A stretch of DNA of 64,000 bases, taken from Atractiella rhizophila. Lineage: Eukaryota. How positions within the stretch are numbered: the first letter of the stretch is position 1; each line of letters starts with the position of its first letter. Both the position numbers and the translations under genes were made by a program. Location: NCBI GenBank assembly GCA_021432655.1, contig MU271339.1, positions 1 through 64,000 on the forward strand, given 5' to 3'. The notes under the pieces are model-generated. The model had not been told where the DNA came from, made no database searches, and was given only the letters and a program-made list of their open reading frames with translations. Positions 1-64,000 of this stretch are shown one piece after another.

Positions 1-95
1 CCCTAACCCTAACCCTAACCCTAACCCTAACCCTAACCCTAACCCTAACCCTAACCCTAACCCTAACCCTAACCCTAACCCTAACCCTAACCCTA
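1..95. repeat. Telomeric repeat (CCCTAA)n; left chromosome end
   Basis: 15 perfect CCCTAA units (1-90) plus a partial CCCTA, at the very start of the sequence, with the C-rich strand on +. Confidence 0.99.
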
Positions 96-239
96 TCGTT
101 CCTTTCTTCCTCCATGCCATCACTTTCTTAACCCTCCTCCTGGTTAGTCCCCCCGTCTATCCCTCACTACAATGATCATCCAGACCTCTTCCGGTTCCGC
201 TCAATCTCCATCAACCCAACCTCCAATCCCTCGACCCCA

Positions 240-1233
240 TCACCACCATGCTTCTTCCCCACCTCTTCTCGCGATTATGGCGCCCAGTTGGGGAATCGAC
301 ATGCTGGAGGTCCATTTAACCCCTGCCTTCCTCCTCAGTTCAAGGGGGACAGTGAAACAACAATCGAAGGTCAAGCGCTCGTGGCACACGAGGGGAGGGA
401 TAGATAACTTTTCCGAAGCTTTTTCCCATTCACTCTCCTTATACCACTCCTTCAAACTGGGCAGCCTAGTTCCTTTCCCATCCTTCCCGCCCGCGGCGAT
501 GATGGGACGAAGTCTGAATGTCGTTTGCTCACTCTCGGCCGGACAAGCTTCGCCAAGAGCTAGGAGCTTGCGCCAATCTGGAGGGGGCCAGTGAGAATCG
601 AGACCCGCGTATGAACTTGGGAAATGAGGAGCAACACAGTAGCCTGGGAATCCATCAATAGAGCGAGCAGCGACTGCGAGACGCTTACCGGGACCAGGGT
701 GAGGATGAGTATATGCGGGAACCGTCAATGAAGGACCTGGCTTTTTGTTCGCGCGAGCGATTCGATGGGTGTTAGGGACAGTTACGGCTTTTGATTGCTT
801 GCGGGTGAGGGTGAGGTGATGCTCTTCCGAATGGATCTTTTCATGCCTCTTCAGATCCCACGGTAGTTTGAATGTTTTTTGACAAATCTGGCTCGCGTGG
901 AATACAATTAGTGTGCTTGCATCTTCAGTTCAAGAAAGAGGCGAACCTCGCATACGTGTGGCCTGAAGGGAGAGTGTGCTCGAAGATGAGCCTTAGGCTT
1001 CTTGAGACATGTAACTTTACAGTTCTCCCGTTCGCAATTGCCGGTCAAAACATGATCGTCACAAACATGATTGTGCAGCAGTTCCCTGTCCAAATTACCA
1101 AAATCTCAGGATAACCGAAATAGCCAAAAAAAAAAAAAAAAGAGATGACTTACATATTCTCGAACGCTAATTGACACCCTCCCCACCGACATTCCAAAGC
1201 CTTCTGCTTCTGAGCCTGAGTATTGCTCTCCAT
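240..1233 (-). CDS. Divergent PacC/Rim101-family C2H2 zinc-finger transcription factor, 3 exons (1233-1154, 1085-947, 887-240), about 288 aa
   Basis: Manual splicing (GTAAGT..ACAG intron 1153-1086; GTTCGC..CTAAT..CCAG intron 946-888) joins three fingers in frame: CRWGGCQLAFENMELLHNHVCDDH, CERENCKVTCLKKPKAHLRAHSPFRPHVCE, ICQKTFKLPWDLKRHEKIHSEEHH..KQSKAVTV. The third matches the basidiomycete PacC pattern FKRPQDLKKHEKIHTEEHH..HSKAITV. It continues in frame into ORF 240..728. Confidence 0.85.
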
Positions 1234-1409
1234 GTCTAAATCCCGGATGACGAGTAGAACCACAATTTTATAGAAAATTTCCATTATGTGAGCTAGCGCG
1301 CGGCAACCCTCATAAAAAAATCGAACCTTCGATCTGAACGCTGATGCTGTAGCGCCTACATGGAAGCTTGATGGAAGACTTCGTCAGCAGGTTATCGGCC
1401 ATTCTGTAT

Positions 1410-4400
1410 TAGGCTTGTCACACGGTTTGGAAACCTTCAAAACCGCCAACCCACCTGACCCGTACACCGTACGGGTTGTCTGTGGGTGCAGGGGAAAATC
1501 CGTGAGGTATGAGGGAAGGGTGACGGGTTAGGATCTCTTCTCACCAAATTCCGCAGGAACCTGCGGGTTCTCTGATTTGGTCGTCGCTTGAGTTTGGAGT
1601 TTCGGATTGCATGAGCATGTCTTAGCCGCTTGCAGGCTGACAAGCCCTAGCTTCAAGAGATGCATAAGTTGACGTCTGGTGTTGAGATAAGTGAGTTAGA
1701 AATGGTTCTTAGACAATGATAATTTCCAAGTTTTGCCCATATCAGAAGAATGTTCATCGTTTCTGGTCAAACACTTTGAGAGGCCTCACGCTTCTTTTGA
1801 GCTTGGACACCCTTGTCCGTATATTATAATAACCCACAACACTGTCCACTCTCTCTTCTTTTAAAGTTGCTCAGTAAAAATTCAGTTTGCAGGATGTCCA
1901 AGCGGCAACGAAAGGACTCAAACAGTAGTCAATCTTTAGAAGAAAGTCAAAGAAGACCCTATTCTCAAGCAATTGAGATAGATGACGATGAGAGCAATGC
2001 AGTTCAGCTGACTGCTCGAAAGTGCCGACCCTGATCTGCCCAAATCCGCTAACATCAAAGTTGACAAGACATTCAAGGCTTGGGAAGATAAAGACATCAT
2101 TGGTATGTACTTGTTTGAAGTACGATTGTGCAGACCATAAACTGATTAGATTTCTCTCAGACTTTGATGTACAACGATGGGGTCAGTCCAAAGTTCAGAA
2201 GAATGGAGATAAACATAGTGTATACCTTCATTACCATGAGCGACCTATTCTGCGACGAGGGGAGTACACTCGAGACACAAAAGCTGGTCGCAAACCGGGA
2301 GAATTCCGAATTTTCTACACCTTTGTCTGCAAAACCGATCCGAAACATACCTTTGAGCGCCCTCGAGATGATGGTGGAACGAACGGACTCAGAAAGAGTG
2401 CAGACAATTGTGACATGGTCTGTTTCTGCTTCTTACAACATCATCGATTGGACTTGATATGTATTCAAGGTGAGAGAGGCAGCTGAAACTGCTGTTCCTA
2501 GGAAGCAACGTCAAACTACTCTTGGGACGAACGAGGAACATCAACTTTGGGTCAACTCTCTGGATGAATCTGATCGCCAAATCCTACGACGAGTTCTCGC
2601 CGCACTGTGGTGCTCAACTTCTGCTCGGGCATTCAACATCGTTCAGGATAAGTACCTTTGTGAGCTGTTACGAGTGGGGAATGGCGGCAAGGAGCATATT
2701 GCAAACTTGGAACGACGGGATGTATCGAATGATCTGCAGGTACTGAATGAGGTAGTGCGGGAACGTGTCAAGGAGAGGATTAAGGTAATTAGTTACTTCT
2801 TAGATGGGAACGTACTGATTGAGCATGGGACAGAACATCAAAGGCCAAATGTCTATCACGTTAGATGGCTGGACATCTCCTCATACATTCAGCTATATTC
2901 TGGTCTATCTACACTACCATGAGAAAGGCCAGATGAGGAAGATTGCACTTGGATTCCTGAGGTATTGTGGTATTTCTCTATGATATGCTATTTAACCATG
3001 TTCTTTTTCTAGGATTTCAGGATCACACACCGGTGAAAATATTGCTGAAGCTGTTTATAACCTATTGGATATATACAGCGTTTGCGAGAAGGTTAGTCTG
3101 CTTCTGTACTTTCCATCATCTCGAGATATCCGGCATTGAAAGGGCGATCACAGATACTAGGTCCCTGTTGTGATAGTGCTAGCAATAACGATACATTCAC
3201 AGCAGCATTAGCCAACAAAGAGAAGTTCCCCAAAATGAAGCGTTGGGATCCTCAACTCCGAGCAAGATGCTTTTGCCACATTATCAACCTGGTCGCCAAG
3301 GTACATCTTCCTTCTCTGCTCCCTTACTTTGTCTAAATTGACTGGCTTTCCAGGGTTTCCTCAGTCGCTTTAAGAAACCAGTTGCAAAAAAGGGGACAAT
3401 AAACGGCGTTGGAAATGTTGTCAATGCGGATGAAGCAGCACTCGAAGAGCTGGAAAAAGAAATCAGGGAATCAGGATTTCGGGATGCTGCTGAAGTTGAA
3501 GGTGTGTCAATGGCTGGTTAATCACTCACTACTTTTACTTAGCAATGGCAATAGCAACAACGGAGGAAGCCCAAATAGAGGATCAAGAACTTTTCCAAGT
3601 GGCTGAAGCCGCCAGATGTTCAACAACTTGTACGCCATCAGAGGAGCAGGAAGCTCGTTTCATGCTAACCAAGGTAGTTATTTTAGCTTTTTCACTATAT
3701 AATCCTTACCTTACAATCGCAATGAGCAGTTATCAAATCTCGCAAAACGAACCAACATGAACGAAGCACTTCGGACCAACTGGAGGAAGAAGTGGCGAAT
3801 GTGAAGAAGGAAGACCCTGACGGCCCTCTCAAACATCTCGTCCCTCCTATACACCTTGTTACAGCCTGTCCAACACGCTGGAATGGAGAAGGTGACATGA
3901 TTGCACGGGCCTTGACACTCAAGGAACCACTCCGCAACCTGTTTGGAAAGCCTGGGCTCAACTTGGAGCGATGTGCCTTGACACGAACAGAGTGGATGAT
4001 CATGCATGAGGCAAGTCCTAGGCTTCAGGCATGTTCATCTCTTTTCTATTACGAGCTGCAGAAGGGAGATCCACCAGCTCTTTCAAGAAACCACGAAACA
4101 GATGTCTCAAACGAATGCGAGCAATCTATCCACAGTCATTCCTGTCTTCAACAATATCGGGCTAACTCTCTCCCGCCTATACGAAGCATACACCCACGAA
4201 GGCAATCATCACATACCAACGGTGCATGCTGCAATACAAGCTGGGGCAGCGATCGCTCATGGGATCTTGGATAAGTACTTTCTCAAGGTTGCCGACAAAG
4301 CAAAAAGTTACATCTGGGCGCTCTGTACGCTTCGTTTCTTTTATTCTTTAGTTTATACAGTAATCCTTGTTCACATCTCTTCTTAGTATTGCACCCAAAC

Positions 4401-5395
4401 CGACGTGCTGCCTATTTGCGTGTCCTCGATTGGGACGAAGAATGGATCAACGATGGCATTGAGAGCATGCGGGACTAATACAAAAAGTGGTATCAAGCCG
4501 AGCTTAAAGAGCAAGTAACGGTGTGCTCTTTTTCATCCCTACATTCGTCTGATTCATAGGTGTGCAAGGGTCACAACGTCCCTCCACCGCCGAAGAAGTT
4601 GAAGACTGTGTATGCACTTGACTCTGTGGTCCAGCATTTCGATGCAGAGGATGCGACAGACTATGTCATGGAGTTCGTAAAGGCTGCCCCCATTCCTATT
4701 AAGAGTTACCGTGATGGATCCACCAATGAGCTGGATGCCTTGAAGTTTCACTATCACGCATGGAAGCACGCAAAAAGCGGCAATGAAGACGCTAAAGCAA
4801 AGTTCCATGAAATGGCTATGGATCTTTTGGCAATCCCTGGTGAGTTGTATTATCCTCTTCCACCCTACATGAACCGTTTACCGAAGCATATTTCACAGCA
4901 ACATCAGTAGATGTAGAACGGGCATTCTCTAGCGGTCGCTTGACGGTCTCGTGGATGCGTCACAAGCTGTCGGACTCAAGCTTTCGTGCCTCAATGATGA
5001 TGAAGCTGTGGGAACAGGACGAGTTGATGCCTTCGGTAAAGGTGTTGTTGAGAGCATTGAAAAAGAATGATAGGAGCCAGAAGGATGCGGCTGCTGCTAG
5101 GAAGAAACACAAGGTGCAAGAGGCAGTAGGGGCAGTCATCGAGACCATTGAGTAAAGACACATGCATTGTTCTTATTGCATACATTTTACAACACTAATC
5201 ATCTCATTATACCCTTCACCTACCCGCGACCTGTCGGCCCTTTCGTAACTGTCACCCACCCATAAACACCTACCCACACCGCGGGTTGAAGGTGAAAACC
5301 GTGCGGGTGAAGGGGCGGGCGACGGGATGGTACTCAAGGTAGAAAACCAGGTGGTTTTTTCCACGGGATGGTGGGTAACCCGTATGACAAGCCTA
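1410..5395 (+). mobile_element. hAT DNA transposon (copy 1)
   Basis: TIRs TAGGCTTGTCACACGG (from 1410) and CCGTATGACAAGCCTA (to 5395), 15/16 match. CCCGT/ACGGG subterminal motifs and an internal hAT transposase. No clean 8-bp TSD seen. Confidence 0.9.
1894..5155 (+). pseudogene. Intron-rich hAT transposase with a premature stop
   Basis: Motifs LDGWT (~2860), CDSASNND, RARCFCHIINLVAK (CxxH), CPTRWNG, LHPNRR and ATSVDVERAFSSG (dimerisation domain). In-frame TAA at 4476-4478 where copy 2 is open. Confidence 0.85.
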
Positions 5396-5761
5396 ATCAT
5401 GTGGTCCGGCCCATTTATTCAAGAGGGGGGTATGCTTTGTCCCCAACATGGAAGATTCTGATGAACACATATGCAAGATGATGTTTACACGCCACATCGA
5501 TGGTCGAATGGCACCCACTTCATTATGAGGTTAGAGAGTAGCAGAATATGCAAAGATGGATAAGAACAGATGCCGCTTAAAGCCACCACAGAAAGTGGAG
5601 AAAAAGGATCCTATACGAGGCAAGGAAGGAGAGTGTTTGGCCACGACCTGTTCTTGCATACTCTCATCAGACCAGAAAAACTATATTTGTACGCAGTAAT
5701 AGGCGTTCATCCAGGGGATGTATCAAGAACGATGGTTTTCATTCAACCTTATCATGAGAAT

Positions 5762-8700
5762 TAGGCTTGGTACACGGGGAACCCGTGGCCCCGTGGGTTT
5801 TTCCGGGAGGTTTTGGCGCTCTGATGCCATCCCGTACCCGCCCTCGAACCCTCAAGGGTTTTCCCGTTGTTGCAGGGGCATTCCCGCAGGATTGCTGGGA
5901 GGGGACGGGAGCCAAAGGGTTCACGGGACACTGACGGGATGGGAGGGGCGATATCAATATTATTATCCATGTACTCTACTAACCCCTCTGCACAGTTCAA
6001 TAATCATTAATCATTCACCTATCAATCAATCAATCAATCATCATGCTTCCCTCCCCAAGCTCCGCCTCAGCCACCGCCTTCTTCCTTGCCGCCTCTGCTC
6101 CCTTCCTCTTCTTCCTGTCACTCTGTTTCACAGCTCCAAATAACTCCTTCATAGGAGGCATGAATCCATCCTGCTCCCAGATCTTGAGCATCATGGCTGA
6201 ACGAAAGACGGGGTCCGACAATTGATGACGCAAGTAAGAAACCGTCAGACGACCCCCTGAAAAGGCACGCTCAACATCCACCGAAGTTGCTAGCACCTTC
6301 AATCAATGAAAAAAACAGAGATGAATGAAGCTGCATACCTGGGACTGCCATAATATCCATGGCCATCTCGTGGAACTTCACACGGAAATGCTCCTTTGCG
6401 CGCTTCGCCTCTCGCCATTGCTGATAGTGGTACTTGAGGCCATCCAATTCTGTTGTCCCAGAATCATCCTGCAGGGTCTTGATAGGCAACGGGACACCTT
6501 TGATAAACTCTACAAGGTAGTCGGCAGTGGAGGTATCGTCTGCATCGTCAATCATTGCGTCGAGTTCGTACAATGTCCAAGCCTTCTTTCGTAGGCGTGG
6601 CACAGAGGTGGATGCCTGTGAGCAACAAATTAGGACTTAATTGTGGGAAGGAAAGTAGTTCCGGGTTGGACGCGCAGAATTACCCATTTCTGCTTTGTAA
6701 TGCTGTCGCTGAAACTCCTGTAAGCTATCCATGGCTTCCATGATCCAAGCCTCTTCCCAATCCAATTTTTTCAAGTATGCAGCCCGGCGGTTGGGATGAA
6801 GCACTTGAGTATCTGTCAGTTTCAATGCTGAAATGTTTGAGTAGTGAAAACCTGCAAAGAGCCTATAGATAGATATTTCGAATCTTCAACTACTTTCAGA
6901 AAATATTTGTCCAAAACTGCCTGTGCAGTTGCAGCGCCGGCTTGGACAGCAGCGTGCTTGTCAGGGAAGTGGATTTCACCATCAAGCTCGTAAGTTTCAT
7001 AGAGGCGAGAGAGATGGACACCGATATTATTGAAGAGGGGGATGACACTGGCTAAATTGGAGAAGTTGGCCCTCGACATCCAGTCTGTTGCCTGTTGGAA
7101 CAGCTAAAGCAAAGTCTTAGCTTTTGGATAAAAAAAATAAACGGGAAAAACATACTTGCAGGGTCGGATTTGCTTGCTCCATAATTTCCCACTCTGTTCT
7201 TGTCAATCGGCATCACTCAAGTTTTAAGCTCGGTTTACCACAAAGATTTCGCAATGCGTCCTTCAAGTCTATTGCTCGATCAATCATCGCACCTTCGCCA
7301 TTCCAACGTGTGGGACAGGCTTTGACAAGGTGCACAGGAGGAGATAGAAACTTAAGAGGTCCTTCAGGATCCTCTTTTTGGAGAGCGGCAACCTCGTCGT
7401 CAAGTTTGCTTCTAAGCCCATCGTTCAAGGCTGTCCTTTTGGCCAGATTCGCAAGCTATTTTGTTGATTAAAGGACCGTGAAGGGTGAAGACAATGCAAT
7501 GCATGCAGCGTACCTTCGTGAGCATGAAACATGCCACTAATTCTTCCTTCGGAGAACAAGTTGCTTTCGGAGCAGCCTCTTCCCGAATTAGATCAATTGC
7601 AGCCGCTTGTGCTTGCACTTCTTCACTTTGGTCTATAGCAGAAGCGTTAGATTGTTAGACAAATTGGCTAAACCATACCTTCTAGTTCTGCTTCTTCAGT
7701 GAACCCCGACTCTCTCAGTTCTGCTTCCAATTGTGATAATGCCACTTCATCCGCAGTAATGGAAGTCCCAATGCCTTCTATGACTCGTTTCTTCGTAACT
7801 GGCTTCTTGAAACGACTCAAAATCCCTGGACATTGCATCATCTAATCAGTCTCCCATCACATTTTACTGCCAGAACCGTACCTTTGCAACCAAGTTGAGT
7901 ATGTGGTCAAAGCATCGCACTCGCAAATCTCCTCTCCAGAGAAGCATCTTCGGATACTTGACCCTGTTTTCCATTGCCATTGTGAATGTATCGTTGTTAG
8001 ACGCACTGCCGCACGTTGGAGCCATGACCTGCGCAGAATGTCAACTCTCGAAGAAAGACTCCATGAGCAGACTTGAACACGCACCGTCTCGCACACTTCA
8101 TATGAATCCAATAAACCATAGACCAAAGCAGCAATGTTATCTCCCGTATGTGAATCAAGAACCCTGTTCCTACATTAAATGGGTTCTCATAATGAAGGAC
8201 TTTGTACCGAATGAAACCAAGAGCAACTTTCTTTGTATCTCCCCGCTCGCGGAAGTGAAGGTAGACAAGGACATAACTGAAGCCCTGAGGAGCTGTCCAG
8301 CCGTCCAGCGTAATGAAAAAGTTCCCACGAGCAGCCTTTGACAGTTATTAGTATTGTATACAGGATTCAAACTCGGCACGTACTGAAATTCTGGCCTTCA
8401 CCTTAGCGCGCACGTACTCCTGCAAGAATTTCGCATCCTCTACTACTCTGTGACGATCAATGTTTGGAACACTCTCTGATCCACCGTTCCCAAGCTTGAG
8501 GATCTCTCGGAAATAATGATCGTGTGTGACATTGAACGGACGAGCTGAAGTGGTGCACCAGAGAGCGGCAAGGACACGTCGGTACGTGTCGCGGTCCGTC
8601 TGGTCCATCGCGTTGACCCATAGCTGATTCTCGCTGACCACAAGTTTTGTTTGCTGGCTCTTTGAAGATCCTTCGTCGCCCTGTAGACAGTCTTTTTAGA

Positions 8701-9300
8701 TCCTTATCTAAAGCTCACAAAAGACCAACCTCGACGCATTTGTCGGCGCTAATTTGCAAGCCTTTGGTGCTTCCGTCATCGCGAGCACGTTCATACGTGT
8801 GGTTCGGGTTGGTCTTGCAGACAAACGTGTAGAAAATGCGAAGTTCTCCTGACTTTCTACCAGATCGCGTGTCCTTCAGATAGGTACCGCGTCGAAGAAT
8901 TGGGCGTTCGTGATAATGAAGATATACGCTCGGTTTGTCGCTATTCTTTTGAACTTTGGACCTTCCCCAGCGTTGAATATCGAAGTCTATTGTAATATCA
9001 GAAAAAGATTTGGATGGAGTCTCGGAAGAAGACCAACCAATGATCTCATCATCCTTCCAACCGTCAAAGCTGCTGTCCATCTTGAAGTCCACCCCTCGTG
9101 GTAGTTCCCGAGCGTGCTTTCGAGGGGACCTGCGAATGGAATCCCCAACATCATCATCTGATGAATCAAGCTCGATGGTAGCAATATTTTGAGGGTCAGG
9201 GGTTCGGCAGGGGCTCTGATGAATGGTGTCGGAATTCATCGAATCTTTCCGAGTGCGCTTGGACATGATGGAATACCAGACAAGAAATGAGTGCAAGTGA
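5762..9300 (-). mobile_element. hAT DNA transposon (copy 2, paralogue of copy 1, convergent orientation); 5' boundary not found
   Basis: TIR-like TAGGCTTGGTACACGGG at 5762 with ACGGG/CCCGT subterminal motifs. Transposase exons are collinear with copy 1. Confidence 0.85.
6030..9266 (-). CDS. hAT transposase (multi-exon; intactness not verified)
   Basis: MSKRTRKDS start; SVYLHYHERPILRRG..FYTFVCKTNPNH; LAALWCTTSARPFN; CPTRWNG; LHPNRRAAYL; ATSVDVERAFSGGRLTV. Confidence 0.85.
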
Positions 9301-11428
9301 TTGCCAGGAAATCAGTCCTGTTTTATAACTTTTCGCCTCTGGGTACGGCCGATAGAGGCAATCCTCCACCAATTGCAAGGTCAACAGAGCACACGGATGT
9401 GGTATGTCAAACCCAATGGACTCGTCCGAAGCAGGCACTGACATTTTTTGAAGAGAAGCAAGATGTGCCGTTTGTTTTCCTTCAGTCCCTGCTGCTCGTG
9501 GCGGTGAAAGCAATGTGTATGGACCAACACTCCTTTCAGCCGGGCAATATGACGGTTTCTGAAATCCGTACACCGAGTGATCGACGCTAGACTCAGTCAT
9601 TTACTCACGTACGTTGGACTTAGCCCAGAACTTTGTTTCTGGGCTTTTCTCAATTACAGCTTGAGGCTCCTTGAACAAAAGTGCAGGTCCAATCATAATC
9701 AAGGCACTCCAGCAATTGAACCACCAGAACAATGCCAGTACATGGGCTACTTTGTTCCATTAGCGCTGATGCATCCCTACTGTCATCACGCTATGGTGGC
9801 TATAAGTACAGTTGACGTGAAGGAGATGGATGACATACATCCAAAATTGATGGGATATGGAATAGACGCCATTTGGTTTCCTAATTCGTGGGCACAAGTG
9901 GACTGAGCAAGCAAGAAGAGGTGATCAAGGACAATAACTACCTTTCACCTCTGTTTTTCCGAGCACAAGCAAAAAGCTCTGTTCGTGCACTTCACTTTCC
10001 TTTCTGTGCGACCACAGTGCTCACCTTGCAAGCATCCGTAGGGATCCCTATGCCAATCAAATCTTTCTCTTTGACATCCACCAAGGCACTGTTGATCTTA
10101 TGTTCAGCTGCAATTTTTAAAGAAAAGACAGCATACCGCATGGTATTAAACTTAGAGGCTGCAAATCTGCAGATCGTGTTCATCTCGTCGAGCAAATATT
10201 ACAGGAGAAGAAACCCAAACTTGTCATAGTGCTCTCCCATCCCACAAGTTGTCAAGGCGTGCATCAGATCCGTATTAGTTTGAGCTTGAGACATCTTTAC
10301 AGGATGATGGGGAAATCTTTCATCATTTGCTTCTTAACGGTTTATAAAGTTTCGATGAAGAGCTTGAGAGATACCAGATCGAATTATTCGAGGAGCTTGT
10401 GAAAGAAGCAGCCTCAAAAGCTTCGACCCTCATCATGGACCCTCACTTTGGTGAAGACGCCAGTTCTATATCCCGCATGTCTCAGGTTCCCGCTCGTAAC
10501 TGGATACTATTTGATCCACCGAATGCGAATGGCCGTTTGATCCACCGTATGCGAATGGACATTTAATCTCATTGTGCCCTGAAGCAATCGTGTCGCCCGC
10601 TCGCTCAATACAAAGAAAAGTTGTTCAGGAACAAGCGATAATGAGCGTTGGCATGGATTCTCGTTCACCATTAGCGGGGCAAGCATCGCCAGCTATTGGC
10701 CACTCAGGGTGTGTCGGAGGTCTGGGCAGTCCAATTGTTCGCAGAGGCCCGCTCCTGTGTCATTTTGTTCTAATCTTTGAACCGTTCTTGGAACTAAGGC
10801 TCAAAAGGAAGACCAAAATTAAAGTTCGGAGTACCCCCTCCGATGTGATGGACCCAGACCCAGGACAGGACAGAGAAGTAAGGCCGGGTATCCTGGTCCA
10901 GTCCTCGTATCGCAATTTGAAATGTGGGCAAAGTGATGGGCGCGAGGGTTTGTGAAAGGCGGCCAGAGGCCTCCAAAGGGTTTTGCTCGTTTGAAGTTTT
11001 TAACCCCGACGTCGCCGACGGGTTCTGCGTTCTGTAGTTTCAGCTTAGTTACTTAGTGACCTGTTTCCGTGCAATTTCATACATTTCTCGACTTCACTGA
11101 CGTTCGATACGAAACCTGTTTACGCCTAGCCAGCCCCTTCTTCCCTTTGCTTCAGAGCGTCAGAGCTTCAGCATCACTACATCGATATTTTCTATTTCTT
11201 TGTCCCATCAATCACTCCTTCCGCTCACCATTGCGTACACAACAAGCTTTGACGGTACCCGACAGCACGGAAGTTGCTGAGGTTCATCACTCCCAAGGGA
11301 TCGAGCCACTCTTCATTTTTCCCAAACACTTGTAAGTAGTCATCTAGTCCGAAGGGAAGGGGGAGTGAAGGGTTTTATTGGAGATTTGTTGTCGTCAGTT
11401 TCGTCCTCCCATCACAAGATTCACAACA

Positions 11429-13721
11429 ATGAGCTCTCGAGCTCCCACTCCTCCACAATCCAGTCTCGCGCCCATTTCAAATCAACTGAAAGTAACGCCG
11501 CGACGTACCACCAGTCGCTCCAGCTGTCACAGCCAAGCTTCGCAGAGCGAAGGGGCGGATGAAGCGAAACTTTCTGCCGCTCAAGAAATGAAGGGACGCT
11601 TTGTCTACATGGATGTCGAGGCGTTCTTGGACTTGTTGCCGCCTGGTCCTGTCATGCCCGAACCGACAGCCCCTCCAACCCTCTCCGACAATGAGAATTT
11701 CGAGCATTATAACCCTTCTCTTCCGTTACCATGACTCCATATTTATGTGCATTCTTAGATCGAGTATATGTCTTCATTCGTGGGGGATTGGAAACTAGCG
11801 AATACGAGCCAGTCCAACGATGGCCGGTGCTTTGCGCCAGTGTTTGGGTCTGATCGTGGTAAACCGGATGTCACTCTTTACCATCCGTCATGTGAAATCG
11901 AGCAGAGCGATGAGGGTACCAAGGGCTACAAGGCCGACATGACACGGGCAGAATTGTTTGGGGAATTCAAAGTCAAAAAGGAAAGCGATCCTTTAGAAGA
12001 CACAGTCGACCTGGGGACTCGCGCCAGAGGCATTGTAGAGACGGAGAGCCAGACGGGACAGAAGACACGCGGCCAGATCATCATCTACAGTACGATGGTG
12101 CTATCGAGTCAACAACGAACTCGTGTTTTCTCGTTTTACGTGCGAGGTCATCACGCGAGATTAATCTGCCACTCACGTGCTGGCTTTCAAGTTACGCATT
12201 CTTTTGATTACTCAAAGGATGCCTATCTTCAAGAGTTCTTCTGGAGATATACGAACGCCAACCGAGAGGCTCGTGGACACGACGTGACCTTCGTCCTAAC
12301 CCCAAACGGTCAAGCGTCCGACCGCGCTCGAGAAGTGTTGAAGCTCAGCACGAATGCACCTCTCTTTACGGTCTCAGTCGGAATGACGGGTGCAGAAGCT
12401 AGACAGTTTTACGTTTCGACACCGTTCACGTACCGACATAACGTCCCAGTCGGTCGCGGAACGAGATGCTTTCGAGCATTTGATCCAGAAGGAGCTACTG
12501 ACGAAGAACAGCGAGTTTTCTTGAAAGATACGTGGCGCAACGTCGGATACGCTAAGGCAGAAGGAGAAATCTACGAGCTGTTGAAAGAGAAAGGAGTACC
12601 GCACGTTCTGAAGCCCGTCGCTCATGGTGATGTCCCTGGAATGCTGCAGCTCGCTTCTGTAGGGGAGAAATCTCTCCGTCACTATCGATTGGTTTTGGAC
12701 AAGGTCGTCCGTCCGCTGTGGGAGTTCCCATCCACGAAATGCTTGATTCAGGCTCTAGCTGATGCTCTCGAAGGCAAGTAAATTTTCTTGACAACACCAA
12801 GTTCTCATCTGGCCATTTTAGCTCATCAGAAAGCCTTCGATTCTTCCGGCGGTCAAGCTTCGATCCTTCACAGAGATATATCTGAAGGCAACATTCTCTT
12901 TGACGACAACAGACGCGGTTTCCTTTGTGATTGGGAGCTGGCCAGGGTAGGGGAGGGTACTTCGGAGGCGAACGAGCGAACTGTAGGTGTTCCTGTCTGA
13001 TGTGAATGCCATAGTTGACGTTCAGTAGGGAACAGAGGAATTCATGTCCCTACGTCTCCTAGCGAGCATGGTGGATGATTCGCCTATGGAACATGAAGTG
13101 CAAGACGATATGGAGTCCATGGTCTATGTTCTTTTGTGGTCCGCCGCTTCGTACGCAGCCAGCAACATGAACCCCTACGAACGCGGACGATTCCTCTCTA
13201 ACTTTGATAGAGTACCGTTCCACGAACTATCTGCATCGGTCGAGGCAAGAAGGATGGTGATCGGATCGCAATCAACTGTTGAAAGCCTTAAACTCTCGGC
13301 TGCGCTGGCATTCAAGGAAGTCCTAGAGGAAGTGATGACGGCCTTGAGACTGTCAGTTCTTGGATTGAGTAGGGAGCTGAAGGAGGCGAAGAAGACGATC
13401 ATCCGGTTGACACTAGAGAAGCAGGGACCATTTACAGAGGAAGAAGTCGAGGCCGTGGCTGTTCGCGAGGAAAAGAGGCTACGCTCTCAGATGGGGACGC
13501 ACGACTGCTTACGAAAGATATTGAGGCGCTCGCTTCTTTTGGGTGACTGGGGAGATGAGAAGGATAAGGCCTACAATCACGAGGTTAGGCGTCCTGGTCA
13601 GAAGATACGAAAGAGGAAGGGAACGGCGTTGCCATCCAGTCAAGCTTCCAAACAATTGAGAGGACCCGGAAGTGGGCACATTGTGAAGGTAGCTAAAGGG
13701 CAGATGGCACTTTCAGAGTAA
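11429..13721 (+). CDS. Fungal-type protein kinase (FunK1 / Pkinase_fungal family)
   Basis: Motifs GRGTR, FLKDTWR, RHYRLVL, ILHRDISEGNIL, GFLCDWELA, RTGTEEFMSLRLL and HEVQDDMESMVYVLLW. Introns 12774-12821 (GC-AG) and 12983-13028; the first intron donor (~11710-11725) is unclear. Confidence 0.92.
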
Positions 13722-14269
13722 TTTATGGTTAAGAAATGATCCTTTCAATTTGATACAATTGTGATGCCCTTCCACAAACTGAAAGTCGCCAGGTTCCCTC
13801 TCGACAATCCACTTCACCCCCAGCCCTTTCCAAGTGAGGTCATTCCAACGATCTTTCAGTGGCTCTGCTTATATCACTTCGCGGCGGAACTGTTCCGTCA
13901 GGACATTTTGTAGGGTTAGTGTACGCAGAAGAAGGAGAGAGAGATGATCCTGCTCGGGTTTACAGGTCTGTCCCTTTTCCGCTCAACTCCTGGCTATATC
14001 TCAGTAAAGGGGTTATATGGAGCCCGGACATAAATTATTCTTGGCCTGTTGCAGTGTTCAAAAAGTTGTGAGTCCTATGGTGCGAAGCGCCTAGTCCCAA
14101 CCAAAGTGTCCAATTCTGAAACTCAACATGCAATACTGACCCTATGGACTATGCCTCTTGTAAATATGTTGCTTTACCTGTCTAAATGAAAACTACAAAA
14201 CAAATTTTCGATTGCATTCTTCCTGCTGAAAAGTTCTTTTTTTCCGCACACGGCACTCATCCTTCATTT

Positions 14270-17148
14270 CTATGAGGCAACGACAGTTAACAAAGCACTA
14301 CCATCACTCCGAGCGAAACATCAACGAGGAGATGATGCACTCATTGTACACAGATCCTCCGAGTACCCGAAGCGACCTTTCAGATCTATCTACACACCGC
14401 AGGTCGTTGGCAGTCTTCTATGACTTCCTCAAGAACAAGAAAGACAATGGGCTGGAAATTACACTGGAGGATCTTGACAAGGCCTCTGGCAAAATGAAGG
14501 CTTGTCCTTCGTTCCTTTACTATTTCAGTTTTGATCTCACAAGATGACTTAGATCACGGATGGTGAGAGCAAGCATGCTCTTTTGAAGACTGAGCGCATT
14601 GATCAGATCCTGAATCGCTTGGAGCAACAGTACGGGTCACAGGTGGGTCCATTAATTTGGCGAGAGTCGGCTTGCTTGACATCCTTATAGCAGTTTGAGC
14701 AACAGGTCTTCGATGACCTTCTCCAAAAGTTCATTGTATCTACCGACCAAGCCTTCTCGCTAACAGAAAACCCTGAGTTCAGGGAGCTCATCCAATATGT
14801 CCACTGGACACGGTCAACGCTAAAAGAGACTACTGTGATGAGAGGGTTAGATGAGCTTCCTACCGATTTGAAAGATGCGGGAAAGAAGCTAGAGTTTCCG
14901 AGTCGGAAGGTTAAAGGAGAGAATTATTAAGATGTCGGAGCAGGGGATGAATGAGCTGGGAGACAGTTTACGTGTAAGTTTCCCGTTTGTTTTGAGGCCA
15001 TAAACTCACGCAAAGCTCAGCATATGGAAACTAAGATCCATCTGTCCTTGGATGCATGGACATCAACCCCGTCCTGTTATTCATTCTTCGCCATCATTGG
15101 CCATTTCATCAACGATGACTGGGAGTTAGAGCAGATCTGCCTTGACATCTCTGAGCTCTTGGGCAGTCATACAGGGGACAACATGGCGGAAGTTGTAATG
15201 AAGTGCTTGGATAGATATGAGATTGCTCATATGGTTAGTCCTTCATTGTAAACTTCTGCAGTACTCATGGTCATTATAAAGCTTGGAATCTTGATGACCG
15301 ATGGTGCCAGCAACAACAACACGCTGGTTGATGGGGTTGCTACTCGTCTTGCAAAGAAGGGGATCTATTTGACCCTGATGAACGCCTTCTGAACTGCATG
15401 CCGCATATTGTTCATCTTGCTGCTATTGTTCTTCTCGATGCTCTCGATGTCTGGCCGAAGGAGACAAAGAGACCCGTTGCTGTCGCTAGTTATCAAGATG
15501 TGTTATGACACTGGATGATGGGAGTGATGGCCAGCTAGGTGAAGACGAGTTGACTGGAGAGGAAGTCCTTGTCACAAAGCTCAAAGGAGCAATACCCAAG
15601 GTCAATTTTTTGCCCGTCATCACATACATAAACTGATGCCCCTCCGTCTAGCTTCGAGCCATGATCAAGCATTTGCATAGTTCCTCCCAAAGGCGAAAGA
15701 GCTGGTTGGAACTATTACAAGATTCACTTGATAGCCTTGAGAGTATGTCTGGAGAGACGCTTAGAATGTTGATTCTTGATGTGTGCACACGTTGGGGGTC
15801 GACACATGATATGCTTGATCTCGCAATAAGGTGTCGTGAACCGCTGAAAGCTTATTTGGATAGGCACGACCTTGAATTGCTTTCCTTGACTGAACAGGAA
15901 TGGAAGGCGATTGAACTTGTATGATGAGCCATTCATAACTGTGTCTGTGTTGCTAAGATGTCATGTGAAACAGGTAGCTGCTTGGTTAGAGGTCTTTCGG
16001 CATGCGACATTTGATATGACGATAACCAAGAACTCTTGCTTGTCCCAGACACTTGGTGTCTTCCACGGCCTTCTTAATCATCTTGAAACCTCAATTCGAC
16101 AGCTTCCCACCAATATCGATATAAAATATAGGGGATCACTGGTGGAGGCTTACAACAAGCTTGCAACTTGGCATCTTAAGTCAGATGCTTCTCCGTATCT
16201 TGTTTATTCCATTTGTAAGTCAGATGCTTCTCCGTATCTTGTTTATTCCATTTGTAAGTCTCTTAGAAACATCACGATTAATATTGTTAAATTTCATTAC
16301 TGCACAGTTCTAAATACTTCGATTTGCCAGTCTTCTCTGATACAGATCGGAAAGCCATTGAGAAGCATAAGGACAACTTCCATCAACTCTTTAGAATAGG
16401 ATATTTCAACACACCGACTGTCGAAGGTCTTGAGAAAGATTATCGAGCATGCCCAGAACAAGCCGAACCAAAGAAAAGGAAATGCATCAACCTCGCTGCT
16501 GCTCTAATAACGCCTCATTCTGCCACGAGGATTTCTCAACCTCAAGACTTAGCGCAAAAAGAGCTTGATTACCTCTTCCGCCATGAACATCTTCCTTGGG
16601 AGTCTGATCCCCTGCAGTTTTGGAAAGAAGAATCAAAGAAGAACCTTCCAAACCTTTGTTGCATGGCTCGTGATATCCTTTCCATTCCAGGTATGTCCAT
16701 GCACCCACGCACTCAGAGCAGATTGTTGATAAATGAATGTTCATTACAGGTAGTGCAGTTGCAGTGGAGCGTATTTTCTCTAGCGCCCGCGATAAATTGG
16801 AATGCGAAGGGCTCGTTTGGACCCAGAGTCCATCCGTGCCCTAACGTTCCTCAAAGTCTCTCTCAGAACGGAGCAGGAGCACAAGCTAGCTTCCCTTAAA
16901 AAAGAGATGGAGGCGGTCGTAATTAGTAATGTGTGAATCAAAGCATGATATTTATGGGTTCGTACACAATGTAGCCATTCTTTGACCTTCATCCCAAACC
17001 GTCCGCACCGTCAAGACCCGTCTCGTCCTTTGAACCGCCCAACCTCACCATCTAAGGACGATAGGACGGGACGGGACGAGGACGAAAAATACAACGTCCG
17101 TCCAGACGACCTAAAAGCCGGCTGTGGACCGGACGATAGCCATCCCTA
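14270..17148 (+). mobile_element. Degenerate hAT transposon (third family); 3' terminus retained, 5' end not found
   Basis: HLSLDAWTS, MTDGASNN, CMPHIVHL, LILDVCTRWGSTHDML, DPLQFWKEE..LCCMARDILSIPG..AVERIFS. Ends in CCGTC/GACGG-rich subterminal DNA and ..GCCATCCCTA (17148). Frameshifts present. Confidence 0.88.
16177..16260. repeat. 39-bp perfect tandem duplication
   Basis: TAAGTCAGATGCTTCTCCGTATCTTGTTTATTCCATTTG x2 (KSDASPYLVYSIC twice). Confidence 0.97.
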
Positions 17149-17363
17149 CCGGTAACAATACAAGCAGAAGAGGTGGAGGTAGTGGTGTAGATTCTGTGGG
17201 GAGGGCAGAGGGTAACTGCTACGACAACGTCGATAGTAAGGACAGATCGAGGATGATAACGTCATTGAGCAGAGTGGAATGGGGAGGGGCTGGAGACGGA
17301 TTAGGGTGAACAGGGGCAGGTTAAACAGATGGCATTGGCAATGTAGTTTGAGGATAGGGGGAA

Positions 17364-17723
17364 TGTAATGCGATTATCCATTTCAAGAGAAAAATCTAGC
17401 AAACCTAGGCAGTGACTGAGACACGACTAGAACAGCACTGGACGTGCACTGGCGAAGCACTGATTCTTGGCACTGAGGCAACACTGACAAGGCACACGAT
17501 GGGCACTAAAAGCACCAGAAATCATTTCAAGGAAAAGCACCCACTAGGCACTAAAAGCACCAAAGTTGCACTGCTGTGGAGCCATATTTCGGCCTAAATC
17601 TGCTCTCAGCATGCACTGTTTTAGCTGGTAGTGCCTTGAGTGACTAGGTCGGCACTAAGCCACCCCTGCAAGGTTCCAAGGAGTACTCACACCTTGTACA
17701 GCTTCCCACTAAGAACTGCTACA
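17364..17723 (+). repeat. Candidate LTR (TGTA...TACA) of a decayed LTR retrotransposon
   Basis: Preceded by the purine tract GAGGATAGGGGGAA, bounded by TGTA/TACA, and followed by a PBS-like TGGCGAGC and a pyrimidine-rich leader up to the ATG hit by the CACTA insertion. No second copy seen. Confidence 0.4.
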
Positions 17724-18399
17724 GGTGGCGAGCTTGCGGCTAAACACTGCCGCTTCCCTCATCAAACACTGGCACCTCGGAAAACTTACATCCAAGATCC
17801 CACCTGTCTTGCCTCTCTTCATCCCCCCACTCCCCATCCATCATAATCTTACATCTCATCAACAACGTACCACCTCTACCCCCAATACCAACATCTCATC
17901 AACTTTCACCCATCATGACACTCTATGAAAACAGGGTTCGGTAAGAATTCAGTCAGTTCCGTCAAAAGCCAGTTACTGCGCGGGCGAAGTTCAGTCTGCC
18001 AAAAGTGACTGAATGTTCGACAGTCCGATGTCAGCAGTTTTTCAGCTCCGTTTCGGTGTTGGTGCTTGTATCAACGCCGTCCGTCGTCTGTCGACGAGGT
18101 TCTCAGCTCATATTGCACTTCTTGTTCTAGCGCACAAGTACCAGCAGTAGGCATCAGAAAGTCAGAAGGTATCGTCCCACTGTCACGTTTGTGTATTGTG
18201 TAAACTGATAGATATTGTCTTTCGCAGGTGGGTTCCCTTCACTACTTCCGACGACGCCTCTCCCCTCCACGTTCCTCCCGTTCGCTGACAACTGGGATCT
18301 GTTTTTCGCACCGTATTTGTAATGGAATGGAGAGTGACGGAGAGGGATTTAATGATTGTATTTGCATGGCTTTCATCGATGAGCTTTTTGTCGGTAGGT

Positions 18400-21300
18400 C
18401 AGTCTTTGGTGTTGGATTTTCAAACAGAGGCGCCGCATATCAAATAGATTCTGTATCTCAGATCTTGCTATCTTTAAGATAATATTATATTACTCTGTAT
18501 CCTCCTCCAAGCGGCTGTCTACATTGTAGGTCCAAGGATTCTTCTTGAGAACATAAAGTTTGGACGGAAGAGGTGGCCGGTTGGAAGATGCCAATCAAGT
18601 CTTTGACTGCGCTGCCCAAGGCTTCGTCCCACCTTCCCAAAAGAGTCTCTCCTGGGAGATTTTGTGCAGCAGAAATACAACGGCTGACAACAATGTGTGT
18701 TGCACTGGAAACTGCTAGATTGGCGGGCAATCTTATGTATATTATTGCCTCGGCATATCCTTCCCTCCCGCCATATTCATACTTTCCATAAATCAGTCAA
18801 GCTATGGGAGACAATAGATCGCATGACTTACAACAAAGCGACGCGCTCGCCTTATAGCATTACGTTGCCGACTTTCATTTTCCAATGAGCGAACCACTGT
18901 TCCGTCTGCAAGATGCATCTTCCCCGACTTCTCTGATTGAGAATATATCCTAGCAACGTCTTCACTTTCATATTCAGTTCCCATAACAGACGTAAGGTAA
19001 GACTGAAGTGCGGTTAAGATGCCGCTTTCAAGAGCAGAATCAAACGTCCTAGACCATTTGGCGGAAAAAAGTATTTGTTCTTTTTGTCGGTTTAGGAGAG
19101 TTGTCAACATGAGGAATGTAGAGCTTGAGAATATTCAGTTGTTCGCGCCGGATCAGGTTATTCGCTAGTTCGGCATATGGCAGTCTTCGTGAACCCCCTC
19201 AAATCCAGTGCAAAAGCCGCTCATGAAGGAACCTGCACTTTGAAGTTGTGATAAAGAGGCGGCATGGATGTTTGTGATGATTTTGACTGCAGAGACAAAT
19301 TTCGTCCAATGTTGTATGAGCTTGATGTGGAAGCCAACTTCCAGCAATATGGGAATGGAATACCAATGCACCCATCCAAGCCACTCGTATATTGAATATC
19401 GCGTATTGCGGAACTTGTCTAGATTGCGAATGCGGTTTGAGAAGCGTGCTGGCAAATCAATTACCGCGTTGTCCATAAGCTCACCAACAAGGATTTTCTG
19501 ATCTGTAGAAAGAAGATGTCGGTCTCCTTCAACAGGGCTCCGCTCCATAAGTCCCATAGATGGGGAGTTACATTCTCATAGAGAAGGTGGGCAAGATCCG
19601 GTGGAAAGAAGAAAGTTGGGAAGAAAGTCGCAAGCCTGGACCAGATTACACACTTTACAATTCCAAACTCAGTTCGTAGCTTTTCTCTTCGTGTCTGATT
19701 TGGTGCATTTTCGATTTGTTCAAGATATTCGAAATAGGACTCGTTTGTTCGAAGAGGGAGAGCATCTGGATTATAAGTGTCCGGTCGATTTGCGTTAAGG
19801 TTCGTAAAGGGAGACAGCTGGTCATAACCCTGAAGCGAGGTGTCGTCAGAGGAAAGTAGTTGGTCCTGACATTTGGTGCAGGCCGACATCCTCTCAATAG
19901 ACAAAACCTGCACCCACGAACCCCCTGGTGTCCTGTCATTCCATTCATCTTCTGGGAACCAGGCATATCGGCACAACATGCGCAAAGGTATCCTTTCCAT
20001 AGGAAGGGACGTTCTTCTACGCTATCCCACATCCACACTCCTAGAGATGCTCGCGCAAAATCTTCCACAAATGGATAGAAAAAACTCTCGATATTGACAG
20101 GAGGGTTTGGCCCAGGAATGGCAGCAATTGGCAGCTCGATTGTGTCCTGCATCCTGCCCTCTTCTGCAGGAACATTAAAGATTTGAAGCATAATCATCCA
20201 AACCTCTCCTTTCTTCTTCATGCTAAGCTGAGCACCATCAGTGGACAGGGAGAATAACCCGGTACGAGGATCATCGGAGAGGTTCAGACATTGTTATAAC
20301 GTTTGAAGAAGTTCACCATCCGCCAAATCCTTATATACTCGATCCGCTTCGTTTGCCAAAGCGAGGCCTTGCATCAGAGTTCTGTAGTTGCTCCGCATCA
20401 ATGCCGCCATTCTTCGATCGGCAAAGTAGGCACGGACTCGATTGAGAAAGTCCAGAGTAAGGTATTCGTGTTGCGGTTTAGGATGTTCTCTGCCTTCCCT
20501 AGGGCGATAACGAGGTGCGTTACACTTGACTACCTTGCCATCGATATTCCGCACACAGGGACAGAACTTCAAATGATCATATGGCCCAATAAATGCCATG
20601 CAAGAGTTCACACACATGTCGTGCCGGCGAGGTGACACTCTGGTGAGTTGCTCGATATGTTTGGTCGTTTCGTAAAGTGACAGAATTTTGTTGCCTTGTG
20701 CACGCAGATTATTTGCATATCGATTGTACTGCTCAACTGTTCCATTGGTTTTGGCCCAAGCATACCAGTGGCGAAGGCTTGGAAGTAGCTCTTCGTCGTC
20801 AGGAAAAACTGATGGCAGGAAAGTGGGTAGATCTGGTGGAGGATTGTCGGGAGGTAGAAGGTGAGGAAGTTCTTGCTTGAGTTCCTCATACCGACGTCGG
20901 AAACTCTGTGCAATCCACTCGTCCGGATCGATGCCACCTTGATCATGTCCCTCACTACCACTCTCAGGATTGGCCACCCCCTCACCGCCATCTTCAATGT
21001 CTGATCCCTCTAATCCTGCCGAATTCTCCACGTCTTCTTCTTCGGATTCTCCTGCCATGTACGATCCCACCTGCACGTCTGCAAAATAATATTGCCCATC
21101 TAGATGCAGGTCCAGTTCATCGTCCGACTCTTGATCTTCATTATCCTCTATTATGGCTTGATGGAGAGGAGAAGGAGAAAGGGTTGAGAGTGTGGAGAGG
21201 TCGTGATGTACATCAGTTGGAGTATTTTTCGAGCTGCAAGGCAATTAGCGGATTGTCAGGTGAATGAATATAAGTGCGTACCTTCCTAGGCTAGATGCTA

Positions 21301-21613
21301 TTACCTCCAGCATGAGTTCTGCATGTTGTTCTTCTGGAGTCTCGTCTCCATCATCTCTCTGATTTTCAAGTGCTTGCTGTCTTCTTAAAGCAGATATGGC
21401 TGTATAGGTTGCCGGCGGTACTTAGTTGAAGAAATCCAGAGCCACCTGCAACTCTGACATAATAGGGAGACCCTGTGAGTGCAAACGTTGTGCGAGAGTG
21501 AGATCTTTTTTGCGATGCTCTCGAATAGTTCTGGGATCAAGCCAAACTGGCTGTCCATTCCGCTTTTCACAATACCTTTTGGAATAACAGAGACAGGGCT
21601 CTTTGGCTCGCAT
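18400..21613 (-). pseudogene. Tnp2/Transposase_21-like transposase, disrupted
   Basis: DMCVNSCMAFIGP..CP..C..PRY, FSLSTDGAQL, IPGPNPPVNIESF, DMPGSQKMNGMTGHQGVRGCRFC, PDLAHLLYENV, YSIYEWLGWVHWYSIP. In-frame TAA at 20294 and frameshifts near 19850 and 19530. Confidence 0.88.
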
Positions 21614-21787
21614 TCTGATGTCAATTCTGCCCTGGCATAAAGCTATTGGTAAAGAAGAGTTTTGAAGAGATTGCTTCTGATTTATTTGCAGATAATTGAC
21701 TAGCCGGCACCATGTAGAATCACGTGCAGCTACAGTGCAAAAAATACTTTTTTTTTACTTTCCAAAACAGCCACTGACCTTCTCAAG

Positions 21788-24300
21788 ATGTCTTCAGACT
21801 CAACACCACACGCTACATTGTCGAACAGCGACTTGTCAGCACTTTTAGGATCATCCCTGGCCTTTATGGCCAAGGAACCCATTCAACCGCTGTCTCATTC
21901 AATGCCCTTGCACTCCACCAACCCCAAATCTCTCCTCCAACAACCTTTTACTCCTCCTTAGTTCGTTCCTTGAAAATCAAGACAATTTCAAGGCTTGTAT
22001 TGCTGAGGCAGACCAGGACAGACTGTATCAACGAAGTCAAATTGTGGACTTGGAGGCAAAGAATCAGGAACTGCAACTAAAGAACTGCGAACTGGACTCG
22101 CTCACAAAATGTGTGTCTTTCTTGTTCTACTTTCATTTCAATGACAGCGTGGTGGAGTGTTTACAACACCACAACCAATGCATCGCCCACCTGAATATCC
22201 AATCGAAGTGTTGTGGGATGAGAAAGATGCAAAGGATGTGCCTGATGCAGAGTGGAAGGCAAAAAATCCAACCTGCTTTGCTAATAGCCGTCTGCTGCGT
22301 AACCCAGATGGGTCAAAATATTCATCAGATGAAGTCAGACAGGTAGAGGATGTGTTTCTACCTGTTGCGATCGCTGTCATGTTGCAGAAAATCCCGGTGG
22401 ACTCTTTTCCAGATAAAAAACTATCTCAGTTTCTTAAAGGGCATCCGCATGTCATCCAGCCTGGTTGTCAATCTCTAGTCAGCTCAGATTCCAGAATTGG
22501 CCTATGTTATAATAACTGGAAGGCAAAGAAGCTCATTCAAAACTATATTGCGAATCGGAATGATGCTCAGAGAAAGAAGGAGAAAAAAGGCTTGTCAAGA
22601 GCAAGAAATCAAGCAGACAGGACAAACACTTTGGTGTGTATTGCTTTTGAACATTCTTTGCTGAGTAACGAACATGGTTTGTTATTCGATAGCCTGAAGT
22701 AGAAATTATTTCAAACTTGCATATACCGGTAAGCTTAGTTCCATCCTCAATGTAAACCTTTCTTGATTGGAGCTGGTGCAGGGAAACATACAAAAATTTC
22801 CGGAAACAACCGCAACAAACTGGCCCCATGTTTGTCTCTTTGTTGATTGATTGGTATTGATTACAGCTGCTACAGAGCACTTCATCAGATTACCACCCAA
22901 ACTTCCCTCCCCAGGCAACCGTTCAAAGTGCAGTCAAGAGCAAACGTATGTGCTTTATCCACATTGGCCAGATTCTAACCAGTTTGGTAGCCTCAGTCCA
23001 AAATGTCAGTAGAATCCGAAACACCCACTGCTTTGGCAGCGCTTGCCAATGTAGCGATTGATATTGATCTGTCTCCCACTGGTACGCACTTTTTTCGCAC
23101 GTGGGTAACCACCTTCAAGTTTCTGACCTCTATACTGTAAAAAGTTTCGAATGTTAAGAGTAAGTGCCTTTCTCCGCCTGCTGTCCTGCTCATAACGCTG
23201 CAGGACTATTTTCCACTCGCCTTCCATCCGTTCCTTGTGTAACGGAGTTGCTTCAACTTGTCAGAGAGCTGGAGGATCTCAATTTCCCATCTCAACCTGC
23301 TCATCCCGCTCTGGAACATATTATCCGGCAGCTTTCTACGGCCCAGGATAATCCTGACGATGAAGACCATGGCGGCTTTATGTTTTTACATGATGTTCTG
23401 AGCTTGAATTGGAGGACTCACACAAAGAGCTACGATTCTTTAGGTTCTCTGACCAACATTTTACGCTTACTTGCAGGTCTGGGACGCTCGATTATTATTT
23501 CACGCACATCCTCTCTACAGATATCGAAAACGCCGGAAGCGACTCAGGTTCAAAAAGAGAACGGGGGGAAATCCCTCTTGGACGCATACGCACCACAAGT
23601 TGTCGAGATGCTGCTCACTACTCTCTATGAAGAACATGCAAAGAGGGTCCCGGGCAAGAAACTTGTGAGTACCTCAATTCCGCTTCCCCATTAGCGTTGA
23701 TTAGCAGGATGCAACAGAAGACACGCATGGCAATGTCTAACGTCAGTGGCAGCAATGTCAATACCTTGAAAAGAAAGCGTCAGGTATGTTCTAACTTAAA
23801 CAAAGAACTTCACTGATGAAGGGTAATACTACAGGACATAGAAACAAGCGTAATCACCCAAGAGGGCTCTACCACTGCTGTTTTGATGGAATCCAAACAA
23901 GACAGGGTTGTTGAGCCTGAAGGAAAGAAGAAACGGGTAATTAAACTGAAAGTACCTCCGTCCGATGGCAGTAACCCCCTCTCGAAGGCAAGTTGTTCAC
24001 TCCTCTCTGCATTTTTTCCAATAAATTTCCTCTTTGCAGCGAACGAGATCAAAAAGAGTAACCGGCGCCTCGAGTAACGGCAGTGGTGAAGCCGAAGTAT
24101 AATCACAGGTACACATCTAATTTTCATCATAAGAACAGCAAGCTGACATGACATTGGACAGGATTCTCCTTCTTTGTAGTGAGTCCCCTGTGCTGCATCT
24201 GCTGAAACAAACCAAATAGTTATTACAGATACTCCTCTCCCACCACAGTGCTGTCTGGCACATCCCTCATGCAACGTTCCAGATCCTTCTCAGACTGACA
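21788..24300 (+). pseudogene. Divergently transcribed accessory gene of the CACTA-like element (unknown function, fragmented)
   Basis: Series of + strand exon-like ORFs (22044, 22157, 23164, 23883) with GT-AG breaks inside the TIRs, head-to-head with the transposase. Early stop at ~21959. Confidence 0.55.
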
Positions 24301-24651
24301 TTGGATCATTTCTTCATACAGATCAATCAAAGTCCAACCACTTTATACTTATATAGTAGAGGTATAATGAATTGCAAATGCATAGTATTGAATATCCAAC
24401 GATGATGATGACCAGGAAATTAACTGAGGCGTATTGAATTTCAACTGAATATGAGTGAAAACCAACTGACTAAGGCTAGTGAGTTCCGTGCTGAGCGTAC
24501 TGAATATTCACTGTAGCACACTGAGTTAAAAGTCGTTTCGATTGGCACAAACTGAAGTCTGGTCAGTCAAAATTCGATCACAACTCAAGCACTGACTTCG
24601 CGCTGACATCCAACTGACAAACGATGGAATCCGTTTTCATAGAGCATGACA

Positions 24652-26260
24652 TTTCATAGAGATAACCCACCCATATACAACCTTCTTCCTTAAGTTCAAC
24701 ATCATCAGAACAAACACCAGACACACTAACATAACCCCTAACCATACAAAACCTAGAGCTAGCATTCAATCAAGCATTGCAAATGGAAGGAGAACGAGAT
24801 GATGGGGGATTGGAAGTAAGGGAGATGGGAGAGGAGAGATGGGAATTGCAGTTCTTAAAGGAGTTTAGGGAATGGAGGAAGGACAGGAAGGAACGGAAGG
24901 AAAAGGAAGAGAACAGAAGGAGAGAAAGAGAGATGTCTCGCAAGCTTTTGAACAATACAAAAAGGAGCTGAGAAGAGAGGAATGGTGTGGGAGTCGCTAG
25001 AGGATGTGTGCAAATGGATCAAAGAGGCGAGGCGTATGCTCCATCACATGTGATGCTGCAGTCAGGACCCACACTGTATCAGGAGTTGGAAGCATTGATG
25101 GAAGAGTTTAGCAGAGGCAGTCAAGAGATAGAAAAACAAAGTCCCTCTCAACCCCTCTAATCCAGACTCCTAAGTTATTCTGCAGCATATATCCTATGCC
25201 CTACACGTTAAATCCAAATTTACAGCCCTTCCCACCAATTTCCAGATAGAACCACTAGTAGTTCCAAAATTTATCAACTCCTTCCACCAGACCATTCGAA
25301 CTCGACTCGAAGGTCTCAGAACAGTAAAGGAGAGAGCGGAGAGGGTGCAGACACTTACAGAGGTAACGTTGGTGTGGGAGTTGAGGGACACAAGGAGGGA
25401 GAAGGAAGTCAAGATGAAAGAGAAGGAGGAGAGAATGAGATAGAGAGGAGTTTTTGCATCATTAAAAGTGAAGATACACCGTTTAAACAACTAATCCCAC
25501 AACAGAACTTCGGCTTCACCCAATGGCGAGCCAATCCCTCTTTTCAACAGCGCCCATTCACAAATCCCCAAACAGTCAGCGAACTTCGATTGTCGTCACA
25601 AATCCCCAAACAGTCAGCGAACTTCGATTGTCGTCATCCCTCATCCCACCTAAAGTCGAACATGGAGCATGGAAGACATTCCTCACGAGTGAACAACGGG
25701 CTTACAACATAGCTTTGAACCAGTTCATCAGCGAAGGGCAAAGGGATTGCCGCTTCCCCATTAAGCCTATTTCCCCTTTCACCAGGAACCCTCCCTGCCA
25801 CTTCCAATGATTGTAACATCTGTGGAATGGAATGGGGAGGTAGAAGTCATCGTTGTGCAGCACCATGAGCACCAGATCCAATACCCAAACAGGGCTCAAA
25901 CCCAATACAGGACACTCAATCGCAGCCGACAGCCATTGCGGATCAAATCCCAGAGTTGACTAAGCCACACACACAGCAGATACAACAATAGTGCCAGAGG
26001 AGCAGAGAACCAGTCCACCTCACAGTCACCACCACAGCACCCCCACCTGCTTCAAGCTCAGACTCAATAGAGGCTCCAATCATCAGTATACGTCGGTACA
26101 CACAATTCAACCAACTACCTCCTCGCCCTCCTTCACCATCAGCTGCTTCAAATAGAACAGTTTACGAGGAGGACTGGTGGACAGAGAGGAGCAAAAGTGC
26201 ATCGCCCAAAGCTACAAACTGTTACAGCAACCAACAATGAGAGCTACAAAGGAGCATGAA
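24652..26260 (+). pseudogene. Decayed gag-like/coiled-coil ORF interrupted at its ATG by the CACTA element
   Basis: The empty-site reconstruction reads ..CATC ATG ACA TTT CAT AGA GAT AAC CCA CCC. E/R/K-rich and P/Q/T-rich stop-riddled segments follow. Confidence 0.35.
25558..25636. repeat. 38-bp perfect tandem duplication
   Basis: TCACAAATCCCCAAACAGTCAGCGAACTTCGATTGTCG x2. Confidence 0.97.
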
Positions 26261-26949
26261 GCAAGAATGCTTAGGATATGGACAAGGGGGAAAACTCTTC
26301 CACCTTACATATAAGAGAACTAAAAGGGAAAGTGACAGTGGGATTACATGGGGTTAATACGAGGAGAATAGACACAATTGGGCTAAGTGGTGATGTAGGA
26401 GCAAATGGGCGAACAGGCGACTGTGCGCCAATTTGCACAGTGGGCAAACGGACGACGGGAGACCAATTTGCGTAGAATGCAAACGGGCAAACGGGCGGTA
26501 TGACTACATGCTCATGTGTGTGATAGAGGGGTAGTCTTCTCATGTCATTTCATGCTCTTAGGTTTATCTCCACTACAGATGCATCACCCACCGGTGACCG
26601 CACATAGTGTCAGCCCTAAGATCACCTTTCCATCCTTCCACAGCCCTCTTCCACTGGGACTTATGCCACCAGCCAGTGGATCCAAGTGTAGCCGTCAAAA
26701 CAATGTAGCCATTGCATGGCTTTCCTGCCATCCATATCCAAAAGCCAGCCATGGCCTCTGCTCACTCCAACCAATGGATTGAGAAGAAGATGTGACTCTA
26801 GTGGTTGGTGATGGTCTGGGTGCAATGACTTCTTCTTGGCTGGATGGGGAAGGGTCAGAAGATGAAGGAGATGATGGTATCTGTGAGAGCTTCTTTGATT
26901 CTGGAAGTGAAGGTGGTATGAGAGCTAGTTGAAGGATTAGTTGAGGAAG

Positions 26950-28620
26950 AGGAGGAAATGTTTCCCTTGACAAGTAATGTCAAAAATGCTCGTGCTGAAG
27001 TTGTACAATGCACTTCTACCTTTTCTGAAATGCCGAGGAATGCCTGTGCTCCAAGGAAGATATTTGAGGCTGAAGAAGCTTTGTGGAGAACCTGCTTCGC
27101 TTATGATGGAAAAGAGTGGGTGGACAGAATGAAGGAGGAAGCTGGAGATGAGGAAGAAAGTACAGTATGAACTTCACTTCCTATGTATTTTTATATCTGC
27201 TAATACAGTACTTACTCTACAGGCTCATGAAGGATTCTCCCACCCTGTTGTCATATTTCAAACCTGTTGGAAGGATCCTCAATTCCGATGAAGAAAGTGA
27301 CAATACACCTAGCCATGGCTCTTCCGAACCGTCTCCTTGCCCCAACTACTTTGCACTCCCCCCTTCCACTGGTGTCGATTATACTCTTGCTGCCCCTTAG
27401 TATGTCACCAAAGCAGAGCCAGAGAAGTGACCGATCAACTGTCAGCAGGAATTCACATGGTTAGCAGCAGAGATTGAGATGTTTTGCAACTGTGGCAATT
27501 TCCTTGCTGATCTTCAGAACCAGAGATACCGTGCGCCGGAAACATTTTACAACCTCTTACGGTCGGGGAAGAAAAGCAGAAGGAATTGTGCCAAAATAGC
27601 AGCGCTCTCCCATTGGTTTAGTGAGAACTACAGTGGCAGGAGTATAAGAGCATCGGCATGTCATTATGAAAACACAGGAGAGCTTCCACTTTCTAATAGA
27701 GGTTTGTCAGTTTCAGATATCTTGTTCCTCAAGATGAGATAGGACGGCATGCTAAGACTTATTCCCTTCTGCATGATCCAGAACACTGTGAGGAACTTCA
27801 AGCATATCTTTGTGGAAAAAGTGGAAGATAGATCGGTCCAAGATCAGGGTTTCTCCTTGTCAACAGGTCCCAAAGGCATTGGAGGAGTATGTGAAGAACC
27901 AGGGGTGTGGAATTCATCGATCAGACTTTGTTTCTTCAACTGTTGGCTGGATGGAAGATGTAGGAGTTGGTATGGAGTATGGAAAGAACTATGAAGGATA
28001 TTGGGATGCAGCAAAACCAATAGCCCAGGTTGGCTTTCTCTTAAATTTACTTTTCTCTCCTGAGTACCCTTTATTAGGTTTGAGACAAGTTCGTCCCAGT
28101 CTTTGAGAAGTATCATCCAGGAGATCAGGCACTTATCATGTTTGATAATTCAACTGGACATGGAGCGTTTGCTGCAGATGCTTTAGTGGCAACAAGGATG
28201 AATCTTGGACCAGGCGGAGCCAATGCCTTCTGCGAGATGGTTGGTTTGAGAAAGAGGGTGATAAAATCCCATAGAAGATAGTATTTGAAGAAGGACATCC
28301 CAAGGCTGGTCAAGCAAAAGGTATCCATGCTTTCACCTCTTTTATCAAGGTTAACTGCTTCATTATGCATGAAAGTGATACTGTCAGAGCGGGGCCAATG
28401 GCCAGTTGGCGGTTTAAAGGCAAGATGCAAGAAGAAAGCCGAGCATAATGAAGATGGAACATGTTGTGCCGGTAAGTATCATTTAACCTGCACAAATATA
28501 GCCAACACTTACTTTTATTCAGAGAAATTAATGGCACTACAGCCTGACTTTAATCTCAGAAGCGTGGGGTGGCTGAGGTTGTCGAAGCAGCAGGACACCT
28601 TGCTATCTTCTTACCTAACT
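26950..28620 (+). mobile_element. Tc1/mariner-IS630-like DDE transposase relic
   Basis: YGKNYEGYWDAAK, ALIMFDNSTGHGAFAADALVATRMNLGPGG, MKVILSERGQW, CC..LMALQPDF, EVVEAAGHLAIFLP. Many frameshifts. Confidence 0.7.
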
Positions 28621-28622
28621 TC

Positions 28623-31600
28623 CTGTCAATCTAGATATTCCATCAATGTACAGCAAGGTAATGATGATTTTACATAGAAAAAAATTTCTCCCACGCCAAC
28701 CTATATGTTGCCAAAACAATTTGGCCACCTCTCCAAAGTGGGTAGTGGCTAGGTGACCTACACCATAGGATATCTACTCTACTTAGCAGTCTCCCTACTC
28801 AATAGCCTTATAGATTGTCAGCCCTAACAGTAGAACAGATCTCTCCACCCCTTCACTTTTATCAATACCATGGCAGACCAATGCTTTGATATCCAAACTG
28901 CTTCCTTAGAACAGCTCAAGGGTTACATCAATCAACTCTTAGCGAATATGCTCCAAAACGAAGTTACTAGACTCAAGGAAGATATGGTCTTCAAGATGGA
29001 ATATGAAAGCAAAAGAGTTCATTCTCAAGCAATCTCGTGTCAAGGCCGACGCAAAGGTGTGTGAATGTGACATGTCTGGTCACATACCACAAGGACAATG
29101 CTAAGTGGAAATCCTGAGTATGTATATCATGTATCATGCTAAGTAGAAATCGGGAGAGAACAAACTAGGTCTCTCAGGGGCATTGTTCTTGCCTATATAC
29201 ATATAAAAAGCCTGCACAGCTACAAACAACAACTCTAACTCTATCTAAGATGGGGCACAAAGGTCATGTGATATCTAGGGCAAAGAGGTGGAGAAACAGG
29301 AACACAAATAAAGCAACACACATAGATTGAGTCCACATCTCCAAATAGGCTAAAATAGGCAGGGTCGATCCTGATATCTTGGTTTGGCAAATATGGCACA
29401 GGGAGAAAGAGATCAAAGGGATAGAAGAATCGAAGAATTGATTTCAGAAATGGCCACCTTTCACTCCAATACTCCAACAAGGCTCCATCACACCAGCCCA
29501 CAAGTTAAACCTAATAAGCCCAAACCTTTTGATGGAACTCATGCTAATACCAATCATTTCCTTAGTCAATTGTATCTCTACTTCAGGGCTCTTCCATTAA
29601 GAGCATAAACCCAATACACTCGAAGGATGGAAGACCAGAGCTCGGAATCTTGATTGTAACTATCTTCAAAGACTGGAAACCAAATCACTAGGTTCAGCCC
29701 CTATCCAACCTCCTCGTCAACCATCCAATCAACAACCTCAATTCACTGTAAATGCCTCTCCTCCTTCACAGATAGCTGGACCCACGACTACCCAATTTCC
29801 ATGAACATCGATAGAATCAAATACTTCCGAAAACCTCTCATCTGTCATTGTTGTGGTCAATCTGGACATGTTCAAGCTGTCTGTGTGAATCCAGTTGATC
29901 CTCAAGTCAGCCATGTGATCAGAATGACTTTGGAGAACCTACCTACCTCTATATCGGAACAGGGAAAAGGGCAAGACTAAGAGTGATAGGTGTGCCCTCC
30001 TTGATCAAAAATGGGATAAAGGATAGTGTGGAATTCAGTTTATCAAATCTATCTAATAGTTCCCAAGTCACACCTCTTTTATTTGAACCTCTAGCATTGA
30101 AAAATCAAGGACTCGTCTTAAACATCCCATTATAAATTCAATCTCTTATCAATGGACAAACTTTCTTCGTTACTGATTTAGTTGATTGTTGTGCTACAAT
30201 CTCATTCCTCAGCCCTCAATTCATCAAAACAACATATTTTCAACCCTACAATCTTGAAAAGTGTATTCCAGTTTATAACATTGATAGCACTCTGAACTCT
30301 GATAGCACTCTGAACTCAGGAGGATCAGTGGACAAGATGATCAACCTTCGTCTTCTCAACAAGGATCACTCAGAAAGAAGGACTTTTACTATCTGTAAGC
30401 TTGGACCTGTGGACACAATCCTAGGATATGACTGACTTTTCGAACACAATCCGACAATTGACTGGGAACAAGGAAACATCAAACTCGATCACTGTCCTAC
30501 CAACTGTAGCACCAACCAAACAAGGCTGGATAGTATAGAGACCAAAGAAATACAAAAGGAATACGTCAACGCTCAACTTCCCCCTTGGCTCCATGAATTT
30601 GTCTTTGTCAGCTGATCATGATTCACCTCCCCAAGAATCTCCCCTTTATATCTCTGCTACAACCTCAATATCTCAGCTTCTCACTCAAGAAACAGTGGCT
30701 AAACAACCCAATAAACCTACTATGGACTTATCTAAATGGCTTCAACAATTTTCAGATGTTTTTGATGAGAAGGAATTTGAGAAGCTCCCAGAACAAAGGA
30801 AGTGGGATTATACTATTGACCTCAAAGAAGGAGCGGTAGCTTACAAGGGTTGGGTGTACCCTATGTCAAAGAATACTTTCACAAAAATGCACTGTCTTTC
30901 ACTGGGGACACCAACAGCAGGTTACATTCGATAACCTCAAGAGAGCAGTCATTTCCGCACCCCTCCTGTCATACCCTGAAGAGAATAAGCCTTATCTTAT
31001 CGAAGCTAATAGCTCTAGTTATGCTCTTTGTACTATTCTGTCTTAGAAGAGGGACAATGGAAAGTATTATCCTATTGCCTACCTATCAAAATCCCTCTCT
31101 CCAGCTGAACACAACTATAAAATCTACAACAAGGAGATGTTATTGACTGTCAGAGCTTAGAAGAATGGAGATATCTCCTCAAAGGATAACCCATCCCCAT
31201 CCCCATCACCATCCTCACTAACTACAAGGTGCTTCAGTACATTAAGGAGCCTCAGAAACTCAATTGTTGTCAAGCTCGTTGGCTCCTCTACCTCTCTAGA
31301 TTCAACTTTGTTCTCCAACCTCAACCAGGGAAAAGTTCAGCTGAACCAGATGCGCTCTCAAGGTGTGCTGATCATTATGATGGATCCAATGATAATGAGG
31401 ACATTGTGCTCCTACCAGAGAAGTATTTCATTCAGGCAAATCAATGGTTCCCTGGGCATTACGTATTACAAGCCGTCGGACCGGCTACAACCTTGGTGGG
31501 GGTTGAAGAAGCAGAAGAACTATTGGACCGAATCAGAAAGGTAGATGAGAAGGATGAATCTGTTGTAAAGGCGGTTAAAGAATTAAAGGAAGGAAGCGAC

Positions 31601-32219
31601 AAGGTACTTAAAGGAGAAGAATGAAAAGTGGAAGAGGATGGACTCACCAGATTTCAAGGCAAGATTTATATCCCTAAGGACGACTCCCTTCGATGTGACA
31701 TCATTTCAATGCATCATGATACGCCTATAGCAGGACATGGAGCACACCACAAGCACTCAGGCAAGAAGATATTCAGCCTCAACCCTTCCAACCCGCAAAC
31801 TCAAAATGGCGCCCTCTCAGAGAGTAGGGTAAAGTGATGGGGCGCCGTAAATCCTAAGAGTAGTAAGACGCCCCAGTGGGAGGTTCGTACATTTCCTTAC
31901 TGGCCTTTGACATCAAACTTACATTCTTTACTGCTTCACCTCGTTGGAGCCTCGGGCTTGAGAGGTGAGATATTGTCAGGGTTTGCTTCTGGAGCATGAC
32001 TCACATCCTAGAATATGTGGCAAATGATCTAGAAGGTTCTGTCAGGTTGGTGGCAAATAGAGTAATGGTGGGATATGCTGGAACATTCTGGAACTTGTGG
32101 CTATCTGCATATATAATATCCCTGCCAATGGAGTGAGATATCCAGATTGGTTCTCTTAGGATATCCATTCTACTTGGCAGCTTCCCCCATTGCTCACAAC
32201 AAGAGAGTGTCAGCCCTAA
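28623..32219 (+). mobile_element. Degenerate Ty3/Gypsy LTR retrotransposon with internal deletions
   Basis: gag (KPNKPKPFDGT; CHCCGQSGHVQAVC knuckle ~29843), protease (LVDCCAT; FEHNPTIDW), RT start (FSDVFDEKEFEKLP..WDYTIDLKEG), RNase H (IAYLSKSLSPAEHNY; QARWLLYLSRFNF), integrase start (HDTPIAGH). PPT then a TGTCAGGG 3' LTR at ~31974-32219; a related LTR end GTCAGCCCTAACA at ~28829. Confidence 0.88.
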
Positions 32220-33372
32220 TAGTTCTATAGCATTTTAATCCTTATAATCTAATGACATTTGAATTACTGAGCTATCATGAACTTTCTTACTCTGGGCATT
32301 AAAAGTATAATGACTGTTTTTTCATTACAAATTATCAACATTACGGACCTTACCCTATAATATAAGGGTGGGAGAGCTGACACCAACTACATCGTCATGC
32401 AAACTTGACACATTGCCAACTTAATTTGAGTAGGTAAGGAACATTTTCCCCAAAGTACCAAGAAGTTACTTGACTTAGTCATGAAAACAATTTTTTCATC
32501 TTTCAAATAGGCTTTGCTGTATACCATTTGAAAGGCGCTGACATGTTTATTCTGGTGGTTGCTCAGAAATTTAAAAGGGTTGTTATGGGTGGTCATATGA
32601 GTGCTCAAAAGTACATGTGAGTCATATTCAAAACCCGCCATACTTTATACATAAGCATACAGGGTCCCTGTCTGGATCAGCCAGCTCTGTTTGAATTATA
32701 CGATCAACAGCTGCTTTGTCCTGGATACAATCTTCAGGATGAAGAATCAATAAGATGTATATCTGTGGTAGGCTTTTCTTCTGAAATTCGATGATCCGAT
32801 ATATCCGTCCAGCCTTCTAAAGATCTGTCCCACTGCTAAATCTTTGATGTACCCTAGAGCTGTCTACACCATCAGGATCAGGAGTGGATAGGAATAGTTA
32901 AGCTTCTTCTTTAGTGTCCTCCTCAAGAGAGGATGAATACTGGCTCAACAACACACTGTCAGTGTTGTACTTGGAATGATGCTTGTAGATAGCTCCTACT
33001 TGTTCCTGTTTTATTCCAGTTCATAATGGCACTTATTACTGTTTCTTACTCGCTTTACATCTTTACATCACAGTTATTTCTTGGAAAAAGGGTTCCATGC
33101 ATAGCATTGCATCTTTTGTTTAACCTTTAACTTTGCGACCGCCAAGGTCTGTGTACATGGTAATATTTCCAGGTGTAACAGATTCTACAGGTCAGCTTTG
33201 CTTCCACAGTTGGTGCCTACTTTGGATCGACGAGATAATCTGTGAATGGGTCCCGCTCTCAGATATTAGGCACTTCAGTTTTTACCGACATTTAGTTCCA
33301 AAGATCGTTAAGTCAAGAGAGTTCTGAGCAGACGTACTAAAAGATGAATTTACTGCGCCTTAGTCTCATTGT

Positions 33373-34736
33373 TCAACTGCATTCCGGATGCAAATGGAGA
33401 GACCGCTGCAGTGCTGGTAAGCATGTCTGCAGCGCCTTTGACAAGCCAGATTGCGGGATCTGCTTTAGCCTCACTTTCTTTCATTTCAGCTAACATGCCT
33501 CCGCAGGCAACTAAGCATGCTCCACCAACCCATTGAAGTCCTACTGCCCAACATCTTTGAACCTACGATCAAAATTGCCTGTGTCAACGATCCTGTACGA
33601 CAAATCATTACAACGTACAATGCAGACATATTCGAATACTACATCAACCGCTTCACACTTCACGACTTGTATCTCAACTCCGAAATTCACATCCCTAACT
33701 GGATCCGCAATGGCTTCCCAGCTCACATTGTCGACACTGACTTTGTTAAATTCATCCCTCCAAACACCTCTACCCTTCACACCTCCGAAGCGAAGAAAGC
33801 CTTCGTATGCAGTTGGTGCCAGGAGGAACGTCTGCTGAACCGTCTCCTCGGCCCATTCACAGAGTCAACCCTGGACATAGTCTTCAATGGAGTCTGGAGG
33901 ACTAGCCCAATCTCTGTAGTCGACAAGGCAGGAGCACAGAGCACCTGGCGAGTTCCGCCTTATTGTTGATTTCTCCCGAAAACCCCACTCTCAAAACTCT
34001 CCCCCTCTCAAATCAATCAATGAGTACATGCAAAATACCAGCGAAACCAACACACCGGATGCTGAACAAACTAGGGGCAACATACTCATTGATTGATTTG
34101 AGAGGGGGAGAGTTTTGAGAGTGGGGTTTTCGGGAGAAATCAACAATAAGGCGGAACTCGCCAGGTGCTCTGTGCTCCTGCCTTGTCGACTACAGAGATT
34201 GGGCTAGTCCTCCAGACTCCATTGAAGACTATGTCCAGGGTTGACTCTGTGAATGGGCCGAGGAGACGGTTCAGCAGACGTTCCTCCTGGCACCAACTGC
34301 ATACGAAGGCTTTCTTCGCTTCGGAGGTGTGAAGGGTAGAGGTGTTTGGAGGGATGAATTTAACAAAGTCAGTGTCGACAATGTGAGCTGGGAAGCCATT
34401 GCGGATCCAGTTAGGGATGTGAATTTCGGAGTTGAGATACAAGTCGTGAAGTGTGAAGCGGTTGATGTAGTATTCGAATATGTCTGCATTGTACGTTGTA
34501 ATGATTTGTCGTACAGGATCGTTGACACAGGCAATTTTGATCGTAGGTTCAAAGATGTTGGGGAGTAGGACTTCAATGGGTTGGTGAAGCATGCTTAGTT
34601 GCCTGCGGAGGCATGTTAGCTGAAATGAAAGAAAGTGAGGCTAAAGCAGACCCTGCAATCTGGCTTGTCAAAGGCGCTGCAGACATGCTTGCCAGCACTG
34701 CAGCGGTCTCCCCATTTGCATCCGGAATGCAGTTGA
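33373..34736. repeat. Long inverted repeat: 654-bp arms (33373-34026 / 34083-34736), 56-bp spacer, about 99% identical
   Basis: Mirror ORFs 33517..33969(+) and 34140..34592(-) encode identical proteins. All paired coordinates sum to 68109; about 6 mismatches seen, all in the outer ~180 bp. Confidence 0.98.
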
Positions 34737-37200
34737 TGGAAGAAGCATATCCGATCACTACTTCCTTCAACAATGAGCTTCCCTCATCCCTGACCTTCAG
34801 CAGTCAGGTTCTTTCCTCCGGCTTCAGAAATGGTTCTGGTGGAGTAGTAGTCGTTGTATTTGTGACCGTTGTACAGGCACCGGACACACTGATCGTCTTT
34901 TCTTGCACGCGATCGATGGGGGGACTGGCTGTGGTAGGTGCAGATGGCTTGTTTGAGGAGTGGTTCTCGAACCTTGTACAAAAGGGCTTCTGTGCATGTG
35001 TGAGAGTTGTGGGTGGTGCGTGGCTCCTCAACTTGCTTTCGACTTCAAGGAGCATCCATTGTTCCCACTCTGCGACATATTGAGTGCGTATTTGATCTGG
35101 GGAACCAAATGACTTGATGGATTGCTTTGGTGGATCTTTTGGCATTTAATGGCTACATGTAGCCAGATTGGCCAGTCATCGAACCAGGCTGCCGAGCTAT
35201 TGGAAATCGCGCGGCGGCGCAAGGTGTCGTGGGCATCCTTGATGAAGTCGATGAAGCGGCGTAAATCCCTCGAAAGGTTTGGTTTGTTGGCTTTCGAAAG
35301 AACGTGGGGGTAACTGTTCATGGCTAAGTCCCATTCGCCCCGGTCGATGTTAAGGTCCTTTCCCTCCATCGTGATCTTGAAGATTGTGTCGTCTCCGAGG
35401 CTATTGAAGGCACTGGAGCGTACGGAGGCGTCGCTGGGTTTATCGCTACGTTGGTGGTTCTGAATTTCTGTTCGATTTCCTCCTTGATCGACCTGGTGAA
35501 GCAGATTGCTGGAACATAACTGTGTGGGTTGGAGAGGATCCACTTCTCCATTTTGTTTGCGACAATCTGTCGGAAGGGATAACATTAGCACACTGCACTC
35601 CGTCATGTGATAACTGCAAGGACTCGTGGTGTATTCTATCCCACAATTTGGGAATAGGCCTTTGTTTGGTAAAGGCTTCGACTTGTGAATTTATTACTTT
35701 GAGATACATTGTGGCATAGAGCGTGCAGCTCTGCCACGCTTTGGTACTTTGGGTACATTGAGGCGAGAAACACGAAGGTTCTGCCGCGCTACTTTGGAGT
35801 ACATTAAGGCGAGGAGTGCAAGGCTCTGCCATACTTTGGTACTTTGGGGGACATTATAGCTTGGAGCGTAGAGCTCTGCCGTACATTGGTACTTTGAGGT
35901 GCTTTGGCAACCTTGAACTTTGAGGTCAGAGGGTTGTGCCCAGTTGTACATTGGTGCGTCGCAGAATACTTTGTACATTTGGAACTTACATTGAGTTCTA
36001 GGGGGGGGCGTTTTCGAAGTCGAGGTCCATGCTTTGGTCGAAAAGCATGTTAATGCGGTGTTTCATGGCAGCGCTGTCCTTGGCCCGCTGAATGAGCTCC
36101 GTCTCTCCATCTTCCTCCCATGGCTGCTTCTGGGGTTGGGCAGGTTGAGGTCTGAAGTTCTGATGGAGGTGCTGGGGCTGGGAGCAAGACCGAAGGGTTC
36201 GATTGGAGGGGGGTGGTGTACGGAGGAAACGAAAGGTCGATCGTGCAGGGCGGGCGACTCTTGGTAGGGACATTTAAGCTGACGAGCTGGTTATGCAGTT
36301 CATTCCGTTCGTCCGCTACTGCTCTCGTCTCCTCCTCAAGGACGTCTTTTTCCATCTTCAGCTTGTCCACCTCCCTCTGCAGCTCTCCTACTCGTCTTTC
36401 TGCCCAGTGACAAACCTCGACCCAGGGGTCGAAGGCACTCCTATTCCTGGATACTGTGTCCCCAGGAGTCAAAGGCATTCCTATTCCTGGACACTGTGTC
36501 TGTTTCCCTCATGAAACTTGCTTTCAAGCCAGAAGACGTTCCAAAGCCACCCTTGGGACACCTCCACTCCCGAAGCCATGATTCGAATTGGTCTTGAGAG
36601 AGGTCGCAACAGAAGGTTTCCACTAATGCCTCTGCGAATCGGGTACTTGTCGAGATGTCCTCTTCCAAGCCCTCGTCTGCCAGTCGGCGGGAGCCCAAGT
36701 TCCTACGCGGTGGGGGGACGGAGTCTGCCGCTTGTTCGGGGCGCTTCCCTTTGTCCAGGAGGACCCTTTCTGCTTTGAGGCCATCCGTTACGACAGAACC
36801 TTCAGGAGAGCCACCCTCGATGACGAACAGGGGGTTGCTTCTTGTCTCGGCTGGGGGGGGCTGAAGCGAGGTGGACTGGGAGGAAACGGCGGCGGGAGTT
36901 TGGGACATGGTTCAGGCAATTGGTGGTAGGCTCCTAGGAACCCACTTTGAAGATGGCATGAACCAAGACCAGTTCGTCACAAATTCGGCTAGGTTGGAGC
37001 CTTGGGGGATCTTCCTGTACGCCTCCTCCATTGGCTTGTGGTTCAAGTTGATGTTCTGAAGGTTGAGGGCTTTCGAGAGGACGGAGTACAAGGTGGTGGC
37101 ATCGACCCCATAGGTGAGGTAATTGGACGTACAGGAACGGGTCAGGGGGGTTGAAGGATGCTGGTTCGCGTTTCTCTAAGACGAGGGGTTCCAGGTTCGG
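34140..37200 (-). mobile_element. Truncated DIRS/Ngaro-like (tyrosine recombinase class) retrotransposon: gag-like ORF plus RT N-terminus
   Basis: Long fragmented gag-like ORF overlapping, in another frame, an ORF reading NADIFEYY..WIRNGFP..EERLLNRLLGPF..WRTSPISVVDK..WRV, typical of the DIRS/Ngaro RT start. The RT core, RNase H and YR are absent. Confidence 0.7.
36421..36500. repeat. 40-bp imperfect tandem duplication that frameshifts the DIRS gag-like ORF
   Basis: CCCAGG(G/A)GTC(G/A)AAGGCA(C/T)TCCTATTCCTGGA(T/C)ACTGTGTC x2. ORFs 36441..36908 and 36050..36478 switch frame here. Confidence 0.93.
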
Positions 37201-39199
37201 CTATTCTTTCTCGTGGATGGAAGGAGAGGTGCGCTCAGATCTTAGAGATTGAGCGCTGCTTATGGTAACACGAAGGCGAAGGTGGCGGTTGAGGACTTCT
37301 TCCGCCACCTTCGGATCTCTTTCAAAGACCGGGTTGTCCAGTGTTCGTTCCTTACTTCTGGAAACACAGCTGCAGACTGGCCACAAGTTTGCTACTCAGA
37401 CCCAAGGTTAATTCTCCTCCAGCCCATGAATGGCACTGATGACATAAGTAAGGCTCTGAACCAACAATCAACGATTATTGAGTATTGGATTTAAGACTTC
37501 CTCTTCACTCAGTATTAATTTTGGATCTTATCTGTGCTCATATGTATCCAATCCACCCTCCCTTGATAGATTTCTGTCTTCAATCACTCTAGCCTCCCAC
37601 CATAAAATTTTAAAGCTGAAAGGAGGTGCCAGAGCACTCCTTTGTTTGTTTGTGATGATAGACAATTCGCGGACTTGCCCCAGTAATATAGTATTAGGTG
37701 AGCTGGTTGGTGACGCAAAAAACTGTTCGTTTATTTGGCTGTGGCGAATAGTCTCAATCCCATCCCCCTAAGGCCCTTGCCCTGTAGGTGGAAGGGAAAG
37801 AAACCAGCACGGTTACCTACGGTCAAGCTATCTGTAGTCAAAATATGAAAGGTGTTGAAGTGAAGAACTTGAACAGATCTGGACATGGACTTGATGTCGT
37901 GCATGGCAGTTACAGTTGGAATCCTAGAATGTCATGAACTGGTCGAATTTCTCGAATTGACAACGCTCGTTGAATACAATTTCTGTGGGGTTCCAACGAA
38001 AATTCTCGCACCTCCATGGAAGAAGAGGATGAGGTAGGATGAGACGCGGTGTTGAACCTGTGCAACATCCAACAGATAGTGAAGAACTTGGCCCAGCGTA
38101 TCCACAATTCTCGTACTCTAGTTGGAGGTGTCGAAAGGATCGTCGTGCCAAACTTGGCATCTGCCACATCTGCCACTGGATTTCCTCCTGAAATTGGCAG
38201 GCTCCTTTGTAATTGTCACCTTCAGCATCACTTTGTCAGCGTGGCCGTTGAATGAAGTTGACTGGGAAGTGCAAATGCAAAAGTATATGTGCCCTCCCTG
38301 ACTTCGAAGGGAGAAAATCAACCATGCCCTTCCTTCTGTAGGCCAATCAATTTGAATCCTCTGCATGCTAGAACGAGATTTGCAAGTAGGGAGGGTAGAG
38401 TTATATGGAAGGACTAACCCCCAAGTTGCCGTGCGTTTCTTCAACTGTTGGCCCTTCCCTTTAATCTCGCCAATGTTTGGCCTTATCTCATTTACTGTAT
38501 GCCTCAGTGCTCAATATCATATGGCTTGTTCACAATTCTCTTCGCCACACTTGTTGCCCTCCTACGTCAGCCAAATGATGAAGAATTTTACATGAACAAG
38601 GCCTTTGTCTTTGAGGTCATCATAGGCCTTGTTGGATTTGATGATATTGTGGCCATTAGATACCGTGGTTTCTGAAGTTCAAAGAAATAGGAGTATTGGT
38701 GAGGGAGTCAAGGTAACGGGGGACATGTTCTTTCTAGCTATATACTTTTGGTCCATATCGAATAGCAGTGAAGCCAAATTCCTGGTTGGCAATGGAGTGA
38801 TGAAGTAGGGGACATGACTTGAAGGGTTGGTTATATAACATGGGTCTGACAAAGGAAGGAGATTTATGCGGTTGCGATAAGGAGCAGTGGTAAGTGGCTA
38901 AGATTAGGTCCTTGGAAGACCTGAAAGCAAAGAGAAGCAAACAACTCGTGGATGCTTCCAGCACTTTATTCGATGACCTTGTTCCAATCAAGAGGAAGAA
39001 GCATTTCACGTCGCTCCGCCCTTTGCATCGCAGCCTATGTGGATTCACTTTCACTCCCTGCCGTCCGTCCCTGATTCTCCATGTAACCACGTCTCCCGCC
39101 AATCTCAACCTTCAACCAGCCCCCCGCTTTCCTGAGGAAGAGGAGAAGCGCGATTGTGGACGCGTTGGAAGGAAATAGTGTCTTTGTCGCTTGGCGGAA

Positions 39200-40700
39200 A
39201 GCAGTGGTTTTGAAGGAGGATGCTTAAACTGCGAAGGGAAAGGAAGACACTGGAGTTGAGGACCAAGGGTTGCGTTGCTGAAATGGTGAAGAAGGTTAGA
39301 TTTGCTACATGAGTATATTAAAGGGAAGAAAGATGGGAAATTGTTGTAGGTCGAATCTGTCTGTCTGCCTGGCCAAGGGATGCTGATGTCCTCTGCGTTA
39401 CAGATATCGTTACTCCACCACAATTTGTGTATACTGCCAACCCCACCCCGATCCCATTCCACATGGTGATTTCTCCATCTACCAACACGCTTGATCACTT
39501 TTCTATGCTGTTCTCATCCTATTTGTGCAGGCCAATCTTTCCCTTACATATCTGTGGGACTGGAACAGAAAGCATGGCAGAGAGATGGGAAAGGCTGAGG
39601 GATCACTTCATTGTTGGAGACAGTCCTGAAGGCTCAAACCTTATGAAGGAACAGAAGCAGCAAGCTCTCGACCTTCTCAGGGAGTATGTAGATGTTTTCG
39701 CTACTTCTATAGGGGCATGTCACGGACGGATATAATACAACACTCCATCAAGCTCAAGCCTAACACACCACCCTCCCATTCATCCTTCCAGCAGGCACTC
39801 ACCCCTCCACAACTTGAGTTCATGGACAACGAAATTGATGCTAACCCTTCGCGACAATGTCATTGTCCAACTCCATGCTTCACAATACGAAGCCCCTCAC
39901 ATCGCCCACCTAAAGATCGTTCCAAAACTGAACGCGGATGAGAAGCCTTTCAACATGTCACTGGGATCCCTCCGTCAGAGGGTAGCAGATACCCTAGCAC
40001 AACTGGAAGGGAGGAAGGCAAATGGTATGGAAAGAAACATGGCAGAGAAAGAGGTACCAGAACTGCCAGATCGCCCAAAAGCAAAATGGAGAATAGTCAT
40101 CGTGTTCCTCAGGCTCAATGCAGCAACAGAATCAGCACCTTTTCCAGCAGCTGGTCTCAACCAAACAGCAGCAGAAATGGCAGGTAACAAGTTCTACTTC
40201 TGTATCAATATGTGTAGAGGGTTTTATGCGATCTTTATGAGGGAAGAGGACATTGAGAAAACTGCCTTCTATGCACCGGGACGAGGACTTTTTGCCTTTA
40301 AAGTCATGGTATTAGGACTCACCGGATCCCCTGGTACATACTGGGAAATGATAGGATGAGCATTTGGGACTCTGCGCTAGGAAAATCGTGGTTGATTGGG
40401 ATGGTGGGTGGACGATGTCCTTGGAGGTGACAAGACATTCGATAGGACACTGTCTCTGCTACGTTTATTCCTACAACGATGCCGTGCAGCGAACTCTCCA
40501 TCACGGCTTCAAAGGGGAAGTTCTTGATCTCACAAGTTCGATGGTGTGGAGTGGTTGTAGCAGAGGAAGGAGTCAAGGCAGATGTGAGCAAGATCGATGC
40601 AATCTTAAGCATGCTGGAACCTACAATCCCCGCAGAAATGCTCAGATTCCTCAGCACCGCTGGTGCAGGGGGCCTCCAGAATCTAATACCGGGACTGCTA
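39200..40700 (+). mobile_element. Ty3/Gypsy relic (zinc knuckle and reverse transcriptase)
   Basis: CLNCEGKGRH; LLREYVDVFA; IIQHSIKLKP; KWRIVIVFLRLNAAT; GFYAIFMREEDIEKTAFYAPGRGLFAFKVMVLGLTGSP; EGVKADVSKIDAI. Stops and frameshifts present. Confidence 0.85.
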
Positions 40701-41896
40701 TCTTCGCTGTACGCGCTACCCCTTCCTCTTCTTTAGCTGCCATTTCCTTTGCCTTCTCCTCCTCCTCACCGAGTATCGCACGCATTGTCCTTACTCTCTC
40801 ACGACGGGCCATCGCAGTTTCCTCCTCAGAAACTTCCCATCTGGAAACTTTGACTTCACCCACATGTAACGCGGTGGACTCCTTTCTACAATCTTCCCGA
40901 CTTTCCGATTATTGACTGTCGGCTCTTCGCCATCCGAGATAGGATTTTGTTGGCCTGAAGTGTGTTGCGGGCTTCGATGGGTAAAGGTGCAATGCCTGAC
41001 CTAGTGTCACTAACAAGCCTCAGACAGACAAGGGGAGCACACCTCCTTCAGTATCCCCTGCCCTGCTCTAGGCTTCCAATATTCGAAACACTATCTCCCC
41101 ACCTGAGGCAGACGTGAAGCTCACAACAGTGGGGTGACCTGTGATGCCTTTGCATTCGCCTTTGGAGGTGAGAGTTTTGGACCAAAGCAGCAGAGGTGAA
41201 TACTCCAAGGCTCCATCCGATGGCTCTGGGGCATCATCATACCAACCATTGAGGGTGACATCACTAACAATTAGTGCATTGATGATGAATGGGTTGAGTT
41301 CGAAAGTAAGGAGACCAGACGAACCTAGAGCCAATATTTTGAATGCCACAGTCTCAGCCTCATGAAGAACAAGCTTCTGGTCCAGTACTAATGTCAAGCT
41401 TTTGGGTTCAAGGAAAGGGAAACGCACCTCGCCGTGCACGAGTCTCCCCTGGTGCGCCGTCTCTAGTTTCCTTCTTTCGTACATGATGTTGTGCTCAACA
41501 CACAACAGTGGGCAAGTGCACTGTGTGGGTGTATTCGCCATGAGGAGGGATTGTTTCGGACCAATGCAGCGGAGGTGTATACTCCGAGCCCATATCTGAA
41601 GGCTCTGTGGTGTCGTCATGCCAAAGACTAAGGGTGGCATACACTGAAAATGGCTTTGTTTTCAAACGTCCCGATAGCGAGTCCTGAAATACTGATGTGC
41701 TAGCTCGCCATTAACATCAGCTTCTGAAACAAACACACCGTCGCTCCCACAGTAACACCGTCATGCATCTCCATTCCTTTCCTTCAGCTTCACCTTTTTA
41801 TCTTATAATGTATTGCTCCTTTATTCACAGTGTGCCAACAGGGGGATTCCTTGACAATTGAATTGTTGCCCCTTCGGAATTGTCAAGAGCCTAGCG

Positions 41897-44810
41897 TGCA
41901 GGGTAATACCTTACCGTTCTGCCATTAAGGTATTGCCAACGTTCTGCAACAGCGACTTTTTTGTTCTGCCATTGTTCTGCCAGGCATGCAGGCACATCGG
42001 TTAGCTGCCATGCCGTTTTGGGAGCTTAATTTTGAGCATAACTTTGAAATTTTTTTGGGGCGCTCTATTTTTATTGTAATTGTTTTGTCTTGTGTTGTTC
42101 TTTTCGAATCGACCCCGTTACGAGAATGCCGAAACAAGAGTATCCACTCGCTGCAAAATATTTCCTTCGTGTTGGTCGGACAACCATTGTCAAAGAACAC
42201 CTTGCCAACAGTTGTTTGAAGATCAGCCCAGAAGATCGGGAATATTGTGTCGACTTCATTATGATGCACTGCACTGGAGATGTGACTTTGGATTTGGATC
42301 CCGACATTGTCGAAATTACTCCAGCCCCAGTTTCCGAGACTCACAACGAATTTCAGGTGGGAGTTCTACCTCTTCTAACTTTGCCAGATTCTGCGCAGCA
42401 AGTTTCTTCAAAGGGATCTCAATCAAAGTCGTCCCATTCACTTTCTAAAAAAGCAAAAAAACTCCTTCTGTTCAGGGCAGCCTTCTTGTCATTAACCCCT
42501 TTCCAAAATCTGTTGCTCGGATGCATGACAAGAGACTGCTCCTTGCAATGATAGACACTTCAGTATCATTTTCACATGTTAATAACCCATTCTTTCACTG
42601 AGGGTGAACGGTATTCAACCAAACTATAGCATGCTTGAAGAAACAGCATTCAGAACAGATCTGTTAACAGAGCTCTATGCTGACATTTAAAAGAAAAGCA
42701 TAGAGATTCTAAAGACAGCTGACAACATCAGTCTTGGCCTTGACGGGAAGATCAGCAGAAGAGATCCATTTACCTATTGCTTGCAACGGTAAAAGGGCAT
42801 GATCCTATTATCCTCAAGCTCTAAGATCTCAGTGATGTCCGTCATACTGCTTCCTGTCTATAACAGTTTGTTAATAAATCAATTGTTAGAGCTGGAGTTA
42901 GTTGGGACGCTGTTTCTTCTCTGTTTACAGATTCACCTTCTACAATGGTAAAGTTACAGGCAGATCTTGAGAAAGAACATCCTTCATTGCTGATTGGGCC
43001 ATGTTCTCTGCATCAATTCACTCTCTTGATCCGTGATATTTGTAGTTTTGTCGAAGCTTCTACACTTATGAAAGAAAATTCTGCTATTATTCGCTTTTTT
43101 ACAACTTCTCATATTTGGAAAGCCAGATTAGGTGACATACGCAAGCTTGAGAATGTTATCCGTGGCTTGAGAAGTGAAGTCGCAACAAGATGGTACCATA
43201 TTGGACATCTCCTCCGTGCTCTTATTGGTCATGAGTATAATGTCTATCTTTTCACTTACTCACAGATCCACTAATGTAAATGTTGGTATTAGGTCTGCTT
43301 TCGGAAAGATTAGCATGCATTCAGAGGCAACGGCTCGCAAGGGAAGGGGTATCAATGCCAATGTCCGCACTTCACTGTGTCGTATCTCCTTCTTCCCAGA
43401 GAATAAGCTCCTTCTCCGTGTTGTCGGTCCTGTAGTTGATACGATTGGAAAGCTGGAGAGGGGCCAACTGTATGTTAGCTGACATTGCGCTTGAGCTGCT
43501 TTGTCTTGCAAAGCACTTCGATCAAATGGATTTGGAGCAAGAGGAAGACCCCAATTTGGCTGGGAGAACTTATTCGTCAAGTATGCAGTTTCGTGTTTCA
43601 AGAACTGGCTCCATGCCATTGATTCCAACCTCCTTTTCGGTGCCCTTTACCTTCATCCAATGTGCCATGGAATCGCCGTCTCCCGACTTGTAGCGAACTC
43701 TTGCAACCTCACCAATGTCAAATCCTTCTTACTTCAACTTGCGGAGCACTGGAAGCTTTCCAGCAAAGCCTCCGCCCTTCTTTGCGACAATGTTGATGAG
43801 TATCATAACTTTGAGGGGAAGTTTGCGGAAAACTCCCTTAATGCCCTGAAGCATTGGGAGGAATTGGCTCTTCCTCCATCTCAAAATCCACTCATTTCCG
43901 TCGCCATTCACATCTTCAGCATGGTTCCACATGCTGGGGTTGTTGAAAGTAACTTTTCTGTTCTCAGTCGCATTCATACTCGAGATCGCAATCCTCTTGC
44001 ATCTCCAAGCTCAAGCAATTGGTCGTGATCAAGCAATGGACCACTTACAACAAGAGAGAGAAAGGAGAAGGGAAAGTATTTCAATGGAGAAAAGGTGGAA
44101 GACAAGACGAGTTGGAGACACAAACCGTTGAGGAGATTGAAGGTTTGTTTTTTCCAATTTCTTGATGATCTTGCAAGCTATTTACATTAATACTGTAGAT
44201 TACAACGAGCTGGATATCATTGGAGACCTTGAGGAAGCTGTATCTGCCGATGAGGATCTTGTAACCCACTTACAGCTCGAGTTGAAGAAGGCAAAGGAGG
44301 AAATGGCCGAAGCGACACGACTTGGACGAGAGCACCTTCCCGGCCCTCTGACGGCTACGATCTCATTGCTTATGACGCGATGCTTCAGAATGGAACAGCA
44401 GCTAAGACGACGAGACCGTCGTTGTCGCAACATCACGGCACTGCAGATTCGCCCTGGAATACAAACGAAATTCTTCAAGTGAATCTCACAAAGTCTCCGC
44501 AGCGACACTCCAACGAAGAGCGCTTCTCAAGGAGTGAAGGAGGGTCATCTTCTGTGGTACGCATTCCTGCAGCTTTCCCGATGATTCGAAGAGCGGAAGA
44601 TTTAGGATCAGATGTTGTGAGCAAGAGTGCCCGTCTCAATTGACCATTTGAGCCGTGGGAATCCCTTTATTATATGCTTCTTTGAAATAAATGATATTGC
44701 CTGACTGCTAGATATGCCTACAATCCTCTGAAACTACAATTTAGCGTTCTGCCCTTCTGCCATTCGTATTGCCATCTGCCATGGCAATACCTTATGTTCT
44801 GCCATGCCCC
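41897..44810 (+). mobile_element. Degenerate hAT transposon (fourth family, DUF659-like)
   Basis: SLGLDG, TDSPSTMVK..PCSLHQFTLLIRDI, IRFFTTSHIW, VATRWY, ALYLHP, LKHW..IFSMVPHAGVVESNFSVLSRIHTRDRN. TTCTGCC and AATACCTTA subterminal motifs at both ends. Confidence 0.82.
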
Positions 44811-44818
44811 AAAATCGT

Positions 44819-44884
44819 ATCCTTACCTCTAAAAGCCATCCGTTCTTGGCATCCTTACCTCTAAAAGCCATCCGTTCTTGGCAT
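44819..44884. repeat. 32-bp perfect tandem duplication
   Basis: ATCCTTACCTCTAAAAGCCATCCGTTCTTGGC x2. Confidence 0.96.
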
Positions 44885-45125
44885 GAGTCATAAAACGCAC
44901 TTTTGAGCGTTCATACCTCCCTCAGCAGGCACATTGAAACGAAATGAATTACACCATCTTACTGCACATGCTTGCGCCTTTCTGAAGCCACGAGGAAATT
45001 TTGTTCTGAAGGGGGTAAAAAAAATCCGTTTCATACTGGACTCAAACCCATACAACAGTCACAGTCGGGTTCAAGGGGCCATGCCCCTTGCGAGTGGGTT
45101 GGGGGGCCCTGAGGGACGAAGGCCT
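44875..45125 (-). repeat. Inverted, diverged copy of the Helitron 3'-region repeat at 63665-63905
   Basis: The reverse complement shares GCCTTCGTCCCTC..CAAGGGGCATGGCCCCTTGAACCC..GTCCAGTATGAAACG..GAGGGAGGTATGA..CTCAAAAGTGCGT..TATGACTCATGCCAA with 63665-63905. Confidence 0.9.
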
Positions 45126-45329
45126 CTGACACACTTGTTGCCCCTAAGGCTACTCCCACTTTACCCTAATCCTGCCAGAACCATCACAAAATGTCTCAAA
45201 CTCCAAAACAAAGCTTGACGGGGGCTACGATCCAAGGGGCTAAGCCCTGGCCAGGGTTTGCCCGAGGGACGACGGGACAAACAACTTTGTTTACACTTAA
45301 AATTGATGAAGGTGTCATGATTTCACAAA

Positions 45330-46304
45330 TTTCAGGATGTTTGATGTCCGAATTCGGATTGTATGACTAGTGACAACGGAGGGCAATTTTGCCTAATCTG
45401 ACAGCATGAAAAAGATGAAGGCAAATTCCAGCTATGCATCAATGAAACTCCCAAAACGCAGGTTTGAATCCAAGAAGAGCCGCAAGCCTTGCTCTTCCCA
45501 CTTTTTATTGACGCCATTGAACAGGATCTCTCCAACTCCAACAATAGGTATTCCTGCCTGGAAAACCCTGTCACCCGTGTATTTCACGCTATCGAAACCT
45601 TCTCCTTCAATCTCCACAATAAAATGTAATTTAATGTCGTATCGATGTCCCCTGTGATCATATTTTGGGCGAAGGCTCAGTGGTCCATAGGAGGCAGGAT
45701 AAACAGAACAGAGACGTACACTTTAAATCCAAATGGAATTACTAAATCTTGCTCAATGGATGATTCAATTAGGAATGAGCCCTGGTAAGAACCCCCTTTA
45801 CCCTTATCTCGGTTGCCGTGGATCCATAACCCTTCATAATCATTTTCACTCTCCCTGTCGAAAAACCACGGAACGGTGTCCTGGATGCTGTCGTTTTTGT
45901 GGTAAGGATGAACACGCTGCAGGGGCGAAAGGCTCACATTATCCTACCTGTCGACACGTTTGCTGGAAGGACTACGTCGGCGAGGTAAAACAGATGAATC
46001 TTGACCGGTCGTCCGCTCTTCTGCATGCGCAAGCTATACTCAACCGTTAAACTACGGGCAGTAAGCAAATGACAAACATGCCTGAAAGTTATCAATCTAA
46101 TATTATGTGATCAATAGACTTTCGGACGCATGTGGTAAGGAAGTAGACGTACGTAGGACAATCAGCTCTTCTCGCGACAAGCCCGCTGAAAGTTGTCAGT
46201 CTCAGTCCCCTGTTGATAACAGAAAAGGGAACATACGGCCGGAAATCTTCAAGCATCAGCGAAAATTCAAATTCGTTTGCTTGAATGATGGTCGAGTTAG
46301 CCAT
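45330..46304 (-). CDS. Multi-exon hypothetical protein (orphan; possible Helitron cargo or accessory gene)
   Basis: ATG at 46304 with TATATAAA about 60 bp upstream. Successive exon-like ORFs (46092-46304, 45677-45937, 45432-45617) are separated by short GT-AG segments. Confidence 0.55.
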
Positions 46305-46476
46305 CTTCGAATTGCTTCACATGTAATGTGGATAATGTGGATAACGGATAATGTTCTTGCAGTGCTTTATATAGGGGTGGGACGAGGTGAACGACGCGGA
46401 CGGACATTGACATGAACCATCTGGCATTGGTCTGTTTGGCCTTGCTTTTTGAACCAAAAACTAGTTTGCTGATGAG

Positions 46477-47160
46477 TAGGGTTTGCACCGTCCCGTCCGT
46501 CGATTTTTGTGCCTGAGACGGCGACGGGACGGGTGACCCCGTCCCGTCACCCGCACCGTCACTGAACACGGGGACTGTCTGACGGTGACGGGACTGTGAC
46601 GGCAAGAAAAGGGGTGCAGACGGACGGGTTTGACGGTGAACACGGGTGTTCAACAAAATGTTCCTTTATTCTGTCCGGCACCACCGGAATATCTCATTCA
46701 TGCCATGTTCTAGCCGCAAACTACTAATGCCGGCAAGCCTAGGCCTGTTTGGCTGGGCGGAAAGGTGATTTGGTTGAGCCGGCTATGGCCCGCAAGCAGC
46801 CGGCCCACATAAGGTTAGGTTTGTACTGACCCGGAAGTCCTTTCTGGCCGTTTCGGGCCATGCAAAGGAATGTTTGCTCTGCTGCAAACAAGAAAATATG
46901 AAATTACGAAAAGCTTGCAGCAAAACAAGCAAAAAACCGGTAAAACAGGTTTAAAACTTAAAATTCATATATAACACCCGTTGTTCCCCGTCTGACCCGT
47001 CATGGAAGCGCACGAGAGGGCTGACGGACGGGTAGCACCCGTCCGTTTATACCGCCCGTCGTCAAAAAATCAAAGTTGTGACGGTGACGGGACGGGTGGC
47101 CAAAAATGCCGTCCGTCCCGGACCCGTCACCCGTCTTAACGGCGACGGTGCAAAGCCCTA
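46477..47160 (+). mobile_element. Non-autonomous hAT-type MITE, copy A (684 bp)
   Basis: TIRs TAGGGTTTGCACCGTC / GACGGTGCAAAGCCCTA and many CCGTC/GACGG motifs. Homologous to 58924-59530. Confidence 0.92.
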
Positions 47161-48109
47161 CCAGTGATGAGACTTCATTATCTCAGCGGTGCGTCGCCGT
47201 CCTTCTTGTCCACCGGGGACCCGGTAGCCATAGAAGCTTGTATTGAGGGTCTGTAGATTGGAGGAGATGTCTGCGAGATGACAACGCACTGGATTTCACG
47301 CCTATCAATCGAGTGTTGTTTCCTTTGTGACGGTCATTGTTCTTCGTACTAGCGGCGTCGCTGCCCTAGGGCGCAACGACCGTCACAAAGGAAACAGCAG
47401 ATTTAGGACATCGCCAAGGTCCCAATCGTTTCCGTCAACTTTAACCCCGACTTGCTCGACCTCCTCTACAAAATCAGTTTTCTTCAACTCTCTGATCATT
47501 TTCGTCAGCCGAATCATTTGCGTCAGCCGAATCATTCACATTCGACCCGACGGTCATTACAGCTCGAAAATTGTCACAGCTGCAGCAAGAATCCCTCAAT
47601 CCGGAGAGGACCCTTCATACCATATCTTCCCTCGTGGCTTGTTTTTAGCAGGGTTAGAAGTGGGAAACTTCAGGATGTAAGCCCACTCCGATACCATATG
47701 AATTATGCTGTACCGACGCTTTTCAATCTCAAGTACCACTGGATATCTGCCTGCTTCGACCGCATGGCTTCCTCTGGTTGGATCTCTAAACCAAGGCAGT
47801 TTATGGACCAATCCGTGAAGAAGAGACCAAATCCGGACGAACTCAGCTAGCAGAAACCATCCTACGATGCGAACATTCGGTCGTTTTGTGATTGTGATAT
47901 TGAATGTGACGAAAGTTGTGCGCCGTAATTCTCTTCAGTTTGTATTAGTCCTGCTTGTTTGGTGTATAAAGGCTGTTGAGTGAGTAATCGCAGTGAAGTA
48001 TATCTCATATGTATATAGTACACGGGAACAAGAAATGATTCCACAATTTGATCTACTCTAAAGGTACCCGCCTGTTCAATCGCTGTCCCTCCCACACACC
48101 CTCCTGCGC

Positions 48110-48636
48110 TTGCGTCTCCTGAATATATGCCCACTTCCTCCATCCATCTCATGCTCCGCTCTGCCGCCGCTTCTGAAATGTCTCTCACTCAAACTCGCGC
48201 CTTTCGCAGTTGATGGAACTACATCCTTCCCGTCCCGCTCGACTTATCATACCTCACGCAGCTCACTTATCTGTCCCTTGACGGCGGCGCGGGAATCTTC
48301 AAAACTGGTTTCCCGCCAGTTCTTCGGCACTCGCAAAACGCAAAGGCGATAGAGGAAATACGTCTTGATTACTGTATTGTGGAGTGCATTGGTTTCCCGG
48401 AATTCATTCGCTGGTTCTTTGGGGATCGGATGAAGAAAGTCGAGGGGAACGAGACCAGGGTTTTACGCGTTGCTTTATTCTTCGGAGAGTGGCCCGAGGA
48501 AGAGATCGTGATTGCTCGGAAAGCGATAGAGGACTTTGACATGAGCGAAGAGGAGGAGCCTCAGGGATCTGGGAGCCTGACGAGAGCTAATGTCGAACTC
48601 CCATCCATGCAGTTTGGGCAAAGTCGTACTATGTAA
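48110..48636 (+). pseudogene. F-box/LRR-like protein C-terminal fragment, frameshifted
   Basis: LRLLNICPLPP..LPPLLKCLSLK, then a frameshift to LDLSYLTQLTYLSLDGG..IEEIRLDYC. Leucine-periodic repeats; no N-terminus seen. Confidence 0.4.
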
Positions 48637-49564
48637 AGCTTTGCTCTCATCGTTTTCGAGACTAAATCCCAGGACAAACGCAATTGATCAACAACACCTA
48701 TCACCTGAGGCTACAGGTTACCATCCTTCATCTGCCTGTACCATAAACAAGAAGAGGACGCTAGAGGGCTTATTGGGAACAGAAAACAGTTCTGCATGAT
48801 GAATTATACTGTTTGACATCTACTAAACATCACAAATGATGAGGTTGGGCTTCTATACTCACAGCATTTCGTCATTACCCAGTTAGACAGGACCGAACCA
48901 TCATCAAACAAGCCAGCTTCCGCCCACCCGTTCTGCAGCCGCCGGTCCACCCATGTGTCGTATCACACTAACCCAGTATCACTTACCATCCATCCGCGTG
49001 TCCTTTTACCAAAGTCGATGGCAACGCTGCATTCCTCCTCTCCAGCATCAGCACATTCCCTGGCGCTATAGGATCTATCCTAGCACCACCGTATAGACCT
49101 TTCCTAGGACTTCCTATGGGAGCTATAGACGCTATGGAGATCACTCACTTGTTTGCTATCGTCAGTGCCTGAGGGTGTGAAGACGACATTGTGTATTGTC
49201 AGCCAACACTTGGTGCGAGCAAGCGCTGCTAAGGAAAGTGCAATTCATAATGACTCAACGCATTCTGCCACATCGATCGATCAACCAGCGTCGCAGTCCA
49301 GCTTCAAAAACGGGTTGGGAGCAGTTGGGAGGTGACTACAGCAAGCATATTGAGTGTTCATTCCATGTGAGTTTGCACATGAAGGAAGTGTGTATGGTGA
49401 GTCCTTTCTTCAGCAGGCAAGGTTATACGGTTGGTGGGGTCCTTTCGTCTCATTTTGCAACCTTGATATTCATTTCAAGGATTCTTTCTAGAGTGTGGTA
49501 ATGAGGATAAAGACACACAATCTCGCCTATTGTACCAGCTTCTCAGCCCTCTTGCTTCCCTTTT

Positions 49565-52500
49565 TCAAAGAAACCTCTGTAGCAGTGCATAATTTTCAAG
49601 TAAGCGTAAGAAGGCGTCTTGATCTGAGAACTTGCTCAACCAAGCCTCCCGGTGGCTGTCTAAAATGTTCGAGCGATTTTGATCGCGAGGAGTTTCTGTT
49701 TTGAAGACTGGTGTTACATGCGCCGGCCGTATAATTCGTTCGATCGGGATCACTTCCACTTCACGGACTGGAACTCGATTGACAGAGCCCTCAGCAATCT
49801 TGAGCTTCCACATGCGTGTGGTGCGGTCAATGTCGTGTCCAACAAGGTTGAAATACTGGACAAAAGCTAGTTGATGCTCCTTTCCCTCAAACTCCAGGCT
49901 GAAAAAGAGAAGGACTTGTGCGGGATGGAACGGACGGTTTGCTGCTGCCCTTGTTTCACGAATCACAACACAGTCAAAGCGTTCAAATGCCTTATCGTTT
50001 GCTTCAGGGACATCCCGAGAGTACCACGAGTCCTTCGCTCGAGTAAAATACTTCAAAAGCGGCCTGTTCTTTGTAGGGGCAGCTAGGTTCCTCCAGACAG
50101 CAGTGACTGTGCCATAACGGTGATAGTGCCAAGGAAATTGGGAAGCTGGTCGTCATGTTCGTAGCCAACATACCCCCCAGTTGCCAGTGACTTGAGAAAG
50201 CATCCGATGTGATAACGAAGGTAGAAAAGGCACTCTTTCTCGATTGCTTGGAGCACGGGCATCGGATATCCTTTCTCTGCCCCAGCACAATGTATCAGCC
50301 ATTGCAGCTTGTTTACAAAGTTATTTTACCAGGAGTTTGTTGCCATGAAACTCCAATATTGCCCCCATGATCGACATGGCGTGCTCCACGAGGTCGAGCA
50401 GCCTCATTTGGAAGCAAACCCACATCCTCCAGATACGCCGTCTTTAGCTGAAAGGCATCTTGCAAGAAGTTTCAGTTTAAAATCTGTGAATCTGCATTAT
50501 TCTTGTTGGTCCCTCTGAATGGGTCCTTAAGGTCAACCGAGTGAAGAGCTTCGGCGCACTCTGTACTCAGAAAAGTCACTGATTCAACATTGACAATGTC
50601 ATCATCGTAATGATGAAATGCCTGAATTTTTGGAATATTATCAAAGCCTTTCTCTTTTCCATCTTTGCCGACAGGAACACAAGCAAACACAGCCAGATCA
50701 GCAAAAAAAGTGTGTTTTTGCTTGCTGCAGGCCGTCACGTTCTTCGTTACCAAACACGGGAAGATTTGCAAAGTAGACAAATTCCAGTAGCGCCACTGTC
50801 CATCGCAATGCTGGAGTTGGGACAAGACCGTAAATGGCCGGGGCAAAGATGGCTGCGAGCTGTTGAGCGTCGCCTGCCGACCAGCGAGAGAAGTTGAGAC
50901 CCATATAGAAACCACGGATGCCTGGAAAAGCTGGCATAAATTTTAGGCATCTCTCCAGTTCCAAAATCCCTGGTCCACCATGTTCTTGACGCTCGATCTC
51001 AATGAGTGCAAGGATCCACTGGACAATGTAGTGAAGAAAGGTACCTTTGAGCAGCTGATGGAGGATATCTGATACAAGAATGCTATGCATGTCGGTTAAG
51101 CGCAAATTGTCTGTGTATGGTAAAAGTGGACGTAGCCCTGCTTGCTTGAGCCGTGCCTCTGACCATCCAGCAACCAAAGCATCCCTACATTGGCTTTCAT
51201 CTCGCAGTGGCCACTGGTCATCCTTCCCTTTGTCTGAAGGGTCGACAAGGCAACAGTCACACCATCCGTCAAAGAGGAGAGCAAGGAAAACCTTCTCCAT
51301 GTAGTCCGCGAAATGAGCTACTATTGGAGGGAAAAAGTGGCGATAATATCCATCGGGACATCTTGCAAAGAGCCAAGTCTCTTCAAGTTCTTGCAATGGA
51401 TCTGATAATGCGATTCGGAAAGCTTGAGTGATGAGGGCGCGAGAGAAAATTCGGTATTCTTCAGTGCTTTTTTCGGCATCAGTAGCTCCTGCTACCTTCT
51501 AGAGATAGTCTAAGAGGAACGCAAGTCACATACTACGGATGAGTGGGACACCAGCTACAAGCATGAAATATCGGAGATGGTGTAAATAGGCCACATCTTC
51601 ATCAATGTTGCCAGGCAAGACATAAATGGGGTAGAACTCCGCACCACCTTTTTGAGCAGCAAGCAGGGTGTTATCTGAAGCAACTTTAAGAGGCATTATC
51701 GTTTCATCTGAACCAAGTAATCTCTGCCGACCACATTAGATCGATTAAGAAGAATGCAAGAGGCTTGATGACAAACCTGATATCTTCGCCACACCTTTGC
51801 CGAAGCCATCGAACTATAGACCTCTTTTCCTTCCACATCAATATCAATAAAGGCTTGGTACTTAATAGGCCCATTAAGTCCTCTTGCACCAAGTGTCCTC
51901 ATCAAGACATTCTTCAGGTTACGATGCCGAACAACATACATCTCTTGCATGTATCCTGGCAATTCTCCATCTCGGAATCTATCCCGTATCTCGTCCACAT
52001 TGACAGTGACAACCGTCTTGTGCCATGTAAAGTCTTCTGCACCCGGAACTTGGGAAATAAGATCAAATAGCTTTTGCCTGTCTTGGATGGGGCGATAATT
52101 AAAGTGCTCCTCCAAAAAATCCAGGTATTCTTTTGTTCGTTCAACACTGAGTACTACTCCATTCGAGTTTAAAATAAGCATTCCTGCATCTCGCTGACGC
52201 TTATCTTCAAAGGGCCACCATCCATTATTCTTCTGATTAGCCTGTTCCAATGGATCAGGCTCTGGACCGTCATCGTACAATGCTGGAGTGCCGTCTTTTC
52301 GAAATCTCCTCCCTTTGAGCACAACATAATCGACCAACACACTGGCTCCGAACAAAAGAGCTCCTTACCGCCAGGCACAAGTTTCCTCTGTACGGCACGT
52401 GCACACCACGATCCTCTTCATTCTCAAGCCCTGCAAAGGCTGAAATCTTTCCTCAACTTCATCCCATCCAACTGCTGGATCAATTTCACGATTCCTCATG

Positions 52501-52730
52501 ACAATATCCTCGTCCCACTCTCGCAGACCATTCTGCTCCATCGGCACTTCGAAGTTAGCTTCATTTGGTCGATTTGCTTGATCCTCAGGGAATGCACTGG
52601 GTACTGCGTTCTCAGGACGATAATCGGGGTGTGCAAGTGTGACATGGCGCCTGACGTCTTGGTCTCGTCTTCCAAGATACCCGTGTTCACGGTTGACGAC
52701 CCTGCAACGAAGGAGGCGTGGTTGAGCCAT
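49565..52730 (-). pseudogene. Plavaka transposase (disrupted)
   Basis: WWPF, VYSSMASAKVWRRYQ, ASDNT..FYPIYVLPGNI, CPDGYYRHFFPPIVAHFADYMEK, SDILHQLLKGTF, MPAFPGIRGF..FSRWSAGD, IPKIQAFHHY, STECAEALH..KDPFRGTNK, C-terminal AQVLLFFS..LAFVQYF. Frameshifts in the 5' exon. Confidence 0.9.
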
Positions 52731-54137
52731 AGGTGGACTTTAGGTGGAATAGCTTTGGAGGAAGGATGAGGTGTAGGAGAGCTCAGAAGAAGAGGAATGT
52801 GAACGTCAGTAAGGGTAAACAACCTCATGCTCTTGCCTCCGCTGTTCCTCCAGACCTGCTTTCACAACAGCTTCTACCTCCCAATAGTGCCATGGACAAC
52901 TTCTACAATCCCCTCGAAGTCCTGGCGCGTGCATGCAACGAATAAGAGAGAGTCCGCGCGGTCCTTTCCGGAGATACTGTCCTCCCACTTGATGAGGCAA
53001 TGCGTAAGCCAACCAGAGTCAAACTTATCCTGCCGCCCCGCAAGACAATCGAACGGAAGGCGAAGACAAAGTCAATGTGGGATCTGGAGGCAAGGGAGAT
53101 TGGAGCTTGTCGTAATGTATGACCGATTGAAGAGCTTATTGAGCACAACATAATCGACCAACACACTGGCTCCGAACAAAAGAGCTCCTTACCGCCAGGC
53201 ACAAGTTTCCTCTGTACGGCACGTGCACACCACCCATCCTCTTCATTCTCAAGCTCTGGCAAAGGCTGAAATCTTTCCTCAACTTCATCCCATCCAACTG
53301 CTGGATCAATTTCATGATTCCTCATAACAATATCCTCGTCCCACTCTCGCAGACCATTCTGCTCCGCCGGCACTTCGAAGTTAGCTTCATTTGGTCGATT
53401 TGCTTGATCCTCAGGGAATGCACCGGGTACTGCATTCTCAGGACGATAATCGGGGTGTACAAGTGTGACATGGCGCCTGACGTCTTGGTCTCGTCTCCCA
53501 AGATACCTGTGTTCACAGTTGGCAACCCAGCAACGAAGGAGCCATGGTTGAGCCATAGGTGGACTTTAGGTGGAATAGCTTTGGAGGGAGGATGAGGTGT
53601 AGGAGAGCTCAGAAGAAGAGGAATGTGAACCTGGACAGAGGAAGTTTGGTTAGGTTTGTGATTCACATTTCCTCTTGAGAAGCTTCTAAAATTTACAACG
53701 AAGCTCCACATCACAGACCATAACCAGGACTATCTCAACATCAAATGCCACGAAGGAAGGCTTCCAAACAGTCTCACGGACTTCTACCAAATCCCAGCGA
53801 CGGGGTCAATAAGGGCGAACAACCTCATGCTCTTGCCTCCGCTGCTCCTCCAGACCTGCTTTCACAACAGCTTCTACCTCCCAATAGTGCCACAGACAAC
53901 TTCTACAATCCCCTCGAAGTCCTGGCGCGTGCATGCAACGATCAAGAGAGAGTCCCCGTGGTCCTTCCGGGAGATACTGTCCTCCCACTTGATGAGGCAA
54001 TGCGTAAGCCAACCAGAGTCAAACTTATCCTGCCGCCTCGCAAGACAATCGAACGGAAGGCGAAGACAAAGTCAATGCGGGATCTGGAGGCAAGGGAGAT
54101 TGAAGCTCGTTGCAATGTACGACCGATTGAAGAGCTT
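52315..54137. repeat. Tandem duplication A-B / A'-spacer-B' (52315-53138 vs 53139-54137)
   Basis: 52315-52804 repeats 53139-53630 and ~52805-53138 repeats ~53805-54137. The ~175 bp between A' and B' is absent from the left copy. Confidence 0.95.
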
Positions 54138-57100
54138 GTCGAAGCAGAATTGGATCCTCTGGCTGCTGCACGAGCATCAGTTGTCACCGCAAGAGCGCCA
54201 AAGGAAAGGGACTTGAGCCAATTAAGGAGGGAGGGCTGTGAAAGTGAAGTCGGAGTCTTGATGGCGGAGAAGCATATCAGACCGTACGTTAAGCCTGTAA
54301 ATCGCGGGCGTGGTAGAGGGAGAGGAAGGGCAGGACAGGTGCGCCGAGGGAGAGGGAGAGGAAGGGGAGGTTCGAGTGGCAGCGCTCGTCTGGAACACCA
54401 GACAAATGGAGCAGCACTGACAGCAGTCGACGGTGCAGAAGATATAGCAGCGGCAGAGCCTAAAACCCCAGGGAATACGACTCCAATACCAGCCTCTCCT
54501 TCAACCGACAAGACTCCTACCATCAAGCCAGATATCGTCCTGCGAGCCCTGTCTTTCACACTCCCCGAGCTTGAAATCAGCCTACTGGCTTCCAGCTTTT
54601 GGAGCCTCCCGAGCAAGAACGATGCTTTTCGGAGGCTCTCACAGGCATTTTTACTTCTTGACAGCGTCCGAGCAAAGACTGCGGAAGGGACATCGATGCT
54701 AGCGGTTAGCAAGGAGGAGAAAGAGACTGTTAACGCAGCTTTAACATTTTTGAGGAAGTGGGGTTACGATGTTGCGGAGGCCTCACGAAAAGGTGGGGGG
54801 GTTTCAAAACATCAGTCGGAGACATCGTCGAACATCTCCAACGGCCTGGACTCTGTCTCTGGTCCTCTGGGAGCAAATGCTGCGTTGCTCCAGGTGTCGC
54901 TCGAGTCGTCCACAAGTACCGCCATCAACAAGGTCACGCATGGGAGGCAATTGATCAACGTTGATGAATTAAGACCTAGGGAAAAGTATATCATGCCTAA
55001 GAGGCATTATCATACGAGAGGGAGGGGTCTTAGTAAGTCGGGTTTGCTGTTTTCATCAGATGTTATGGCTGAATAGATGAGAGATTTAGCAGAAGAGCCA
55101 GATGCGGAAAGGACTACCATGACTGATTTAGTGATGATCCAGATAACCCAGGCCTAGAAGAGGAGGTCATTGATGGTGAGGAAAAGGACCAAGTGTGTCA
55201 CCTCGAAGTATCTAGCACTTTAGCTGATAGCTATCCTAGGCTTCTGATGACGATCAAACTCTTGTCCCAGCTACTCAGAAGCTTCGACGCAAGCCGGTAT
55301 GTAAAGCAGTCTCCATCCCCTGATTCAGTGCTGATTTCAGAAACAAAGAAGCGTGCGACGGCTTTGATTGCTGCAAGTGAGAAGAACATTGAGGTTCGTC
55401 AAGCACAAAAGGCGAGTTACTCTTTGTATGTTCTGTCTAAGTTGACAGTGTGATCTAGAAACGAGAGGAGGCTGCAATTGCACAGAAAATGGAACGATCC
55501 AAAGTCATCAATAGTATTGCTGGGTCAAGCACAAGATTTGTTCGTCTTCTTGACAACCGCACTCATTACATAGCACTGCTCATTGCTACCTTGCACACAC
55601 TGTGACGATTCAGACTCTCAACTCTCCAGAAAAGATCCATGCTGCAGCGACTGCTATGACTGCCTCTTCGCGACTCACGGTTCAAGATCAACTGCGGGAT
55701 ATGCGCGACAATGTTACTTTCTCCTCGAAACACATATGCGAGCTTTAAACGTTCAATGGGTCCCGTATCTAAACCTATTGATATAGCTGCCAACCATAGT
55801 CCTTTTTCACGCCCACAACTAGAAATTAATTCGGGGCAAGCATTTCCAGCACTGTCCTTTTCAAAGACAGGTATCGAAAGGCCTTGGATAGTCAGAGTCA
55901 CCAATCTGTCGGATCAGGTCAATGAAGACGATGTCAAGGTTCTTTCACACCACTTCGGTTAAGCACTCAACGCTGCAACAGGTACTGACACAAGTGCCAG
56001 GAAGCATGCTCGCCATTTGGCGAGATATTAGCTGTCAACTTATATCCAGCTATGCACGGAACCATATCCGTGGACATTGTCTATGCAAAAGAGTTGCATG
56101 CGAAATCAGCAGTAAGGCAATTGAAGTAGGCTGTCCGTTGTTTCTCTTACTGCGATTTATCATCATGCACAGCGGGATGGGTGACGGTGATCTCATATGG
56201 GCGGCCACTATGTTCCAAGTCCCCCCATCTCATTCTTTGCACCCTGATCAACAAGTACCTCTATCAATGCAACAGCCACTCCACCTTCTCTGCCGAGCTA
56301 CAAACTCCACCATCAGTACCCCTGTTACCTCACCATCCGGAAAGGCCTTCGCTACGACCAAGGCCGTCCTTCGACCACCTGTCACGTCGCCATACCTGGT
56401 CCCCCTCAAGACTGACGCAAACCAGGCAGCTAACCTTCGAGCAGGTCGAACTACTCGTGCACTGGTGGAGGCAGAGGATACCAAGCCAAAAAAAAAAGGG
56501 GAAAGGTTGGGGAAGCGGTTCGGAAAGTGAAGCAGAAGTGAGAACCCGGAAGCGGAAGCCACGCATGAAGATGAATGGTGTGTCAACTCTTCTTGTTCCT
56601 TTGCCTGACATGTGGGTTCCAGAATGGTCGCCCCAATCACAAGAGTCTCTCAAGAACCTCCAAAGGCACCTGCGGCTTACTATCCTTCTCGAAAACCCCT
56701 TTGTTGCCTCCAACGAAGAACGTGTTCGTACCGTCACCGCTTCCAAAGCTTTACGAGGAGAAGTGGCTGTTGATGAAGAGCAAATACGTCATGTATGTCT
56801 TTGATTAGTTGTGCATGCTTCTTACAAGAAGTTACCAGTTAATGTCCTGGGTGAGCTCATACAGAGGGCATTTTGCTCGTGTTGCTAAGAACAACACCCG
56901 TAATCTGTGGAAGATTCCTACTGGGTACAACAACGATGACTCAATTGATAAGGCAGAAGAGATGTACGGGCTCTTCGAGCGGTGGAGGTTACGGTTCCAT
57001 TATGCCGATGCTGATCTAAAGAACAACCGTAATGCTAGGCCAGATGAGGTATGTCAGCTCTAAGCTTGGAGACATAGCATACTAACGAGATTCATATCGG

Positions 57101-57900
57101 GCAGCTCACCGAACCATTCCTTTCCCCTGCCTTCAATACAAAGGTTCAGAGAATGATCTTTGATTCTCCTGCATGGGTCGACGCCATTCATGATTCCGTT
57201 GATTTTGATGACAAGCTACCCCCGTCAACATTGGCTTTGGTTGGAACTGCAGTATGTTGTCCACGTATTACACTCTTGCATGATGCTGCTAACATGCATT
57301 TGGGGCAAGATCTGGCATGAGTTTAGCCAAGAGATGAAGTTCTACGAAGTTTTAGGTGGCACAAGGAATGCGGACAAAGCAAAAAAAGCAGCGGCAAAGG
57401 TTCAGTTCACTCCTGAAACTTACAACAGAGTCTACGGCGCCTTTTTGCAGCGGACGAGCAGGCTATCAGCCGATACTCTGAGCGCTATAAACAGAGCAGC
57501 CTGTAAGTCTCTTTCAGTGTCTACTGTGAGGCCGCTCAGACGTGCCAGGTGGACAAACTTCCTCAAACCCTGCGATCTCTTTTGCAGCACCTGTCGATGC
57601 GGCGGCAAAGGACGCTGTCGACCTTGCAAGGTGCCTGGGCCTCTCGTCAGCATCTTGATCTCCACCTGGTTTCATTGATCCATCCCTACTGAATGAACTG
57701 ATCCCTCTTGACCATCCTGCGGCATTTTTTGGAGCTGATCAAGCAGAGGAAGCACAAGAACATGAAGGGGAGTCGGATATGCTCGACTATGGGACCTTGG
57801 GAACTGGACAATCGTGGCCAAAGGATGTATTTGCTGCCAATCGCATGCAAGGATGGAGATTGACGAAGCGGAGCAACAGCACGATGATGTGTGGGGATTT
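53745..57900 (+). CDS. Plavaka-associated accessory protein, RG-rich N-terminal half, DUF6532-like C-terminus (multi-exon)
   Basis: 443-aa first ORF with (GR)n tracts. Later exons FHYAD..EPFLSPAF..PPSTLALVGTA|IWHEF..QFTPETYNRVYGAFL resemble the DUF6532 pattern. Confidence 0.65.
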
Positions 57901-58923
57901 TGATGCATTTCAAGACTGAGCTACAGAGGAATATTGGCTGGTTGAGGTAACCCTTAGATTACAGCTTTACTTTAATAATCATGGATTTCACAATGTACAA
58001 CAAGAGAAGAGAACCACTATAAGGACGGAAAGTGATACAAAGTAGTCGATAGCGCGTAGTTCATAGCGCTATAGCGATATAGCGACATAGCGCGCCTAGC
58101 TGATAGGGCAATAGCAGTGCTTCTATCGTGCTACCATAGTGCCCAGGTGACAAAAACCATATGAGCTATCCTAGGACGTATAGGGTGATAGCCACCGCTC
58201 AGAAACTGCTGATGCATCCACCCAGTCCAATTCCCCCTCTCCCACCGACAGCTAAGAAGTAGAACGTGAAGAGGAAAGGGAGAGAAATACACATCCTACC
58301 GGCAGACTCGAGTTCACGATGCTCTGGTAGGATGGCCAATTCCATGTTCGAGGGCGGAACCATCTGTCGCCCCCTTTTGACAGGATGGTCAACATTCGTC
58401 AATTCTTTTGACTCCAATCGGAGACAGTCCAAGAAATGACCGTGTAGCCGACAGAGCTGGTATGAGTAAAGTCGATGGGAAGCGCGGCTTCTTGACGTGT
58501 GACGAGATAGAGAGCGGGGACGACGATCGGACGAGGAAGGAGAGGAAGAGCGCGCAAAGAGCTGGGAGAGAAGACGGATGTGTATTCATTGCTACTAGCT
58601 TCGGAGGGATGGCAGAGTCATTATTGAAGCGGGACGAGAGGGGGAGTGAGAGTAGGAGTGCTCGAACGCGGTGGAGAAAGAGTAGAGATGGAACTGTTCA
58701 ACAGTGATCTATTCCACGTTCTGACGAGAAACTTGGGAAGGTTGTGCCAGCTAATAACTTTTCATAACCTCTCGAAAACTGTGTGATAGAATGCATAGCA
58801 CCTATACAAAACGATCGGTGATGGAAAAAGTCTCTAGTCCGAGAAGCATCAAGGATGTGACGAACCAAGACATTGTTTGTAGGTACTGATATGAGTGTGT
58901 CATGACTAACTCATGATCAAATA

Positions 58924-59530
58924 GAGGGCTTTGCACTGTCACCGTCACAACTTTGATTTATTGACGACGGACGGTATAAACGGACGGTGCTACCCGTCCG
59001 TGAGCCCTCTCATGCGCTTCCATGACGGGTCAGACGGGGAACAACGGGTGTTATATATGAATTTTAAGTTTTAAACCTGTTTGACCGGTGTTTTGCTTGT
59101 TTTGCTGCAAGCTTTTCGTAATTTCATATTTTCTTGTTTGCAGCAGAGCAAACATTCCTTTGCATGGCCGGAAACGGCAGAAAGGACTTCCGGGTCAGTA
59201 CAAAGCTAACCTTATGTGGGCCGGCTGCGTGCGGGCCATAGCTGGCTCAACCAAATCACCTTTCCGCCCAGCCAAACAGGCCTAGGCTTGCCAGCATTAG
59301 TAGTTAGCGGCTGGCATGAATGAGATATTCCGGTGGTGCCGGACAGGATAAAGAAACATTTTGTTGAACACCCGTGTTCACCGTCAAACCCGTCCGTCTG
59401 CACCCCTTTTCTTGCCGTCACAGTCCTGTCACCGTTAGACAGTCCCCACGTTCAGTGACGGTGCGGGCGACGGGGCGGGTGACCCCGTCTCAGGCACAAA
59501 AATCGACGGACGGGACAGTGCAAAGCCCTA
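58924..59530 (-). mobile_element. Non-autonomous hAT-type MITE, copy B (607 bp), 8-bp TSD
   Basis: (G)AGGGCTTTGCACTGTC ... GACAGTGCAAAGCCCTA with perfect TSD ATCAAATA at 58916-58923 and 59531-59538. Inverted homologue of 46477-47160 with an internal deletion. Confidence 0.95.
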
Positions 59531-59659
59531 ATCAAATACACGAAAATTTCCCTAAATCTTAGAGCTCATGTTCATATCATGTTCATTCATTCAAATATCA
59601 AAGTAATCATGAAAAAGGTGAATGAAGCATGAAATTTGATGATAAATCATGAGTATCCT

Positions 59660-59785
59660 TATATATAAAGCACGACGGGCTTTGGCCATGACTCACACAT
59701 GTACTTTTGCGCTCCTTATATAAAAAGCATTAAGCATGATGGGTTTGACCATGACTCACGCATGTACTTTTGAGCTCTTATATCA
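59660..59785. repeat. Imperfect ~64-bp-period repeat upstream of the Helitron
   Basis: GGG(C)TTTG(G/A)CCATGACTCAC(A/G)CATGTACTTTTG(C/A)GCTC(C)TTATAT occurs twice, each copy next to a TATATA tract. Confidence 0.8.
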
Positions 59786-60499
59786 CCGCACACAACAACC
59801 CTGTCAAAATTCTGAGCATACCAACAGAATACACATGTCGGCGCCCTTCGAACCATATACAGCAAAGCCTGTTTGAAAGATGAATTCCTCACTGAGTCAG
59901 GTGACTTTTTGGGGCTTTGGGCAAAGCTTTTGTTGCCTACTCAAAGTAAGTTGGTGGAACATGAAAGTTGTACTATGGTGTAGTTGGTACATGGTGAACC
60001 TCAGGTCATTGATTGTGTTGACGTCGGTTTGATTCTCGATAGCGCCACATTTTTCACCTCGAAAAGTGTATAGCGCTGCAAGGTGCCTGCATATGATTTC
60101 TTCAGCTCTTTCTCTGATTTCTTGCATCGTGCGCCAAAAAAACAATTTTTCCTAACTATGAGGGAAAGTGAGCAAATGTTCATGCAAGTGAAACAGTTTC
60201 TTTCACCACAAATATGCTTCCTAACCATCTACTATACTATCCCTGAGTCCTTTACCATCAAATCAAATCAAGCAAAAGGTGCATAGGGTGTGTGTACTCT
60301 CACTTACAAGAAATCGAGACCGCCGATCCAAACGGCCCCAAAATCTGCAGCAGGAGGCACCACCATACCAACGCCGACTTATAAGGAAGAGGCGATGCCC
60401 TGCATGTTTTAATCCTACTCCAACGACTCCACCTCAGCATGAGACGAGACCAACTATGGCTCCATATCACCGGCGGCGTCGAAGCTCATCACTGTCTAG

Positions 60500-63400
60500 A
60501 TCATCATGACCAGCTTGACAACATCGGAGACAGCGTTCATGCTGGCCTGAGGAGGACAGTGAAGAAGAACCTCAACAGCACCCATCCTCTCCTGATCCTG
60601 ATGATGGAGATGGCGATGAGGATAGGGCATTAGTTCTGTTGTTGCAAGGTGAACAAAGGCAACATCACTATCCTGCATTCAACTACTCTCCTGATATGGA
60701 TCTTGAGGAACATCACCTCCCTACGTGGGGATTACTTTATTCACATTGCAAAGCCTACAGCCCACAATATAATCCAAAGTTTTCATTGTGCAGTCTATAC
60801 AGCAAGGTGCTGCTAGCTCTTCCTCCATCTCCTCCTGAAGAGCTACGAAAGCTTTTTACATATCACAATACAACAGGTAAGTATTTCTATTCAATTTATT
60901 GCATATACATATCTGAGAGAAACAATCATTATAGAGTCAAAGCAATTTCGAGAGCATATCAGGGTATTCAACAATGCTTTTGCCTTTACATCCTTAGGTG
61001 TCCGCCAGGTATCAATTCCTGGACATGATAATCGATGGGTAGTGCCTTCTAATCCTTGGATCCTAAGGAAGTTCTGGCTCACATCAACACAGAGACCTGT
61101 ACCTTAATTCGCTCTATCAAATATGTCTTTAAATATGTATACAAGGGGCTGGATATAGCATAATTAGTCATAGAATCAGATGCCAGTGGAGCGAGAGAGC
61201 CAGTGGATGAGATTAAAGAGTATTTAGATACGTGGTATGTTGGTGCTTTGGAAGTTTCGTTTTGTCCATTCTCCAAAAGTTGACGGTTAAGTAGTATTAT
61301 TATTTATAGCGTAGTGGCGGATTTTCCACTGCAAGCTTCATGATCATTCTCCAACTGTGATTCGACTGAGCATTCATCTTCCAAATCAACAGATGGTCAT
61401 TTTTAATGCAAAAGACGGTCAATCTGAAGATATGCTTTCAAGGAGAAACATTGGGAAAACAATGCTTAGCAAATTTTTCAATTTTGCCGTGACTCTCCCC
61501 AGGTCTCCCAATTGTGGACCTATCCTCATGCACCTTGACATTTGGTCTGGCAAAGTAGTTCAAAGCGCTGGAAGATACGTGAGAAAGGCGATGCTATTGG
61601 TCGGATATATTATATTGCGCCGTCACAAAGGGAGCTCTTTTATCTTCGACTACTTCTTCACAAGGTCCCAAGTCCTAAATCTTTTGAAGATATTCGTACA
61701 ATTGATGGTCAAGTTCACGAAACATTGAAAGCAGCCTGCGTGGTGTCAGGTCTACGAAAGTGATGAAGATGGGATCTGTGTCTGGAAGATGCCAACACAA
61801 TCAAACGAGGATCAGCAATCCGTTCTCTTTTTGTCTATTTTGTGGTCTTTGGAGTTGCCAGCGAACCATTACAACTGTTTCGAAGACACTATGATAAGCT
61901 CAATGACGATTGGGCACATCTTCTGCAAACAGTTTATGGAATGGCTACACCTTCTGAAGACCAGATCCGAGACTTATGCCTTATCGAGCTGGAGGATCTG
62001 CTACATGGTCTAGGCAAGACACTAGAGTATAGGTTGCCGTTACCTGCTCACAGGTTTGGACGATGGGGTGGAGACACAAGAATAATTGGAGAAGAGCTGA
62101 CGTACAACGTTACGGAGTTAGAGCAACGTCTTGATAAGGATCTTCCTCTTATGAATAAGGATCAATGACATGCATACGATACAATCATCAAAGCCTGGCA
62201 GAGTGGCACTGGAGGACTCTTCTTTCTTGATGGGCTTGGAGGAACTTGAAAGACTTTTGTTCAGAATCTTATACTGGCAAGAGTAAGATTATCCAAGAAG
62301 ATTGCATTAGCAGTAGCCTCTTCTTGAATTGCTGCTATTCTGCTTGAAGGTGGTCGTATTGCTCATACGTGATTCAAGATTCCCCTCAATGCAGATGCTC
62401 AATCAGTTTGGGGTATTTCAGCTCACAGTGATCATGAAAGGATATATGTCGAGGCAGAAATTACCCTGTGGGATGAAGCCATTATGAGTGACTGCCTCTC
62501 CATCAGCTGTGTGGATCCGTTGGGCAGAACCTTAAAAAGGATTCAAGGCCATTTGGAGGAACACTTATGGTTTTCTGTGGTATGATACTTCCTGTTAAAT
62601 AGCTTTGTTCATAGGAGATGGCAGTCAATGTCTTCTGGTAGTGCCAAATGGAATCTGAGCTCAAATTGTGGATGCCTGCACCATTAATTCTTACTTCTAG
62701 CCAAATGTGCAAGTCCTGCCTTTGAAAACCAATATGCGCCTTCTTTGTGGCCAACAGGAAATGATACCAGCCGAATTCAGCATGCGATCAGATTTGCCCA
62801 GTGGCTCCTTGATGTTGGAAATGTTCTCACTGATAATCCGTCAGACAATTACCAGTTGGGTCTATTATTCCATCCCACAAAGGACTAGATGGTCTGTTGG
62901 GCTCAATTTACCTACAATTAGATTCTCTGTGGAGGATCCCTGCTCTGAGCTTCCTTCAAGAATACTTCCAGGTTCACATGATTCTAGTAGCAAAGAATGT
63001 GGATGTGAATGGCATCAATGATTACTTGATTCAGTGGCTCGAATCCACAGGAGATCGGGTACATTACAGTGCAGATCAAATTATAGATGACGAAGGAGAT
63101 CTTAGAAATCACTTCTATGTCGAGTACCTGAATACCCTGGAGATCTCTGGATTCCCTTCACATTGTTTACACCTCAAGAGTGGTGTACCCATCATTCTTC
63201 TGCAAAATCTCAATCCATCTGCTGGCCTGTGCAACGGCACGTGGCTCATTGTCACTCAGCTTCTCCAATGAGTCATCGAAGCAACCGTCATTACAGGTGC
63301 ACACTGTGGCGAATCAGTTCTCATTCCTCGAATCGGCATTGACAGTGTAGTATCAAACCAGCTTCCTTTTCAATTCCGGCGCTTTCAATTCCATGTGCGC

Positions 63401-64000
63401 TTAGCGTTTGCCTTAACTCTGAATAAAGCACAAGGACAATCTGTTGGACATGTGGGTTTGTACTTAGAGTCTTCTCCTTTCTCTCATGGGCAGCTTTATG
63501 TTGGTCTTGCACGGGTTTCAAATGTGAACAATTTATGAGTATTGGTCAAACAAAGCAAGGAGAGGAAACAAGCAAACAGATAATGTAGTTTACAAAGAAG
63601 TGTTACGAGTACTCAATCACTGATCATCTCTCAGCATGTTCCTAACAGTACAAGTGTATCAGCTGCCTTCGTCCCTCGGGCCTCCCAACCACTTGCAAGG
63701 GGCATGGCCCCTTGAACCCTACGGCGACTCATGTAAGGGTCCAGTATGAAACGCATTTTTTTACACCGTTCAGATAAAATTTCCTTGCCAGTTCAGAAAG
63801 GGGCAAGCATATGGGTTATGATGGCATAATTTATTTCATTCCATTGTCGATGGTGAGGGAGGTATGAGGGCTCAAAAGTGCGTCTTATGACTCATGCCAA
63901 AAAACCCAACGCTCTTAGAAGAATAGACAAGTGTGTGTGAATGGCCTTCGTCCCTCAGGCCCCCCAACCTACTCGCAAGGGGCATGGCCCCTTGAACCCT
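60500..64000 (+). mobile_element. Decayed Helitron (Rep/PIF1 helicase pseudogene plus GC-hairpin 3' repeats)
   Basis: FREHIRVFNNAFAFTS, AHINTE..SIKYVFKYVYKG, DEIKEYLD, IGRIYYIAPSQRELFYLRLLL..SFEDIRT, FFLDGLGGT*KTF, AVASS..LLEGG, WDEA, GVPIILLQNLNPSAGLCNGT, NKAQGQS, FSHGQLYV, NVVYKEVL. Hairpin CAAGGGGCATGGCCCCTTG twice at the end. Confidence 0.93.

What the first reader, a model, noticed from the sequence alone, without database searches (positions are those of the whole stretch)
240..1233. Hidden telomere-adjacent PacC/Rim101 paralogue with altered zinc fingers and no C-terminal regulatory region
Seen: splicing two canonical introns gives an open ~288-aa three-finger protein that the ORF track misses. 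Known: PacC/Rim101 has a nearly invariant finger-3 helix (KRPQDLKKH), finger-2 helix (KRDHITSH), a Trp in fingers 1 and 2, and a long C-terminus removed by alkaline-pH proteolysis. Here finger 3 reads KLPWDLKRH (-1 R>L, +2 Q>W, +6 K>R). Finger 2 has lost its Trp and two residues (CERENC..KKPKAH), and the finger 1-2 linker is shortened, yet all zinc-ligating Cys/His and the post-finger EEHH..SKAVTV are kept. The protein is roughly the size of processed PacC. Inference: a pH-independent paralogue with altered DNA specificity, or a competitor of the true PacC, evolving in a subtelomere.
Basis: partly seen in the sequence, partly recalled or inferred. Interest (0 to 1): 0.8.

Follow-up and report, generated by a model that had tools for sequence, protein, structure and literature searches.

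The report
Shrunken PacC copy with altered fingers
At the very tip of a fungal chromosome sits a shortened duplicate of the pH-response regulator gene pacC whose reading frame has been kept open while its DNA-reading residues changed, so it is either a regulator with a new target or a formerly useful gene now dying, and no data yet show that it is expressed.

Summary
The spliced gene is real (1233-240, minus strand), and a canonical 682-aa pacC lies elsewhere in the genome. The window gene is an old in-genome duplicate (dS about 0.9) and not a simple truncation. Three sister loci are broken. For function: 0 of 6 indels shift the frame in the first 210 codons against 13 of 16 behind them; neutral survival of the frame is under 1%; finger 3 changed at 3 of 4 base-contacting positions and 0 of 13 other invariant ones. 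Against: dN/dS on its own branch is 1.27 (1 not rejected); finger 2 is two residues short; a young transposon sits 176 nt upstream and the telomere 144 nt downstream; two low-depth public runs show no splice joint. It should not read PacC's GCCARG site, so a competitor role is unlikely. A live, re-specified, pH-independent regulator (0.42) and a recently dead gene (0.38) are nearly tied. Closest precedent: truncated Fusarium PacC copies, which keep intact fingers.

The parts
1..95 (+). Telomere repeat array (CCCTAA)n at the contig start
   Evidence: 15.8 perfect copies
96..239 (-). 144 nt between stop codon and telomere; still decayed pacC coding DNA down to about position 109, so the chromosome end lies inside the old 3' coding region and the native 3' UTR is gone
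   Evidence: local alignment to the canonical CDS
240..431 (-). Frameshifted tail (63 codons) and TGA; pacC DNA read out of frame; canonical YPSL motif lost
   Evidence: 13 of 16 indels from here to 109 are not multiples of 3; the first -1 shift is absent from sister C1083
432..605 (-). Retained C-terminal segment (canonical residues about 467-527), in frame, with the LPSL motif at 464-453
   Evidence: 52% identity over 61 aa to canonical PacC, E 1e-16; best of 120 other orthologues E 0.55; LP columns at least 90% conserved in 47 aligned orthologues
606..643 (-). Start of exon 4, up to the junction of the in-frame deletion of about 300 canonical codons plus canonical intron 4
644..688 (-).
   Evidence: same position as canonical intron 3; one contig of run X1 reads through it unspliced
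689..887 (-). Exon 3: most of finger 3 (-1 Leu at 866-864, +2 Trp at 860-858, +6 Arg at 848-846) and the post-finger segment
   Evidence: Pfam zf-C2H2 25.1 bits, cut-off 25.2, on the 63-aa NCBI model
888..946 (-). Intron 2, 59 nt, GT..AG
   Evidence: same length and position as canonical intron 2
947..1085 (-). Exon 2: finger 1 helix, 5-residue linker, shortened finger 2 (about 1036-974), first Cys of finger 3
1086..1153 (-). Intron 1, 68 nt, GT..AG, with a poly-T run
1154..1233 (-). Exon 1: ATG and first half of finger 1, Trp kept
   Evidence: 19 of 80 nt differ from canonical exon 1
1234..1409 (-). 176 nt of native 5' region; no GCCARG site; TATAAA at -39
   Evidence: homologous to the 5' regions of sister copies
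1410..5398 (+). Young DNA transposon with terminal inverted repeats, hAT-like by recalled motifs, cutting the upstream region
   Evidence: 98.3% identical over 3993 columns to a copy on G000:C16; 21-nt inverted ends; transposase-like frames; no Pfam hit on the 3 of its frames scanned

Best explanation
A lineage-specific, internally deleted duplicate of pacC (a mini-PacC) that selection has kept as a protein and that is still, or was until very recently, a pH-independent nuclear regulator with a different DNA target. Shown: duplication within this lineage; in-frame deletions that join the finger region to a conserved LPSL segment and remove both YPx[LI] motifs; a protected reading frame; finger 3 scaffold intact with its contact residues swapped; the finger 1-2 tryptophan core dismantled. 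Inferred: without the PalA docking motifs and the inhibitory parts it needs no alkaline proteolysis; finger 3 still gives nuclear import and a weak grip on a site other than GCCARG, perhaps helped by the basic stretch behind it; the LPSL motif recruits a co-regulator (role recalled by likeness to Mig1/CreA-type motifs, untested). Expression is not shown.
For: Canonical pacC and its allele lie elsewhere. Outside the fingers the copy matches only this genome's PacC. 0 of 6 indels against the canonical gene shift the frame in codons 1-210, 13 of 16 do behind them, p=0.001. dN/dS to canonical 0.29, bootstrap 0.19-0.41, 209 codons. Simulated neutral survival of start, two introns and 210 codons over its own branch (0.095 changes per site) is 0.0005-0.007, with the 12 ligands 0.00005-0.0007, while three sister loci of like age are broken. 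Finger 3: 3 of 4 contact positions changed, 0 of 13 other invariant ones, p=0.006. The frame is lost 7 codons after the LPSL motif. Precedent for expressed, nuclear, shortened PacC paralogues beside transposons: PMC6994591, section 9.
Against: dN/dS on the copy's own branch is 1.27 and does not differ from 1 (p=0.67; 202 codon columns); it differs from the canonical-plus-stem value 0.22 (p=0.001). 33 of 75 PacC-invariant positions are changed or deleted, the same share as 16 of 37 variable ones. Finger 2 has a Cys-His spacing of 10, found in 0 of 120 orthologues, and models without a helix at pLDDT below 50 whereas a canonical control forms it at about 75. One intact reading finger is a poor DNA binder (general knowledge). 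Two of the three finger 3 changes are shared with the dead sisters. Transposon 176 nt upstream, telomere 144 nt downstream. Contigs of two runs show no splice joint; one reads through intron 3 and one runs 9 nt into intron 2. No relative outside this genome.
Confidence: 0.42

Rival explanations
1. Once functional, now dead or dying: the last open-frame member of a family whose other three loci have decayed, silenced by the upstream transposon, the loss of its 3' end and its place at the telomere, and too recently dead to show a stop.
For: Branch dN/dS about 1; 15 nonsynonymous to 1 synonymous change in exons 2-3 by parsimony, 8 sites unresolved; changes fall on invariant and variable sites alike; Trp of finger 2 lost on this branch only; a frameshift did arise on this branch, at codon 211; frame survival is 0.04-0.12 if decay lasted only 0.04 changes per site; 3 of 3 coding differences in runs X1/X2 change a residue, 2 of them in the first 210 codons, in contigs of depth 2-3 that may hold errors; unspliced contigs.
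Against: A short decay cannot explain about 20 amino-acid changes on the branch, and a long one leaves the frame intact under 1% of the time. Finger 3 scaffold and all 12 ligands are untouched. Non-finger codons lean to dN/dS 0.27 (p=0.10 against 1, unstable fit).
Confidence: 0.38
2. Alive but no DNA binder: a decoy that enters the nucleus by finger 3 and titrates a co-regulator or partner of true PacC through the LPSL segment or the post-finger stretch.
For: Explains a protected frame with free drift of fingers 1-2 (18 of 37 undeleted invariant sites changed against 3 of 17 in finger 3, p=0.04). A nuclear localisation signal lies in PacC finger 3 (PMC2572694, passage). The LPSL segment is kept in frame.
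Against: Does not explain why finger 3 changed only at contact positions. No partner is known for the motif; nothing was tested.
Confidence: 0.14
3. Competitor or constitutive mimic of PacC at GCCARG sites, like processed PacC or the Fusarium copies.
For: Size and loss of pH-control motifs; +6 Lys to Arg is conservative and +3 Asp is kept.
Against: Finger 3 -1 and +2 changed and the finger 2 helix KRDHITSH, present in 120 of 120 orthologues, is destroyed. Q155K and K159M lose function in A. nidulans (PMC4832277, table); Trp mutants lose part of it (PMC2572694, passage).
Confidence: 0.04
4. Dead on arrival: a subtelomeric fragment never under selection, open by luck.
For: Transposon-rich setting; an earlier unverified note reports an in-frame chimeric pseudogene at another chromosome end of this genome.
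Against: Five in-frame deletions shared with sister copies, dN/dS 0.29 to canonical, and the sharp change in indel phase at codon 210.
Confidence: 0.02

Closest known systems
PacC/Rim101 pH-response transcription factors (Aspergillus PacC, basidiomycete orthologues, canonical copy at G000:C350)
   Same: Direct descent; three C2H2 ligand sets; introns 1-3 at the same places; finger 1 Trp; finger 3 scaffold; post-finger segment; LPSL segment.
   Different: Linker 5 not 12 residues; finger 2 Trp lost and helix two residues short; finger 3 changed at -1, +2, +6; central 300 residues with the basic cluster deleted; no YPx[LI]; no promoter GCCARG.
Truncated pacC_a, pacC_b, pacC_c on lineage-specific chromosomes of Fusarium oxysporum NRRL 32931 (PMC6994591, section 9 read; PMC9934661, passages)
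   Same: Extra, shortened pacC copies, 60-74% DNA identity to the core gene, flanked by transposons, beside a full-length orthologue; proposed pH-independent regulators.
   Different: Those keep an intact DNA-binding domain, lack the C-terminus, are shown to be expressed, and PacC_b is nuclear. Here the fingers are remodelled, the loss is an internal deletion plus frameshift, the host is a basidiomycete, and expression is not shown.
Tandem CWCH2 finger pair of Zic/Gli/Zap1/PacC (PMC2837044, passages)
   Same: Ancestry; the first Trp is kept.
   Different: Second Trp replaced by Arg, and the linker that paper calls highly conserved in PacC is cut to 5 residues, so the shared core should be lost.
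Subtelomeric duplicated gene fragments and pseudogenes (general knowledge)
   Same: Position, transposon neighbours, broken sister copies, branch dN/dS near 1.
   Different: Start, splice sites, 210 codons and 12 ligands are intact at an age where neutral survival is under 1%.

Membership tests
PacC/Rim101 | Homology and descent from pacC | tested here: met
   57% identity over 169 columns to canonical PacC, E 6e-60; groups with it at 96/70, on a very long branch, bootstrap not settled; shared introns
PacC/Rim101 | Three C2H2 ligand sets | tested here: met
   12 of 12 Cys/His
PacC/Rim101 | Canonical finger 2 (12-residue spacing, KRDHITSH helix) | tested here: not met
   spacing 10; 120 of 120 orthologues have 12 and the motif
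PacC/Rim101 | Finger 3 helix KRPQDLKKH | tested here: not met
   KLPWDLKRH; canonical motif in 114 of 120 orthologues, several of the rest being partial records
PacC/Rim101 | YPx[LI] motifs bound by PalA/Rim20 | tested here: not met
   none in the copy; two in canonical; present in 87 of 93 full-length orthologues; role from PMC4832277, introduction passage
PacC/Rim101 | GCCARG sites in its own promoter | tested here: not met
   0 in 1 kb upstream against 5 for canonical; autoregulation recalled
PacC/Rim101 | Binds GCCARG and is activated by alkaline proteolysis | not testable with these tools
   needs EMSA and western blots
Tandem CWCH2 motif | Trp in both fingers and a long linker | tested here: not met
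   second Trp is Arg; linker 5 against 12 in 120 of 120 orthologues
Fusarium-type truncated PacC paralogues | Intact DNA-binding domain | tested here: not met
   33 of 75 invariant positions changed or deleted
Fusarium-type truncated PacC paralogues | Expressed and nuclear | tested here: inconclusive
   two runs of uncertain type, depth 2-3, no splice joint
Pseudogene | Disabling lesion in start, splice sites or frame | tested here: not met
   none in codons 1-210; frameshift only in the tail
Pseudogene | dN/dS indistinguishable from 1 on its own branch | tested here: met
   1.27, p=0.67; values from about 0.5 to above 6 not rejected

The most novel reading that the evidence does not exclude
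A live, naturally re-specified PacC: one of the most invariant DNA-binding domains in fungi has been rebuilt after duplication, with finger 3 swapped at exactly its base-contacting positions under diversifying selection and wired by an in-frame deletion straight to an effector motif, giving a pH-independent regulator of a new set of genes in a root-associated basidiomycete.
Probability: 0.25. Interest if true: 0.7.

Novelty: new variant of a known kind. Interest (0 to 1): 0.42.

Why it matters
PacC fingers are nearly invariant (75 of 112 positions at least 95% conserved in 120 orthologues), and the extra copies described so far keep them intact. If alive, this copy is a natural experiment in how a pH-gated master regulator can be freed from its signal and given another target, and the piece that the deletion spared points to an unstudied LPSL motif of basidiomycete PacC. 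If dead, it is a well-resolved record of the birth and death of a small transcription-factor family at a chromosome end, of modest interest.

Tried and rejected
Only pacC of the lineage: rejected, canonical gene at G000:C350 with a 97.7% identical allele at C1450. Other ways to splice intron 2: 8 frame-keeping donor-acceptor pairs found, only 946/888 keeps finger 2 whole and the first Cys of finger 3. GC-biased gene conversion as the cause of the high dN/dS: no support (weak-to-strong 8, strong-to-weak 6 on this branch against 19 and 18 in the sisters, p=0.76). Positive selection on the fingers: dN/dS 3.3, not significant (p=0.12; p=0.16). Copies at other telomeres: not found; the sisters lie on C1083, C1253 and C203/C1986, and only C1253 has a 2-unit repeat nearby. 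Relatives elsewhere: none at E 0.001 among 362 and 4 candidates; 6 hits in the representative library, 2 from this gene family and 4 generic fingers; 20 metagenome loci, all short generic finger matches; Atlas and PDB searches gave generic C2H2 proteins. Expression: no RNA holder listed; the lack of cover at 1496-3095 in both runs is not used as evidence. The NCBI partial model is an automated prediction and may come from this same assembly, so it is no evidence of splicing. The protein tree has inflated branch lengths and serves only as a rough check. Earlier-finding look-ups by place, words and sequence gave nothing on this gene. No complex prediction or fold search was run.

Full report
Observation. 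The window starts with 95 nt of perfect telomere repeat. On the minus strand, removing 1153-1086 and 946-888 gives an open frame of 288 codons from 1233 to 240. Identical peptides are held in NCBI as partial hypothetical proteins labelled Atractiella rhizophila; one of them, 63 aa, joins exons 2 and 3 at the same junction. It is an automated model, may come from this same assembly, and does not show splicing.

The canonical gene. Searching the genome with exons 2 and 3 found a canonical pacC at G000:C350, a 97.7% identical allele at C1450, and two further derived copies at C1083 and C1253. The canonical gene has four introns and 682 codons, with the usual finger 2 and finger 3 helices. A DNA search added a fourth derived locus, seen on C1986 and C203, that holds only the 5' region, exon 1 and intron 1. 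The window copy is 69-77% identical to the canonical gene and about 81% to C1083 and C1253. Outside the fingers it matches only this genome's PacC (E 1e-16 and 5e-14; best of 120 other orthologues 0.55), so it arose by duplication within this lineage.

Anatomy, corrected. The copy shares canonical introns 1, 2 and 3; the third (688-644, 45 nt) is in frame, so the protein has 273 aa if it is spliced and 288 if not. It is not a C-terminal truncation. It keeps canonical residues 1 to about 166, jumps in frame to about 467, follows the canonical frame to about 527 through an LPSL motif, and then shifts frame for 63 codons. The deletion removes the central basic cluster and one YPx[LI] motif, and the shift removes the other; such motifs occur in 87 of 93 full-length orthologues and bind PalA in Aspergillus (PMC4832277, introduction passage). 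Homology to pacC coding DNA runs on to about position 109, so the telomere lies inside the old 3' coding region. Upstream, only 176 nt of native sequence remain before a 4-kb element with inverted ends, 98.3% identical to a copy on C16. The canonical promoter has five GCCARG sites between -213 and -112; the copy has none within 1 kb.

The fingers. In 120 mostly basidiomycete orthologues (the 120 listed of 1659 hits) the finger 1-2 linker has 12 residues and the finger 2 Cys-His spacing is 12 in every case; the copy has 5 and 10. The Trp of finger 2, half of the core that packs fingers 1 and 2 together (PMC2837044 and PMC2572694, passages), is Arg in the window copy only. AlphaFold2 models finger 3 of the 63-aa fragment at pLDDT about 85 and finger 2 below 50 with no helix; a canonical control forms that helix at about 75. 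The fragment lacks half of finger 1 and the alignments were shallow (21 and 20 rows), so this is a hint only. Finger 3 differs: of its 17 invariant positions only -1, +2 and +6 changed, that is 3 of 4 base-contacting positions and 0 of 13 others (p=0.006; position numbering from general C2H2 knowledge). The +2 and +6 changes are shared with the sisters, the -1 change is the window copy's own. Q155K and K159M are loss-of-function alleles in A. nidulans (PMC4832277, table); that they are +2 and +6 of this helix is recalled. Binding to GCCARG is therefore unlikely.

Evidence that selection kept the protein. Against the canonical gene dN/dS is 0.29 (0.19-0.41; dS 0.89; 209 codons). I count six indels in codons 1-210 (-3, -21, -6, +6, -21 and the large deletion), all in frame; from codon 211 to position 109 a local alignment shows 16, of which 13 shift the frame (p=0.001; purine-rich sequence may inflate the 16). 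Five of the six are shared, as far as the sisters reach, so the ancestor of the derived family was already a selected mini-PacC. C1083 has since lost its start, the GT of intron 2, two ligands and the frame; C1253 has lost exon 1, two ligands and the frame; the C1986/C203 locus has lost the acceptor of intron 1. A simulation of neutral change over the window copy's branch (0.095 per site, frameshift rate taken from C1083) leaves start, two introns and 210 codons intact in 0.05-0.7% of cases, and with the ligands in 0.005-0.07%; at 0.04 per site the first figure is 4-12%. Under a molecular clock the stem would have dN/dS of roughly 0.3-0.5; this is an inference, as no outgroup DNA was at hand.

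Evidence that constraint has gone. Pairwise dN/dS among the derived copies is 1.18, 1.06 and 1.28 over 96 codons. A branch model on 202 codon columns (gap-flanking codons and a duplicated stretch of C1253 masked) gives 1.27 for the window copy: 1 is not rejected (p=0.67), the canonical-plus-stem value 0.22 is (p=0.001). Fingers give 3.3 (p=0.12 against 1) and non-finger codons 0.27 (p=0.10, unstable fit). Parsimony gives 15 nonsynonymous to 1 synonymous change in exons 2-3 (8 sites unresolved) and 6 to 3 in the retained C-terminal piece (7 unresolved). Changes hit 33 of 75 invariant and 16 of 37 variable positions. Exons 2-3 differ from C1083 at 51 of 285 sites and non-coding parts at 28 of 153, the same rate. 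There is no sign of GC-biased conversion.

Expression. Two public runs of one study, guessed to be RNA, hold parts of the locus. Of 7 contig pieces laid, 5 lie wholly on the copy at depth 2-3 with few differences, and 2 are short matches whose loose ends read as canonical pacC. No joint was seen; one piece reads through intron 3 and one runs 9 nt into intron 2. These may be DNA or unspliced RNA and settle nothing. The three coding differences they show all change a residue, but may be errors.

How it most likely works. The two lines of evidence fit best a protein that is still needed as a frame with a folded finger 3 and the LPSL piece, while fingers 1-2 drift. Its descent, deletions, lost motifs and residue pattern are shown. 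Nuclear import through finger 3 (PMC2572694, passage), independence from alkaline processing, a new DNA site and a co-regulator bound by LPSL are inferred. I give a live, re-specified regulator 0.42, a recently dead gene 0.38, a decoy without DNA binding 0.14, a competitor at GCCARG 0.04 and a never-functional fragment 0.02. The first two cannot be told apart without transcripts or population data.

Comparison with what is known. Shortened extra pacC copies beside transposons are known from Fusarium oxysporum, where they keep an intact DNA-binding domain and are expressed (PMC6994591, section 9 read whole; PMC9934661, passages). This copy descends from pacC but fails the finger 2, finger 3, Trp-pair and YPx[LI] tests, so it should be filed as a PacC-derived paralogue and not as a working PacC. 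Eight paper searches showed no listing of a PacC paralogue with a changed recognition helix or of this locus; the library holds open-access papers only, I read listings and passages and no supplements, and the original PacC finger mutagenesis paper was seen only as a reference title. PMC8232033 (passages) added nothing on paralogues of PacC. No relative of the derived form turned up outside this genome.

Verdict. Observation confirmed with corrections; interpretation partly supported; a new variant of a known kind; interest 0.42, rising to about 0.7 if it proves to be an expressed regulator with a new binding site.

Noticed in passing
window 1410-5398: Young DNA transposon with 21-nt inverted ends, 98.3% identical to a copy on G000:C16, hAT-like by recalled motifs, with no clear target-site duplication; older related pieces at about 7149-7449 and 8773-8988 lie in the opposite orientation.
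   Followed up: partly
window 5499-5723: Sequence like the upstream region of sister copies C1083 and C1253, but inverted relative to the gene and lying between two transposon ends; it suggests a transposon-linked inversion of the far promoter.
   Followed up: partly
window 96-109: The telomere repeat begins about 14 nt after the last alignable pacC coding base, as expected if a broken chromosome was healed inside the old gene.
   Followed up: partly
L006 about 700-1010 (G000:C350, upstream of canonical pacC): Five GCCARG sites between -213 and -112 of the canonical pacC, suggesting autoregulation in this basidiomycete.
   Followed up: no
L013 4917-7203 (canonical PacC residues 517-520): An LPxL/I motif in the C-terminal third is conserved across basidiomycete PacC proteins (LP columns at least 90% in 47 aligned orthologues); I saw no function described for it.
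   Followed up: partly
window about 575 and the matching codon in L014: One codon is GGA in canonical pacC, TGG in the window copy and TGA in C1083; parsimony allows either a new stop in C1083 or an ancestral stop reopened in the window copy.
   Followed up: no
L015 266-277 and about 1620-2080 (G000:C1253): A two-unit telomere-like tract downstream of the broken copy and, upstream, what looks like a spliced RNA-binding (RRM-like) gene piece, judged by eye.
   Followed up: no
window 11369-13721: Fungal protein kinase gene (Pfam Pkinase_fungal, 73 bits on 11759-12781), the first recognisable non-transposon gene inward of the finding.
   Followed up: no
window 33469-33969 and 34140-34640: The same 166-codon frame stands on opposite strands, an inverted duplication of about 500 nt with a short spacer.
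   Followed up: no
window 19165-21244, 49565-52364, 60519-63271: Decayed frames that resemble, by recalled motifs only, further fungal DNA transposons and a Helitron-like helicase; most of the window is transposon debris.
   Followed up: no
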